Part shown: piece by piece, positions 1 through 64,000 of the stretch
How the letters are laid out: the number at the start of each line of letters is the position of its first letter
Position numbering within the stretch: position 1 is the first letter of the stretch
Assembly: GCF_000372725.1 (NCBI RefSeq)
Contig: NW_005201192.1
Location: forward strand, 1-64,000
DNA: 64,000 bases
Direction of reading: 5' to 3'
DNA from: Emiliania huxleyi CCMP1516
Lineage: Eukaryota
Notes under the pieces: generated by a model
Seen by the model: only the letters and a program-made list of their open reading frames with translations
Databases searched by the model: none
Told to the model about the DNA's origin: nothing
Made by a program: the position numbers and the translations under genes

Positions 1-1754
1 GCGTTGCGGGCAATGTTGCGGGCGGTGTTGCGGGCGTCGTTGCGGGCTGTGTCGCGGGCGTCGGTAGCACCAACGCAGCCTCGGCGGCGCGGAGCTGCGA
101 GAGGGGCGCGTCGAGGGCGGAGGCGAAGCAGCGGACCTTGCAATTCAGAGGGTGCGAGGTAGACCCGAGGTAAGGATCCGAGATAGACCCGAGATCAATC
201 AGAGGTAGACCCGAGGTAGATCCGAGATAGACCCGAACGTAGATCCGAGGCAGGCGGGGAAGGCGAGGAAGCAGCGCACCTCCGACACCGTGCCGCCCAC
301 GAGGGCTGGCACCGAAGACACATCGGCGTAGACCTTGGGTGGCGCCGGCCCGCCGCGGCGGCGCGGCGCTGGCAGCGGGAGCCGTCGGAAAGTGGCGACG
401 CCTCCCGCCCTCACCTCGCCGACAGGGAGCAGCAGCACCTATCCAATCGCCAATGGACTGATTGCCTGGCCCGCCGCCCCCACCTACCCGACAGAGAGCA
501 GCAGCACCTATCCACCAGACTCGGCACGTGCTCGAGGACTTCGCCCGCCGCCCTCGCCTACCCCGACAGGCGCAGCCGCACGGTGCGCAGCTCCGAAACG
601 TGGAGGGCGTCGGCGCAGACGGGGCACTTGCAGACGCGCTCCTACTCCCATACCGCCAGAGTGGTCGAATCCGGCGTGGGTTCGGTCCTTTGGGTGGTGC
701 GGTGACTTGCGCGCGCGCTCCTCGTCGACGGCGGCGGCGTGGAGCCGCAGCGCACAAGGCAGGCAGAGGATGTGGCCGCAGGAGGCAACCTGGAAGTGGG
801 TTGAGTAGTCAGCTCTGACTAGGGCAGGCGGAGGGTGGTGTGGCCGCAGGACGCCAAATGCAGTACCACACGGGCTGGCGGCGGGAAAAAAGGAGAGTTG
901 GTATAGTTCTCTCAGTAGGTTGACATGAGGCAGGGCCCACTGGGCGGAGGGCGTGGTGGGGTGGCCACCTGCGGCGCAGCTGCCGGCGCGACGAGGCAGA
1001 TCGGGCACTGCACCTCCTCGGAGGTGCTCAGCCTACTAACGCACCTCCCACGGGACTGAACCCACTACCGCACCCCCCACGGGACTGAACCCACGCTGGG
1101 CTCGAGCGCTAGTTGGGATACAAGAGTGCGTACCAACGCTGTCTAGGCTCCGCTTCTGCGCTGCTCAGCGCGTCCGTGCTGCCAGAGATGGAGAGATGCG
1201 GGGGGGGAGGTAAGGGTGTGGAGCGAGATGTTCCGCTTCTGGGCTGCTCAGCCTCGCCGCCCTGCAGTCCTCCCAGCCGACCGACGCACGTGCCTCGCCG
1301 CTCGCCACGGGGCAGAGCAGGTGGTAGTGCGCCCTCAGGAAGCGCATCTTGGCGACGGGGCGCGGCAGCTTGGCGGCGGCGCGCCGCGCAGGCGTCCGAG
1401 CGGGCGCCGCCTCTCGAGGCGCGTGGGTGAACGCCAGCAGCGCGGCTCCCGCCTCCCGCTGCGCCCGCCTCAGGTTCCGAGCGTTGCCACCGCCGCCGCC
1501 GCCAGTGCCGCCGCCGCCAGTGCCGCCGCCGCCAGTGCCGCCGCCGTTCCCACTGCGGGCTGCGGTGCCACACATCTCGCACCGCCGTCGCCATGCCGCG
1601 TTGAAATACGTGCACGCTTCGCAGTTCCACAGTCCGACGTCCGTCTCGGAAGCCCCCTCCGCGTCGACGCCGTCTTTGCTCTGCCTGCCTCGGCCGCGCC
1701 CGTGCCGGCCGCTCCTCCCACGGCCAAGCCGTCGCTGCTGCGTGTGCTGCTGCA
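1..1754 (-). CDS. RNF10/Mag2-like RING E3 ubiquitin ligase with N-terminal RanBP2-type zinc finger (multi-exon; 3' end may run off the window)
   Basis: RanBP2 ZnF WNCEACTYFNAAWRRRCEMCG at ~1570-1630. A C3HC4 RING is rebuilt across introns: CPICLVAPAAAPQ (~970-1010), then VASCGHILCLPC (~750-790), then KCPVCADALHVSELRTV (~580-630). It is preceded by FLRAHYHLL...VGWED, as in RNF10-family proteins. The start codon is uncertain. Confidence 0.7.
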
Positions 1755-3086
1755 TTACCTGCCGCCAGCCGTCGCGCCGTCGCGCCGCTCCTCGCCGCGA
1801 ACAGCGAGAAAACGGGATTTTTTCGGTGCTGGTAGCCCCCCCAAAACAGGCGCGCGCAGCGCGCCCAGGGGCGCCGCAGGCGCCCCAAGCGGCGCGGAGC
1901 GCCGCCGCAGGCGGCGGACAGCAGGGGCCCGAAATTAAACGCCATTTTCGGTTCCGCGGTTTTGCCACTAACATTGAAATCCGGTACAAAACGACTTAGC
2001 CGAAACAGCTGACAGACAGACAGAGAGCACACACGTTCGAGACGGGGGTGCGCCGACCGCCGTCGCGGACCCAGTAGAGCTAGATGGTCCCACAGGACGC
2101 GCCCTTAGCCTCTGAGCTCGTCCTAGACGTTTTAGGGGAAGCGTGGGCAGACCAGAACGCGGCCACGGCGACGCTCCGAGGCTGTCAGCAGCGCTGGCGG
2201 CGATCGTGGCGACGGCGCCTCGCCGCGGCAGCGGCACAGAATCGAGGAGGTGGCGTTGGTGGCAGCATCAATGAGATATGAAGGCGGCCGTAATGCTGGT
2301 GGCGCCTTCGAGGGCGGCGGAGAGGGCGGTAGCAGCGACGGCGATCGAGTCATGTGGCAGGGGTGCGAAGTCCGAAGATGCAGCAGGGAGGCTTGAGTTA
2401 GCGACGCGGGGCGGTGGCGTGCCAGCAGGTAAGCGGCGGCGGCGGAGAGCAGGTGCGCGAACTAAAGGCCAATCTTGAGATATCCATTTTGCACCACCTT
2501 TGGATTTCTGGTGCAAATTGACTTGTGGATCTTGAAGGCACGCGCAAGAGCGCACCAGGCAAGTTGAATGAACCTCGGCTCAAAATGCGGATCTCGCTGC
2601 CGCTAAGCGTGGCGTCGATTATCAAACGAGCGGTGACAGTAGCGGTGGCAACGGCGGCAGCGTCGACCGGAGCACCTACTGCGGTGTGAAATGTGAGCTG
2701 GGAGGCGGGAGGCAGATGCAATAGGAGCGGGAGAGTGAGATCGTCAGCCAGCACGGCAGACCTTTACGGCGCGGCTGCGGGCGCGTTTGCAGTGACATGC
2801 GATCCATGTGGTAGCAAAGGCACGGCGGGAGTAGCGTATGCAGGCTGTGCGCGAGGGTGGCGCGTCGCGAGTGGCGGTGCAGCTAGTCGGTGGCGCGGGT
2901 GCTGGCGACCGGCGGAGAGATGCAGCCGGCGCGAGAGATGTACCCTGCGGAGAGGCGAGGTGACGGGCGAACCGCGACGGTGGGAGAGGGCTGAGCATCG
3001 GCTTCACCGGAGGCACAGGAGCCTCGCACGCCCGACCGTGACGAGAGCGAACCGACGCTGGCAGGTCAAGCAGCGTCGGTTCGCTA

Positions 3087-4017
3087 CTCCCTTAATGTGG
3101 GTAAACCATAGTAGCGTGCACGCTACTATGAACAGAGAAGCCCATAAAAGTCGCCGCTGCAGTCCACGACGAGCCAGCCTGCTGCCGGCTCGCACGGCAG
3201 CCTCTTCCTCTCGACCAGCCTCAACTTCCGTAAGTCAACATTTTGTCGCTGCGTGCTCGTGGCGAGCTGTGGCGGCGGTCGAAGTTGGCCCAGATTCGAC
3301 GACGAGCGCCGGACGATAGTACCGCCTCTGTTCGCCCTGTGCATGTCAGGCCAGGCTGCAGCAGGGCACTACCATCGTGCTGCCCTGCTGCAGCCTGACC
3401 TTGCCCACTGTGCACAGCCGCCAGAGCACCACCACCGCCCGGCATCGTGTCACGGCGAGCTCCTTCTGCGCCCGCTCGCGAGGCTCTCGCGCTGGCACAC
3501 TTTGGACATCTTCTGCTCGCGTTCGGCGAGCTCTTCTCCGCAATCCTGCCACGGCGCCGTCACCAGACACCTTCTGGCCGGCCTGAGCCGCGCGGGGTCG
3601 CCGGCGGGGGCAACGCGTCGACCTCTCTCTCTGGTGCACCACGGGCCGCGACGGCTGCTGGCAGCAGGCGTGAGGAGGCAGTGTGCCGGCACAGTTGAGC
3701 CGGAGCATCGGGTTCTTGATGCTTGTGGGGTCAAGTTTGACCTTATGTGGCATAATATGCAACAATAATGCTCTGTTATCTCCCGGCTTTTTGAGATATG
3801 ATCCCTCAAAGTCGAATTATGGTTTACTGGTGACCATAGTAGTGTCTGGCCTGTTTGCGTTTCTTCAAACGAATCCTTCAAAGTCTCGACAATCACCAAG
3901 CTGCTTATGTGGCACCGCAGAGGCTCCCTTGGGGATGCTTGAGGCCACCCCAACCACTCACGAAGCCGTACGTGGACGAATTCAAATCACTTTTATGGTT
4001 TACCTACATTAAGGGAG
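3087..4017. mobile_element. Non-autonomous Tc1/mariner (Stowaway-like) TIR element, 931 bp
   Basis: 24-bp TIRs CTCCCTTAATGTGGGTAAACCATA (3087-3110) and TATGGTTTACCTACATTAAGGGAG (3994-4017), 1 mismatch. TA on both flanks (3085-3086, 4018-4019). CTCCCT termini. No transposase inside. Confidence 0.85.
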
Positions 4018-4224
4018 TACCAACACCGAATGGGTACCCTCCCCGAGAAAACCCTCGCAAGCCCGTAATAAATTCTTTCTTTCTTTTACCGATGGGAAAG
4101 AACGACGAGAGTGGGACGACCGCGAGGTGGCATGAAGGTTGCAGCGAGAAGCGGCGAGAGACACACTGCGAAGAGAGATAGGAAGAGGCAGACTGTCTCC
4201 CCCTAGGGTGGGCGACGGCCTGAG

Positions 4225-4645
4225 CGTCATCATCTGTCTTGCGTCCACCCATACCGCGTTGGTGTCCAGTCCGAGCCTGACTGTTCTTCACCTTCCTACA
4301 TACATACATACCTGAGCGCCCAGCGACGCGTGCCGGATGGAGTCCGGCCGCGGGTGACTAGGGAAGTTCGCTCAGGATGTGTCAATCAATAGCGCATCAC
4401 ACACCTCTCCTTAAAATCCCCGTGTGGTGGCGGCGTGCCGTCCTCCCATCCCTCCCTCGGGTTGTCTGTTTTCTTTCTTTCTTTTCCGATACCGATCATC
4501 CGGCCCGCTGGGTGCGCTTCTTAGCTCCCCGGCCCTGGATGTGAGGTTAATGACTGCACTCCAAGTGCTCCAAGTGCGCACGTTTGCGGGCACGGGACTG
4601 GCGCGCACTGGCACTAACACAGGTACACCACGGGAGCCGCCTAAG
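4225..4645. repeat. Composite of dispersed repeat modules shared with 38287-38575 and 54340-54490
   Basis: 4225-4298 matches the reverse complement of 38287-38360. 4595-4645 matches 38524-38575. 4487-4577 matches 54340-54436. 4444-4475 matches 54458-54490. Confidence 0.8.
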
Positions 4646-5507
4646 CGACTCCTGCGAGGGCGGCGAGGCACTTCTCGTAGCTCCGTACACTCGACCGCCC
4701 TCGCCGCAGGCAAGCTCATTCACAATCTGCTCTGCGATTGCCGGCCGACTACACGGTAACCAGGCATACGGACCTTGCAGTAAACCTTTCCCTTCTAAGC
4801 AAAGCTACACAATGCAAAAAACAAACAAACGAGTGAGTGTTAGAGTTGTTTGGTATTGCTAAAAATCTCTCTCACACAATGACCCCATAGTGTGCGGGTG
4901 TTTCTGGCTAGGTTTCTGGCGAGTCGTGATGAGTAGAACTAGATTAGCCAATGTTATTTTGAAGTTCATACACGTATATGAAAATACCAACTTGCCTATG
5001 TCGTATGTGCACGTAGCTCCAAGGTGTCATTTTTTTTTCGTTGTTCCCTCATCCCACTCAAGAAAATGCAACGACGCGCGCTGTCTAGAGCTGTGCGCAC
5101 CATGCGAGACTCTCACTACTGTACGTCTACGTGGTCTCTCCCCTCTGCCTCCACACCCTTCAGATCCCTTCTCGATCTCCAGGACCCACAGCGCTGCCCG
5201 CCGCTCCTGGCTAGCGCGCGAGACGCCTCGCAGGCAACTATTGCCCCGGCGCCTCAGCTGTACATGTGCATCCCCCGCCCTCACTCCCTCCTCCCAACCA
5301 CGCCTCTCCAGAGAAAGGCGCGCCGCGCAGCAGTTCCGCTCCTGCGCGAAAGCCCCCAGTGCGAGAGCGCGCGACGGGTATGGACCCAGACCCGTGGGGG
5401 TCGCCGATGCGGCACGCGCCTCCCCGCCTCCCCGGCCCCACGGGTCGCTGGTGCATGCTCATGTGAATTGCTCAAAATGGCGTTTGCCGTGTGTGCAGCC
5501 GCCAAGG

Positions 5508-8030
5508 CTAGACCTGCTCCTGCACCGCCTCCACCGGGACCGCCGACTCCTCCGAGTCCACCGAGACCGTCGCCTCGCCTCCAGAGCCGTCGCCCGCGGT
5601 GGTTATCGTCGCAGAGCTGCGGCTGCGAACGAGCCGGCTGCTAGCTTCGGCGATGCTGGCCGAGAGGCGTCTCATGCTTGCGACGCTGCCCGACCGAGCG
5701 GGAGTCGCGCCGAGGTCCTTTGCCAGAAGCGCGAGCGACACCTGCGGAATTGAGCGCCCTGGCTGGTGAGTGTACCGCCGGTGCGCAAGGCGAGATGTGG
5801 GGGAGACAAAACGCGCGCCTGGTGGTGGCGCCCCGGGAAGCACGAGCGTGCCAGGCTCTTGTAGAGCCCGCCGGCGATGAGCTCCTGCAAGGGAGGGTAC
5901 GCGGGTGGGGGGGGCGATCAAGCGTCTGAGATGGAGTGCATCATGACCCAACCCCAGCCCGCTCCTGCGGCGTGACTTCGAAGAACCTCGAGAAGGGGCA
6001 TCCGCCGAGCGCGGGGTCGTTCTCGTGCGCCATGACGATCTTCAGCCTGTCCTGGCGCGCCTGCTGGACCTGCTCAGCCAGCCGCTCGTCGCTGACGAAG
6101 GTGTGCTCGTTGAGGTAGAGCAGCATGTGCGTCGCTGGCCCGGGCGCCTCGGCGGTGGAGACGGTGAGGTTCGGGAAAGTGGCGGCAATCTCGTTGGCCA
6201 GCTCCATGGCGCCCGCGTTGGCCGGCGAAGCCCAGAGCGTGGTCTGTTTGGAAAAGGCGAGCGACTGGCTCTCGGGCTCGCCCGGCACGCAGAGCGGGAG
6301 GGAGGTCTGGCTCAGATAGTTGGGCGAGCAGAGGAGCACCGCCTGCGGTTCAAGGGCGCCGGAGCTGAGGTCTCGGGGTGGGGGGCGAGAGGACTGCGGC
6401 TGGCTCTGTGTCCCGCTGCGCCTCGGCGATTGTCTTGAGCGAGACGCGTTGATACTCCTCAATTCGCATCCACACGGTGTGCGTCCAGCCCTGTTCAAAG
6501 ATGTCCTGCTGCAGGTCGTCGGGGCATTCGCCGCGCAGCGCCTGGAGCGTCCCGCCGCCCTTGTCAGGGTCCGCCTCTTGGACGAGGACGATCGGCTTGC
6601 TCTGCTCGAGCGACGAGCGGATCTCGCGAAGGCAGTTCTGGTGGCACGCGAGCAGGCGGGCGGTGAGACGAGGGGAGTGTCGAGGGTTGCAGCAGACTCG
6701 GGTGCGTTGAGAGCCAAAGGATCCCGAGGGAGGGACAGGGCGGCGGCGAGAGCGCGCCTGAGAGCGGAAGTAACCACGCGAAAGGAAGAAGAGGATCACT
6801 TGCGAGCGTTGGATGTAGTCCTCGAGCGCCCCGATATCCTTTAGATCGTCCACCTGACAGCGCACGACGAGCGAAGTCAGAGGACTGTGTCGCCGTACGC
6901 AGCGCGGCTGAGCGTGTGCGCGCGTCTAGGAAGATCTTGATGTCCGGCAGCAGCAGCTGGAGCTCGCTCTTGATGTTTCCGACGGCGTCTTGACCGGTCG
7001 ACCTGCATGGTTACGGTGAGAGTTGGATCGTGCTGTCCGGATATCTCGTCACCCTCCCTAGCTGTGTGACTCACCAGATGTGAGAGAGGAAGAGGTGCCA
7101 CGTGAGGTCAGTCCCGATGCTCAGCTCGGGGGGCTGCTTGGTCGAGGCGAGGCGGATCGTGGGGACCTTGGCGACGCGGCGGGCGGCGACGACGGCGCCG
7201 ACGAGGAAGAAGGCGAGCACGACTGCAACGAGGACGATCATCATGTCCACGATCGCATTGAGCTTTCCGAAGCCGAGGACATCGGCGGGGTCGACTCCCT
7301 GGTACCGCTCCTCGATGCCCAGGAAGATGGTGCTCCAGTTGGTGCCGAGGAAGAGGAGGAGGAGCACGAGGCTCGTGGCGACGGCCAGCACGTTGTCCTC
7401 CACCCGCTTGTACGGCCGCACGGCGGCAAGCATGAAGCCGTAGCACGAGCAGACGAGGGTCGCCACCATGAGGCGAAGGAACGCGTTCTTCTCCGGGATC
7501 AGCAGCACGAAGCCCGTCAGCACGAGCTTGCGCGCCAGCTCGAGCGCCTCCCACCAGCACCAGGTCTTCTCGTACTCCCGGTGCAGGAAGGCGGTGGCCC
7601 GCGTCAGAGCATTCGGCGACTTGGCCTGCAGCGGCTTGTAGCAGGCGGCGAGGAGCGACGTGAAGAGCACCAGCGAGCCGACCGGCCAGAGGACGATGAA
7701 ACCGGTGGCGAGGGCGGTGATGGGTCCGTGATCGTCGGAGCCGCACTCGACGCTCGCGTCCTGCCGCATGTAGGAGACCTGCTCCAGGCGCTCGTTCGGC
7801 GGAGAGATGGTGTAGGCCTATCAGCAGAAACTTACGAGGACTGAGGGATGTGGTGTTGTGAGCAGCGGCAGTCATCAGCTGGAGGCGCCTGGCAACTCCA
7901 CGCGCGGAAGATGGAGGCGCTGATGGAGGGCACGAAGCAGAAGACGAGCACGAGGCCGGCCGGCGTGAAGTCGAGGAGGCCGAGGGCCGCCTCCGCGTAC
8001 CACGATCTCTCGCGCGGTGGCGGTGCGGCA
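5508..8030 (-). CDS. Multi-pass membrane protein with C-terminal TIR domain(s); multi-exon, 5' end apparently truncated
   Basis: TM region ...WWEALELARKLVLTGFVLLIP...PYKRVEDNVLA. Spliced TIR: WHLFLSHIW / TGQDAVANIKSELQLLLPDIKIFLD / VDDLKDIGALEDYIQRSQVILFFLSRGYFRS / NCLREIRSSLEQSKPIVLVQE. A second TIR-like unit follows (HMLLYLNEHTF...LKIVMAHENDP). Stop at 5508-5510. Upstream of ~8030 the frame passes into repeat-like sequence. Confidence 0.8.
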
Positions 8031-8239
8031 CCCCGTACGACGCGCACTTGTCGTCCTCCCTCCTCGCCACATGACGGCCGCCCCCCGACACCGACAGTCG
8101 CGCTCCGCACGCCTTCGAGGTCAGCAGCGGCCGAGCGACGATCGGCTCGCTCCGATCGCTGGGCGGTCACTCTGCGGCCCATCACCCGCCTGCCGATCAC
8201 CTGTCCGCCTCGCCGCGCGCGGGCCGCTCGCCTGCTCGC

Positions 8240-8710
8240 CACCGCCGCCGCGTTTCCCCGCGCCGCCACGCTTCCCTGTGCACCTGACTGCGCTCGAGCT
8301 GCGCACAGATGGCGCGCTCTGGCAGACAGAGCAGCGGCCGCCCAGGCGGTCGCTGCTCCGCCCCGTCCGAATCCGTCCGCCCGCGCGTGCCGCTGCCGCC
8401 GCCGCCGCCGCCACCGCCGCCGCGTTTCCCCGCGCCGCCACGCTTCCCTAGGCGGCAGCCTGAGCTCCCGGTGGTTGCCCTCACCTTTGGCGCAGGCCAT
8501 GGCGGCGAGGGCGCAGGCCACGGTGGCGAGGGCGAGGGCTCGCCCCAGCCGCCGCTCCACCTGGAGGATGGCCCCTCGCGGCTGCGGGCGAGCGGTGCGG
8601 CTGGCACGCCTGGCGCCGCGTCTGGCGCCGCGTCCGGCGGCGATGCGGGCGTCGATGCGGGCGCCATGTCTGGCGTCATGGCTGGCGTCATGTCTGGCGC
8701 CATGTCTGGT
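8240..8710. repeat. GC-rich repeat segment: local ~36-bp duplication, 12-bp tandem repeat and a dispersed repeat
   Basis: CCGCCGCCGCGTTTCCCCGCGCCGCCACGCTTCCCT at ~8242 and ~8414. (GTCTGGCGYCAT)-like units at 8660-8710. 8290-8420 resembles the reverse complement of 55720-55830. Confidence 0.6.
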
Positions 8711-9950
8711 GGTGAGGCGGAGCAGGCGACGGCCTCGGCGAGCCGCACTGCGGAGGCCTCTGCGCCGGCCTCCTCCGCGGGGCCACTCAACGAGCGCGCG
8801 GCGAGGGCGGCCGCGCGGCGCGCCGCCGTGAAAGCGGACGTATTCACACACACACACAGACATACGTCGGCACTTTGAAGCAGCACTTGCGAGGTGCGGA
8901 CTCTCGTGCCTCCTGCGGTGGGCCGCCCGTACTGCGCGTGTCGCAGAGTCCTCGGGTACTAGCATAGAGAAGTGCCAATTCACAGCTGCAGCTGTGAACG
9001 GCGCATGTCCGCGTACAAAAATTGAAAACCTCCTTTGGGCGTCCCACTTTCGGCGTGCCACCTTGGCTTGATCGGCCGCTACTCTTCTTCTTCTCAGGAG
9101 CGCTGCGCCCTCGCTCCCTTACGCCCACCGAGTTGCGGCAAGCGCTACCCGCCCCCCTCGTCGAACTCGTCGAGCTCTCACACACTCTCGCATACTTCAC
9201 TCTCTCGCCGCTTGTCCACGGTGTGCGCATCGCTCCTGCCGTTTGTCGCTCCACCACACTCCGGTGCCTATGGTGTCTCGATCCCCGTCGGACACTGATG
9301 ATGCGCAGACGCGCGCGCTCTTTCCCACGCCCGCGTCGCGAGCCTCTCACACACACATTGCGCCGCTCTCTTCACTCCTTCTCGTCTCTCGCCGCCGCCG
9401 CCGCCGCTGCAGCCTCCCCGCCCTACGCACCCGGCGCCCCCCGCGCGCTGCTCCCCACGTACCCCTGCGCCCGCCGTGACCGCGCGCACCTCTCATTCCA
9501 CCACCACCCCCTCGCGCGCGCGCCGCGCCTCTCTCCGCCGTCGCCGCCGCTGCTACTGCCGAGCTACTGCTGAGCTACTGCCGCTGCTACAGCCGCCTCT
9601 TCCTTCCACACCCTGCACGCACCCCATGCATCTCCCCCTCCTCCTCCGCCGCACCCCTCTCTCGTCCAGCACCTCTCCATTCGCCGCCTTTGTGCGCCTT
9701 CCGTGTGCACCTCATCCTCTGCCGCCTGCCACTGCTGCTACTGCTGCTGCTACTGCCGTTGCTATTGCCGCCGCTTCTACCTTCCACACCCCGCACGCAG
9801 CCTCACACACTCATCTCCTCCGCCTCCTCCGCCGCCTCCTCTTCTGTCGCAGCGCCGCCTCCATCACTCAGCTTGCATTCCCTCATACCCTCTGCCAGGC
9901 TCCCTCTCCAATCAACCTAGCTCACCCGCTCAGACGCCGCTTTCGCAGGG

Positions 9951-11642
9951 ATGTTTCCGCCGACGTCGCCGTCGTCACCGCCGCCAGCTCCTCTGTGCTA
10001 CGGTCTCTTCTTCGCCGTCGTCGCCGGAGATATGTATCCCCAGGAAATGATCTATGCGCCAACCCTGTACTTAATGGTCGCCATCCCTATCTGGCTTGCG
10101 GAGATGAGCATTCCAGCCAATCGACCCGCACTCTTCTGGCTGCTATGGCTGCTGCAGATCCTCCCATTTTGCGCATTCCTTGCACCCGGAGCAGCAAACT
10201 GGTTCATTCCTGGATGTATTCCAGCGCATTTGAATGATGGAGACAATGCAACGGCGGACTTCATCGCCATTTTCTGCGGTGTGCTCATGCTTTGCCTTGG
10301 GCTGTACACCCGTCGCAAGACGCTCATCGCGTTTCGCATGCGTATCAAGTTGATTGAGGGCGAGTTGACCAGCCGCCTCGAAGACGACTCACTTCGGCTG
10401 CTGCGTGTCGCGTGGCTGCGGGCACGCCCCTCTGACTGGGTGCTGCATCGGCGGCAGGATCTGCCAGAAGAGGCATTCTTCAGCTCGGCCGACGCGGTTC
10501 GCCTGCTGGAAAAGAAGAAGGTGGCGGCGCTCTCATACAAGTGGCAAGGCCCCTTCAATTCGTCCAAGGGCGGTGGCGACCAGCCAGATGGCAGCCGCTT
10601 CCACCTGGACAAGGTCCTCTCGTACTACCGGGACGGCCGGCATGCGGAGGAGCGGCCCGCCCTGATGTGGGACTTTGCCGCGTTACCCCAACACGACCCG
10701 ATCACGGGCGCCAAGCGCACGGACTCGGAGGACCGACGTTTTAAGAACGGACTCAGCGTGATGAGCAACGCCTACGCCAGCCCACGCGTGCTAGTGCTGC
10801 AGCAAAAAAGGATTCTGCCAGAGCTGGAGATGGAGCTAAGAACATTTGGCGGCAATCCGCCTGTTGACCGCCTCGATCTCATCCCGTACGAAGGGGATCA
10901 CTGCCGCTCAGGCTGGTGCACTTCCGAGAGTGCATGCGCACAATTGATGACCACCGGTGGCGGTCACTCGTACGAACTCGGTGTGGGGAAGGTCCCCGTG
11001 GCTCCCAGGCGGCTGCCGACTGTGCCGGAGATGGACGCGCTCTTCAACCACAGCTCGACCCGCTTCATCGGCAATGCCGATCGCAGCGAAGTGAGCAAGG
11101 GCTACCTAGAGTTGCGCGCGAAGCTCGAGGCGTACGATGAGGAGCACACGCCAGCGATAGTGCGGTTTGCCGACACGCTAATGACCGGGTACGCGCATGG
11201 TGACGATGGGCTCTTGCGAGTGATCTTCTACCTGTCCATGCTCGTTCCTACAAGCTGGCCCATCCTCCTAGCCACCTTGATCGTGAACCACGAAGCGCCG
11301 CTGGTGCTGCTCCGGAGCACTTGGGTTGCCGCGCGTGTGGTCCGCGTCAACACCCTGCTTTGTCTTCCGCTCCTCCTAACGTTCTTAGCGATCCTCAGCT
11401 TCGTTGAGTGGTGCATAATACCCTGCGTTGGTGCAATGACCGCTAGCACCCAATTGGCTTTCGCCGCTATCTCCATCGCGGTGGCCACCCTTCCCAGCCG
11501 TGTCGTGCGTGGACACCTCGCCGTCATTTTTGGCTACAGCTCGCTTGACAGCCTCGAGTACGCCACCTTCCGCTGCAGCCTCATCAAGCCGCCATTTCGT
11601 AAGCGGGCGTCAGCCGAAGCTTCCACAGACGCCGAGGTGTGA
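9951..11642 (+). CDS. Intronless membrane protein with a central HET-like (heterokaryon-incompatibility, TIR-related) domain
   Basis: 563-aa ORF with hydrophobic helices at both ends. Central motifs RRQDLPEEAF, VAALSYKW, QPDGSRFHL, LMWDFAALPQ, F.NGLSVMSNAY and RSGWCTSE match the HET pattern ALSYxW / WxDxxCI.Q / M..IY / RGWxxxE. Confidence 0.7.
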   Translation: MFPPTSPSSPPPAPLCYGLFFAVVAGDMYPQEMIYAPTLYLMVAIPIWLAEMSIPANRPALFWLLWLLQILPFCAFLAPGAANWFIPGCIPAHLNDGDNATADFIAIFCGVLMLCLGLYTRRKTLIAFRMRIKLIEGELTSRLEDDSLRLLRVAWLRARPSDWVLHRRQDLPEEAFFSSADAVRLLEKKKVAALSYKWQGPFNSSKGGGDQPDGSRFHLDKVLSYYRDGRHAEERPALMWDFAALPQHDPITGAKRTDSEDRRFKNGLSVMSNAYASPRVLVLQQKRILPELEMELRTFGGNPPVDRLDLIPYEGDHCRSGWCTSESACAQLMTTGGGHSYELGVGKVPVAPRRLPTVPEMDALFNHSSTRFIGNADRSEVSKGYLELRAKLEAYDEEHTPAIVRFADTLMTGYAHGDDGLLRVIFYLSMLVPTSWPILLATLIVNHEAPLVLLRSTWVAARVVRVNTLLCLPLLLTFLAILSFVEWCIIPCVGAMTASTQLAFAAISIAVATLPSRVVRGHLAVIFGYSSLDSLEYATFRCSLIKPPFRKRASAEASTDAEV

Positions 11643-11864
11643 GCTGAGTGAGATGCCCTCTGTGACCCTGTCCATCGAGCTGCGACCATCTCCAGGATGA
11701 TAAGATACAAAAGTGAACCCATTATTCATCTCCCGTCTCGAGCGCGCCCACGAATGCTTCAAGGCATGCGCAATAGGCAAGTTGAACGGGGCATATCGTT
11801 ACTTGAAAGATCAAAGCAGCTATAAAGCACGGAAGCGAAACAAACCATTACACTTCATCACGGC

Positions 11865-13217
11865 CTACCACGCATTTTCAACAATCAAGGACAGTCGCCT
11901 TCTTCTGCCACCTTCAAGTGAGCGGGTCATCCGCCCAAAACCTGCGAGACCCGGCGTATATAGGGTGTGAACAGGTGGTGTGAACAGCGTCTCCTCCCCC
12001 CCACGGCGCAAGGTCGGTCGGGTCGGTCGGGTCGGTCGGGTCGGTCGGGTCCGATGCTCGGTCGGGTCGGTCGGGTCGGTCGGGTCCGATGCTCGGTCGG
12101 TCGGTCGGGTCCGATGCTCGGTCGGGTAGCACACCCCTTCGCACCACCAACAGAGCGCACGATACTGCGCGCGGCGCGGCCTTGTGCTTGGCGACGGCGC
12201 GGCTCTTGGGCTGGAAGGACATAACCCCTCGGTCGTCATCAGCTTGTGCACGCCAGCGATGCCCTCCTGGTACTGCAGCGCCTCCTCCAGCGTGGAGCGA
12301 GCCGGCATGCGGCGGCCCATGCCGTCGCGGTACGGATCGAGCTCCGCCTTGGCGGTCGCCTCGGGCACGCCCAGCAGCACGAGCGACTCGCCGAGCTGGT
12401 TCAGGAGCGAGTAGTAGACGTCGTCGCTCGAGACGCACACGTTCTTGTGCTCGACGGTGTTGCGGACGGTGCGAAAGGAGCCCTTGCCGTCGATGGCCGC
12501 CTTCCGCTGCGCCGCGTCGAAGGCGCTGCAGTTCTGCACGCACGCGCACAGCGCGGTCAGGTCCCAGTGGTCGACGCCGTCGAGCACCGTGTGTGGAAAG
12601 TTGATGAAGAGCGCCGCCGTGCGCTCCCAGCGAGGCATGCTGCGGTACTCGTCGCGCTCCTTGCGGCCGGTGGGCACGTTCTTGGAGATGAAGAGCGTGC
12701 CGCTCTCGTGCACGTACTCGTGGAGGAGGACGGCGTAGCGCCGGAAGGCCGCCGCGTCCTCCGGGTCCGGGTCTGTGTCGCGAAGCCACTCTGCGCTCAT
12801 TTTGGCGTCGAGCTCCGCCTGGACGCGCTGCATGACCTGCTTCACGATCACGCGGAGCAGTGGAGCGACGACCTTCTCCGCCGCCTCGCTCACCTGCCGC
12901 ATCACGTCCTCCGCCCGCTGCGCCTGCTTCTCGTTCCGAAGCAGCCTCGCCGCGCGAGACGCCGTCGCCGCGGAGAGCCGGAGCGCCTCGTCCTCCGCCG
13001 CCGACTGCAGAACAAGCCCCTCCTCCGACGCTGCCTCCGCTTGCTCCGCCGCTCCCTGGTCGACAGCGGCGTGATCCCGAGCGGTGCCGTCTCGCCCTCC
13101 TTGGCCGGCATGCATCCGCTCCATCTGCACGGGTGTCGCAACCGGAGCAAGGGTGACGAAAGCCTCTGGCTCCCAGCTCGCCTTCGCCTCAGACTTGGCT
13201 GGCACGAGTAGTGCCAT
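11865..13217 (-). CDS. Putative HEPN-domain protein (DZIP3/Swt1-like); 3' end runs into a simple repeat
   Basis: ATG at 13217 (MALLVPAK). Helical region with HWDLTALCACV followed by RTVRNTVEH (RNxxxH = Rx4H). Coding character is lost after ~12130. Confidence 0.6.
   Translation of the reverse strand: MALLVPAKSEAKASWEPEAFVTLAPVATPVQMERMHAGQGGRDGTARDHAAVDQGAAEQAEAASEEGLVLQSAAEDEALRLSAATASRAARLLRNEKQAQRAEDVMRQVSEAAEKVVAPLLRVIVKQVMQRVQAELDAKMSAEWLRDTDPDPEDAAAFRRYAVLLHEYVHESGTLFISKNVPTGRKERDEYRSMPRWERTAALFINFPHTVLDGVDHWDLTALCACVQNCSAFDAAQRKAAIDGKGSFRTVRNTVEHKNVCVSSDDVYYSLLNQLGESLVLLGVPEATAKAELDPYRDGMGRRMPARSTLEEALQYQEGIAGVHKLMTTEGLCPSSPRAAPSPSTRPRRAQYRALCWWCEGVCYPTEHRTRPTDRASDPTDPTDPTEHRTRPTRPTRPTRPTLRRGGEETLFTPPVHTLYTPGLAGFGRMTRSLEGGRRRRLSLIVENAW
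12012..12126. repeat. Tandem repeat (GGTCGGTCG)n with GGTCCGATGCTC interruptions
   Basis: Directly visible. Confidence 0.9.
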
Positions 13218-13243
13218 GGACCCAGCACCCGTCCTAGATCCGA

Positions 13244-13325
13244 GTCTAGATCTAGGTCTAGGTCTAGGTCTAGGTCTAGGTCTAGGTCTAGGTCTAGGTC
13301 TAGGTCTAGGTCTAGGTCTAGGTCT
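13244..13325. repeat. Hexamer microsatellite (TCTAGG)n, ~13 copies
   Basis: Directly visible just upstream of the HEPN ORF start. Confidence 0.95.
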
Positions 13326-13400
13326 GGGCCTGGGTCGGACGGGTGTCGGACGGGTGTCGGACGTCGGGCCCGGATCGAGGGTGGATGGAGGTAGGACGGA

Positions 13401-13479
13401 GGTGGACGGATGGGAGGGGGTCCGTCCACCTGCGTTTTCCCGTGGAAGGAGCTTGTTCACACCTCTTCCACGGGGAAAA
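13401..13479. other. Two adjacent inverted repeats (stem-loops)
   Basis: GGTGGACGGA-N10-TCCGTCCACC (13401-13430). TTTTCCCGTGGAAG-N16-CTTCCACGGGGAAAA (13435-13479). Confidence 0.8.
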
Positions 13480-13564
13480 ATGACCCTTTTCTACAGGGGT
13501 GGACGGTGGAGGTGGATGGTCGCTCAAAAACTTTTTTTTCAACTTCTCCCTACCTCAGATTTTT

Positions 13565-13816
13565 CTAAGTACTTTTATACTGAATTTTTCTAAGTACTGT
13601 GGACAAGGTGGATAAATACTCTTGCAACAGAGCGATGGCTATGTCGTAGCCGGGCGGCTGTCCGTACTGCGTGTAGTAGGCGCCCTTTATCGTCGCGACT
13701 GCTGCGCTGAGTGTGTGGGCATTTGGCTTGCGCATACTGCTTCGAACATAGTCGAGCGCGGCAGCGACGTTGTGAGCGTGCAACATGGCAACTGCGTTCT
13801 GGTTGCGGGTCGGCAT
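13565..13816 (-). CDS. Small hypothetical protein (83 aa)
   Basis: ATG in A-rich context (AAAAGATG), normal-complexity sequence, intronless, followed by an AT-rich 3' region. No family recognised. Confidence 0.45.
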   Translation of the reverse strand: MPTRNQNAVAMLHAHNVAAALDYVRSSMRKPNAHTLSAAVATIKGAYYTQYGQPPGYDIAIALLQEYLSTLSTVLRKIQYKST

Positions 13817-14154
13817 CTTTTCTATAACGAGGAAAAAAAAACGAGGACACCGCCCCGCCTTGACCGGCTCAGCGAGGAAAAAAAACGAGGCCTAGGACGT
13901 AAGCTCAGCGGCTCAGCGGCTCAGCGGCTCAGCCCGCGACAGATTTCTTTTCTTTTCTTCGTGCTCGGCGTGCGGCGGCGCTCTGGTGGTGACGTGAGCT
14001 GAGCGACCGAGCGGGAAGCGAGCGACTGTGCGGGCACGCGGCACTCCGCCCTTGCCTCCCCCCCCCCTCCGCCCCCACCACTCGCCACCGACACCGGCGC
14101 TCCCGGTCCCACACGCCCAGCGTCCTGAGCGAGCGAGCGAGCGCTGCGCACAGG

Positions 14155-15141
14155 ATGTCGCCACGCCGAGGGGCAGCTCGACCGCGAGGAGCGGACAAGT
14201 CGCCTTTGCTCCGGCCAGGGCCGTACACGTGGCAGCGGACGTTGTCTCCACTTGCCGCCGCTCGTGCCGGCGACTTGGGAGCACGCGCCGCCGCACAGCG
14301 CAACGCTGACCCCCTCGCCGCTGTGGCCACCCCTCGCCGGTCTCCTAGGATCTCTGCTGCGACCCCCGAGAGACAGACGGGGGGGCAGGGGGGGGAATGG
14401 GCGACGCAGGCCCCCGCGAGCGCGATCTCCCAGCACAGCGAGATCGAGGACGAGGAGCAGGAGGGCGAGGATGCGGAAGCGTCGGGGGAGGATGAGGAGG
14501 AGGATGGGGAGGAGGAGGAGGAGGAGGAGGAGGAGGAGGAGGAGGAGGAGGCACTGGCGGAGGAGGATGGGGGGAGGCAGCCAAGCATGCAGGACTTGTT
14601 CGAGGCGGAGCTGGAGGAAGCGCGGCAGGAGATCACAGCCCTCAAGAACAAGGTGGCGTCTCTCGAGGCGAGCCTCTCGGCCGTGCTGGGACGTGTCGCA
14701 GCCCTCGAGAACGGCGATGCGGAGGAGGCGCAGGCGCAAGATTCCGATATGGAGGAGGCTGCCCCGGCCCCGGCTGCTGCCCCGGCCCCGGCTGCAGCGG
14801 GCCCGCTCGTTCCGCAGATGCCGGAAAACGCCCCGGCCCTGGCTGCAGCAGGCCCGCTCTCGCCGCAGACGCCGCCAGATCTCGACCTCACGGACGCGCA
14901 GCGCTCCTTTCGTGAGGAGTTCCGGCTGCAGCAGCAGAACGACCTACTCTCCAACTACACCTTCGTCGGTTCGGACGGACGTGGTGGCATCTACCTCGAA
15001 AAAAACGTTGTCACGGAGGACGGCGTGGAGGAATCCGTCCGCTTCCGCATCCGCCGGTTCACCTCGGTGCCATCGGGGAAGGCGTTCCGCAAGAAGGTGT
15101 ACATGGCTTGGTCGGCGTCCGTTGCTAACCCGCGTAACTAG
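14155..15141 (+). CDS. Hypothetical acidic coiled-coil protein (328 aa)
   Basis: Poly-Glu tract, heptad segment LEEARQEITALKNKVASLEASLSAVLGRVAALE, and a globular-looking C-terminal ~65 aa. Confidence 0.6.
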   Translation: MSPRRGAARPRGADKSPLLRPGPYTWQRTLSPLAAARAGDLGARAAAQRNADPLAAVATPRRSPRISAATPERQTGGQGGEWATQAPASAISQHSEIEDEEQEGEDAEASGEDEEEDGEEEEEEEEEEEEEEALAEEDGGRQPSMQDLFEAELEEARQEITALKNKVASLEASLSAVLGRVAALENGDAEEAQAQDSDMEEAAPAPAAAPAPAAAGPLVPQMPENAPALAAAGPLSPQTPPDLDLTDAQRSFREEFRLQQQNDLLSNYTFVGSDGRGGIYLEKNVVTEDGVEESVRFRIRRFTSVPSGKAFRKKVYMAWSASVANPRN

Positions 15142-15146
15142 GCTGC

Positions 15147-15332
15147 CTATCGCTTCACACTGCGCTTCTTGCGCTTAGCCGCCGCTCGCTTCTTGGCCGC
15201 CGCCTTGGCCTCGGCTGTGAGAACCCAGCGCTTAGTTTTATGTCCTGTCGATCTGCTCACAGAGGATTTCAGCTTGTATCTTCCTCGAACTGTTCCTGGT
15301 TTAACTCCTTTCGTGCTTTTTGGTGCTGGCAT
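15147..15332 (-). CDS. Small, highly basic protein (61 aa), putative nucleic-acid binder
   Basis: MPAPKSTKGVKPGTVRGRYKLK...AKAAAKKRAAAKRKKRSVKR. Lys/Arg-rich. Converges on the 14155-15141 ORF with a 5-bp gap. Confidence 0.5.
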   Translation of the reverse strand: MPAPKSTKGVKPGTVRGRYKLKSSVSRSTGHKTKRWVLTAEAKAAAKKRAAAKRKKRSVKR

Positions 15333-15589
15333 GTGTACTATGAAGGTCTGTGTGTGATACATAGAGGTAGGAAAAAAATCAAGCGCCCTCCGTGAGTCAG
15401 ACCAGTCACCACACCGAAGAGGTCGAAAGTGACTGCTTCCGCGTAAGGAGGGTCGTCCACAGGGCCGTCGGTGGAAAACACTTTCCACTCTTTCCACTCG
15501 AGACGTTCGTGTAGGAGAGTCACCCGGCTCGAACCCATCCCGAACATATAACGGGATAGTTAGAAAAAACGAGCCGGGTCAGAGAGCCT

Positions 15590-15646
15590 CACTAGGACCT
15601 GCACTAGGACCTGCACTAGGACCTGCACTAGGACCTGCACTAGGAC
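15590..15646. repeat. 12-bp tandem repeat (CACTAGGACCTG) x~4.7
   Basis: Directly visible immediately downstream of the recombinase-RuvC stop codon. Confidence 0.9.
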
Positions 15647-15664
15647 TTGGACTCTTCTCTGAAT

Positions 15665-18600
15665 TCACATCGCCTCGTACTCACCGACTGCCAACGAGAA
15701 GCCGCTCTGCACGACGAGCTGGTGCAGCAGGATGCAGACGGCGTCGGTTGCGTCCTTACAGGCCGGCGGAGGGATGCGAAAGCGCTCGAGCAGCGACTCG
15801 CCCTTGCGCGGGAAGGATTTTTTCCAGCTCGATGAATTCACCTCAGACGATCGCCCGGCGCCAGCCTGGTACGCTGCCGCGTGCGCCGCCCCCCGCATGT
15901 AGGACGAGGTGTCGGCGCCCGATGCCGTCCCGGCAGCAAACCGATATGGCTCGACGAACACCTCCTTAGCGCCCCTGAGCATCGGCACGAGCATCTCGAT
16001 AGCGGAGCCGACGCGGATGTCTTGGCGTGACTTGTCGGCCGCGGCTCGAGGCTTGAAGGAGGTCTGCTGCACGCGTGTGATGTCGTTCGACACGACGGTG
16101 GCGACGGCGACGCCGTATCGCGAGTCCGTGATGCCCGGGTCGAGCGCCACGAAACGCTGCTGCGCCGGCTGCGTCGGTGGAGGGGGCGCAACCGGTGCCG
16201 GCGGTGCCAATGCGGGGTCGGGAGAGGTGGTGCCGCTGGCGTCGATGCCCGCCTGGAGCGCCTCGAGCACGGCGGAGTCGTATTTGAACGTCTCCTTGGC
16301 GTTCGACACGCCATAGACGAAGCGAAGCATCTCCGCGCGCAGCTGCTTGTCGACGTCTTTCGCCCACTGTGCCTTGCGCGCGACGGACTGCTTGTTGTGC
16401 AGCACGTGTCGGAGCAGATGCGGCCGCGGCACGGTCTCGCCGTCGGCGATCGTCAACGTGAGCGCCTTGTAGAGGATGTCGCGCTGGTAGCACAAGCGCT
16501 GCCGGCGGTTGTCGTCCGAGACGTTTTTCGGCTTAGGCTTGCAGCCGCTAAACTCGAGAGGCAGCCATTGGTGTACAAAGCGACCGACGATCTCGCCCAG
16601 CGTCCCGTCGGTCGTGAGGAACGAGAACTTGCTGTCGATGATCGCCTGCGTCGTCACTAGCGGTGCCTCGCCGCCTCCTCCTCCGCCGCCACCCTCGCCG
16701 CCTCCTCCGCCGCCGCCACCCTCGCCGCCTCCTCCTCCGCCGCCACCCTCGCCGCATCCGCCGCCGCCACCCTCGCCGCCTCCTCCGCCGCCACCCTCGC
16801 CGCCTCCGCCTCCCTCGCCACCTCCGCCTCCGCAGCCCTCGCCGCCTCCTCCGCCGCCACCCTCGCCGCCTCCTCCGCCGCCACCCCTCGCCGCCTTCTC
16901 CACCCTCGCCCGCTTCGACGACGGCTTGTCGACTGCAGCCTCGCCCGGCCGTAGCTGCGGCAGCTCGCCCGGCCGTAGCTGCGACAGCGAAAAGGTCTGC
17001 GCCGCGTCCTCGGAGTCCGACCACTCGCCCCTCGCCTTCAGCTCCCGCACGCAGAGCTCGACGGCCTCTTCGTTGCACGCGTCTGCCGCCCTCTCGGCCT
17101 CGCAATCCCTCACCGACGCGTCGAGCTCCCAGGGCGTCAGGTAGAGCCGCGCGCCCGTGCGCAGGCTTTCGGAGAGTGGCGTGGCCATGCCCAGCAGCGC
17201 GCGCGCGGCTCTCTCGTCGATTCCTTTCGCTCGAGAGACGATGTCGGAGCGCTCGAGGTCACTCAGCTGGTTGCTCTCCCACGCAGCTTGGATCTTCTCA
17301 GCGTCGTCGCCGGAGAGAAGGATCCGGCCTTGCTTGTCGAGCAGCTTCTCCACGCCGCGCAGGCTCGCCTTGAGCAACTTATCGTTGGCGAAACGATGCG
17401 AAGCGGGGATGAGAACCGTGTCGCCGAGGCGGATCTCCTGCGTCTCATAGTGGGCGAGCCGCTCATCGATCGTCTTGAGAAAGGAGTGGCCGCCAAAGCT
17501 CAGGTCCATGATGCTGCCGACCAACTTGTACGCGTCTGCTGGCGTCGGGGAGTCCTCGGTGATCATCAGCGCCGCGGAGTAGATGCGCGCGCGCGACATG
17601 ACGACCGCCACCTTCATCAGGTACATGCTCGTCTCGAAGAAGTGCGTGACGCTCTTGAACGAGGAGTCCTTGCCCGCAACCTGGAACGCGCGGAAGGCGT
17701 CGCAGTACGGCTTCGACAGCCCCCAGAGGATGAGCTCGGTCATCTCGTCGTCGTGCTCGGTCAACAGCTCCGTGAGCGCGCAGAGAGAGGCGGCCTGCGT
17801 GGGGTCGTCGCCGAGGTAGTGCGCAATCAGCTGCGTGGGGCGCCCGTGCATTGTGTAGTAGTTCTGGTCGCGCCGGCCCTCGCGGTTGTGTTCGGCGATA
17901 CGAGCGCCGTCGGCGTCCGAACAGTCGGGGTTGGCGCTCGTGTGCATCACGTTTAACTGCCGGAGCGCCTTGACGACGCCCCCCTCCACGGACATCCCGA
18001 GCTCCCTTGCAGCATCGCGCAGAGGCTCACTGTACAAGGAGTCGACAAACTCCGACGGCTTGTTGACAGCGCTCGCCAAGGCGGGCCAGTCGACCTTGGC
18101 CTGCTTGTTGTCCCGCCAGCCGGGGGGGGCGAGGTTGGCGAACTCCTTGCCGTGCTGGTACAGGCGCAGGAGGCCGGTTGCGAAGAGCGGACAGAGCGGT
18201 GTGACGCGCGCGGGGATGAGGTTGAGCGGCGCGTGGGACTGGTCGTTCTTGGAGCGGTGGTGCAGAGAGAGGCAGGCCGGCTGCCGACAGTAAGCCGCGT
18301 GCTTGAAAAGCGGAGCGGAGTATTGCTCGCCGGATCCGAACGCTGGGCGGAAGGTCGTGTGGCCGTAGTCCTGCGACACCATCAGGAGCTGCGCGCGCGG
18401 CCCGACGAGCGCAAAGCAGAGGTACTGCCACTGCTGGATCCACTTGTAGCGAGCGGCGGCCGAGTCTGCGGTGTCGGCCAACTCGAGGCACTCTTCCGCC
18501 AAGCGGTGCGCGTCCGAGTACGAGAGGGAGGCGTCGAGGCGGCAGAGCGCACTCTTGTCCTGCGACTCTTTGTGCGCTCGGTCACCCTTCTGTGCGGTCT

Positions 18601-18967
18601 TGTACATCTTGTTGAAGGCGTCCACACTTGAGAGCCACCCCGCCGGCATGCTGGTGAGGAGCACCTTGCAAAAGACGTGCCGCCAGCCGGAGATGATGCA
18701 CCGGCAGTGGCTGACGGTCACCCGCGGGGGGCTGTTCTGCAGAACATACCCCCGCGCCGTCCAGATGCCGGTGAGGCGCGAGAGTTCGGCGACGAGCGGC
18801 GCCGAGCGCCACTCCTCCCATCCGCAGTTCGCGCCGATGCGCTGCGCCCACTCCTCTACCGTCTCCCCCCGGGCCGGCCCGACCTCCTGCAGCGCGCGGA
18901 GGCCCCGTCGGAGCTTGTCGTCGCCCCCCGGGGCCGCGGCGGCGTCGCCGACTCGAGACTCTTCCAT
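15665..18967 (-). CDS. Tyrosine recombinase (Crypton/Ndc10- or protelomerase-like) fused to a C-terminal RuvC-like Holliday-junction resolvase
   Basis: Intronless ORF; likely ATG at 18967 (MEESRV). YR catalytic order: VGPRAQ (R), HRSKND (K), LCPLFATG, VVKALRQ (K/HxxR), IAEH (H), QNYY (Y). Then a Gly-rich linker and a possible GCR1_C-like segment. RuvC motifs: FVALDPG, VFVE, SSWKK, KDATDAVCI. Confidence 0.7.
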   Translation of the reverse strand: MEESRVGDAAAAPGGDDKLRRGLRALQEVGPARGETVEEWAQRIGANCGWEEWRSAPLVAELSRLTGIWTARGYVLQNSPPRVTVSHCRCIISGWRHVFCKVLLTSMPAGWLSSVDAFNKMYKTAQKGDRAHKESQDKSALCRLDASLSYSDAHRLAEECLELADTADSAAARYKWIQQWQYLCFALVGPRAQLLMVSQDYGHTTFRPAFGSGEQYSAPLFKHAAYCRQPACLSLHHRSKNDQSHAPLNLIPARVTPLCPLFATGLLRLYQHGKEFANLAPPGWRDNKQAKVDWPALASAVNKPSEFVDSLYSEPLRDAARELGMSVEGGVVKALRQLNVMHTSANPDCSDADGARIAEHNREGRRDQNYYTMHGRPTQLIAHYLGDDPTQAASLCALTELLTEHDDEMTELILWGLSKPYCDAFRAFQVAGKDSSFKSVTHFFETSMYLMKVAVVMSRARIYSAALMITEDSPTPADAYKLVGSIMDLSFGGHSFLKTIDERLAHYETQEIRLGDTVLIPASHRFANDKLLKASLRGVEKLLDKQGRILLSGDDAEKIQAAWESNQLSDLERSDIVSRAKGIDERAARALLGMATPLSESLRTGARLYLTPWELDASVRDCEAERAADACNEEAVELCVRELKARGEWSDSEDAAQTFSLSQLRPGELPQLRPGEAAVDKPSSKRARVEKAARGGGGGGGEGGGGGGGEGCGGGGGEGGGGGEGGGGGGGEGGGGGCGEGGGGGGGGEGGGGGGGGEGGGGGGGGEAPLVTTQAIIDSKFSFLTTDGTLGEIVGRFVHQWLPLEFSGCKPKPKNVSDDNRRQRLCYQRDILYKALTLTIADGETVPRPHLLRHVLHNKQSVARKAQWAKDVDKQLRAEMLRFVYGVSNAKETFKYDSAVLEALQAGIDASGTTSPDPALAPPAPVAPPPPTQPAQQRFVALDPGITDSRYGVAVATVVSNDITRVQQTSFKPRAAADKSRQDIRVGSAIEMLVPMLRGAKEVFVEPYRFAAGTASGADTSSYMRGAAHAAAYQAGAGRSSEVNSSSWKKSFPRKGESLLERFRIPPPACKDATDAVCILLHQLVVQSGFSLAVGEYEAM

Positions 18968-19025
18968 GTGAGACGGCGTGTGATACGAGACGGCGGGCAG
19001 TGGTGGACCTGCAACACACACATAC

Positions 19026-21533
19026 ATGCCCGTGGCCGCTCCCCCGCTCCCTGCCGCCTTCCGCGTCGGCGGCCGGCCCGTGCTCGGCTTTCTCATCCAC
19101 CGTTACGACCTCTTCGACCTCGGCGAGACCGAGCTCGTCTTTGGCCCGCCCTGCACGAGCAAGCAGCTCGGCGTCCGGCGGCCGTTTGTTGACGCCGTCG
19201 AGGCTGCCATGAATGGTCTCTTTGGGGACGTGGTGCCGGCGCTCACCTCGCTCGAGGTGTGCCTCCCGGAGGCGCTGCCCGACGACTTACTCGAGGGCAA
19301 GCGGGCTGGTGGACGCAACGCGTTCACCGCCTTCCACACGAGGGGCGTCCGCGTCGTGGTCACCTTCTCGCCCAAGCTCGGCACGCGCGAGCTGACGTGC
19401 CTAGGCGAGCCGACGTGGCGGTGTTGGCCGGCGGACTCAGCGCACTGGTACTCGATCGGCCTGCTCCGCCCCTGGTTCAGCGAGTCGCTCCCGCCCGACG
19501 AGTGCGAGCGGCGCATCACCGCCCACTTTGAGGCGGGCGCGCACCGCGAGTACCGCGAGCCCAACAAGACGGACCCCAGGCGCTGGCAGCTCGATGACGG
19601 CTCGGCGGTTCCGCTCGGCGGCAAGACGCGGCTGCCGGGCTCGGCGTGGCGGATCTGGGGGCTGCGAGGCTACCGGCTGCTCCCGGACGGCGGCGCGCAC
19701 GGCCGCGACGGCAGCCTCGTGCCCGAGGCCAGCCTGGCGCAGATCGCAAAGGAGGAGCTGCTGCCGTGGCCCGGCGCGGCCCTCGACTGGCGGCCCTCGG
19801 AGGCGGACGCGGAGTGCTGGTTCCGCCCCCTCGACGAGGAGACGACGGCGGCGCTCTTGCGGCTGCAAGCGGATCTGCGCGCGCAGCCGGCGCGGCCGCA
19901 GGGGCAGCAGGGGCAGCAGGGGCAGCAGGGGCAGCAGGGCGGGGTGCTCGGCGGTCGGAAGACGGACACTCGCGTCCGGCGCGTGGTGTGGCACCTCGCG
20001 CCGACGGGCCCCCGCGCGATGGTCGTCGTCGGCCACGCGTCGTGGGGAGGCGGCAATGACAAGAGCGGGCTGCGGCTCAAGGCGCTGCCGACGGCGGGCG
20101 AGCTCGCGGGGCCTTGCGCCGCGCTGCCCCCTCTTCCAGAGGCGGAGCAGCTGACTGCAGACGTCATCGCGCCCGTCTCGCACGTCCTCGCCTTCAACGC
20201 GCTGCTCGACGTGGCGTGGTGCAAGCCGAGCCCGCCGCCGAGCGGCCTAGCAGCGGGCGCCGAGACCGTCGCTTCGAGCAGCGCAGGCGGCAGCGACCCT
20301 CTCGTGCCGGTGGCGTGCGGCGTACCCGTCGGCGAGGGGAGGGCGGTGAGCAACGCGCTCGCCCGCGACGGCCCTCTCCCGCGGTACGCCGCCGCCGTTC
20401 CCGCCGACGCGGGGGCGGACACGTTGGAGAGGGCGGCGGCGAGGCAGGCCGAGCGCTTGCAGTTCGCCGAGGAGGGCAGGGCGGAGCAGCTAAAGTACGA
20501 CGAGGCGTGGCTCGCCGAGCGGGTGCCGAGCGCGGAGGATCTCGCCAGGAGCGCGCAGCGGGCTGCCGGCCCGGCGGGCTCCTCTTGCACGGGCTCCTCT
20601 TTCACGGGCGAGCCCTCCGTGTGCCAGTCGCTTGCGCGCCGGCTCGGAGCCCACATCCAGGCGGACCCGTTCGCCAACCCGCTGCTCAACGCGTCGGCCG
20701 AGGAGCTCGAGCGCACCGACGCGGCGTGGGGGCGGCTCTGCGACGATGACGCCGTCTGGATGGAGCCGGTAATCTTACGGCTCGTGGAGGCGGCGCCCGA
20801 GGGGCGCAAGGCGGGCGTGAGCCAGGAGCTGCGCGGGATGCAGCTCGACCTTGCGCGCACGGAGACTCGGCCCGCCCCGCCGCACCTGCGCCAGCTCGCG
20901 CAGGCGATGTACCCGTGCAAGGACGACCTCGCCGCGTGCCGCGCTTGGGACGCGCATTTCCGCAGCGGCGTGCCGTACGGCATGATCGACGTCGTCGGCC
21001 GCCTCCTTGCGGCCACTCTTGAGCTGCTCTGCCGGGAGGAGCGCGAAGCGGAGGACGCTGAGCGGCTTGTGGAGCGCGACCCCGCGTTCGTGGCCGCGCA
21101 GCGGGGGCGCGGCGGAGAAGCGGCACGAGTCGTGAATAAGCCTGCCGAGACACCGCGGCTAACCGCGGCTAACAAGGTTGCGGAGATGCGCGAGCTAACA
21201 GCGGGGTTGCCGGTCCCGGCGCCAGTGGAGGGGGTGGGCGCGCTGGGCAAGCGCAGAGCGGTGCCGTGCGACGTGGGTGCGGGTGCCAAGCGCCAGCGGC
21301 CCGGCGCGGGTGAGTCCGCGCGCTCGCTGCCGCCGAGTGAGGTGCCGGGCCGCCGCGCCGAGGTGCTGGAGGGACTACGCCGCGTGCTTCGCTTTGTGGA
21401 TCAGAGCCCGGAGGAGTTCTGGCTCAAGCACGGGCCAGCCGGGCCGTTCCCCTTCCCTGAGCAGCTGGCTGCATTGAGGGCGGAGCTGGCGGGGCCGTTT
21501 CAGGGGGGGGCGCCGTCACACGGGCGCGTGTAG
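19026..21533 (+). CDS. Hypothetical protein (835 aa), divergent from the recombinase gene
   Basis: Long intronless ORF with strong GC3 bias and Trp-rich globular segments. Its ATG is only 58 bp from the likely recombinase ATG. No family recognised. Confidence 0.7.
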   Translation: MPVAAPPLPAAFRVGGRPVLGFLIHRYDLFDLGETELVFGPPCTSKQLGVRRPFVDAVEAAMNGLFGDVVPALTSLEVCLPEALPDDLLEGKRAGGRNAFTAFHTRGVRVVVTFSPKLGTRELTCLGEPTWRCWPADSAHWYSIGLLRPWFSESLPPDECERRITAHFEAGAHREYREPNKTDPRRWQLDDGSAVPLGGKTRLPGSAWRIWGLRGYRLLPDGGAHGRDGSLVPEASLAQIAKEELLPWPGAALDWRPSEADAECWFRPLDEETTAALLRLQADLRAQPARPQGQQGQQGQQGQQGGVLGGRKTDTRVRRVVWHLAPTGPRAMVVVGHASWGGGNDKSGLRLKALPTAGELAGPCAALPPLPEAEQLTADVIAPVSHVLAFNALLDVAWCKPSPPPSGLAAGAETVASSSAGGSDPLVPVACGVPVGEGRAVSNALARDGPLPRYAAAVPADAGADTLERAAARQAERLQFAEEGRAEQLKYDEAWLAERVPSAEDLARSAQRAAGPAGSSCTGSSFTGEPSVCQSLARRLGAHIQADPFANPLLNASAEELERTDAAWGRLCDDDAVWMEPVILRLVEAAPEGRKAGVSQELRGMQLDLARTETRPAPPHLRQLAQAMYPCKDDLAACRAWDAHFRSGVPYGMIDVVGRLLAATLELLCREEREAEDAERLVERDPAFVAAQRGRGGEAARVVNKPAETPRLTAANKVAEMRELTAGLPVPAPVEGVGALGKRRAVPCDVGAGAKRQRPGAGESARSLPPSEVPGRRAEVLEGLRRVLRFVDQSPEEFWLKHGPAGPFPFPEQLAALRAELAGPFQGGAPSHGRV

Positions 21534-21858
21534 ACTGGCCTTGGGAAGGACGTCGCGAGCGGGGACACCGGCACCGGCACCTTTCGTCGGGGCGAGAGCC
21601 GAGAGCGTGCCGTGGGCGGGCAACGGCAACTGAACGCTCCCACCCCAAAAGTGTTTAACATACAAAAAAAGCAGATGGTGGGGCCAGGACGGGTCGATTC
21701 ACACACTTAGACCCTCACAGCTCACAGCTCACACACGGCTCTAGATATTCGTCCTTTTACACGTCTAGCGGACAGACCCGGACACACGTCAGCTCTAGCC
21801 ATCGGACGCGGGATAGTAGTAGACACAGCAGCAAGAAACTAGCAGGAGTAGAGCAGCA

Positions 21859-21893
<35 letters not shown>

Positions 21894-22025
21894 ACCATGC
21901 TGCTGCCGCCGCCCGCCACGGCGGCTGCGGCGGGGTGAGGGCGAGCTGCACTGCTCGGCCGCCTCTCGGGTCGCGGCGGCAGCCGGCGATGGCGGCGTGG
22001 CAACCGCAGGCGGAGAGACTCGCGC

Positions 22026-25000
22026 TCATTCCGCAGCCGGCCCCGGCCCCGCACCGACCAGGGGCGCAGTGCTCGGGCCACTTGCTGCCGCCTGGATGGT
22101 GGCCGCTGGATCGTCGCCATCGCGCGAAAGCGTCGCATGCACCTCCGGGAGCGGGCAGACCGAGAGCGGCCCGGTCGAGAGCGGGTTGTCGCAGACGGTG
22201 CACTGGAGCGGGGCGCCGGGCGTGGCGACGGAAGAGTCGACGTAGTCCCGGATGCACTCGCGGCAGAAGGCGTGGCCGCACGGGCTCGACGCGACCGGGT
22301 CCGTGGCGTCCTCGAAGCAGAGGTTGCAGGTGGGCGTCGCTTGCCCATAGGTGTGGTCGAGCCTCCCCCCCACGGCCGTCCAGGCGGCCACCATGGCAGA
22401 CGCCATCGTCTTGTACCACATGTCGGCGTGCACGGCCGCCAGCCTCCGGTAGAGCCGCCGCAGGGCACTCTGCGGCTCGTCCATCTGCTCGCTGTCGCAC
22501 ACGTGTGTCACATTGATCTGCTTCGGGCCATGAGGGCCGCGCGCGCAGCGGTGCACGAGCTGCACCGCGTCGTGCAGCGACCACGATGGTGTGCCGACCA
22601 GCACAAGGGCGGAGCAGCTGCCAAAAGCGTTGGTGCCGGCCGCGTTCGCGTCGACGGAGGCCACAAAGATGTACCTCGTCTGGGGCGGCGGCTGCGGCGC
22701 AGCGATCAGCTGCTCCGCGCGGCGGCGGCCGTCGGGCCCGATGGCATCGACCACGACGACGGTGTGCGGCGTAGCGGGCGCAGCAAGCAGCGAGAGCAGC
22801 GTGAGGATCGAGTGGGCGACGTCGAGGAGATGAGTGGCGACGAGGATGTGCCGGTGGCCTCCCCCTGCGGCGTGGTGCACCGCTGCGAGGACGGCGCCCT
22901 CCACGGCCGGAGAGAGGCCGCCGCTGCTGCGGAGGAGGCCGCTGTTGCCGAGCATGTCGGACTTGGCGGCCATCGGAGTGTCAACCACGCACACGCTCGC
23001 CACGTAGGTCTTTTCCCACGGATGCTCCATGGGCACGGTGTTCGCGAGCAGCTCCTGCATCAGCGGGGACGCCGAAGCCACATCGCCCGCGGCGCTGTCG
23101 AAGCACGGGACGGCGCTCACTGCGACGATGCTCTTCGCGGCCTCGAGGCACTGCTGCTGCGCGCGCCGGTCGTGCACAGCTCGGCCGTACGCCGTGCGCA
23201 TCAACAGCGCCGCCTCGTCGATGACGACGTGCAAGTTGCCGCAGCCGTCGGCGGCGGCTGCGACGAGCTCGGCGCTGCCGAAAAAGTCGCAGTGCCGCAT
23301 GAGGACCACGCTCGTCATCCCTCCGTTGCGGCGGAGCGTGGCGGAGACGGCTGCTGCGATGCGCTTGCGCTGCGACTCGTCGCTGGAGTCGAGGGCGCGC
23401 TCGCCGAGCACGCACACGCACACGTCCATGCGACGCAAGGGTTCGGCCAAGTCCGCGAGCGACGTGGGGGGCGCTAGCACGAGCACGGCCGGAGGCTCAC
23501 CCTCGGCGCTCACCCCCGCCGCGAGGCGTCCGCGGCACCACTCCAACATCACCTTCGTCTTGCCGGCGCCGCACGGGGCAACGAGGAGCCTGGTGGCGCT
23601 CCCGCTCTCTGCTGCGCCCAGCGCCGCGACCGCGTTGATCTGGTGCTCCATCAGGCTGCCGTCGGGATCGAGACGCAGCGCGCCGCAGCCGGCGAGAGCG
23701 GCCGGGGCCGCCCGGCGGAGGAGCTCGAGGGAACGCAGCGTGCGTTCGACGGGCGCCTCCGGCGTGCTCGGGCGAGCGGCCGCAAAGTCTGCAAACTCGG
23801 GGCACAGGCTCGACCCGGCGTGCGTCGCGCCGTCCGCCACTGTGACGCTGACGCGGGCATCACGCAGCGGCGCGCAGGGCGGCACCGCAATGCCGACGGG
23901 GGGGTCCGCCGCAGCTGCGCGCATGGCCGATGCCATGGCCGAGCAAAACTCAGGCTGCACGGCGTTGGCGCCACCACAGGCGAAGGCGGTGGCAAAGGCG
24001 GAGGCGTGCTGGTCGCGCGTGACCTCGCAGCCGGGCGGCGCGTAGACGTGGTAGCCGGCGGGCGAGCGCACCACGGTGGTGAGATTGTGCTGCGCAGCGG
24101 CGGCGCGCATCACCGCGTCGCACGACGGGCAGACGGGGTACTTGACAACAACGAAGGCGTGGGTCGCGGCCTCCGAGACCGCGCGCACGACAACGCGCAC
24201 CTCGGTGTGTTGCGCGAGTCGCGAGTGCGGGAGGAAGCCGCAGATGCGGCCTGGGCGGGGGCAGCACTTGCACCTCTCCGGCCGCGGCGCCGCCCCCGAA
24301 AAGCCAGCCGCCTGCGCCAGCTGTAGGTGCAGCTGGCCGCTCGCCTCGCCGTTCTCGTCGGGCCGCGGCGTCGGGATGGTGATCGGCTGTCCGCACGGCG
24401 TGCAGGTCAGATCGCGTGGCAGAAACCAAACTTCTGTTGTGATGCCAGACGCCACTGCACACACACGTTGCTGGTAAGATCCGCCGCCGGTGAGCACATA
24501 CGCGGCGGCGCACGCACCGCCGCCGTCGCTCGCGTCGGCCCACGTCGAGCGCTCCTGCGGCGACTCGGCTTGTCGCTGCTGCTGCTGCTGCCGCCGCTGC
24601 GGCTCCGCCTGCGACAGCGGAGGGTGCAGCTCAACCTCACGGCCGGATCTCGGCCCAATCTCGGGTAAATCAGGAGATACAGCCGAGAGACAGCCGAGAG
24701 ACAGCGGAGAGACAGCGGAGAGACAGCCGAGAGACAGCCGAGAGACAGCGGAGAGACAGCCGAGAGAGACAGCCGAGAGAGACAGCCGAGAGAGACAGCC
24801 GAGAGAGACAGAGAGAGAGACAGCCGAGATATAGCCCCATTCTCTCCTCGGCTCCGCTAAACCACAGCTGTATCTCGTCTTAGGGCCTACCTCCGCCGGC
24901 TGCGCCTCCTCGATGGCGGCGGAGGCGGCGCCAGCCTCGGCGCCAGCAGCAGTGGAGGGCGCCGGTGGCGGCCCCTCCCCCTCCGCTTCCGCCGCCGCCG

Positions 25001-25702
25001 CCGCCGCCTGCTCCGCCGCGCCCTCCGCAGCCGCCGCCGCCGCCGCCGCCGCCGCCGCCTGCTCCGTCGACGCCGCCGCCTCTGCGGCCGCCTCCGGCTC
25101 TGCGGCCGCCTCCGCCTCTGCGGCCGCCTCCACCTCCGCAAACGCCGCCGCCGCCGCCGCCGCCTCCTCCTCCGCCTCTGTCACGAGCGGTGTACGCGCT
25201 GGGGCACGCGCCAGGAGGGGTGGAGGGTTGATCCCCGCCAGCACACGCTCGCACTCCGACCCCACCCTCTGCCGGGCCTCGAGCAGGATCTCGGTGCTGT
25301 CGCAGGGGCGCGCCCGATCCAAGCCGAGCGGCTCGAACGACCACGACACGCCAGAACCGACCCGACTCGACTTGAACCACGGCGCACGCCGACTCGCATC
25401 CGCTGGCTGCGTCGCCTCGTCGCCCTGGTACGCGCGGTTGTTGCACAACAGTGTGCCAAGGCGCGAGGACGGCTCCGCGCTGTCGAGCAGCTCGCGCAAG
25501 CTCGTGACCAGCGACTTCAGCTCCTCGCCCGCCTGCTGCACGAACTGCTGCAAGCATCCGAGGAGCTGCTCCTTGCTCAGCGGGCCGTGGCGGGCAAGGA
25601 CTAGCGCGGCGACGTCACGGGTGCGACAAGTGAACCTTGCCGCTTGGGCTAGCCCGCTCGCCGGCGCCGCCGCCACAGCTGGCGCCGCCTGCTCCGCCCC
25701 GC

Positions 25703-25743
<41 letters not shown>

Positions 25744-26500
25744 TGCTCCACCGGCGCCGCCGCCGCTGCAGCCTCCGCCGCCGCCTCGACCGCCCGCGCG
25801 TACGCCACCGCCGCCTCCACCGCGGTGTCGAAGGGGTTGCCGATTTGTTTGCTCCTCCCGCCCACGGTGTGCCTCGCCGAGAAGCGACCTGAGGGCAGCT
25901 CGCACACGCCCTTGTACCTGGTGGCGGTGCGGCTGGAGAGGTGCAGCCGCAAGCCCTCCGCCTCTGTTGCCACCGCTGCCGCTTGGCGCTCAGCCGGCGC
26001 CTCGGCGACTGCAGCCTCGCCGCCAGCGCCGCCTGGCTCGCCCTCGCCCGAGTCCGCCGTCCCGCCCACCGCCGACGTCTCGCCCACCGCCGCTGCCGAC
26101 GGCCCTGCCTCTCCTGCCGCCGCCGCCTCGCCGACCGCCCACGCGTATGCCACCGCCGCCTCCACCGCGGTGTCGAAGAAGCCGAGGGAGACGCCCCGCC
26201 TGCGCGCCCAGAAGCGGCCTGAGAGCTGCTTGAACACGCCCTTGTAACCGGTGGCGTTGCTGCTCGAGAGAAGCAAGCGCAAACCCTCCGCCTACACAGA
26301 ACGTCGCAGCAGTAGTGACCGATGGCGCGGCGGATCTGCGTGTGCGCCGCACTGCGCGCACATCTCGGTCCTCGCCGACGCCGCACGCAAAGTCGCTGTA
26401 GAAGTTTGCTAGTGGGCCGATGGATGCGGCACCCGCGCCCAGGAGCTTGTCGGCGTAGTAGTCGAGCGCCTCGCCCACCTCGGCCACACGCGCTGCAATT
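22026..26500 (-). CDS. Multidomain protein: 2x AP2-like, winged-helix-like, Cys motifs, divergent SF2 (SNF2-like) helicase, C-terminal C3HC4 RING; 5' end lost at the gap
   Basis: AP2-like LRLHLSSRTATRYKGV...FDTAVEAAVAYARAV (twice). wHTH-like DVAALVLARHGPLSKEQL. Helicase motifs: LMEHQ, APCGAGKT, VVIDEAA, SAVP, AAGTNA, QLVHRCAR. RING CNLC...CGHAFCREC...CTVC. Probable intron at ~24640-24890. Confidence 0.75.
24675..24830. repeat. Intronic tandem repeat (GAGACAGCCGA)n
   Basis: Directly visible 11-13-bp units inside the probable intron of the helicase gene. Confidence 0.85.
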
Positions 26501-26795
26501 TCGCCGGCGCGCCACGCCACGCCAGGCTCCCGCGCTCCGCGCTCCGCCTTTGGGCACAGGATGCGAATGATTCTCTCCCCCCCCCCCCCCCCCGTTCCTT
26601 TGGTCGCTTGCCCAGTGACCCGGGGGGCGCAAAGGACCGCCGACTCTTGGAATGGGAAAGGGGATCTCAAGATTGCATCCGCGGTTCGCGAGAAAAACCC
26701 TCCCCCCCCCTTGCACTCTAGCAAAAATTCTTGCCCGATAAAAAGAACCATTGTGCCCCTTTATCTTCGCACTTATCTCTTAATCTTTGTAAATC

Positions 26796-26895
26796 NNNNN
26801 NNNNNNNNNNNNNNNNNNNNNNNNNNNNNNNNNNNNNNNNNNNNNNNNNNNNNNNNNNNNNNNNNNNNNNNNNNNNNNNNNNNNNNNNNNNNNNN
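26796..26895. other. Assembly gap (100 N) with low-quality flanks
   Basis: N run, with homopolymer C/G tracts on both sides. Confidence 0.98.
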
Positions 26896-26929
26896 ACGGG
26901 GGGGGGGGGGGGGAAGGGCCTCACGCCTC

Positions 26930-27968
26930 AAGCATCCTCAGCAAACATTCGGCACGAAGAAAGGGAAGGTCGGGCTCGGAGGCGGCCGCGAGGGCGGAGG
27001 GCTGGGCGGCGGCGGCGACGACGGGGGCGGCGGGGATGACGGCGGCGGCGTGCGCGGCGGCGGCCTCGGAGCCGGTGCTGGCATCGATGCGACGGCTTGA
27101 CCACGGCTTGGGAACGGCCCGCGCGCGCTGCTGCAGCCAATCCCGCGCCGCCTCGCCGCCCGCCGCCGCCTCGACCGGCGGCGGCAGGAGGCCCTCGCTC
27201 TCGGCTGACAGTCCGAGCTTCTCGGGTGGCGACGGCGGGGATGGAGTAGGCGGCGGAGGGACTGAAGGCGGCGGAGGGGCCGGAGGCGGCGGCGGCGCGG
27301 GAGGAGGCGCCATCGCTGGCGGCGCGCGCCAAGGCTGCTTGTCTTGGCCGCTCCCGGTCTTGTGCCGCTTGCCCACCGGCTTGGCCTTCGGCGTTGGCCG
27401 CGCCGCCGCGCCGCCGCCGCCCGCCTCGGCCTGGTTTGACACCTGCCTCAGCGGGGAGCGAAGAGCGGCGGCCGGCGCCTGTGTGGGATGCGGGGGCGGG
27501 TGGCGTGGAGTGGAGCACGGGAGGTGGAGTGGAGAGGTGGAGCGCGGAAGCGGCGTGTGTACAGCGACCCCGCCCGCTCGTCCCGCCTGACGGGCACAAA
27601 GGCACCGCCACACACACACCGGGAGGGAGCCGCACCTGGGCGCGAAGTGGCACCGGCGGTGCAGGCTGGGTGGCGGGGGAGGGAGGCCTGGCCGCCGCGC
27701 CGCCCTCATGCTCTCGCTTCCGCCGCCGCCCCCCACGCAGCGCCGGATTGTCGGCGGCAAAATCGAGCCAGTCGTTGGAGTCCTCGCACATCGGCGCCAG
27801 CTTGTCGAACTTGGGGTCGGGGAACTCCTTGAAAACGAAGTGGAGGCGCTCTCGGTCGTCGCTCGAGTACGCGCTTACGGCATGCCAATCCCGACCGTCT
27901 CGGAGCCAGGCCTCTCTAGGCCGGCCACGGGGCCGCGAGGCGCCCCTCGCGTCTTGAACCGGATGCAT
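26930..27968 (-). CDS. Spliced Pro-rich hypothetical gene fragment, possibly the 5' part of the helicase gene
   Basis: Exon ...LHFVFKEFPDPKFDKLAPMCEDSNDWLDFAADNP...RAQ, a GT-AG intron (~27636-27445), then VSNQAEAG... running into the gap. Same strand as 22026-26500. Confidence 0.4.
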
Positions 27969-28070
27969 ACACCTGCGAGCGCGACGAGGAGACGCGACCG
28001 CGCCGCGAGGGAGGAGCCGCCGCGTTCAAACTTCGGCAGGTTTTCTTTTTTGAGAGCCGAACGCCCCGGA

Positions 28071-28113
28071 TGTGTGTGTGTGTGTGTACGTGTGCGTGCG
28101 TGCGTGTGTACGT

Positions 28114-28188
<75 letters not shown>
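28071..28188. repeat. (TG)n microsatellite
   Basis: Directly visible. Confidence 0.95.
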
Positions 28189-28189
<1 letters not shown>

Positions 28190-28541
28190 TTTCTTGTGTG
28201 TGTAGGTTATTTATCCGACAACGCGAGGAGAGGAACCGACAAACCCAACCCACCGTGAGGGGGGAACTGTGACTCAATCGTCACCTAACTATTACGTTCC
28301 GCGCGCGCGCCGAACGAGCGTTTGTCGGACCCTCGCGCTTCTAGGCGCCAGAGTCCTGTTCTCGTCTGCCCCACCCTCCCTCCCTGGCAGACGATTGTGT
28401 TGTGTTTGTGTTGTGTGTGAGTGTCGGGCCTTATTTGGGCGCCGACGACGCTCGGGGTCGTCTGGCAACGGCACCGGGAGCTCGAGACGCAGCTCTCGGG
28501 GCCAGCCAACCCAGGAGTCGATTTTAGGACCAATCTCAATG

Positions 28542-29422
28542 CTGAGGGAGGGTGTAGAGGATGTAGAGTGTAGAGCGCTGTAGAGCTGTAGAGATGTAGA
28601 GCGCTCTGGAGCGCTGTAGAGCTGTAGAGCTCTACATCGGCTGCGGGACGAACTGCCTCCGTTGTAGAGCCATGTAGAGCGCGATTTTGTTGTAGAGGCT
28701 CTACAGCCAAACCGCCGGGAAGGCAGTGACTCAAAGAGGTCGAGTCGCACTAATGGGGTGTCTCCGAGCTTACTGGAGCTCTGATGGACGGCCCTGACTA
28801 TCCCTGACACACAGAGAGTCACTCTGACGGCACACAACACCCTATATCTGCGTCATGACCAGCCTGCCATGCGTCGCCGGTGCCGCATTTGTCGCTGTGC
28901 TTCTTTAGCAGGCGGTGGACTGTCGGCTGCGAGGACGGTCGCATTTGCGCGAGGCGAGGTGAGCATTTAGACGCGTTGCATGCGCCATGACTCGCGCCAG
29001 CGCGTGCGGGAGCTCCTGGCTGAGCGTTGAGTCCAGGCGAGTTGTGCTGGCCACGATCGCTACGCCGAGCCGAGCTGACGTGCTGAGGCGCCGGCCAGTC
29101 GCAGCCGCGAGGCATGCCACAGCAGCAGAGGCACCTGCCACCCATTGGGCGGGCAGACAGAAGGCCAGGGCAGCACTGGCAAGTGCAACGCGCCTCATGT
29201 CGGAGAGCGACCGTTCCTCGTTCGCGCCGCTTATGATGTAGAGTTTGTTGTAGAGATTTCACGTTGTAGAGCGCCTCTACATCGCTCTACAACGGAGGCG
29301 CATCGTCACGCGCCGGATGTAGAGCTCTACAGCTCTACATTGCTCTACAGCGCTCCAGAGCGCTCTACATCTCTACAGCTCTACAGCGCTCTACACTCTA
29401 CATCCTCTACACCCTCCCTCAG
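28542..29422. mobile_element. Foldback-like non-autonomous TIR element, 881 bp, 8-bp TSD
   Basis: Termini CTGAGGGAGGGTGTAGAGG and CCTCTACACCCTCCCTCAG. The ~140-bp imperfect TIRs are built from TGTAGAG units. Perfect TSD TCTCAATG at 28534-28541 and 29423-29430. Confidence 0.9.
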
Positions 29423-30248
29423 TCTCAATGACAATCAACATCAGCATGAACAACGGGGACTCGGACGCGATGGATAATCGATCCGTCCGAGTAGTAGTTT
29501 TTCTAGCAGTCCTCTGTGCGTGTAGAGTAAAGACCTCAGAATGAGTAGCCCATAATATCTCTCCCCAGTTGCCGCACATTCCAGGCGCGCGTGCAAAAGC
29601 GGGTCTCAGACCTGCACGATCCGCTGTTCTCACAAGAACACGGGTGGCACATCTTGAAGACGGATAGCCACTTTGGGGCCCGTAGCGTCGCCCACTGCGC
29701 GCCCCTGGCCACCCCACAGTGATGCCTGTGGCGGTGTACCGCATGTCATGGGAGAGGAGCATCTTTGCGACGAGCCCGCTGCCAGTCCAAGGAGGGGCAA
29801 AGGAGGTGTTGTCGACGGCACACGTGCCGTCGAGCTTGGCGTTGCGGCACTCCAGCATAGCCTACATACGAGCAAACACATGAAAATGGCCCCTCTCCAG
29901 ACCCACCCAGAAGCCTTGCGCACCCACCGTTGGGCACAGCACTCGACGCCAAAGGGGCAGTTGTCGCTGCTCTCCGGCGCTCGTGAGCAGCCGATTGAGC
30001 AGCAGCCGAGTGGAAGGTGTGTTGGAGTGGAAGGTGATCGTCGGCGACAAAGTTGCATGTTCAAAGACTTGGGGTGCACGAAGCGGTTCAGCACCAAAAA
30101 TGCGCCTGTATGTGCACATATGACCCACCATGCATTCGCCGCGTCTCTCTCTCTCTGAAGCGGGAGCAGCAGTTTTGAGAGAAGCTCGGAGACGCAATTT
30201 CAGGTGTTCGCCGCCGCGCCGTGTCCATTTTGAGCTAGCTATCCAGAT

Positions 30249-30670
30249 ATGCTGGCTGCCACGCTCACGGCGGCTCTCGGCTTCTCGCCGGGCGTGACGC
30301 GCCTGCCGAACGGCTTCGCCGGTGCGCCGCGAGCCCGACCACAGCACAGACGCGCCATCGCGCCACCACTGCGGCCGGCGAGGCCGCATCTGCGCGTGCG
30401 CCGCGATGCAAAACGCAATTTGATGCAGCATCTCCCCTTCGCCACGCCCGCGCGAGCCCGCACTTGGGTCCCAGCCCGCCGCCTGGCGCGCGGACGCTGC
30501 ACCACCGCCAGCCTGCCGGAAACCGAGTCCTCGCACAGCCCAGCCGCACCCGCGCTGACGCCGCCCGCTCTGCCGCTGCAGGCACGGCACTTTCGCAGCA
30601 CGCGTTGACGCCCGTGGCGTCGCGCTCAGCAGCCTCGTCCGGCCTCGAGTCGGTCCTGGCGCCGCTGCTC

Positions 30671-30705
<35 letters not shown>

Positions 30706-33700
30706 CCGGTGAGCCCCGCGAGCCCTGATCTCCCTGCGCAGCGCCACCGCCAGCCCAGCCCTCACGCGCGCGCCGCGCGCTAGTCGCCCAGTCTGCGCCA
30801 TTGCCAGCGCGCGGCGCCGTCGCTCCAATATTCACCGGCGCCTCTCCCTCCGTCGACGCGCGGCTCACATCAACCTCCCTCGGCTGCCTGCAGTGCGCTG
30901 CGCGCGCCGTCGGCCGCCATGGTGGCGACGGGCGGCATGGGAGGGGGGCTCTTCACGCAGTCCAACCCGGAGGACCGGAGGGTGGTGCCGGACGAGCCGG
31001 GCGACCGTCAGATCTTCAAGGTCGTGTACGTGGTCCTCGAGTCGCAGTACCAGTCGTCGCTCAGCACGGCGTGCAAGCGGATCAACGCAGGGCAGGAGAA
31101 GGTTGCCGTCGAGTGCTCGGGCTACATCCTCGAGGAGCTGCGCGACCCGGCCAACTTTGAGCAGTTCAAGAAGGACGTGGCCGACGCCAACATCTTCATC
31201 GGCTCGCTCATCTTTGTGCAGGCGCACGCCACCCGCGCGCACGGGTCCAAACGACGCCGCCGCCGCCGGCCCTCCGAGGCCGCGCCGCCACCCGCCTCAC
31301 GCGCCGCCTCGCGCCGCGCCCGCCGCAGGAGCTCGCCGACAAGGTGGTGGAGGCCGTCGAGCCGTACCGCGAGACGATGGACGCGGTCTGCGTTTTCCCG
31401 TCGATGCCGGCGGTGATGCGCCTCAACAAGATTGGCTCCTTCACGATGGCGTCGATGGGCCAGTCCAAGAACGTGATGCTGGACTTCATGAAGAAGAACA
31501 AGCCGAGCGGCACCTCGTTCCAGGACGGCATGCTGAAGCTGGTGCGCACGCTGCCCAAGGTGCTCAAGTTCCTCCCCGGCGACAAGGCCAAGGACGCGCG
31601 CTCCTTCATGATGTCGCTGCAGTACTGGCTCGGCGGCTCGCCCGAGAACATCGAGGCGCTGCTGCTCAACCTGGCGAGCACATACGTCTTCGAGTCCGAC
31701 CTGCTCACCGGCGAGGTGGTGGAGCCGCCGACCGTCATCCCCGACCAGGGCATCTGGCACCCGGTCGCGCCGCGCGTCTTCGAGACCAACGAGGAGTACA
31801 TCCAGTGGCTGCGCAACGAGCACGCGCCGACCATCGGCGTCGACCCGAACAAGGCGCCCGTGATCGGCGTCGTGCTGCAAAAGTCGCACATCAACACCAA
31901 GGACGACGCGCACTACGTCGCGCTCATCATGGAGATCGAGGCCAACGGCGGCCTCGTGCTGCCCATCTACACCGGCTCGCTCGACTTCTCCAAGCCGATC
32001 GAGGACTACTTCTTCCTCAACGGCCGCTCTGTCGTCGACACGACGATCAACCTGACCGGCTTCGCGCTCGTCGGCGGGCCGGCGACGCAGGACCACCCCA
32101 AGGCCATCGCGACGCTCAAGAAGCTGAACCGGCCGTACCTCTGCGCCGTCCCCGCCACCTTCCAGACCTTCGAGGAGTGGAAGGACTCGGAGCTCGGCCT
32201 GCACCCGGTGCAGGTTGCGCTGCAGGTTGCGCTGCCCGAGCTCGACGGCGCCATCGAGCCCATCATCTTCGCGGGCCGCGACGGCGTCACGGGCCGCTCG
32301 ATCCCGCAGTCGGACCGCATCGAGACGCTCGCCAAGCGCGCGATCAAGTGGTCCAACCTCTCGGCCAAGAAGAACGCCGACAAGAAGGTGGCCATCACCG
32401 TCTTCTCGTTCCCGCCCGACAAAGGCAACGTCGGCACCGCCGCGTACCTGAACGTGTTCGGTTCCATCTTCGAGGCGCTCAAGACGATGAAGGCGGAGGG
32501 GTACGACCTCGGCGCCGAGCTCCCCACCGACGTCGAGGGGCTCGTCGACGCTGTCCTCCACGACAAGGAGGCGTCTATGGCGTCGCCGACGCTCAACGTC
32601 GCATACTCCATGTCGGTCGCCGAGTACAAGGAGCTGACGCCGTACGCAGAGGACCTCGAGGAGAACTGGGGCCCGCCCCCGGGCCAGCTCAACACGGACG
32701 GCCAGAACCTGCTCGTGTACGGCGTCCGCTTCGGCAACGTCTTCATCGGCGTCCAGCCCTCGTTTGGGTACGAGGGCGACCCGATGCGGCTGCTGTACGC
32801 CAAGTCGGCCTCGCCGCACCACGGCTTTGCCGCCTACTACACCTACATCGAGAAGGTGCTGGAGGCGGACGCGGTGCTGCACTTTGGCACGCACGGCTCG
32901 CTCGAGTTCATGCCCGGCAAGCAGGTCGGCATGTCGGGCGGCTGCTACCCCGACCGCCTCATCCAGTCGACGCCCAACCTCTACTACTACGCGGCCAACA
33001 ACCCGTCCGAGGCCACCATCGCCAAGCGGCGCTCGTACGCCAACACAATCTCGTACCTGACGCCGCCGGCCGAGAACGCGGGCCTCTACAAGGGCCTCAA
33101 GGAGGTGGGCGAGCTCATCTCCTCCTACCAGGGCCTGCGCGAGAGCCGCGGCGCCTCGATCGTCAACTCGATCGTCGCCACCGCGCGGACGTGCAACCTC
33201 GACAAGGACGTCGACCTGCCGTCGGAGGACTTTGACACGGCGGAGCTCACCCTCGACGAGCGCGACATCATCGTCGGCAAGGTGTACTCCAAGATCATGG
33301 AGATCGAGTCGCGCCTGCTGCCGTGCGGCCTACACACCGTCGGCGTGCCGCCCACCGCCGAGGAGGCGATCGCGACGCTCGTCAACATCGCCTCCATCGA
33401 CCGGCCCGAGGACGAGATCGACGGCCTGCCGCGCATCCTCGCGCGGTCGGTCGGGCGCGACATCGAGGACATCTACCGCTCCGCCAACGCCGGCAACCTC
33501 GACGACAACCTCCTCAGCGAGAACATCAAGGAGGCCATCCGCGCCGCCGTGCGCGCTTCGGTCGAGCGCTCGACCGACGCGGCTGGCCGCGTGACCGAGG
33601 TGAACCCGATGATGGCGTCGCTCGGCGCGGTGCTGGGCGGCGGCTCGCCGATGCTGTCCGCGCTCAAGAAGCAGGGCTTCGACAAGGTGCAGGACCCAGA

Positions 33701-35033
33701 CCTCGAGAAGCTCTTCGGCTACCTCGAGTTCTGCCTCAAGCAGGTGGTCGCGGACAACGAGATGGGCGCCCTCATCGAGGGCCTGAACGGCGAGTACACG
33801 CTGCCGGGCCCGGGCGGCGACCCGATCCGCAACCCGCTCGTGCTGCCGACGGGCAAGAACATGCACGCGCTCGACCCGCAGGCCATCCCCACCATCGCCG
33901 CCTGCGACTGCGCCAAGGTGATGGTGGACCGGCTGCTCGAGCGGCAGGTTGCCGAGGAGGGAGAGTACCCCGAGTCGATCGCCTTTGTGCTCTGGGGCAC
34001 GGACAACATCAAGACGTACGGCGAGTCGCTGGCGCAGGTGCTGTGGATGGTCGGCGTGCGCCCGCTGCCCGACTCCCTCGGCCGCGTCAACCAGATCGAG
34101 GCCATCCCGCTCGAGGAGCTCGGCCGGCCGCGCGTGGACGTCGTCGTGACGTGCTCCGGCGTCTTCCGCGACCTCTTCATCAACCAGATGAACCTGCTCG
34201 ACCGCGCGGTCAAGCTGGTGGCCGAGCTGGACGAGCCGCTCGACCAGAACTTCGTGCGCAAGCACGCGCTCGAGCAGGCGGAGGAGTTTGGCGTCTCTGT
34301 GCGCGACGCGGCGACGCGCGTCTTCTCCAACGCGGCCGGCTCCTACTCGGCCAACGTGGGGCTCGCCATCGAGAATGGCGGCTGGGAGGGCGAGCAGCAG
34401 CTGCAGGAGCAGTTCACCTCGCGCAAGGGCTTCGCCTTCAACGCCGACCGGCCGGGCATCCTCGACGACAAGGCGGACATGTTCAAGTCGAGCCTCAAGA
34501 AGGTTGACGTCACCTTCCAGAACCTCGACTCGTCCGAGATCTCGCTGACGGACGTCTCGCACTACTTCGACTCGGACCCGACCAAGGTGGTCGGCTCGCT
34601 GCGCACCGACGGCAAGAAGCCGTCCTCGTTCGTCGCCGACACGACCACCGCCAACGGCCAGGTGCGCACGCTCTCGGAGACGGTCCGCCTCGACGCGCGC
34701 ACCAAGCTGCTCAACCCCAAGTTTTACGAGGGCATGCTCAAGTCGGGCTACGAGGGCACGCGCGAGATCACCAAGCGCCTGCGCAACACGATGGGCTGGT
34801 CCGCCACCGCGGGCGCCGTCGACAACTTTGTCTACGAGGACGCGAACGACGTCTTCATCGCCGACGAGGAGATGCAGAAGCGGCTGCTCGAGACCAACCC
34901 GAACGCCTTCCGCGACATGGTGACGACCTTCCTCGAGGCCAACGGCCGCGGCTACTGGGAGACGTCCGAGGAGAACCTCGACCGCCTGCGCCAGCTGTAC
35001 GCCGAGGTGGACGACAAGATCGAGGGCTTGTAG
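30249..35033 (+). CDS. chlH: Magnesium chelatase subunit H, plastid-targeted; exons 30249-30321, 30582-30708, 30894-31221, 31329-35033
   Basis: CobN/ChlH motifs [65 protein letters not shown]. The four exons join in frame. Intron 3 is GC-AG. N-terminal signal plus transit-like presequence. Confidence 0.97.
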
Positions 35034-35582
35034 CGGCGCCGCCGCTGCGTAGCGTAGGGAAGGGGGGGGCGGGGGGAGAGCAGGCCGTCTCCCCGCCCCG
35101 CCCCGCCGCCGCTGCCGCGCGGGCGCGCGGAGCCAGAGCCCGGGCTCCGCCGAGCGCCTCGTGCAGGCACCCACACGGCTGGAGAGAGGCGAGTTCTCTC
35201 GCCGAACCGTATACGATGGACCGGTCGCGATGCAACAACCTCTTTAAGTGTTTTGTGTCTCTGTCCCCTCTCTTAGCATTGTGGTATCAGTAGAGCCGTG
35301 CTTTTGATGTAACGCCATTCCATGCTGGTGTTTAAATTCATGTTTTCCAAACAACAAACCCCCAGTAGCTTTTCTCTCCCGGGAGAGAAGTAGAGCCACC
35401 GGCACCGGGCGCGAAGGGGGCCTTTTTTGCGTTTGACACACCTTTAGGATGCATTGCGCAACTACAGAGCTGCTGCTACAGGGAGAGAATCAGTCTGTGG
35501 GCCCGAGTGTGGACTGGTGGTTGTTATTGTTTGCCTTTTAGGTATGTAAAGAGACGGTGAGTGCAGTCGCGATGGGATAGGG

Positions 35583-36360
35583 GACTAGGTCCAGCCCTGG
35601 GTGAGCCGGGTTGTGACATTTGGCGATTCCGCGGCTTACTGGGTCCCTGAGCCGCTCCCCGTGTGCGATTATTGTGGCCCAGGCATGGTACTGATAGTAA
35701 ACGGGTCAGAACCGGCCAAACACAGGCTACAGCCCCACACACGCGCCCGCCATAGCTCCTGGAGAGCATGCGCGAGTGACGCGCTACAAGCCGCGAGAGT
35801 GGCATCAGAGGCAGGAACGACGTGCTCTTGCTGCACCTTGCAGCTGCACCGAGTGTGCTCGCAGTGTATGCCACGGCCGCCGCCTGCGGCATTGCTCTCG
35901 TGCAGCTAAGGCGACGCAGGTCCATCAGCAGGGCTCATCCAATGCGAGCACACATTGTGCTTAGCCGCGGGCAGGTGGCAGTGCACAGCCGCACACCGGC
36001 TGTGGCGGCTCGAATGCCCCCGGCAGTGCTGCTAGTCATCAACTTGCGTATTAGGGCCGCAGCAGACTGCTGCTGTGGCAGCAGCAGCAGCCTGCTGCTG
36101 CCTGATTCAGTCAAGCCAGCGGTGCAGCGAGGCGTGCAGAATTCGCGCGGTTTGGTACCTCCTGAGGCTGAGCGCGTTCAGACTCGGTGACCGGAGTTGG
36201 ATGGTCCGATGGAGCTCGGCGAGCTCCATCGGACCATCCATGGCCGGACGGCGGAGCGTGAGGTGGCGAGCGGAGAGATGTACCGCAAGACCAAAAAAAC
36301 ACGGATCTGACGCGATGTCCCAAAACGTCAGATCTGGCTCACCCAGGGCTGGACCTAGTC
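35583..36360. mobile_element. Non-autonomous TIR element, 778 bp, 4-bp TSD (Sola-like)
   Basis: Perfect 25-bp TIRs GACTAGGTCCAGCCCTGGGTGAGCC (35583-35607) and its reverse complement (36336-36360). AGGG on both flanks. Confidence 0.8.
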
Positions 36361-36502
36361 AGGGAGGTGGACGTGTCCGAGGGGGGAACGCGGTTTTACA
36401 TGAGCAGCCACCTCTAGAGTCACCTTCTCTCGTGTTGAGGGCCGTCGATCCACTCGTGAGCCGTACTGCTACGCATATGCGAGGAGGCCCATATGCTTCT
36501 CG

Positions 36503-36612
36503 GGGGCGGTTAGGTAAGGGGGAGGGGGTTAGGTAGGGGGGGGGGGAGGGGGGGGTTAAGGGGGGTAGGGGTAAGAGGGTTAGGGGGTTAGTGTGGTTAG
36601 GGGGTTAGGGGG
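36503..36612 (+). repeat. Degenerate G-rich telomere-like (TTAGGG) tract
   Basis: Multiple GGGTTAG/GGTTAGGG units among G-runs. Confidence 0.6.
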
Positions 36613-39142
36613 ATCGGCCGAAGGTGGATGCAGAAGAGACAGACTTGTGATACGTAAGACATTTGTTGTCGCCTCAGGCGCTACTTGGCTCGGGCAAGAC
36701 ACCGAAATACGCGACGTCTTGTCGACGCACTATGGATCGCGGGCGCGTACTTACATAACATGGCTGATCTGTGCATTCTGGGCGACTACATATGCGTGGC
36801 AGTACGGCTGGATCGTCGAGTTTGGCTTGTGCATTGGCCTGGGCGTCACGGCTGACGCACCGGGACCAATAACAGCCGCTGACGCGAGCCGCAGGGCAAA
36901 GTCCAAGAAGGCTCCGACCCCTCCTGCTGTTGATGGCTGTTTCATAGAGAGGCGACAACAGTCAGGCCACAACGAGACTGGACACCCACTTGGAAGAGGC
37001 AAGTTATCGCAGGGGATGGTCGTGGTGGCACACTGGAGCGAGACAAGACACAATCAGACACGACATGCGCGGAGTGTCCTCATGTCATGTGCGTCTGCGA
37101 GGCCGCGCGCGAAGTACAGTGGGGAACCCTTACGAGTTACGTGCGATCTGTCGGATTTATCCATTTTGCGTGTACTTGTAGTGTTGTAAGGACGTGCTGC
37201 ACTTGTAGTGTTGTAAGGACGTGCTGCTCTGAGAACCAGACGTCTCGAACACAGAGAGCCCGGGCCCTTTCGGAGTCGCGCACGCACAGGACACCACGAG
37301 AAACATAGACCACCATGCCACCAGTCCCCGTCGACGCGCGGGCGAGCGGGATGGGGCCCGGCCCGCTTGCTCGGCGCACGTTAGCTACGCCGTGGGCTCA
37401 GGCCCCCGTTCTCACACCGACGCCGCTCGCTCAGGCCTCGCCGAACTCGAACTTGAACTCGTGGCCCTCCTGCCTCCTCCTTCGAGGCCCACTTTGCGCC
37501 CGCGATCGTGAAATCGAAAGAGCCTTGCCATTCGCCTTGAGCTCCTTGGAGAGGTACTTCACGAACTTCTTGTAGCTGCGTGGGCGGCAGGAGCAGCGCG
37601 ACGGGAGGTGAATTGCACGTGTGGGGGGCGTGTGCGGGTGTGTGCGGGCGGTGTGGAGGCGTGGAAAGCGGGAGGATCACTTCTTCCCGTTCTTCGTGAT
37701 GGGGGGCGGCTTGCTCATATTCTTCTCTGCGCGGCGCGTCTGCGCGACAAACGCTGTGTACAGCCATGCTTGGCGCGGGGTGTCGGAAACGAGCCGTGGC
37801 GGGGTGTGCGATGCCGCGCCGCGCCGACGGCAGGCGGGGGCGCAGGGGTGCGGGAGCGCGCGGGGGTCACGCTTCAGAGACATTAGGTGCGCACCTTTTA
37901 TTTTTTGAGCCGCTGGGAACCCTGTAGCCTGTTCATGCCAATCCTCCGACTGTTGACTTGTACTCGAGTACGTCGTGCCCGTCTCACGACTGGCACACCT
38001 TAAGGCTGGCACATGGACACGCCTCAGCGCGGCACTGATCTCGAACTTTAACAACATTTCTTGTGTTTTCACGAACGAACGAACCATGTGGTCAGGAAAC
38101 GAATGTGTGGCCAAATGTGCTCTCTGTCTGTTATCTGCCAACAGTCGCTTCCCAATTTCCTCGCTTCCCGACTTCCAGTGCGATAAAAAGGGAATGCGCC
38201 TACGGGTGGACCCCCCCCCCCCCACACACACAGCGCTCACAACTCACAAAACTCCACCGTTCACACTGGCCAGTTAGTGAGTTATTTAGGAAGGTGAAGA
38301 GCAGCCAGGTTCGGACTGGACACCAGCGCGGTATGGATGGACGCAAGACAGGCGATGACGGCACGCTGGAGCGACACACTCACACAGACAGACACAGACA
38401 CACACAAACAAAGACACACACACACACAAGACACTGACTGGCCGTGCGTGCCCCAGTGTCGTCGTATCGTGCGATAAAGAGAATTTCACAAACAACAAAT
38501 CTCCCTCGCACAGCACTGGGCAAGGGAATGGCGCGCACTGGCACTAACACAGGTACCACCACGGGAGCCGCCTAAGTAAGTAAGCACTCCAGCGATTGGC
38601 TAGAGCCTAGACGAGCGGCCTACCTCCACGGGGCTGTTGGCGCAGGGGGAGGTGTCAATCACGCTCCCGGGACGCCGGAGAGATCGGGTTGGTCTCCCCC
38701 GCCTTCAGCCCTGACTGACCCGACGGGGACGCCACCACCCTCGCCCAGGGATCTACAATGCTGTCTTAAGGTCCGACCTGTGGGCTCTGCCTGCGCTCGG
38801 CACCGGGCACCGCCTCGGTATACAAAATGCGCCTGCGGGCGGACCCTCACAGATCACAGATCACTCCAGCGATAAAGAAAGAGAGACGTGTCTCTGGCGC
38901 GAACTCGCGGCGGGCGCTCCCAACCTCGTTCGCTGCCCCACGCACACGGCCGCGCCCTTCGCCCCACGGCGGATGGACGTTAGTCCCGAAGGGCGCCGCA
39001 CCGCTGCCCCCAAGGCAAAGAAGGGGCGGACGAGGTACCTCCGCGTCTCTGGCCCTGACCAGGCCTCGCTGGACGGCGGCATTGACAGTGCAGAGGAGGT
39101 TGGAGCGCAGCCACCTGGCTGGTCTCTTGGGCGGCTGTCGCT

Positions 39143-40886
39143 TATGGCGGCAGTCGCCGCGCAAGCGGCGATCCTCATCCTCGCCACGATGGCAGCTGTG
39201 CAAGCCTTCCTCGCCTCGCCTCCTCCGCGGCCGCGGCCGCCTCCGCCGTCGCCGTCTCTGCCTCCCCCACCGCCTCCGCTGCCCCCACCACCCCCAAGGC
39301 CGCCACCGTCGCCGCCGCCAACGCCCTGGCGGCTGGGAGACGCTCGAAAGAGGCTCGCCATCCTCTCGGTGAAAATGCTGCCTCGCCGGCAGCGAGCCGA
39401 TGTCGTCCAACAGATCCTAGAAGGGAAGCGACCGAGGCGAACGCTCTCTTAGACTCTAGATCGCGGCCCACACACGATGTGTCGACATGTCTACGCAGCG
39501 CCTTTTACGCCGGATGCGGATGCGCCCCCTCGCCAGCCTCACGCCCCGCCGTCAACCGGTCCAGGAGTGAGCGGGGCGTCGCGTCGCTGATTGATATTGG
39601 CGACGTGATTGAAGTCTTTGAGGGCGCGTTCGCCTCCGGCGGTGCCAAGGCCGCCAGCTGCCTTCGCGCCCCGTTTGATCACAGGTCCACACACTCTCGT
39701 ACGTCCGGACTGCCTTAGGCCACCCTCTCGCTCGTGGACCGCGCCCCTTTTGCACTCGCGACCAAGGCAGCACTAAACGCGACGGGGCGCGCCTCAGAGA
39801 TTGGCATCAACGCCCACGTGCAGGTTGGGTGCGGCATCTCATACTCTAGCGCAGAGAAGCCGGCGGTGGACATTGTGGGGGTCGAGGGCTGCGAGCACGG
39901 CTTGTGTGGCCCCGACGACTCGAGAACAAGCAGCGCCCGCCGCTTCCACCCATGGTCCGACCTCAAACGGCACTGCTGGGTGCACGGCTCGCTCTGGTGG
40001 CTCCGCCACTGGGCCGGGGCCTTCCTCGCCGACAAGATGCTGCGCGCAGTGCCGTTCCCTGACCTGAGCGCGTCCGACGGCGCGCCAGTGAGCAGGGATC
40101 GCCTCTTCGCGTGGCTGCAAAAGGACATGCGCTGGTGCATCGCTCGCCTCCCAGAGTGCGACGCCGACGTCATCAACGCGCCAAACACATTTGCCGCTCT
40201 CGGCAGCAGCAGTGGAACTGAGGAGCTGACCGACGCCGCCAAGCTGGAGCGCAGCAGCTCTTCGCACCACCCTAGGCGGTGTTCCATCTCTTACCCACGT
40301 CGCCTCCCTCACAGGAGCTCAAAGAGGCCTTCAACCTCTTCGACATCGACTCGTCCGGCTCGATCGACATCAAGGAGCTGCACGCAGCGATGCGCTCTCT
40401 TGGGGCATCGGAGGAGTCTGCCGAGGTGTCGCCGAGTCATCGCTGCCCACCCCCTCTCTCTCTTGGAGCCACGGCCTGCACTGATTCCGCTGTACTGGTG
40501 CGTGCCAGAGCTCGCTGGAGTCGTTTGACAAGGACCACTCCGGCAAGATTGAGTTTGAGGAGTTTTGCGTCATTGCGGCGCCGCTGTACAAGTCGTCACA
40601 CGCCTCTCTTCGCGCCGCCTTTGACTTTTTCGACGCCGACGCTTCGGCGTGCCCCCCCCCCCCCCCCGCTATGCCGGCCCCCTGACCCTGCAAGCCACGC
40701 TGCGCGTAGGGCCACATCGACATCAAGGAGCTGGAGACGGTCCTCACCAAGCTGCAAATCGACAGGCATGGCACCAAGGTGGAAACCGTCTTCAACGAGG
40801 CGGACACTAACGACGACCGTAAGGTGACATTCGACGAATTCGTCGTGATGTTCGTGTCTCAGAAAAAGGCCGGAGCCGCAGCGTGA
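39143..40886 (+). CDS. Multi-exon protein with a C-terminal calmodulin/centrin-like EF-hand domain
   Basis: EF-hands [59 protein letters not shown]. Stop at 40884-40886. The N-terminal exons and start are uncertain. Confidence 0.7.
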
Positions 40887-41778
40887 ACACGGGGCGGCCA
40901 TACAGCCTCTAGCCATATGTCTCCCGGGGAGAGATATCGAGATGGGAAAGGGAGGCAAGTCGAGACACAGGAGAGACACACACTGACGGGTCCGGTGTGT
41001 GTGCTGGATAGAGACCGTGGCCGCAGCCCGCAGGCCCCCAGGCGCAACGCCCCCCCCACAGACTCGACGACTCTCTCGAGAGACTGCACCCGCCACCGGC
41101 ACCGCCCCAGAGAGGACGCGCGAGGGACGCGCTCCCGGCACGGAGCACAGGCACGGAAGTCAGAAAAGAGTGTTCAAATTCTTTTTTGCAGACAAAGAAC
41201 CCTGCACAAAGATCGCACGGGCGGGATCTAGAACTCGGAAGCCAGAAGTGCAGAGACCCGGCTCTCCCGGGTCCCGCTCCCGGCCTCCCCGCGGTCCCCC
41301 GGGGACGCGGTGGCCGGTGCGAGATATATGTGTCAGAGATGAACGATCACATCTTTCGGGTGCGCCTACAAACGGTGCGCACAAATAACTTTATATCGAC
41401 ACGGACACGACACCGGGGAAACAGAGGAACAGTTTACAGAAGGCTCGAGACCGCAATCGCCACACAGAAGCCGCGGCCCTGGCTGCGGGCCTCCCCGCTG
41501 CGCGGAGGCCCGCAGTATCTGCCCCGGCATCGCTCGCGGAACCTCCGCGTCGCAACGCCCGGGCTGGGGAGCAGCCAATTACGCGTCGACCGCCCCGCCG
41601 AGCCGCCCCGCACCCACTGCCGCCCTCCCCACGGGCGCCGCACCACTGCACTGCAAGAGTCACTCGCGAAATGTAACCGGTGTGCGCCGCCGGCGCCGCC
41701 AGCTGCGACGGCCGCCTGCGCCGCGCCGCACTGTAGAAGTGGGGCAGGTCGCCGCCCCACGGACCGCAAAGAGCGCGT

Positions 41779-43100
41779 TTACCTTTGCTCCGAGAGCATG
41801 GTCGCCCGAGACCTGAGCCTGGCGCCGCCAGGGCCTTCCACGCGGCCCGCAGAGTCGCGCGACGAGCGCTCGTCGAGGCTCGAACGCTCGAGGCTCGACT
41901 TGCGCGCCACCGACTCGCGCCACGCGTCGCGCCACGCCTCGGCCTCGGTCATGTCGTCGCCTGCAGAGGGGCAGAGGGCAGGGGGGGCCTCGCGCGCCCA
42001 GCCCGGAGGGGAGGCGCGGCCAGCGGTGCAGCGGTGCCTGCAGTGGGGTCTCTGGAGGTGTGCGGGCTGGAGGGGGGAGCCGTGCGGGGCGTCGCGTCTG
42101 CCTGCAAGCCGCGGGCGGAGCCGTGCTGCGAACTGCGGCGGCCAGAAGCGGTAGGCAGTGGCGTACACGAGCAGCGAGAGGAGGAGCCAGACGGGCGGGT
42201 AGACGAAGCCGGCGCTGATGTAGCCCGAGAGGAGGATGTTCAGAGTGTAGTTGACGGGCTCGGTGAAGAGGTCGCCGCGCGTGCCGTCGACAGAGGAGAA
42301 GGGGAGGACAAAGTAGCCGAGCAGCCGGACGATGGTGCCGACTTGGAGGAGGATCCAGAGGTTCGGCAGCAGGCGGTGGTCGAGGTAGAGCACCTTGAAC
42401 GCCTCCAGCGCGCGCAGCACGCCGTACAGCCCAAACACGGGGATGATCAGGTGCCTGATGCCCACGCGCGGCGTGAGCAGCGCGCCAGTCGGCACGTTGA
42501 TGAAGAGCGCCACCGCCGCCGCCGACCGCGCCCAGAGCGGGTTGTCTCGGTAGAGGATGGCGCCCAGCCCGAGGCACAGCTCCACGAAGGAGAAGAAGCC
42601 GTGCACCGCCACCACCGTCGGTGTGTGCGTCCACGGCTGTGTCGCAGACCACGTCGAGGCGGTCATCTTGCGGTGCGCGCGGCTGACGACGGTCCTCTCG
42701 ACGAGGTACGTCTTCACCCACGAGAAGGTGGAGAGGAGGAACAGGGAGACCGCGAGCGTCCCGTTGAGCGGGTGCTCAACAAAGTCGTACTGCGTCTCGT
42801 AGTGGTTTGGAAACTCGGCGAGCCGCGCAAGGCCCTCCTTGACGAGCGCGACCGGGTCCTGGGGCGGGGGAGCGGCCGGGCTCGGGCGGGGAGGCGGCAG
42901 GCAGCGAAGGAGCGGGAAGGTAGCAGCCGCACAATGCGCCCCGGTGGCGCACGAAGAGGGCTGGCCAGCAGCCACTGCGGTGGCTGTGGGACTGAGGGGC
43001 GACACTGCGGTGGATGCCGGCGGCGCACCTCGAGTGCACAGACGGCGATCGTCGAGCAGACGACGAGGACCGTGTCGAGCTGGAAGTGGGTGAGAGGCAT
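41779..43100 (-). CDS. Uncharacterised multi-pass membrane protein (2 exons)
   Basis: Exon 1 MPLTHFQLDTVLVVCSTIAVCALE, intron ~42859-43028, exon 2 with ~6-7 hydrophobic helices. Confidence 0.7.
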
Positions 43101-43897
43101 TCCCTTTATTGAGTGGCCGTGAACGGGGGCGGGGCGGCAGCCAGGCCGGCTTCCCTTGGGCGAGGAAAGCAGATTTTGGTTTGGTTAGACTAAACTTAGT
43201 CCGAGCGAGCCATCACGGCGAGGTCGGCCGAGAAAGATATACTTTTTCTTCTTTTTTTAAAAGACGAGCACTTTTGTTTGTTCTTTGTTGTGGTGGTGTG
43301 TGTGTGTGTGTTGTGCGTTGTGTGTTGCGTGTTGTGCGGCGGGCGGTGGGCGCAATGCGGGTGGGGGGGTGGGGGGGGCACTCGGCCCAGAAGCAAATAA
43401 ATAAATAAATAAAAACGGACACCTCTCTACTGTGAGACGGGTAAAAAGGAACAGGCCCCCGCCCTTGCGATCTTTGTGCAGGGTTCTTTGTGGGTGTGGT
43501 CGGCGACTAGCCGGGGTCGTCCTCCCGGTGGGGGACTAGCACTAGCCGTCTTCCACATGGTCCCTCGGGTCCCTGCTGCTCCTAATCTCTTCGTACATCC
43601 TCCTGCTGATCTCCGCAAAGTCCTGCTCCCTCCCTCGTCTCGCCCTGCGCGTCTGCTCCGCCTCACCGTCTTCTGCCCTGCGTCGTCTGGCGACGGGTCC
43701 TTACACAAGGAATCTTCCTCCGCCACATTGGAGGGAGGACGGGCACATTGGCTCCCACAACCACATTCGGCTTCGGCAGCGCGAAGGAGGAGCACGTTAC
43801 GCATCTTGCAGGCAACGCTGCGAAATCCTCGTCCGTGCCCTCGCGAGGGCACGGACACGCCGAAGAGAACCGCCGGGGTTAGGGCGAGGCAGCACCC

Positions 43898-44905
43898 ATG
43901 GACAATGACACTGGAAGGAGCCGCGGTACCCAAAAATACCCTCGCGGCTTACGCTGCAGACAAAAAGGCAATGCCAGAGAGAAACGTCGCATCGGTCAAG
44001 TCCAGCAAAACAAGGAGGGAGCGTTCTTACCCCTACAGAATGCGAGCGGGGTGAAGGCAGCACTAAACTGCTGGAATGAGTCTGTGAGAGGGCATCGGCG
44101 CCACGCGTGTTTGAAAGGACTTCGGAAAGTGAGCCAAGCCGTGCTCGCAAGATGCTATGGTTTGTTGATGGCGATGAATGAGAAGAACCAATTGCCTGCG
44201 CGTCCCCCGGCGAATGTCGAAGTGAAGGCGTCGGTGCAGGCCTTTGAGGACGCTTTGAGCCAGGTTGGGACTGGCGTGGCGGCCCCTGACACGCTCTGCA
44301 GCTTCTTGCACAAGCCGGATTTTGGTGTGACCGCTGAGACCATGGCTCTGGCAACCACCTATGCTATGCGCGATATAAACGCGACTACGGACGCGGGCTC
44401 GTGTCATCAAGCCGTCGCAGGTACGCTCGCCGCCCTGGCTGTCAAGAACGTGGACCTCTTGTCCTCCGCGCCGGAGCGCCCGGCCCCACCGCCGCCGTCT
44501 TCGGGCGACGCGCGCAAGATGGGGCACCACCTCGGCGAATACCACCTCAGCGGACACCACCTCGGCGGAAACGTCGTCCAGCACCCCAGCAACTGCGCGC
44601 CCGGCGGATACCACCACGGCGGAAACCAGCACCCCAGCAACTGCGCGCCCTTCGTCGGATACGCCGTCTCTCCCATGTCCACGCTGCACTGTCACCCGCA
44701 GTCCTACTACCCGTACCAGCCGCCCAACCGCTGGAACCAGCTTCTCAACTACGGGCACCAGACCCACTGCATGTACTACCCGCACCAGCCGCACCAGCAG
44801 CCCAGCTACGGGCACCAGACCTACAACTACCCGCACCAGCCCAACTCGTCCTGGTATCAGCCGCGTCCGAGCGCACCGCCTGCTGGCTATCGCTGGCCGG
44901 CATAG
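43898..44905 (+). CDS. Hypothetical protein with a His/Gln/Pro/Tyr-rich low-complexity C-terminus
   Basis: 335-aa ORF with internal peptide repeats QHPSNCAP and YGHQT. Confidence 0.5.
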   Translation: MDNDTGRSRGTQKYPRGLRCRQKGNAREKRRIGQVQQNKEGAFLPLQNASGVKAALNCWNESVRGHRRHACLKGLRKVSQAVLARCYGLLMAMNEKNQLPARPPANVEVKASVQAFEDALSQVGTGVAAPDTLCSFLHKPDFGVTAETMALATTYAMRDINATTDAGSCHQAVAGTLAALAVKNVDLLSSAPERPAPPPPSSGDARKMGHHLGEYHLSGHHLGGNVVQHPSNCAPGGYHHGGNQHPSNCAPFVGYAVSPMSTLHCHPQSYYPYQPPNRWNQLLNYGHQTHCMYYPHQPHQQPSYGHQTYNYPHQPNSSWYQPRPSAPPAGYRWPA

Positions 44906-45333
44906 CCATGTTAGTCAGCACGAGCAGCTGGTGTGCTTTAACACACGGCAGCACGGTAAGACCACACAGCGAATCAGTGAGATACATGACAACTGTGCGA
45001 TCCGTCGTGTGTCGGCGCGGTGGACCGGTGTTCAGGTGGGCTGTCAAGGTCTCACTTTCACGGTCAAAACACAAGGGGATCTCTCTTTGCTGGTCGCGGG
45101 TGGCTCCTTGGTGATGGTGTCGTGGTCCGACATAAGTACAGGATACGTATAAAGAAGCCGGTGGGTGGGTGGGTCACAGACACGAGATGCTAGGGTGCCA
45201 CAGCGGCCAGCGGGGTTGACTACTCCAAAGCCGTAGCACACGCTACCAGCGCGGCCTTGCAGTCAAACTTGCCAGTTAGGACTACTAATCTGGGGGCATT
45301 GGGCGCCTACTCGGCGCCCCTTCAACTCCGGGG

Positions 45334-47547
45334 CTACCCGCACCACAAGTCCACAACTCTATCACGGCAGACGCGATCGATGAGCAGGTCGGGTCCCGGC
45401 GACAAATAGTCCGGATCGACGCATAGATGGTCGTCGAGATCGATCCAGGTTAGCCCCCAGCAGTGCAGCGGCAGGGCGATGCTTTGCAAGTTCGGCATGC
45501 GACCGGACAAAAGCGCACGTGCCAGCGCGTCGAGGGCGCCCTGCGTCACAGCGATATTCTGTCCCGGCAGTGCTTCGGGTGGACTCAGTAGAGGGACTCT
45601 GTTGCACGTCATCATCGTCCGCCGGCTGCGAAAGCCCAGCCGCAGATGTGTGAGTCGGCGAAAGCCGCCACTTTCGCTCGCCTTCATCAGGGCCTCCACG
45701 CCCCGATCGTCCAGATCGCACGCTCGAAGGGAGAGGTACGAGAGGAGCGGAAGCGCTCCCTCGCCCACCGCTGCCGCGAGCGATGCCGCGCCGACGCCAG
45801 TGAGACGGTTTTGTGCGAGGTCAAGCAGCTCGAGAGCCGACAGAGCGCCTGCCACGTCCGCCAACAGCTCGCATGCGCCATCGTCGAGGTCGTTGCGTTG
45901 TAGAGAGAGGGCACGCAGCCGGGGCGGCGCCGCGCCGTCTCTGAAGGCGAGGAGAATCGGCCGCACGCCCTCCACACATAGGTGGTTTGCGCTGAGGTTG
46001 AGGCGCTGAAGCGACGGCATGCTCCCACGCCCGAGAAGGTGCGCTAGCGTCTCGCATGGACGCTGCCATTGGCCGACGCAGCTCTGACTGGCGCGCACTG
46101 AAGCGCAGCACCCGCACGCGCAGGCAAAGTGATCGCAGTGAACACAGGGCTGGTCGAGTAGAGGACGGACCTGCAGGCACTCACCCGGGAGCGCGCGAAA
46201 CTCAACCGCAGCCTGCATCGTCACGGCTGACACCGGCCAGCTGGCATGCACGTCGATCGTGCGGTACGCGACGCCAGTCGGCACGAGCATGCTTTGGTGG
46301 AAGGGGAAAGAGCAAAAGGTGATTGGGGTGGCTCTGTACGGCATTCGGAAGCGGTCTTGACAGAAGGGGTCGCCAGTCCGGTACGTAGCCGACTTCTCGA
46401 GCAGCACTCGCGCGCCTCGGTGGTGAGCCTTCAGCTTCTTCATCTCCGAAGGAGCATCGCGGGCGCCGGCGCTGCCGCAGATAGCGCCGTGTACCGTCGT
46501 GCAGACGCTCGCGAAGCGGCAGGCCGATGCGGGTGAGAAGGGATCGGCCAGCTTTCGGAAGATGAGCCGCATAACGTCCGCCGGCATGCGCATGATGGAC
46601 CTGTTCATCCACTTGCGACACGCAGCGTCGATCGCGGCTTCCATCTTGCGGTGGCAAAGCAGTACGCTCTCGTTGAACAGCCAGGCGAGCGCCGCGGAAT
46701 CGTTGAAGGCGTCGCTGTAGTTGTGCACGCGCATGCGCCCGTTGGCGTGGCCCGGCCAGCTTATCGTAACGTAGTCGTACGTGTCGCGCATAACCCACCG
46801 GTACTCGGCCGCAAGGGCGTTGGATGTGCAGCAAAGGGCGCCGATCGTCCGGACCAACGACTGCGCGTCGTCTTCGTTGGCCCGCCAATCGCTGGCGATC
46901 GGGTGAAGGTGATCCCTCCCCGCGCCCCTTCCGGCAAGCCACTCCGGGATTGTCGAGTGACACACTGGTCGCGCCGGCGCCAGGTGCGTCAGCACGAGGT
47001 CCAGGATCGTAGGTCGACGTGGTATCGTGCGCGAGCGCCAATGGTCGCCTCCTCTGACGAACGGGCCGTCTTGGAATATCTCAGAGACATAGACGCCGTC
47101 TGAGAAAGTTGTCACCCTGTGGGTCGGCCGGCTGGTAGGTCCAAACGCTGCTTGGATCAAGTCGTGAAAGCGGCAGGGCGAGGATTGGAGGTACGGGGCC
47201 GCATCGTTGACGCATCTCGCGTTACCGCCGGCGCGAGCTAGAGGGTCTGGCCGCGTCCTCACCGGCGATGGCGCCGATGGCGGCGAAGGTGGAATCGACG
47301 GAGGCAGCGACGACGCAGGCGCCGGGGAGAGTGGCTGCGAGAGCGACGCGTGCGAGAGTGGCGACGGCGAGGACGGCAAGGGCAGCGATCGGAGGGCGAC
47401 GGCGGCGAAATCGCTCGCCGCCTCAAGGTAGCCGTCGCCGCCGGGCGCGTATCGCTCCTCTACCGCGCGGCGATGGCGTAGAAGGAGCCTGCCGGCGGAG
47501 CGAGCAGCACCCCGGAAGAGGCGCGAGAGGTGGACAGCCCTCGTCAT
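45334..47547 (-). CDS. F-box-like / RNI-type leucine-rich repeat protein
   Basis: F-box-like MRMPADVMRLIFRKL...FASVCTTVH. LRRs LQRLNLSANHL, LRALSLQRNDL, LELLDLAQNRL, LSYLSLRACDL. No introns evident. Confidence 0.75.
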   Translation of the reverse strand: MTRAVHLSRLFRGAARSAGRLLLRHRRAVEERYAPGGDGYLEAASDFAAVALRSLPLPSSPSPLSHASLSQPLSPAPASSLPPSIPPSPPSAPSPVRTRPDPLARAGGNARCVNDAAPYLQSSPCRFHDLIQAAFGPTSRPTHRVTTFSDGVYVSEIFQDGPFVRGGDHWRSRTIPRRPTILDLVLTHLAPARPVCHSTIPEWLAGRGAGRDHLHPIASDWRANEDDAQSLVRTIGALCCTSNALAAEYRWVMRDTYDYVTISWPGHANGRMRVHNYSDAFNDSAALAWLFNESVLLCHRKMEAAIDAACRKWMNRSIMRMPADVMRLIFRKLADPFSPASACRFASVCTTVHGAICGSAGARDAPSEMKKLKAHHRGARVLLEKSATYRTGDPFCQDRFRMPYRATPITFCSFPFHQSMLVPTGVAYRTIDVHASWPVSAVTMQAAVEFRALPGECLQVRPLLDQPCVHCDHFACACGCCASVRASQSCVGQWQRPCETLAHLLGRGSMPSLQRLNLSANHLCVEGVRPILLAFRDGAAPPRLRALSLQRNDLDDGACELLADVAGALSALELLDLAQNRLTGVGAASLAAAVGEGALPLLSYLSLRACDLDDRGVEALMKASESGGFRRLTHLRLGFRSRRTMMTCNRVPLLSPPEALPGQNIAVTQGALDALARALLSGRMPNLQSIALPLHCWGLTWIDLDDHLCVDPDYLSPGPDLLIDRVCRDRVVDLWCG

Positions 47548-47829
47548 GTGCTGGTCGATCGCGTACACGGCCGACTCCAGTTGGGAAAGTCCGAAAGAAG
47601 AGGATCGTCTTCACATAGCACGAAAAGCCAATCGGCGCACGGCTCGTACAGCGTGGAGCACGGCGTGCGGCTCGAGCAGTCGTCCGAAATACGCCACCAC
47701 CGCCCGAGGCGCCAACATACCCGGTTCTGCTTGAGCCTGGGATCCCATCGGCCACTTCGAGACCGCGGCGGTGCGTGCCCGAGAGATCGAGGATGGAGCG
47801 CGCGTCGCCACTCGCGACGCGCGCGCGCG

Positions 47830-48121
47830 AGGCGGCGAGGCGCGAGGCGGCGGCGGCGGTGGCGGCGGCGAGAACGGCGGCACCGAGTTCGTCTCGGTGA
47901 GCGGAGCGGCGGCGGGAGGAGGAGCAGCGGCGGCGCTCTCGCTGTTGAGCGCGCTGTTTTGAGCCTGGGATCCCATGTCACTGCGACCGGCGTGCCCGGG
48001 GACGGAGATCGCGCGCGCGCCGCATTCACGACGCGCGCGCGATCTTCGCGGAGTCGGGTCCCCAGAGGGAAGCGGTCTTTTCGGCCGACGTCCAGCGGCG
48101 TGCAAGGAAGCAGGCGCAGCG
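47830..48121. repeat. Dispersed ~290-bp repeat, copy 1 (copy 2 at 53760-54051)
   Basis: Long near-identical stretch including CACGACGCGCGCGCGATCTTCGCGGAGTCGGGTCCCCAGAGGGAAGCGGTCTT. Confidence 0.9.
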
Positions 48122-48447
48122 CCGGCGGTGTCGCGCTGCATGGGCCAGCAGGGTGCAGTGGCGAGGGGCGGCGGGCTCGGACGTCCACCGAGTCGCTCCG
48201 CGCGCCAGGCGGAGCGCGCGCGCGGGCCAGGAAGCTCTCAGCAGGCTGAAGAGGACATCTGCGCTTATTGCGGGGCGGGCGGGACTCGACTTTGTATTCG
48301 CCACACGCCTTCCTACCGGTAAACCGGGGAAGGTATTCTTTCAATCTGCCTACCTAGGTACCTGGGTACTCGAGATACTCGCGATGCGCGCACAGTCGCT
48401 CGAGGCGCGAAAAGTGGTGGTCTCAACTCCGTGCTAGTCGAAGGACA

Positions 48448-49534
48448 ATGACGATCGCACGCCTTGCTATCCTTCTCCTCGCGGCCAGCTTTATGCCGAC
48501 CGCTGCGCTCTTGCCACCACGCATTGTCATGGCAGCGCCCTCTTCCCTGAGGCCTCCGCGTCTCGCCACCCTGCGACGCGCTCGGGTGCAGATGCTGTCG
48601 CCCTCGGCTGGATCACTCGCGGCCGCGTCGATGTTGCCAGCGCTGCTCGGCTTCTGGAAATCCGAGTACGGTGTCAGCTACGCGTACGGCACTGCGACGT
48701 TTCTTTCCGGAATACTTGTACTGCCATCTGCAACCACGCGCATCGCGACAGCGCATGCAGCCTGCCTTGCGCTGTACGGGCTGAGGCTGAACGCCTTTCT
48801 GCTGTACCGTGAGCTGAGTATCGCCCGCTTCCGTGAGTTCCGCGACAAGATCGAGGCGCGCGCGCTCGAGAAGGGCGGCCGCCTCAGCAGGGCTCCCTTC
48901 ATCGCCTCGTGCGGCCTCCTCTACCTCGGGCTCGCCGCGCCGCTGATGCTCACCGCGCCCGCCTCCGCCCCTCCCGCCCTCGCCGGGGCCCTCGTCTGCC
49001 TGATGTACGCCGGCTGGCTCACCGCGGCGGCCGGCGACGCGTGGAAATCTGTGGTCAAGGCTCGCAAGGGCGAGGACGCCCTCGTGACCGGTGGCCCGTT
49101 CCGCCACCTGCGACACCCAAACTTCAGCGGCGAGATGCTGCTCTGGGGTGCGAGCGCCGCCGCCGGCGCCGCCACCGCTGCCACGAATTTCGACGGCCGC
49201 GGCGTGCTCGCTGCGTGCGGCTGGCTCTCGCTGAGTGCGCTCGGCTGGGCAGGCATCAGCTTTGTCCTCGCACAGGCCGCCACCAGCCTCGAGAAGCGGC
49301 AGGCGGCGCTGCAGCCCTCCCGCGCCGCGCCGCAACCCTCGCGCCGCGCCGCCTCACGCACTGCCGAGACCGCCGCAGGCGCAAAAGTACGCGGGGACGC
49401 CGGGCTTCACAGAGTGGCGGCGAGGCGCTTGGCCGGGCATCACGCTCCCGCAAAAGCAGTGGCCTGCTGTCGGCGGCAGCGCGGGCCCGCACCGCATGGC
49501 CGGCCGCTGGCCGCCGCCAAGCCGAGCCCGTTAG
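48448..49534 (+). CDS. DUF1295 / steroid 5-alpha-reductase-like membrane protein; GC-AG intron 49303-49378
   Basis: LYGLRLNAFLLYR, AGDAWKS, LVTGGPFRHLRHPNFSGEMLLW. N-terminal signal/transit-like peptide. Confidence 0.85.
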
Positions 49535-50210
49535 CTGCTCGTGCTGGCGCGGCGCTTGTACTGGATGAGACAGATACGATTGTTTTTACCTAAGCTTTTA
49601 CGATTGTCTGTATTTTTCAGGCCGCGGCGTCTGCGCACAACTGCAGTCTGCACGGGCGGTGCGCGTGTGGAGAGAAGCGAACGCGAGAGCGGCAGCGGGA
49701 GCCGAAAATGAGTACAGCTAGGGTAAGGCTAACTACTTGGCAGTGTAGGGTGCCTTCCGGCGTGAACAGTGCCCCGGGACGAAAGAGGAGGCGACGTCTC
49801 TCTCGTCCGAGCGGGGCCTCGATGTGCGCATCGACGGGGTGCAACCACAACCAGCTTTGAGAGACGGGAACGAACGGCGGTGAATCGCCGACAGCGGCGC
49901 CTTTGTTCCTGACCAGTCTGCTATTGAGCTTGAGTTGGAGGTGTTGACTGGATTTTATGCACAAATCTGTGTGTCGTCTTGTTGTTTTGACAGTATCCTG
50001 CTAAAATGCGCTAAAAATCTCCGTCTCTGCGAGCGCAAGGCGGTGGCAAATTTTTCTTCGCCTCCGGCGGGGCCGCTCGCCGCGGGGCAGAGAGGGACTT
50101 TTTGTCGATGTCGGCTAGTGCTGCACCTTTTTGAGAATTTCAAAACACGAATAAATAAATCAACACATACGCACCCGGCGACCAAGCAACAACACCGCTC
50201 ACAAAAAACT

Positions 50211-51564
50211 CTACAGTCTTGCGAGCCGATCGCACGCCTTCTCGATCGCCTTGAGCAGCGCCGGTGAGGCCCTCCTCACGCCGTCCGCAGCCTTGATTGC
50301 GTCCTCGAGCTCCTCCACCGTCAACGCCGACGAGAGGGCTTGTATCGCCTGCTGCTCGACGGCAGCCTTGCCCGGCTTCTCCTTGCGGCCGCCGCCACCG
50401 CCTCTCCTCCCCTTCGGCCTCTCCCCTGCCTCCGCCTCGCCGCCGCCCTCCTCGTCGGCCCGATTGCGAGCAGCATCAAGGGCCACGCCCGCCTCCGCCG
50501 CCACTCCCGCCTCCGCCTCCGCCTGCGCCTCCGCCGCCGCGCCCGACCCTGCCGCCTCTGCGGCCGCCTCTGCTGCCGCCTCTGCCGCCGCCGCCTTCTC
50601 CGCCGCCTCGCCCAGCGCGTCCAGCCTCGCCTCTGCCCTCGCAAGCAGCGCCCTCACCTCGTCCCACTCGGCGGCGCCGTCGCGCGCGTGCGACACCGCG
50701 CGCCTGTGGACATGTCTCAGACATGTCATGCGCGTGTCCGTGGACGCCCCGGACATGCCGAACACGTGCGACACCGCGCGCCTCGCCGCGTCCGCCCTCG
50801 CCTTGAGCGCGCTGAAGCGGAGCAGCAGCTCGTCCAGCGGCACGGAGAGCTCGACCGGCCCCGAGAGGTGCGTGCGGAGCGCCGCCGTCACTCTCTCCCG
50901 CCGCGCGGTCTGCTCAGCCATCCACTTCTGCTCGCGCCTCCGCTCGGCCTCCGCCTCCGCCACTCGCTGATGCGCCGTCCGCGCGGCCTCCTCCTTGGCG
51001 CGCGCCTGCTCGCAGCGGCAGGATGTGAAGAGACGCCGAAGCGCAGAGGCGGCCTCCGCCCTCCCTCGCCTGCGCCGCCGCCATCTGCTTGGCCGCTTCC
51101 TCCTTCCGCCTCTCACGCGCCCTTGCACGCTCCGCAAAGATCTCTTCGCGGCGGCGCTCCGCGGCGCACGCAGCGCACTTGCAGTCGGCGCGGTGCTGCG
51201 GAGGCGGCTCAAAGTCCCAGGCGCGGCCGCCGCCTCTGTTCGGGGGCGGCGGGCCAGCGTACCAGCGCCGGAAGAGGTCCTCCCAGGACGAAGCAAAGTG
51301 GTCGGCGCCGGTTGCAGAGTCGGCGGTGTCCTCGTCCGATTCATCCGCGTTTGCGCCCCACCGGCGAGGGTTGTCGTGGTACTGCTGCAGCCGGTCCCAC
51401 GCCTCGCCGATCGACTGAAACTTTGAGGTGGCGCTCGGGTCGCCAGGGTTGCGGTCTGGGTGATGGCGCAGAGCGCACTTGCGGTAGGCCTTCTGGGCGT
51501 CCTCGCGCGAAGCGGAGGGCGGCACGCCGAGCAGGTCGCAGGCGTCGGCCAGGCGCATATACAT
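50211..51564 (-). CDS. DnaJ (J-domain) protein with coiled-coil C-terminus, multi-exon
   Basis: LLGVPPSASREDAQKAYRKCALRHHPDRNPGDPSATSKFQSIGEAW with intact HPD. Short intron near 51007-51070. Confidence 0.85.
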
Positions 51565-51824
51565 TGCAATGCTGGAACGCGCGCGCGGGCCGCACCCCCA
51601 CACCGGTATCCCGCCGCCTCCCTCGCGGCCGGCGGGCCGGGCGCGACGTGGTTTTTTTCTTTTTCGCTTCCTCTCACCCCTGGTGTTTCCTTTTCTCTTT
51701 GGCTGTGTCGTGGACACACTTCTTTCTTTGAGTATTTATCCGTGCGGGACGACTGAGGACGGGTGCGGCGCGCTGTGGGACAGCGTCCAGGGCCGCGGAC
51801 CGCGTTTGGGGAGTGAGCGCGGCG

Positions 51825-53003
51825 CTATCCACGAGAGTGCCTCGGCCGGCGTATGCTCCCCGTGAGGTACAGCCACGCTGACGGAGTCTGGCATAGCTCG
51901 TGGCCTCCCTCGGCCCCGCTCTGGCCCGACGCCTCCGGGTCGCTGCTGCTCGCCTTGCTCTCCCTCTCCCCCGCGGCGAGCGGCTCGTGCTCGTGCTCGC
52001 TCGCCCTGCTGCTCATGCTCGAGAGGAGCTCTCGGGCAATGTCGGCGGAGCTCTGGTCCTGGCGCGGGCGCACCGCAGCGTCGCCCGCCTTGCCGTGGTA
52101 CTCGCACACGATGGCGGCGAGGAGGAGCAGCCCGCCCGCCGCGTACTTCTCCGTCCATGGCTTTGGGAAGAGGAGGAAGGAGATGACGACCGTGAGCGCC
52201 TTGCGCATGGTGGTGACAAACACGGCGGCGACCGCGCCGCTGTCCTGCATGAGCCGCGTGTAGAGCAGCGCGCCCAGGTAGAAGAGTACGCAGCGCAGCA
52301 GCAGCAGCGCCCAGTACACCCAGCTGCGCGAGAAGAACGCGACGGCGGGCAGCAGCTCGCCCGTGTAGAGGGTGAGCAGCAGCGTCACGAGGAAGCCCCA
52401 CCCGTTGGAGAGCGTCATCGTCTCGTGGACGGTCGCGCCGTGGTCTCGCAGCAGCCGGTCGGTGCTCGTGTTCTGCAGTGCCTGTGCAAAGAGGCAGAGG
52501 AACGAGAGCAGGATCCCCGTCGGGCTGAACTCAGTCTCCACCTCGCGCTCGCCGAGGCCAAAGAGCGACGCGGACGCGACCATCAGCAACGCGGCGGACA
52601 GCTGGCACGCGTTGTACCGCCGCTGTAGCCAGCAAACGGAGAGCGCCATCACGGGCAGCAGCTTCATCGACTTGAGCACCGTCCCGGTTGCATAGTTGAG
52701 GTGCTTGAACGCCAGCTTGCCGAGCCCGGTGCCGGCGGCGAGGCTGCAGCCAGAGACCGCGTAGAGGCGCATCGGCCCGCTTGGATGCATCGACGGCATC
52801 GACAGCACGGACCTGCCCTGCTCGCTCGCAGAAGAGGCGTGACCGAGCACGGTGAAGAGGAGCAGCTCGATCAGCGCCACAAACCAAAAGTAGTGGAACC
52901 CGTGCAGCTGCTTGAAGATCCACTCCTCGATGATGCAGCTGAGCTGGATGAGGCAGATGGTGCCGGTGGCGAGGAGGAAATAGCGCCGGTCGCAGGCAGG
53001 CAT
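51825..53003 (-). CDS. UAA-family nucleotide-sugar/PAPS transporter (SLC35B-like)
   Basis: About 10 TM helices. IIEEWIF, LNYATGTVLKSMKLLPVM, VTTMRKALTVVISFLLFPKP. Confidence 0.88.
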   Translation of the reverse strand: MPACDRRYFLLATGTICLIQLSCIIEEWIFKQLHGFHYFWFVALIELLLFTVLGHASSASEQGRSVLSMPSMHPSGPMRLYAVSGCSLAAGTGLGKLAFKHLNYATGTVLKSMKLLPVMALSVCWLQRRYNACQLSAALLMVASASLFGLGEREVETEFSPTGILLSFLCLFAQALQNTSTDRLLRDHGATVHETMTLSNGWGFLVTLLLTLYTGELLPAVAFFSRSWVYWALLLLRCVLFYLGALLYTRLMQDSGAVAAVFVTTMRKALTVVISFLLFPKPWTEKYAAGGLLLLAAIVCEYHGKAGDAAVRPRQDQSSADIARELLSSMSSRASEHEHEPLAAGERESKASSSDPEASGQSGAEGGHELCQTPSAWLYLTGSIRRPRHSRG

Positions 53004-53759
53004 ACACACGAAGTGGTGCGGCCCGCGAATGCGCTGGTGCACGTAGAACTTGAACGGGCCTTGCGCGAGGGAAAAAATACCAGACCGTTTTGAGTAGCGG
53101 AAAAGCCGCCGGTGGCATCTCTTTCCACCCAAGAAGCCCGTTTGGAGGGATGGGCGGCAGTGTGTGCGGGCGGTGTGAAGTGCTAGAGTCCTCTCATCAA
53201 TTTAGAACGAAACGCCCCTCCCTCCTTCCCTCTATCCCTTTTGCTCTCTAACCTAGACACAGACAGACTGTTCACCAACCAATCCTCTACCCCTCCCTCT
53301 CTCCCCATCCTAGACTCCCTCCACGCGTCCGATCTGGCCAAGCCCGCTGCGGCAAACATACTCGCGCGGGAGCATTTCACTCTAGCTGAGGGGGGCTCGC
53401 TAAACGCTCGCCGAGCTCCATGCTGTGCAACACCACCTCCTCACTAATCGTCAGGGGCGCGGAGAGCGCAGTGCACTGCGGTGAGGCTGCGCAGCGGGGG
53501 CTCGCCCCCTGCACCGCGCTCAGCGGCGCAGGGGAGGGCGGTCGGTGGCGGCGGCGGCGAGGCGCGAGGCGGTGGCGGCGGTGGTGCGGGCGGCGGGATG
53601 ACAGGGGAGGCGGCGGGATTGACAGGGGAGGCGGCGGCCACGAGCGGAGCGGCGCGAGAAGGGGGGGGGCGGCGGCGAGGCGCCGGTGAGCGAGGCGCCC
53701 GCGCCACATAGAGTATCAGAGGGACGCGCCGCTGCGAGATGGAGGGCGGCGGTGACGGA

Positions 53760-53771
53760 GGCGAGGCGCGA

Positions 53772-53807
<36 letters not shown>

Positions 53808-54051
53808 AACGGCGGCACCGAGTCTCGGTGAGCGGCGGCGGGAGGAGGAGCAGCGGCGGCGCTCGCTCGCTGTTGACGGGATTGCTTTTGAGCCTGGGAG
53901 CCCATGCCACTGCGACCGGCGTGCCCGGGAACGGAGATCGCGCGCGCGCCGCCACTCACGACGCGCGCGCGATCTTCGCGGAGTCGGGTCCCCAGAGGGA
54001 AGCGGTCTTCTCGGCCGACGTCCAGCGGCGCGCAAGGAAGCAGGCGCAGCG
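53760..54051. repeat. Dispersed ~290-bp repeat, copy 2
   Basis: Direct-orientation match to 47830-48121. Confidence 0.9.
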
Positions 54052-54675
54052 GAGGCGGCCTAGCACCGGCTCGGCGCCGGGCGGTTGCGCTGCCCGCGAG
54101 CCGCGTCCTGAGCCTCGGCAGCGCGCTGCGCGGCGCGGCGCTCGCGTTGCTTCTGTGCCGAGAGCGGCATGATTCGCCAGCTGAAGCTCGAGACTCCTCG
54201 GGTCCGCGAGTTGCGCAGGTCACAATTTGCGCGTTGAGCGAAATTGGCGTAAGCGTCTGAAAGCAGTCTTGGGTGGTTACGCGAGCCCTTGTCCCTGCGA
54301 ACGCGCACCCCCGGGGCTAGGGCTCTCTAGCCCGTAACCCGATACCGATCATCCGGCCCGCTGGGTGCGCTTCTGAGCTCCCCGGCCCTGGATGTGAGGT
54401 TACCGACTGCACTCCAAGACCAAGTGCTCCAAGTGCTTCTCTCTGTTTGTCTGTTTGTCCCATCCCTCCCTTGGGTTGTCTGTTTTCTCTTTTCTCTTTT
54501 TTCTCTGGTGCTCTGCTTTCTTTCTTTCTTTCTGGCTTCTGCCTGTGCATGCCTTCTCTCTGCCACGGGAGAGAAAAGCCACGGAGCACGGTGAGCCACC
54601 CGCGCTAGGTCTCGGGGGACGCAGGGGTCAGCCCCGCGCGACCTCGGGAACTAGCCGGGGCAGAGGCCACTTCTT

Positions 54676-56475
54676 CAGGCTGGGAACCGAGGGGTGGCCA
54701 CCCTCCTCGTCGAGGTGTGCGCCAAACCACTTCGGCGGCGCGCGCTCCCCTGTGCGTCTGTGTCACCCTCCAGGCCCTCACGCCCCCCCGGCATGTCCAC
54801 CGGCAAGGAGGCTTCCGTGCCGAGTGACGCGGCGGCCACGGACAGACCCAACGGCAGCGTCGGCGCCGCCTGCCAAGCGGCCGCGCGACAGCGAGGGTAG
54901 TCACCAATTAAAGGTGGGACGGAAGAGGCACACGACGGTGCCATCGCGGGCCTTCTACACCGCCCGCCGCCGGCCCAGGCGCGGAGCGTTACGGCGGACC
55001 TGCTTCAAACCCCAAGACGGAGGCGCTGAGCGAGAATCTGGGCTGCGCGCACGCGCATGGCTGCTGCGAGAGCTCGGAGGCGGAGCTTGCTCGACGAGAG
55101 CTGCTCGAGCTCATCACTGCGCCCGACGCTGACGTTGGTGGCGCGATCAAGCTTTTATTTTCTCAGCCTCGCACCTCTTCTTCCCGTCGCACGCGGGCTG
55201 TCGCAGGGCACTTGGAATATGACTCGGGCGAGGATGCGTCAGCACGAGTACTATTTCATCGTGCAGCGCAGGCTGGCTCGCCACTACTGTTGGCTGGAGC
55301 TCCTCTCCCGCCCGACGTCGGTGATGGCGCATGACACGCGATCACTGTACGCATCGTGCTTCCTGTGTGTGTCTCCCCCCTCCCCGCCGCAGAGCCGCTG
55401 CTGGGTGTCGGCCGCGCATCTCCTCACGTCCCGCGCCTGTCCTTTACGGCATTTGTGTGGCCCGTTTTCTGTGCATCGTTAGAAGCTGCGCAGGCCTCCC
55501 CGGTTACAATCGCCGCGCGCACACGACACGCGACAGCCGACACCTCGACAGGAGAGAGTTTGACGTTCTTCTCGTGAGACTTGACTTCAGACGATATGCG
55601 AGACAGATATATCTCAGAGTGAGAGGACAGCCTGAGCCTCGGAGGAGAGACGCAGCTCGCAGGTACAGGCGTGACAGACAGTGCACTCTCACACACGAGA
55701 CACACTGATGGAAAGGGCGGAGCGGCGGCGGCGACGGCGGCAGCGGTGCGCGGGCGGAGCAGCGACTGCCCGGGCGGTCGCTGCTCCGTCGGTCCGTGCC
55801 GGAGCGCGCCATCTGCGCAGGGTCGCGCGTCAGGCCAGGGGGCAAGGCGCAAGCGTCCCCCTGGTGGCGGCGCAGGGAAACGCGGAGACGCGAGCGTTTC
55901 GCACGCCGCGAAGCGGACGGTGACGGCGCGGTGGGTGACGGGGCTAGAGAGCAGCCAACACCCGACGCTCGCAAACGACGTCGGTGCTGGACGCCTGCGT
56001 AGGGGCCGCGGCAAGGCGGAGCTGGCTGGGGCACCAAGCGCCGGCGGGGAGCTCCCGGACTCATGTGTGCGAGCGCATGCCCTCCCACCTAATCACCGCT
56101 GCATAGTATGGCTTCCGAGGCTGAACCGCTCCGCAACGGTTGGTAGCTCGACCTGCACATTGACAAAGTGCGTTTACCTGTCAGTCGTCGACGTCGCGTG
56201 CGAGATCCAATATCGCCGATCGATAGCAATCTGAGAGGATAGGGATCCGTGTCAGCATGCCGTAGCCGAGGAGTGCCGCGCTTGGGGGTTGGGGCGCGCG
56301 CATTGGCTTCACATTCGGTCTCAGCGCTCGGGCCGGCGCCGGGGGTCATGGGGCGACACTCGGTCACGCTCCGGCGCTTCGGGGGGGCTACAGCGGGCAG
56401 TGCGCGAAACCACTTCGCATGGCCACCCGCGACCCCACTTTGGCCGGCGAGCGCACTTGCTCGGTTCCCAGCCTG
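54676..56475. mobile_element. Possible hAT-like non-autonomous element, 1.8 kb
   Basis: Perfect 18-bp inverted repeat TTCAGGCTGGGAACCGAG (54674-54691 / 56460-56477). Subterminal motifs TGGCCACCC and GTGCGCSAAACCACTTCG occur at both ends. No TSD recognised. Confidence 0.55.
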
Positions 56476-56987
56476 AAAATGTCACCTCGGGCAGTCGGAG
56501 AAGGGGCAACTCCGTGCACTGACGGTCGGCCGTCAGAAACCACGCCTGCGTGGATCGCGTCACACCAATCCTCGCTACCCAACGGCAACGCGGCCAAAGG
56601 ATGTATATCCACCTCGAGAACCTCGAGAACCACGGTGAGCACATTTTCTTTCTCTGCCGTGCCGCTTAGGCATTAGCCCTTACAAGGGTACTTCGTACAT
56701 AGCCGGTCGGTTGCTCGCCTTCTTTCTGCTTACTTCCCACCTCACAAGATGGGCAGCGCCTGGCGAGGTACTTCCAGCCTGCTGTGGGAACAGCTGACGC
56801 AGTCTCGCCGAGGCTCGCCCCAGCAGGCTCGCCGAGGCTCTCGGGTTGACTCGGCCAGACAAAAACCCCGAGAGGCGTGGGAGTACCTCGCCAGGGCAGC
56901 GCGACAATGATTTTTCAGGGTCGCCGGTCCGACGAACAAACACACACACAGGGTTGCCGCGACGGGCGCTCACGAGGTCCACACGTA

Positions 56988-57991
56988 TGTGGCTCGCGCG
57001 ACAGCTCTCCCTGTCCGGAAGCGACCTCGAGCTGCCCCTCCGTAGCAGCGAGATCCAAAGCAGTGAAATCCAGCTCTTCCTTCTCTACCACAGCTGCCAG
57101 AGCGCCCGCCGCATGCAAGTGGATCGCCTCGCCTCAAAGCTGTTCAAAGTCCACACCGTCGGCTTGAGTGCAGGCCTGGCGCCCGACTGCACAGCCCGAT
57201 TGCCGAGCAACCTCACCATTGCGGACCTTGCCCCCTTCTATCGCACCTCGCTCGGGCAGCAGTATCTCTCGCTCCTCGCCGAGAACGCTGCCATCATCGC
57301 GCTGGGCTTGCGCATAACCACACTGCTCTCACCAAGCTGCAGAGGGAGAAGATGCTGGGTGGGCTCTGCGTCGTGGAAGGTGGTCGCGGACTCTACCAAG
57401 CTGTTTGACCCTGCCTGCCAGAACCTCGAGTCGATTGCGCGCCGGCTGAGGCCAGCAGAGCTCGAGCAGCTTCCAGAGCGCGCCACACTCTACTGGTGGG
57501 GAGAGAGGCAGCTCGTGCGGTGGAAGTCGGATGTTTCACGACACGCGCGACGGACGGACCGTGAGCTACACAAATCGACCATCTTGCAGCCATTCTTCGA
57601 GTGGCTCGGCGTCAGCTATGAGGCGGCCGCAGCCTCTATCCGCGCAGACGGGCCTCCTCTTCCGTGGGCAAACTGGTGGCTGGCGCCACCTGACGTGGCT
57701 GCAGACCTGGCCAAGCTCCACCTGCTGCTGTACTCCTGGCTCGAGGCCCGCTGGCCGATGCGGGAGGTTGGCTGCAACGGGACCGTCTGGCGGGACAACC
57801 CGCAACGCTGCTGGGCTTACGCGGGTGAAGAGCTGACACTGCTCTTCCTCGTTTCCGAGACCAACCTGCACCACCTCCGCTGCGCGGGCCCGCCGGCGCC
57901 GTTCCACAGCAGCTCCACTTGGCTCGGCGGCTCCCCGGGTACGCTCACGGAGCGAGTTAGGGAAAGATGGTTGACTCTAAATGACAATTGA
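56988..57991 (+). CDS. Hypothetical protein, weak resemblance to DUF4422/glycosyltransferase-like C-terminal motifs
   Basis: Intronless 334-codon ORF from MWLARQ. ANWWLAPP...LYSWLE...RCWAYAGEEL resembles the N.FI...LE...R..GF..ERL pattern. Confidence 0.5.
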
Positions 57992-58003
57992 GTCTTTGTA
58001 TCA

Positions 58004-58398
58004 GGATATTCACGTGGTGTGCGTTTGGTCTGGGCAATCCGTCGCCTTCGTCAAGCGTTTCCTTCCGCTGCACTAAATTCTCGGGCTGATTCTTCTGTGT
58101 GTTGAATATGCGCGCCTCCCTCCCAAGTTTATGCGCGCGCGTGTGGTGCCTGGGCAGCCCCCGGTTTCTCTTCCTCGGTGGTTCTCGCGACCGCAACATT
58201 GGCTGTATCCGGATATTCGCGTGGTGTGCGTTTGGTCTGGGCAATCCGTCGCCTTCGTCAAGCGTTTCCTTCCGCTGCACTAAGTTCACTTGGCGAACTT
58301 GGATGTCTTTCAAATTCTTGTGTTGAATATGCGCGCGTCCCAAGTTTATGCGCGCGTGGTGCCTGGCCCCCTTTCTTCTCGCGACCGCAACATTGGCT
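58004..58398. repeat. Tandem duplication of a ~200-bp unit
   Basis: GGATATTCRCGTGGTGTGCGTTTGGTCTGGGCAATCC starts at 58004 and 58211. TCTCGCGACCGCAACATTGGCT at ~58183 and ~58377. Confidence 0.9.
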
Positions 58399-59967
58399 TG
58401 GATCGCCTTCAAACGCCCACGCGCGCCTGTAATTTTGCCACAGGCAAAGAGCTGCTTGCAAGCCATTCGGAGAGACCTGGCTGGTGCCGCCGTTGCTGTG
58501 GTAATAACAATAAGTCCGCACTCTCGGAGCAGTGGTGACCGCCGCTCACTCACACAGCTAGTCTCGGCACTGTCAGCGAGGCTTAGTGTGCGCGCCCTGA
58601 TCGATGCGAAGGGTGGAAAGTGCAGTGAGCTGCCGCAGACACTCCTGAACTGGTTGGCAACGAGCCGTGCGCATTGCGTCCAGGGGCCAAACCAAGGCGC
58701 GCGTGAGTCGCACTCCATCCTGCGCTTCTGCCTTACGTTCTACGACCATCTCCCTTCAGTTGTGCTCTTTGTTCAGGACGATCCCAGCATTCCAATGCTC
58801 AACAAGGTCGGCCTGCTCGCTGATGTCGACGCGTGGGCCGCCAGGTTCCGGCTGGAGAGTGATGAGCGACGGCTGCAGCAGCATGGCACACCACAGCGGC
58901 CATGGGCAGTGAGGTCTCCCGAGGCATGTCCCTGCTGGGTTGAGGATGAGAGCACAAGTTCCGTGGTGAAAAAGCTCACCAATGACTCGGCGGCGTACGG
59001 CCACGCGCGCTCTCTTCACTGGTGGTTGCGAACATTTCTCGCCCTCCCTACAATCCCCTCGACGATCCCGTGGCCGCAGCATGCGGAATTCGCAGTGACG
59101 CGGGAGGCCATACGCGGTCGCTCAAGGCGCTTCTATGCCATGAACCTTGCACTCGCCTCGCTGCCGTCGCCACCGACCACGGCGACGCCCGATCCGGGCC
59201 CCGCACCGGACGGGAGAGAGTGCCTCGCGTGGCGGTGCCATGCATTCCACTTGCCGGACTCGGTGCGCGAGGCACACATGCGCAAATACGGGTGCAACGG
59301 GAGCAACACTGGGCCATGCGTTCAGACATGGCGGCAGCGCGCCGCAAAATGGAGCAATTTTGGGCCCTACATCGTCGACTTGGGGCCCCGGAGCGCCAAG
59401 GCTGTCGATCAGCGGCCGGCGCTGCACTCGAACGACGTCGGCGGCATGTTTGAGCGTCTCTGGTTTGCCATGTTTGACTCGACTGTCGCCGAAAGGCTAC
59501 CTCAGAGCCCAGAGTCCCTGTGCTTCTCCGAGGCTGCGCTCCTGGAGGGGGTCGTTCGCTGCGGCGCCAATTGCGTGCACGGCATCTCAGCTCCGGGCTG
59601 CGCCTTCACAGATCGGTTGGGGCTGACTCGCCCGCCTTCAGACGCCTTGACTGGCCACGAGGTCACCCGCTGTCTCGCGGCCGGCTGCATGGATGTAGAG
59701 GCGCATCTGAATGCGAGCGCAGGCGGGGCGGCGGTGTCGCGGCGCGAGTTGGCGAGGGCCATCAATGCCGTCGACGCCGAGGGCGACGAGGTTGAGCAGG
59801 GCTCCTGGATGGAGGCGGACAGCTCGCATCCCGTTCGCCTGAAAAGCGAGGATGTGTGCCGTACGGCTGGCTGCCGAGCGAGCGGTGTGCAACGCGCAGT
59901 GTGGAGGTCGGCCACATGTCGCGGGTGGACGACAGGGGGCGCGCCCACACGCCTGCCTGATGAGTGA
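58348..59967 (+). CDS. DUF3431-like protein (start uncertain)
   Basis: PNQGARESHSILRFCLTFYDHLPSVVLFVQDDP, AEFAVTREAIRGRSRRFY, GGMFERLWFAMF. Confidence 0.75.
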   Translation: MRAWCLAPFLLATATLAWIAFKRPRAPVILPQAKSCLQAIRRDLAGAAVAVVITISPHSRSSGDRRSLTQLVSALSARLSVRALIDAKGGKCSELPQTLLNWLATSRAHCVQGPNQGARESHSILRFCLTFYDHLPSVVLFVQDDPSIPMLNKVGLLADVDAWAARFRLESDERRLQQHGTPQRPWAVRSPEACPCWVEDESTSSVVKKLTNDSAAYGHARSLHWWLRTFLALPTIPSTIPWPQHAEFAVTREAIRGRSRRFYAMNLALASLPSPPTTATPDPGPAPDGRECLAWRCHAFHLPDSVREAHMRKYGCNGSNTGPCVQTWRQRAAKWSNFGPYIVDLGPRSAKAVDQRPALHSNDVGGMFERLWFAMFDSTVAERLPQSPESLCFSEAALLEGVVRCGANCVHGISAPGCAFTDRLGLTRPPSDALTGHEVTRCLAAGCMDVEAHLNASAGGAAVSRRELARAINAVDAEGDEVEQGSWMEADSSHPVRLKSEDVCRTAGCRASGVQRAVWRSATCRGWTTGGAPTRLPDE

Positions 59968-60697
59968 AGCTGCGACTTGCGTCCGAGATGTGTGTGAGCC
60001 GCCCGCGTGTGCGGTGTGATCAAGAAGGTCTTATGTGCATGCGCGCCCCCTCTGTACATACACGCACCGCACGTCGTACATTGGCATACCATTGCATATA
60101 TGTGCACATCGGCGCCGCGGCGGCTCACATTGAAGTCTGACCGACGCGTGACGGTGACTCGAAGAGTGTCTATTATAAGAGTGTGTGCGGCCCCCCGGGT
60201 GACGCAGCCTTCGCAGGCTCTCCGTGACTCTCCGTGACATCTCTCCTCTCTGAGCTCTGACCGACTGACCCCTCTTCCTCTGGTCCCGCTCTGACGTCTG
60301 TCTGAGAGGATTATTGAGGACTGAGGTGGTCTGTAGTCTGAGCCCGCATCGACCATCGTCGGAGCGGGGGAAAGCGGTGGCCGGTGGCGCACATACCGGG
60401 TAACAACTAATCGTCTTGCTACCAATAAAAAATAAACCCGCTCGCTGTTGATCGATGTGCACCCCCGCGTTCCCACACACGGCTCGCGCGCAGGCCGCGC
60501 GCAGGCGTGGACCAGGGTCGGTGTACGGTGATCATGGCAAGGGTCGACGCACCTCTCCCCGCGGCCGCGCTGCCGCTGGACAGATGGACAGTGCAGTGGA
60601 CTGGGCGCGCGGAAGAAATCCCACTTTATCCAGGAATCACACACAAAAACCGTACGTAAAACCCCAGACGAACTACACAGTCTCCCGATGACACTCG

Positions 60698-63600
60698 TCA
60701 CGTTCTTACGTCGGACTTGGGCCCAGCCTCTGCGGCTGCTGGGACCCCCGGGGTGGCGGCGACCACCGCAGGGTCGGGTCTGGGCGCCGCCGCGGGCCCA
60801 ACGTCAGCAGTGGGAGGATTCGTGGCGGGCGCCGCTGCGCCTTTTGCCACCTGCGCCGCAGCCCTGTCAAAAGCATCGCCCTCGGCCGATCCTCCGCCGC
60901 CGCCGCCGCCGTTGCCAGCGAGGAGCCGCTTGAGGTCCTCCGGCTTGAACTCATCATCGGGCGGCGCCTCGCCGCCGTCTCCGCCAAACCATGACGCCCA
61001 CGCCTTTTGTGCGAGCGGCGCGCCTACAGCCGCCGGATAGGGAGCGTGAGAGGGCAGCGGGCCCTGTGCCCACCGCCCGACAGCGGGCGGCGACGTGCCC
61101 TTGCGTAGGGCGACGGACGCGACCGACGCGATGTTGCCCAGCCCCGCCTCTGCGATCTTCTCGGCCGCCTGCGCCGCCTTCTGGCCAGCCTTCTCGGCGA
61201 GCTCGCCCGAGGGGAAGTCGCCGTCGCGGTCCGACACGAACGCGTCCACAAAATCGTCCGGCACGTGGTCGCTGGCAAATATCCTCTGGGCCTGTGCGGT
61301 CACGGACGTGTCACAGACGCGTCCACCGACACCTGCCGCGGCGAGTGCACGAAGTGCGTAGAAAGGCGGCAGCACGGCGGCGCGCTCGGTAAAATCGCGC
61401 AACTGGCCCAGCAATGCGTCTCGCTCCTCGCGGAGAGCGCGCTGCCCCTCCGCCGAAACCTCGACGGCGGCGACGTACTCGTCCACCGCCTTGCCCACCG
61501 CCTCCCGCCGGGCCAGCTCCTCCGCCACGCGCGCCGCCTCGGCCTCCTGCTTGGCCGCCGCCAGCTGCTCGCGCAACGCGGCGGCGGCCGCAGTGGCCGC
61601 CTCGAGCGCGCCTCGCGCCTCCGCCTCTCGCGCGGCGGCCTGTGCCGCGCGCTCCGCCGCGCTGCGCTCCGATGCGAGGTGCTCTGCCACCTGAGGCGCA
61701 CTAATTAAAGTTAACATTCAATTAACGTGCTCTGCCACCTGAGGCGCATTAATTAAAGTTAGAATTCAATTAACGTGCTCTGCCACCTTAGGGGCGCCAC
61801 TCGCAGAGGGCCTCGTCAGTCTACAGGGGCCCTCCTCTTGCAGCCCTCCTCTTCCAAGAGACTACCCGGCCCTCCGCTTCCACACACACACACACCCGGC
61901 CGCGCGCCTTGTCTCTGAGCCGCTGCTCCGAACCCCGCGCCTCGGCCAGCGCCTCGGCGCCGCGCAACGCCTCGCGCTCGGCCGAAGCGCGCTCGACGGC
62001 GCGCAGCTCCGCGCCGGCTGCCTCCTTGGCCGCGAAACGCTCCTCCGCCTGCCGCAACCGCTCCGCGCCGGCGGCCGCCTCGCGGCTCCCTTCCGCGCGC
62101 GCAGCCTCGAGCCTCTCCCGCGCCATCTCCAGCTCGTGTGCGCGCCTACAGCGCCGAGCAGACGCGCGCAGTCACTCTTGCCCCACACCGCACGCGAGCG
62201 CCGCGCAAAGCCACGCGCCCAGTCAGCTCGCGCTCCGCCGCAGCCGCCGCCGCCGCCCGCTCGGCCGCCGCTGCCGCACCCGCGCGGGCGAGCCACGGCA
62301 GCAGGTGGTTGCGTGCGGCGATGGTGGTGGTGAAGGCGGCACATGGCCCGTCCGCGGCGGCTTCAGCGCCGTCCAGCATCGCCGTCGCCGCCGCCGCAGC
62401 GTCCGTGTCGCCGGAAGCGGCCGGCAGCGCCGCCGCCGCAGCGTCGGCGGCACGCGTGGCGCTCTCGAGCGAGGCGCGCCACGCCTCGCGCCGCGCCCGC
62501 GCCGCCTCCTCGCACAAGTCGGACTGGAGCTCGGTGCGGGCCGCCGCCGCCGCCGCGCCGCCCACGGCGCGCGCGTCGAACTCCTCCAGACCGGCGACGA
62601 TGGCGGCGCACGCGCCGTCCGCCCACTCGCCCGCGTCGGGCGGTGGGGTGGACGAGGCGACGTCGGCGAGCCGCCGCCGCGCGGCGGCGAGCGCGCCGTC
62701 GGCGGCGGCGCGGCACCTCTCCTCCACCACCGACTCCCACGCGCCCCTGATCGAAGGCACCACTCCTTCGGTGTTCATCGCCGCCGTGTACTGCCGCGCG
62801 AGCGCCACCAGCATGCTCCCGTCGAGCGGCTCGCCGAGCAGCGCCTTGGGCGGCGCCGTGCCGAGGATGCGCTGCTTGAGCGCGCTCATCCCCTCGACGA
62901 ACTGCGGCCGCAGCTGCGACGCCTCGAGGCCGATCGCGCGGCGCACGTCCGCCTCCTCCGCCGCCGGCCGCACCTGCTCACAGCTGCGCGCGTGAAGGGA
63001 CGCGCTCCACAGCCCGCCCGCCGCCTCAACCTGCCGCGCCAGAGTCGCGCACGAGCGGCTCGGGAAGAGGTCGCGGATCGCAGCGCGCGTCTCGTTCCGC
63101 TCGGCTGCGCGCCGCGCTGTCGACGGGCGGGGCTCCAGCGCCCGCTCCATGTAGGCGTCCGGCGCGAGAGGCTGCCCGTCCGCATCGCGCATGTCGACCA
63201 CAAAGTCGCGCAGCAGCCAGAGGAAGGGAGGGAAGAAGGAGGCGAGCTCCGCCGCCCCGCCGCCGCCGCCGGCTGGCCCCTCTGCGGCGGCCGCCGAGAC
63301 GGAGATGTGCTTCGAGAGCTCGCCGATCAGGTAGAGCCGGTCGACGGCCGCTTCGTCGATGACGCCCATCGAGTTGAGCACGAAGTAGCTCGAGAGCAGC
63401 AGCGAGAGCGCAAAGACCTGCGCGTCGTACGCCTCGTCCTGCTCCATCGACGCGAGGCCCTCTGTATCGAGCAGCACGAGAGAGCCGCGCCTGCACTGGC
63501 CTGCGTCGCCGTCGGGCACGCACACGTCGATGCCGCGCGTGCACGACTCGGTCGTCGAGCCGACGCGGAAGCCCGCCTTCGCGCGCGCCGCCGTGTTGCC

Positions 63601-63774
63601 GGCCAGGGTGTTCAGGAAGAAGCTCTTTCCGGTCCGGTAGAGCCCGGCGACAGCGACGACAACGATTGGGGCCTCAATCCGCTGCAGCAGCTGCGCGCCC
63701 TCCGGCTGGATCTCCCACTTGCCCGCCTCGCCGAGTCGGACGAAGGGCGCGGCGCTCGCGCTACCGCCGCTCAT
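60698..63774 (-). CDS. Guanylate-binding protein (GBP/atlastin-family large GTPase) with coiled-coil tail, multi-exon
   Basis: VAVAGLYRTGKSFFLN (G1), ESCTRGI (G2), LLDTEG (G3), FLWLLRDF (G4). Ala/Glu-rich helical tail across introns. Confidence 0.92.
61679..61788. repeat. 48-bp tandem repeat x2.3 overlapping a GBP splice acceptor
   Basis: GTGCTCTGCCACCTGAGGCGCAYTAATTAAAGTTA... at 61679 and 61727, partial copy at 61775. Confidence 0.9.
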
Positions 63775-64000
63775 GTTTAGGCTGGATCGCAGGCTCGGGG
63801 GGGCGCCAGGCGCGCGGTGCACCGAATTTTCTTTTGACCTCTTCTTTTGACGGCCTCTTTTTTGTGGTGCTAGTCCGTGCCAGTCTGCTGTGAGAGGCGC
63901 TTGTTTTTTAAGAATCTTTTGACCGACAAGACTGGAGCACTGGATAGGGTCGATTCCGCATGGTACGTCAACCTTTCACAGCCTTGTTAGAGAGAGAGAG

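What the first reader, a model, noticed from the sequence alone, without database searches (positions are those of the whole stretch)
11960..26500. Candidate large cargo-carrying element or endogenised virus-like block built around the YR-RuvC gene
Seen: host genes here are mostly intron-rich and widely spaced, but 13.5-21.5 kb holds five tightly packed intronless ORFs (5-bp convergent gap at 15141/15147; 58-bp divergent gap at 18967/19026). They are separated by AT-richer spacers with hairpins and short tandem arrays, and flanked by a HEPN gene and a helicase-RING gene. Established: YR-mobilised giant elements (fungal Starships, YR-encoding Polinton-like viruses) carry such cargo and often leave no classical TSD. 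Inference: this is one mobile unit. No capsid, packaging ATPase or polymerase was recognised, and I could not define the ends.
Basis: partly seen in the sequence, partly recalled or inferred. Interest (0 to 1): 0.8.

Follow-up and report, generated by a model that had tools for sequence, protein, structure and literature searches.

The report
Recombinase–resolvase fusion transposon in a coccolithophore
A coccolithophore alga appears to carry several near-identical copies of a gene predicted to join a DNA-swapping tyrosine recombinase to a phage-type Holliday-junction cutter, likely the engine of an unusual jumping DNA element that is probably smaller than the proposed block and in which no virus genes were recognised.

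Summary
The host is Emiliania (Gephyrocapsa) huxleyi or a very close relative. The five packed ORFs are real. The 1100-aa ORF (15665-18967, -) has two predicted catalytic domains. One is a eukaryote-type tyrosine recombinase (ESM Atlas 0.96; R191, K240, K333xxR336, H360, Y370/371). The other is a C-terminal phage-type RuvC resolvase (0.92; D943, E1006, D1072, D1075), not Fanzor. An intact 62%-identical relative keeps the fusion. In two DNA-like runs this gene lies at 2.3-2.6x and the start of the divergent 835-aa ORF at about 1.7-2.1x host-gene depth. Variant copies differ at 12 of 12 codons non-synonymously, and other sequence follows the stop codon in other copies. The 13.3-15.6 kb part lies at 0.56-0.79x, and one form skips 1834 bp of it. 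The HEPN-like and helicase-RING genes look like host genes. So a mobile element is likely, but 11960-26500 as one unit and a viral origin are not supported. Best reading: a Crypton-like YR DNA transposon whose fused RuvC would cut the recombinase's Holliday-junction intermediate. Ends, empty sites and activity are not shown.

The parts
15665..18967 (-). 1100-aa YR-RuvC fusion gene, the predicted transposase; appears multi-copy
   Evidence: relatives; depth 2.3-2.6x
17798..18547 (-). Predicted tyrosine-recombinase catalytic domain (aa 141-390): R191, K240, K333xxR336, H360, Y370/Y371
   Evidence: ESM Atlas on aa 60-400, first hit 0.96, ALOG/Phage_integrase/NDC10_II clan; 76% identical to the relative against 54-63% in the other non-linker regions, all candidate residues kept
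16669..16895 (-). Gly-rich linker (within aa 666-766), replaced by a Pro/Ser-rich linker in the relative
   Evidence: 8% identity over aa 666-766
15668..16165 (-). Predicted RuvC-family Holliday-junction resolvase domain (aa 935-1100): D943, E1006, D1072, D1075; no zinc finger
   Evidence: ESM Atlas 0.92, 178-185 of 256 shared features, phage RuvC clusters
19026..21533 (+). 835-aa ORF of unknown family, divergent from YR-RuvC; its 5' part also appears multi-copy
   Evidence: depth about 1.7-2.1x with variants up to 19880; no Pfam, PHROG or NCBIfam match
15590..15653 (.). (CACTAGGACCTG)n array just after the RuvC stop; left edge of the high-depth core and one side of the alternative joint
   Evidence: tables 2, 5, 8
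13757..15590 (.). 1834-bp variable segment, skipped or replaced in another form; holds the 328-aa and 62-aa ORFs
   Evidence: joint 13756->15591 in X1 (depth 13) and X7 (depth 53), letters between not known
14155..15141 (+). 328-aa ORF: acidic tract, coiled-coil-like stretch, unknown C-terminal domain; possible cargo
   Evidence: only weak compositional hits
15147..15335 (-). 62-aa basic ORF (22 K/R), possibly nucleic-acid binding; possible cargo
   Evidence: no PHROG match
13565..13816 (-). 83-aa ORF, GC 53%; weak DUF5375/phrog_5991 match; cut by the alternative joint; may be spurious
   Evidence: E 0.0046, under cut-off; E 0.0009
13380..13519 (.). Cluster of five GGTGGAYGG motifs with an 11-bp inverted repeat around a 10-bp spacer (13400-13431) and a second hairpin (13439-13474); candidate left end or recombinase site
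   Evidence: 5 of 5 window matches lie here; z -3.4; pattern chosen after seeing the sequence
13244..13336 (.). (GTCTAG)n array; contig depth in X1 falls from 0.91x to 0.57x across it
11865..13217 (-). HEPN-like ORF (label from the R-x4-H motif only); probably a flanking host gene with a repeat-filled 3' intron
   Evidence: (0.91x in X1; 94% relative in X18)
22026..26291 (-). Open frame of a helicase-RING gene with two AP2-like repeats (label recalled) and a likely intron from 24890 holding the GAGACAGCCGA-type array 24673-24826; probably a flanking host gene
   Evidence: depth not measured

Best explanation
This is likely a young, multi-copy DNA transposon of Emiliania huxleyi whose single enzyme is predicted to join a tyrosine recombinase to a phage-type RuvC Holliday-junction resolvase. 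The core seen repeated is the YR-RuvC gene plus the start of the divergent 835-aa ORF (15.6 kb to at least 19.9 kb). The 13.3-15.6 kb part is variable: cargo of this copy, or a neighbouring insertion. The HEPN-like and helicase-RING genes are probably host flanks. Inferred mechanism: the YR binds the element ends and a target, cuts one strand of each through Tyr370/371 and exchanges them, which makes a Holliday junction. RuvC domains tethered on the flexible linker would pair on that junction and nick the other two strands, and host ligase would seal them. This would replace or back up the second YR exchange and relax the need for matching overlap sequence at the target. Excision would give a circle, as proposed for Cryptons. 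Shown: the ORFs, the kept residues, raised contig depth, variant copies, an alternative joint. Predicted: both folds. Inferred: mobility, ends and every catalytic step.
For: YR: ESM Atlas first hit 0.96; 10 of the ten best hits with a family share a family or clan with the best, which carries ALOG_dom and Phage_integrase; an unnamed 132-member cluster whose one recorded phylum is Haptophyta ranks second. RuvC: 0.92, 178-185 shared features, phage RuvC clusters. A full-length relative (cluster of 10, ENA/Logan) keeps both domains and all 11 candidate catalytic residues, with aa 141-390 the most conserved part. Fragments at 71-91% show further subfamilies. KxxR in place of HxxR occurs in SSV1-type integrases (PMC8371274, passages). 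Depth 2.5-2.6x in X1 and 2.3-2.5x in X7 against the flanking host gene; an X1 contig continues for 872 unlaid letters beyond 15660; joint 13756->15591 in both runs. All 13 X1 differences fall in 12 codons, all non-synonymous (P 0.02-0.03 even under neutrality), while the family is conserved between lineages: the pattern of drifting transposon copies. No RT, capsid or polymerase match.
Against: The lay tool warns that contig depth is no copy number, and X1 or X7 may be the source of the assembly. No Pfam, NCBIfam, PHROG or PDB sequence match names either domain. The Atlas calibration was not measured for parts of proteins, its YR hits share only 141-165 features, one of its caveats is that a third of shuffled proteins also get ten of ten in one clan, and PF02075 is on only 11% of the cluster shown. 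Depth does not show that other copies share the motif cluster at 13380-13519, and no counterpart of it lies on the right. In integrons the one-exchange junction is resolved by replication and not by RuvABC (PMC3458562, passages), so a RuvC step has no direct precedent.
Confidence: 0.55

Rival explanations
1. One larger, Starship-like cargo carrier from about 13.3-13.4 kb to beyond the helicase-RING gene, with YR-RuvC as its captain and cargo that differs between copies.
For: The motif and hairpin cluster at 13380-13519 and the depth step across 13244-13336 could mark a hemizygous left end. Sequence downstream of the recombinase varies between copies. Packing is dense.
Against: No DUF3435 match. 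The recombinase is not the first gene. The HEPN-like gene sits at host depth in X1. The helicase-RING gene looks host-like. The left segment is below, not above, single-copy depth.
Confidence: 0.15
2. A decayed remnant of a polinton-like or dwarf virus whose separate Y-rec and resolvase genes fused and whose capsid module was lost or is unrecognisable.
For: Oxyrrhis PLVs carry separate Y-rec and HJR genes (PMC12721341, passages). [quoted passage not shown] The RuvC neighbours are viral. A small basic ORF and two low-GC ORFs lie in the left segment.
Against: No capsid, A32 ATPase or pPolB match. Core GC 67-74% against 37.5-54.5% reported for integrated Phaeocystis PLVs. No TIR. The YR neighbours with a recorded taxon are eukaryotic clusters.
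Confidence: 0.12
3. A domesticated or immobile host recombinase-resolvase gene, lying in a duplicated or collapsed segment.
For: Host-like codon use. An intact relative at 62%. Covered by contigs of a run guessed to be RNA (X6). Crypton YRs have been domesticated many times (PMC3212892, passages).
Against: 12 of 12 codon differences between copies are non-synonymous. Sequence changes right after the stop codon in other copies. Domesticated YRs usually lose catalytic residues, whereas these are kept. No NCBI-annotated orthologue came up in three homologue searches.
Confidence: 0.1
4. A protelomerase-like YR plus a poxvirus-style resolvase that maintain a hairpin-ended linear replicon, here integrated.
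For: KxxR at the HxxR position is typical of telomere resolvases and topoisomerase IB (recalled, no call). RuvC-type enzymes resolve concatemers in poxviruses (recalled; the HJR's occurrence in poxviruses is stated).
Against: Protelomerase needs a palindromic junction (PMC3558466, passages), and no perfect palindrome of 18 bp or more lies in 11960-26500. No telomere-resolvase family appears among the Atlas rows shown. No replication gene.
Confidence: 0.08

Closest known systems
Crypton YR DNA transposons (CryptonF/S/A/I; PMC3212892)
   Same: YR-encoding, no RT, no TIR, ends hard to define; some carry a second ORF; CryptonF and CryptonS have a C-terminal extension; an NDC10_II (Crypton-derived) cluster is among the Atlas neighbours
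   Different: K in place of H in HxxR; a long helical middle region; a fused C-terminal RuvC resolvase where CryptonF has GCR1_C; terminal 4-6-bp repeats not testable; no Crypton report for this host found
DIRS1-type YR retroposons with ALOG domain (PMC3537659)
   Same: The top Atlas cluster carries ALOG_dom (81%) and Phage_integrase (36%)
   Different: No gag, RT/RNase H or LTR-like repeats in the block
Fanzor-carrying Cryptons (PMC13565253, PMC3627910)
   Same: A YR element that also encodes a RuvC-fold nuclease
   Different: Here the nuclease is fused in frame and has the D-E-DxxD layout of Holliday-junction resolvases, without zinc finger; its Atlas neighbours are phage RuvC, not TnpB
Oxyrrhis marina PLV and PgVV-group PLVs
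   Same: YR and HJ resolvase in one element; integrated in algal or protist genomes
   Different: There they are separate genes beside MCP, ATPase and polymerase, with TIRs (and low GC in Phaeocystis PLVs); none of these was found here
Fungal Starships (PMC10104507)
   Same: YR-driven, content may vary downstream of the recombinase
   Different: No DUF3435 captain, recombinase not at the first position, size and cargo not established, not fungal
Phage RuvC-family resolvases (PF02075, DUF3882)
   Same: Size, four acidic residues and their spacing; Atlas 0.92
   Different: A tethered C-terminal domain of a eukaryotic recombinase; too diverged for any HMM match

Membership tests
Tyrosine recombinase superfamily | YR catalytic fold | tested here: met
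   Language-model features only (0.96); HMMs gave nothing and both AlphaFold models failed
Tyrosine recombinase superfamily | R...K...(H/K)xxR...H/W...Y residues | tested here: met
   R191, K240, K333xxR336, H360, Y370/371, kept in the relative; KxxR variant as in SSV1-type integrases; positions assigned by motif and spacing
RuvC Holliday-junction resolvase | RNase-H-like fold with D...E...DxxD | tested here: met
   D943, E1006, D1072, D1075; Atlas; E. coli RuvC spacing recalled
RuvC Holliday-junction resolvase | Cleavage of four-way junctions | not testable with these tools
   needs an enzyme assay
Crypton | YR present, no reverse transcriptase | tested here: met
Crypton | Catalytic tetrad R-H-R-Y | tested here: not met
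   K333 stands at the His position in both lineages
Crypton | No TIR; 4-6-bp terminal direct repeats | tested here: inconclusive
   No TIR among the spacers; ends unknown, so direct repeats cannot be read
Crypton | Dispersed copies with empty sites | tested here: inconclusive
Crypton | YR groups with Crypton YRs in a tree | not tested
   No Crypton sequences were in hand; the deep profile search never ran
DIRS/Ngaro retrotransposon | gag and RT/RNase H with split or inverted LTRs | tested here: not met
Starship | DUF3435 captain as first gene | tested here: not met
   no DUF3435 hit; definition from PMC10104507 passages
Polinton-like virus | MCP, mCP and packaging ATPase | tested here: not met
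   no Pfam or PHROG match; very remote capsids could escape, and the 835-aa ORF has no fold assigned
Polinton-like virus | TIRs and GC below host | tested here: not met
   only the two small left ORFs are low in GC
Fanzor/TnpB | Zinc finger between RuvC-II and RuvC-III; omega RNA | tested here: not met
   Cys only at 1070 and 1078 in the domain; no Rfam match in 11500-26790; zinc-finger criterion recalled
Protelomerase system | Perfect palindromic target or hairpin end | tested here: not met
   requirement from PMC3558466 passages

The most novel reading that the evidence does not exclude
A new group of eukaryotic DNA transposons whose transposase is a natural tyrosine-recombinase/Holliday-junction-resolvase fusion. 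It would do one strand exchange, cut its own junction with the tethered RuvC, and so integrate without overlap homology, carrying variable cargo between haptophyte genomes.
Probability: 0.3. Interest if true: 0.85.

Novelty: new variant of a known kind. Interest (0 to 1): 0.62.

Why it matters
Tyrosine recombinases resolve their own Holliday junction by a second strand exchange, and the exception read here (integrons) uses replication. A YR carrying its own RuvC resolvase would be a further route. It could be tested in vitro with two point mutants, and it may relax target-sequence limits, which matters for gene-insertion tools. Crypton transposition has not been shown experimentally (PMC13565253, passages). 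The element is also a candidate driver of the strain-to-strain genome variation for which this bloom-forming alga is known (recalled).

Tried and rejected
Structure: AlphaFold on the whole protein (pLDDT 36) and on aa 1-396 with 7 rows (pLDDT 36) failed; Foldseek on the second model gave no match at E<=0.001 and is meaningless; the wide VIA search did not run. The deep profile search of representatives never ran (queue full in 10 of 10 tries), so the family's range is unknown. Related loci: none in metagenome contigs, viral contigs (YR-RuvC 15, 90; first 285 aa of the 835-aa ORF 73; helicase-RING 104) or genome contigs (89), so co-occurrence of the ORFs at other loci is untested. The hairpin pattern hit one 42% GC viral contig with no other similarity: chance. 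No tblastn match of either domain in phages; no PDB sequence match better than E 0.28; no Rfam match; no second copy inside the window. Run X18 has almost no cover of YR-RuvC, but also none over 10010-12159 of the flanking host gene, so it is no empty-site evidence. X6 covers 15975-18810 in one contig, but RNA is only a guess; its in-frame 168-nt skip in the Gly repeat may be a repeat collapse. X7 shows 6-8x depth over the HEPN-like gene where X1 shows about 1x; this is unexplained. Earlier scan findings: five look-ups, nothing. Rejected: Fanzor, DIRS, Starship and PLV membership (see Membership tests).
Full report
Host. The 1218-aa ORF at 31377-35033 stands letter for letter in the protein collection, in a 90% cluster whose named member is the magnesium chelatase H subunit of Emiliania huxleyi. 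The window is therefore from this haptophyte or a very close relative.

Observation. The five ORFs, the 5-bp and 58-bp gaps and the arrays are real, and 91% of 13565-21533 is coding. The contrast with the host is weaker than stated. Twelve uninterrupted ORFs of 295 codons or more lie outside the block, five with Pfam hits above cut-off. GC3s of the two large ORFs (0.85, 0.89) is in the host range (0.70-0.97), and only two spacers are AT-richer. The block is denser than the rest, but being intronless does not set it apart.

The central gene. Pfam, NCBIfam, PHROGs, PDB sequences and phage records name neither domain, and two AlphaFold runs failed. The ESM Atlas gave a signal for each part. Residues 60-400 score 0.96 against clusters with ALOG_dom and Phage_integrase and 0.95 against NDC10_II; an unnamed 132-member cluster whose one recorded phylum is Haptophyta ranks second. 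Residues 930-1100 score 0.92 with 178-185 shared features against phage RuvC-family clusters. The Atlas warns that its calibration was not measured for parts of proteins. Candidate catalytic residues are R191, K240, K333xxR336, H360, Y370/371 and D943, E1006, D1072, D1075. Three searches of the large protein collection found a full-length relative at 62-63% (cluster of 10 members, ENA and Logan) and five fragments at 71-91%, all unnamed. The relative keeps both domains and all 11 residues. Its identity is 76% in aa 141-390, 54-63% in the other non-linker regions and 8% in the linker. With 76% local identity, keeping single residues is only modest evidence. The fusion is nevertheless not an accident of this assembly. 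The RuvC part has no zinc finger, so it is not Fanzor/TnpB, the RuvC-fold nuclease already reported in Cryptons.

Copy number and boundaries. Fourteen of 18 listed runs hold part of 13300-21700, eight of them (all 'organism A') with half of the words or more. Four runs were laid on 7000-19880; nothing to the right of 19880 was laid. X1 and X7 cover 30 of 30 bins and match the flanking host gene without differences, so they behave as DNA of this or a near strain; either may be the source of the assembly. Relative to that host gene (10.9 in X1, about 62 in X7), contig depth is as follows. The HEPN-like gene is at 0.91 in X1. The stretch from 13296 to 14.0-14.5 kb is at 0.57 and 0.56, and 14.6-15.6 kb at 0.79 and 0.69. 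YR-RuvC is at 2.5-2.6 and 2.3-2.5, and the 5' part of the 835-aa ORF at about 1.7-2.1 (one X7 bin there, 19040-19469, is only 1.1x). The tool warns that depth is no copy number, but three further signs point the same way. First, the YR-RuvC contigs carry variants, whereas the listed host-gene and left-segment contigs carry zero or one. Second, an X1 contig matches from 15660 rightwards and has 872 letters before it for which no laid piece is shown (most pieces are hidden). Third, both runs hold a contig joining 13756 to 15591, skipping 1834 bp with the 328-aa and 62-aa ORFs (shorter side 63 letters, letters between not known). All 13 differences in the two long X1 contigs fall in 12 codons and all change the residue. 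The chance under neutral change is 0.02-0.03; the relative has the window's residue at 4 of these codons, the X1 residue at 3, and neither at 5. Drift among young copies with conservation between lineages is the usual signature of a transposon (inference; the contigs may be mosaics of copies, and n is small). For the 835-aa ORF the displayed subset gave 5 synonymous and 6 non-synonymous changes.

Ends. All five GGTGGAYGG matches of the window lie in 13380-13519 (0 of 200,000 random placements cluster so tightly, but the pattern was chosen after seeing it). They include an 11-bp inverted repeat with a 10-bp spacer. YR sites are usually 11-13-bp inverted repeats around 6-8 bp, so this is a candidate site with a slightly long spacer. 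Against it, depth does not show that the other copies share it, and no partner lies on the right. The left end is either here or at the array near 15590-15660. The right end is unknown. The next gene is an open frame from 26291 to 22026 with RING, a weak helicase match, two AP2-like repeats (label recalled) and a likely intron holding a tandem array. It looks like a host gene, but its depth was not measured.

Mechanism. A YR reaction passes through a Holliday junction that a second exchange normally resolves. A RuvC domain tethered by a long variable linker is most simply explained as cutting that junction, so that one exchange plus nicking and host ligation completes excision or integration. 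KxxR is compatible with an integrase (SSV1 type). No step is shown. The one-exchange precedent, integrons, uses replication and not RuvABC. RuvC might instead act on replication or repair intermediates of an excised circle.

Comparison and novelty. It works like a Crypton but fails the R-H-R-Y tetrad as written, and the terminal repeats and tree placement are untested, so I do not file it as one. DIRS, Starship, PLV and Fanzor membership tests were not met. YR and HJ resolvase occur as separate genes in Oxyrrhis PLVs. Nine paper searches on the element, the fusion and the host showed no report of an in-frame YR-RuvC resolvase fusion in the listings or passages seen. The library lacks most subscription papers and Repbase, so this is no proof of absence. 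Papers seen as keyword passages only: 10.1101/2022.07.28.501842, PMC3627910, PMC12721341, PMC10104507, PMC3266345 (a DIRS1-like element in E. huxleyi left uncertain), PMC3212892, PMC3537659, PMC13565253, PMC3458562, PMC8371274, PMC3558466. All others were seen as search listings only (including). No supplements were read; those of the Crypton and PLV papers may list relevant elements.

Verdict. A probable YR DNA transposon with a predicted recombinase-resolvase fusion; the core is smaller than the proposed block and not viral as far as tested. New variant of a known kind, interest 0.62.

Noticed in passing
window 28542-29422: 881-bp MITE-like element with a perfect 81-bp terminal inverted repeat built of TGTAGAG/CTCTACA units and internal hairpins.
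   Followed up: no
window 4225-4302 and 38283-38360: 78-bp inverted pair at 90%, 34 kb apart; probably two copies of a dispersed repeat.
   Followed up: no
window 7000-8290: Very high contig depth (up to about 110x host in X1 and 200x in X7) with many variants: a high-copy repeat or large gene family.
   Followed up: no
window 47800-48050 and 53520-53980: Two related GC-rich stretches sharing a 14-bp-stem hairpin (48006-48045, 53935-53975) and flanking sequence; a small repeat family.
   Followed up: no
window 3046-3397, 36198-36240, 43831-43856: Long perfect hairpins or palindromes (stems 12-21 bp) outside the block.
   Followed up: no
window 11964-11986 and 13454-13463: GGTGTGAACA twice in the HEPN-like gene's 3' repeat region and once inverted in the loop of the second hairpin; probably a common host motif.
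   Followed up: partly
window 13836, 13880, 15564: AAAAAACGAG followed shortly by CTAGGAC occurs on both sides of the variable segment; possible promoter or recombination relic.
   Followed up: partly
window 12160-13019: HEPN-like gene at about 1x depth in X1 but 6-8x in X7, with a 94% relative in X18; unexplained, perhaps a strain-variable family.
   Followed up: partly
window 26796-26895: 100-N assembly gap flanked by poly-C and poly-G runs just right of the proposed block, so contiguity beyond it is uncertain.
   Followed up: no

What the first reader, a model, noticed from the sequence alone, without database searches (positions are those of the whole stretch)
15665..18967. Single polypeptide fusing a tyrosine recombinase to a RuvC-like Holliday-junction resolvase
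Seen: one uninterrupted ORF carries YR-type residues in canonical order: R in VGPRAQ (~18396), K in RSKND (~18250), KALR (~17965), H in IAEH (~17889) and Y in QNYY (~17860). After a Gly-rich linker, the C-terminal ~160 aa hold all four RuvC acidic positions (ALDPG, VFVE, DATD) plus the WKK motif. Established: SKxxQ...CPxxA is typical of Crypton/Ndc10 YRs. KxxR in place of HxxR is typical of protelomerases and topoisomerase IB. YRs work through a Holliday-junction intermediate, and RuvC cuts such junctions. Inference: one enzyme may both create and resolve junctions, or generate hairpin/linear ends, for a new class of eukaryotic mobile element. I know of no described eukaryotic transposase with this architecture.
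Basis: partly seen in the sequence, partly recalled or inferred. Interest (0 to 1): 0.93.

Follow-up and report, generated by a model that had tools for sequence, protein, structure and literature searches.

The report
Algal recombinase–resolvase fusion protein family
A marine alga encodes one protein that joins a likely tyrosine recombinase to a RuvC-type DNA-junction cutter, a pairing conserved in five very divergent lineages, which likely lets a Crypton-like jumping gene both make and cut the four-way DNA junction it needs to insert.

Summary
The fusion is real. One intron-free 1,100-aa ORF (15665-18967, minus strand) recurs full-length in four other lineages (62, 39, 30 and about 22% identity) that lack the Gly repeat, so it is not an assembly error. 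The C-terminal 165 aa are RuvC-like: AlphaFold model matches T. thermophilus RuvC (Z 15.2), relatives pass the Pfam RuvC cut-off, catalytic acids largely conserved. The N-terminal part is very likely a Crypton/Ndc10-type tyrosine recombinase: R-K-R-H-Y invariant, language-model neighbours are NDC10_II/integrase, but its fold could not be modelled and direct profile tests against phage recombinases failed. The protelomerase-like KxxR is not conserved (3 of 9), so the hairpin-end idea falls. Broken and intact copies, two 3' flanks, and a conserved downstream module (61-aa basic ORF plus 125-nt non-coding segment, inverted in a 33%-identity relative) point to a mobile element; its ends and copy number are not established. 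Best model: the recombinase makes the first strand exchange, and the tethered RuvC cuts the Holliday junction. Eight literature searches found no such fusion. New variant of tyrosine-recombinase transposon; interest 0.75.

The parts
15665..18967 (-). YR-RuvC fusion ORF, 1,100 aa (P0001); in-frame upstream ATGs to 19096
   Evidence: full-length relatives
18563..18919 (-). N-terminal helical domain (res 17-135), position of a recombinase core-binding domain (inferred)
   Evidence: pLDDT mostly 83-88; no fold match listed because RuvC hits fill the lists
17768..18520 (-). Tyrosine-recombinase-like catalytic domain (res ~150-400): R191, K240, R336, H360, Y370
   Evidence: invariant residues; ESM Atlas NDC10_II 0.95 / Phage_integrase 0.94; weak NDC10_II E 0.06-0.07 in relatives; most conserved region, 76% to P0002
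17018..17767 (-). Middle helical region (res ~400-650), conserved, no family match
16666..16895 (-). Gly-rich repeat linker, length-polymorphic, absent from relatives
16223..16660 (-). Conserved helical domain (res 770-915); resembles the GCR1_C position in CryptonF by eye only
   Evidence: 65% to P0002; no Pfam hit; no profile match to P0081/P0048 counterparts
15668..16162 (-). RuvC-like Holliday-junction resolvase domain (res 936-1100): D943, E1006, D1072, D1075
15655..15665 (.). 3' fork at 15660, five bases past the stop codon: contigs of runs X1 and X6 leave the window here, a contig of X2 follows the window
15590..15653 (.). 12-bp tandem array (4.8 copies); contains a 9-mer (GGACCTGCA) also found at 19005-19013
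15404..15525 (.). Conserved ~125-nt non-coding segment with GTGGAA-N13-TTCCAC inverted repeat; 74% identical to L095
   Evidence: no Rfam match
15147..15332 (-). 61-aa basic ORF, homolog beside the YR-RuvC gene of L095 (there in the opposite orientation)
   Evidence: tblastn E 1e-11, blastn E 9e-9; no Pfam/PHROG hit
14155..15141 (+). Acidic / coiled-coil ORF converging on the small ORF; L095 has a compositionally similar ORF in the same relative place; membership of the element uncertain
   Evidence: local score 134 vs shuffled max 87, inflated by acidic runs
18986..19013 (.). Candidate 5' boundary zone: depth step and contig fork at 18986 (X1), contig end at 19000 (X2), 9-mer repeat at 19005-19013

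Best explanation
This ORF is a single protein with a RuvC-fold domain fused behind a likely Crypton/Ndc10-type tyrosine recombinase, and it is likely the transposase of a Crypton-like DNA transposon family of marine algae in which the recombinase would make the first strand exchange and the tethered RuvC domain would cut the resulting Holliday junction. Steps: (1, shown) fusion, catalytic residues kept in both halves across five lineages; (2, strongly inferred) the N-terminal half is an active tyrosine recombinase that cleaves via Y370; (3, inferred) it sits in a mobile element that also carries a small basic protein and a 125-nt cis segment; (4, inferred) recombination with short, imperfect 4-6 bp targets stalls at the junction because the second exchange needs matching overlap DNA (recalled), and RuvC cleavage, then host ligation or replication, completes integration or separates donor from target, which could raise copy number.
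For: Fusion in P0001, P0002, P0020, P0022, P0081. RuvC: ranks 1-10 of the PDB Foldseek list are all RuvC, Z 15.2 / rmsd 3.0 / 147 aligned to 4ld0; hhalign to six RuvC proteins scores 35 vs at most 20.7 in 200 shuffles, all four acidic positions aligned; relatives P0045, P0048, P0081 exceed the Pfam RuvC cut-off. YR: invariant R-K-R-H-Y; Atlas neighbours NDC10_II, Phage_integrase, DUF3504; family aligns to P0081, which has HSFR, GH and Y, at score 38 vs at most 20.8 in 40 shuffles. Mobility: frameshifted and truncated copy L094 is 94% identical to intact L095; L094 shares a dispersed repeat with this window (36 of 36 nt), so a 30%-identity family occurs in a closely related host; two 3' flanks; none of the 21 clusters looked up was a named reference-genome protein; no viral locus. 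Cryptons use 4-6 bp terminal repeats (PMC3212892) and gain copies by an unexplained route (PMC9977147).
Against: No element ends or terminal direct repeats found; the 9-mer repeat lies 20-30 nt outside the contig forks. The YR domain did not fold (pLDDT 25-40), has no Pfam, PHROG or PDB sequence hit, and its profile did not match XerC/Int/Cre (score 11.2; 62 of 100 shuffles as good) or TelN. Depth in X1 is 28 over the gene vs 6-12 on the flanks but 21-25 at 19402-19850, so multiple copies are suggested, not shown. P0022 has lost the last RuvC aspartate. The fold is shared with non-resolvases (IsrB Z 12.1, TEFM 11.6), so junction specificity is not shown. No activity data.
Confidence: 0.55

Rival explanations
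1. The protein is the integration and genome-resolution enzyme of a larger virus-like or plasmid-like element (PLV-type or episome): the recombinase integrates, RuvC resolves replication concatemers as poxvirus resolvase does.
For: OmPLV carries Y-rec and a Holliday-junction resolvase as separate genes (PMC12721341). RuvC half is nearest to phage/bacterial RuvC. Lower-GC module with a small basic protein beside the gene (53% vs 66%); neighbouring intron-poor ORFs incl. a helicase.
Against: No capsid, packaging ATPase or polymerase family among the window ORFs scanned (14 plus 8 ORFs, not all ORFs); no hit in IMG/VR; recombinase neighbours are eukaryotic Crypton/Ndc10 types.
Confidence: 0.15
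2. An ordinary Crypton-type transposon whose recombinase completes both exchanges; the RuvC domain is an accessory nuclease with another job (cleaning up stalled intermediates, nicking branched targets, or working with the conserved 125-nt segment as an RNA).
For: Known Cryptons move without RuvC (PMC9977147). One lineage lacks the last aspartate. RuvC folds in IsrB/IS110 work with RNA (ranks 5 and 29).
Against: RuvC half kept in all five full-length lineages; best matches are true resolvases; the domain is compact with no RNA-binding insertions; segment matches no Rfam family and folds better than shuffles in only one of two copies.
Confidence: 0.15
3. A domesticated host gene (like Ndc10 or DUF3504 genes) acting in host DNA maintenance.
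For: Expressed (contigs in RNA runs X2, X6, X7), intron-free, conserved neighbours could be host synteny; Cryptons were domesticated repeatedly (PMC3212892).
Against: Domesticated Crypton genes lose catalytic residues (PMC3212892), these keep them; broken copies and several divergent families; module inverted between lineages; not seen as a named reference protein.
Confidence: 0.11
4. Protelomerase-like enzyme generating hairpin or linear ends.
For: KALR in P0001; 8-bp palindrome TGAATTCA at the 3' fork (sequence).
Against: K conserved in 3 of 9; P0081 has HSFR; no TelN match.
Confidence: 0.04

Closest known systems
Crypton DNA transposons (CryptonF / CryptonS; Kojima and Jurka 2011, PMC3212892)
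   Same: Single long ORF with an N-terminal tyrosine recombinase keeping R..R..H..Y; further C-terminal domains; nearest language-model neighbours are oomycete proteins and NDC10_II; no terminal inverted repeats seen.
   Different: C-terminal RuvC-type resolvase fused in frame (described extras are GCR1_C, C48 peptidase, a Mariner DDE, or Fanzor); HxxR histidine variable; terminal direct repeats and GCR1_C not demonstrated; linked small basic ORF and non-coding segment.
RuvC Holliday-junction resolvases (T. thermophilus/E. coli RuvC, phage RuvC, plant MOC1, poxvirus resolvase, Ydc2)
   Same: Fold (Z 15.2), D-E-D/H-D catalytic set.
   Different: Those are stand-alone proteins; here fused behind ~930 aa; junction cleavage untested.
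Crypton elements carrying Fanzor (TnpB-type RuvC; PMC13565253)
   Same: A tyrosine-recombinase element carrying a RuvC-fold nuclease.
   Different: Fanzor is a split-RuvC RNA-guided nuclease in its own gene (recalled); this is a compact contiguous resolvase-type domain in the same polypeptide.
OmPLV of Oxyrrhis marina (PMC12721341)
   Same: Tyrosine recombinase and Holliday-junction resolvase in one eukaryotic mobile element.
   Different: Separate genes in a 25-kb virus with capsid, ATPase and polymerase; none detected here.
Protelomerases (TelN)
   Same: KxxR in this copy.
   Different: K not conserved in the family; no profile match.

Membership tests
RuvC-like Holliday-junction resolvase | RNase H / RuvC fold | tested here: met
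   pLDDT 70-92, Z 15.2, rmsd 3.0 over 147 residues to 4ld0; PDB Foldseek ranks 1-10 all RuvC
RuvC-like Holliday-junction resolvase | Four catalytic acidic positions | tested here: met
   D943, E1006, D1072, D1075 align to E. coli D8/E67/D139/D142; conservation
RuvC-like Holliday-junction resolvase | Symmetric cleavage of four-way junctions by a dimer | not testable with these tools
   needs biochemistry
Tyrosine recombinase | Catalytic R-K-(H)xxR-H/W-Y in order | tested here: met
   R, K, R, H, Y invariant in all covering relatives; first H variable, present in P0081
Tyrosine recombinase | Integrase catalytic fold or significant profile match | tested here: inconclusive
   Atlas 0.93-0.97 to NDC10_II/integrase clusters, NDC10_II E 0.06-0.07; model low confidence; small XerC/Int/Cre profile no match
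Tyrosine recombinase | 3'-phosphotyrosine intermediate, strand exchange | not testable with these tools
   needs biochemistry
Crypton transposon | YR without reverse transcriptase | tested here: met
   no RT in the protein or in the window ORFs scanned
Crypton transposon | 4-6 bp terminal direct repeats / defined ends | tested here: inconclusive
   ends unknown; 9-mer repeat not at the contig forks
Crypton transposon | Interspersed multicopy family | tested here: inconclusive
   no whole genome; depth 28 vs 6-12 and 21-25, two 3' flanks; broken plus intact copies in a sister lineage
CryptonF | GCR1_C domain | tested here: inconclusive
   no Pfam hit in res 770-915 or relatives; resemblance by eye only, recalled
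Protelomerase | Conserved K/R in place of the HxxR histidine and TelN-like profile | tested here: not met
   K in 3 of 9; no TelN match
Polinton-like virus / endogenous virus | Capsid, A32 ATPase, polymerase genes nearby | tested here: inconclusive
   none among the ORFs scanned, but divergent capsids can escape Pfam/PHROG; no IMG/VR locus

The most novel reading that the evidence does not exclude
An old, diverse, undescribed group of eukaryotic DNA transposons whose single enzyme both builds and cuts Holliday junctions, freeing tyrosine-recombinase integration from the need for matching sites and giving copy gain, with a small basic accessory protein and an invertible or RNA-forming 125-nt cis element as further parts of the machine.
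Probability: 0.4. Interest if true: 0.88.

Novelty: new variant of a known kind. Interest (0 to 1): 0.75.

Why it matters
Tyrosine recombinases normally resolve their own Holliday intermediate, and Crypton transposition has not been shown experimentally (PMC13565253); active Cryptons gain copies in a way the excision-integration model does not explain (PMC9977147). A natural fusion with a junction-cutting nuclease gives a direct handle: mutate either active site and look at intermediates. It would add a new route for junction resolution in eukaryotic transposition, a nuclear use of a RuvC resolvase, and possibly a recombinase with relaxed site requirements.

Tried and rejected
No whole genome is held, so ends and copy number could not be read directly. 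Single-sequence AlphaFold failed (pLDDT 36); the 19-row model folded RuvC and the N-terminal helices but not the recombinase core, and no separate fold was left. Pfam, PHROG and PDB sequence searches of P0001 or its profiles gave nothing relevant; the REV, phage zinc-binding and protein A hits are below cut-off and judged chance. Profile comparisons with Cre, XerC, lambda Int, L093, TelN: no match; these are 1-4 sequence profiles, so weak tests. GCR1_C: not detected. No related locus in viral contigs nor for this lineage in metagenome contigs; no phage match for the RuvC domain. The alternative 3' flank of X1 is not elsewhere in the window. Rfam: no match; the two-sequence consensus fold is too thin to call an RNA. 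RuvC homodimer prediction: no verdict, a control scored higher. Earlier findings of the scan: none. Zero cover of X2, X6 at 11779-13731 was not used. L096 (35 residues, E 1e-4) was dropped as uninformative. Of 30 hits, 15 were aligned; short near-identical fragments were left out. Protelomerase reading rejected (see rivals).
Full report
Observation. The window holds one uninterrupted minus-strand ORF from 18967 to 15665 (1,100 aa), with in-frame ATGs up to 19096. No whole genome was available.

The fusion is not an artefact. The word-index search found one relative, P0002 (62%, no Gly run), whose cluster has 5 full-length members of 10. The HMMER search of 1.84 billion representatives gave 30 hits at E 0.001 or better, among them full-length P0020 (39%) and P0022 (30%; cluster of 45). 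A cluster look-up then gave P0081, a 1,060-aa protein about 22% identical in the N-terminal alignment. All five carry both halves. Contig L095 encodes 933 unbroken codons of the P0022 type. In run X6 (RNA by guess) one contig spans 18810-15975 with an in-frame 168-nt shorter Gly repeat. The gene is covered by contigs of RNA runs (X7; X2, which shows a 120-nt joint readable as a GC-AG intron), which shows presence in RNA libraries, not a proven single transcript.

C-terminal domain. Residues 936-1100 model confidently and match RuvC: PDB Foldseek ranks 1-10 are all RuvC; VIA-align gives Z 15.2 to T. thermophilus RuvC, then P. aeruginosa RuvC 14.9, phage RuvC 13.6, MOC1 12.8, IsrB 12.1, canarypox resolvase 11.8. 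Independently, a two-sequence profile aligns to six RuvC proteins over 147 columns, score 35 against a maximum of 20.7 in 200 column shuffles, and relatives P0045, P0048, P0081 pass the Pfam RuvC cut-off (PHROG 159). D943 is kept in 9 of 9, E1006 in 11 of 11, D1072 in 9 of 11, D1075 in 10 of 11 rows.

N-terminal domain. Residues 131-400 are the best conserved part (76% to P0002). R191, K240 (8 of 8), R336, H360, Y370 (9 of 9) are invariant. The ESM Atlas places the region next to oomycete proteins (0.97), NDC10_II (0.95), Phage_integrase (0.94) and DUF3504/integrase (0.93), all ten named hits in one clan; two relatives hit NDC10_II weakly (E 0.06-0.07). The family profile aligns to P0081 (score 38 vs maximum 20.8 in 40 shuffles), which has a canonical HSFR, GH and Y. 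Against: the domain did not fold (pLDDT 25-40), had no PDB or Pfam hit and did not match small XerC/Int/Cre or TelN profiles. I rate the recombinase assignment about 0.9. The KxxR argument fails: K is present in 3 of 9.

Context. In DNA-like run X1 depth is 27.6-28.8 over 15660-18986, 6-11 on the 3' side, 12 just upstream and 21-25 at 19402-19850; the tool warns depth is no copy number, so this only suggests extra copies. Contigs of X1 and X6 leave the window at 15660, five bases past the stop, whereas one of X2 follows it: two 3' flanks exist. L094 is a frameshifted, truncated copy 94% identical to intact L095 and shares a dispersed repeat with this window, so very divergent families occur in related hosts. 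Unexpectedly, L095 carries right after its stop codon the same module as the window: a 61-64 aa basic ORF (E 1e-11) and a ~125-nt non-coding segment at 74% identity with a GTGGAA-N13-TTCCAC inverted repeat, but inverted relative to the fusion gene. It has no Rfam match. This rests on two loci only. Element ends were not found; a 9-mer repeated at 19005 and in the tandem array at 15590-15653 lies outside the forks. No viral hallmark gene was seen among the ORFs scanned and no IMG/VR locus.

Mechanism. Most likely a Crypton-like transposase: Y370 cleaves and exchanges one strand pair between element end and a short target; the second exchange normally needs matching overlap DNA (recalled, as are the CTX-phage and integron cases where the host resolves the junction), and the tethered RuvC domain would cut the stalled junction instead. 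Shown: architecture and residues. Inferred: activity of both halves, mobility, order of events. Confidence 0.55; rivals are a virus/episome enzyme (0.15), accessory nuclease (0.15), domesticated gene (0.11), protelomerase (0.04).

Literature. Read: PMC3212892, parts 1-2 of 7 of the text (Cryptons have 4-6 bp direct repeats; extras are GCR1_C, C48 peptidase, a Mariner DDE); passages of PMC9977147 and its preprint (active Cryptons excise yet gain copies); passages of PMC13565253 (Fanzor in Cryptons; mechanism not demonstrated), PMC5718144 and PMC12721341 (OmPLV has Y-rec and HJR as separate genes). Eight searches (listings only for the other papers) showed no YR-RuvC resolvase fusion. The library lacks most subscription papers and Repbase, and I read no supplements, where a Crypton with this domain could be listed.

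Verdict. Real, conserved, apparently undescribed fusion; works like a Crypton with a built-in junction resolvase; Crypton membership not proven. New variant of a known kind, interest 0.75.

Noticed in passing
window 15147-15525 and L095 2817-3210: Small basic ORF plus conserved non-coding segment, linked to the fusion gene in both lineages but in opposite orientation; could be an invertible module, a binding-site array, a promoter or an RNA.
   Followed up: partly
P0048 (463 aa): Coiled coil, a helical domain recalling GCR1_C by eye, then a Pfam-positive RuvC; perhaps the C-terminal part of a further distant family.
   Followed up: partly
window 11865-13217 (-): 450-aa ORF with a WDLTAL...RNTVEH stretch that recalls a HEPN (RxxxxH) domain; recalled, no Pfam hit.
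   Followed up: no
window 22026-26291 (-): 1,421-codon frame with AP2-like repeats (PHROG 99 hit), helicase-like region and RING finger.
   Followed up: no
window 19026-21533 (+): 835-aa ORF divergent from and abutting the fusion gene; no family hit.
   Followed up: partly
window 15660-15667: Palindrome TGAATTCA spans the stop codon and the fork; in the X1 flank a convergent frame may end on it.
   Followed up: partly
window 14033-14153: 120-nt joint in run X2 readable as a GC-AG intron just before the ATG of the acidic ORF.
   Followed up: no
window 28542-29422: 81-nt perfect inverted repeat arms 719 nt apart in a TGTAGAGC-rich tract, MITE-like.
   Followed up: no
window 4225-4645, 38283-38576, 54339-54418; L094 4713-4752: Dispersed repeat family shared between the window and L094.
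   Followed up: partly
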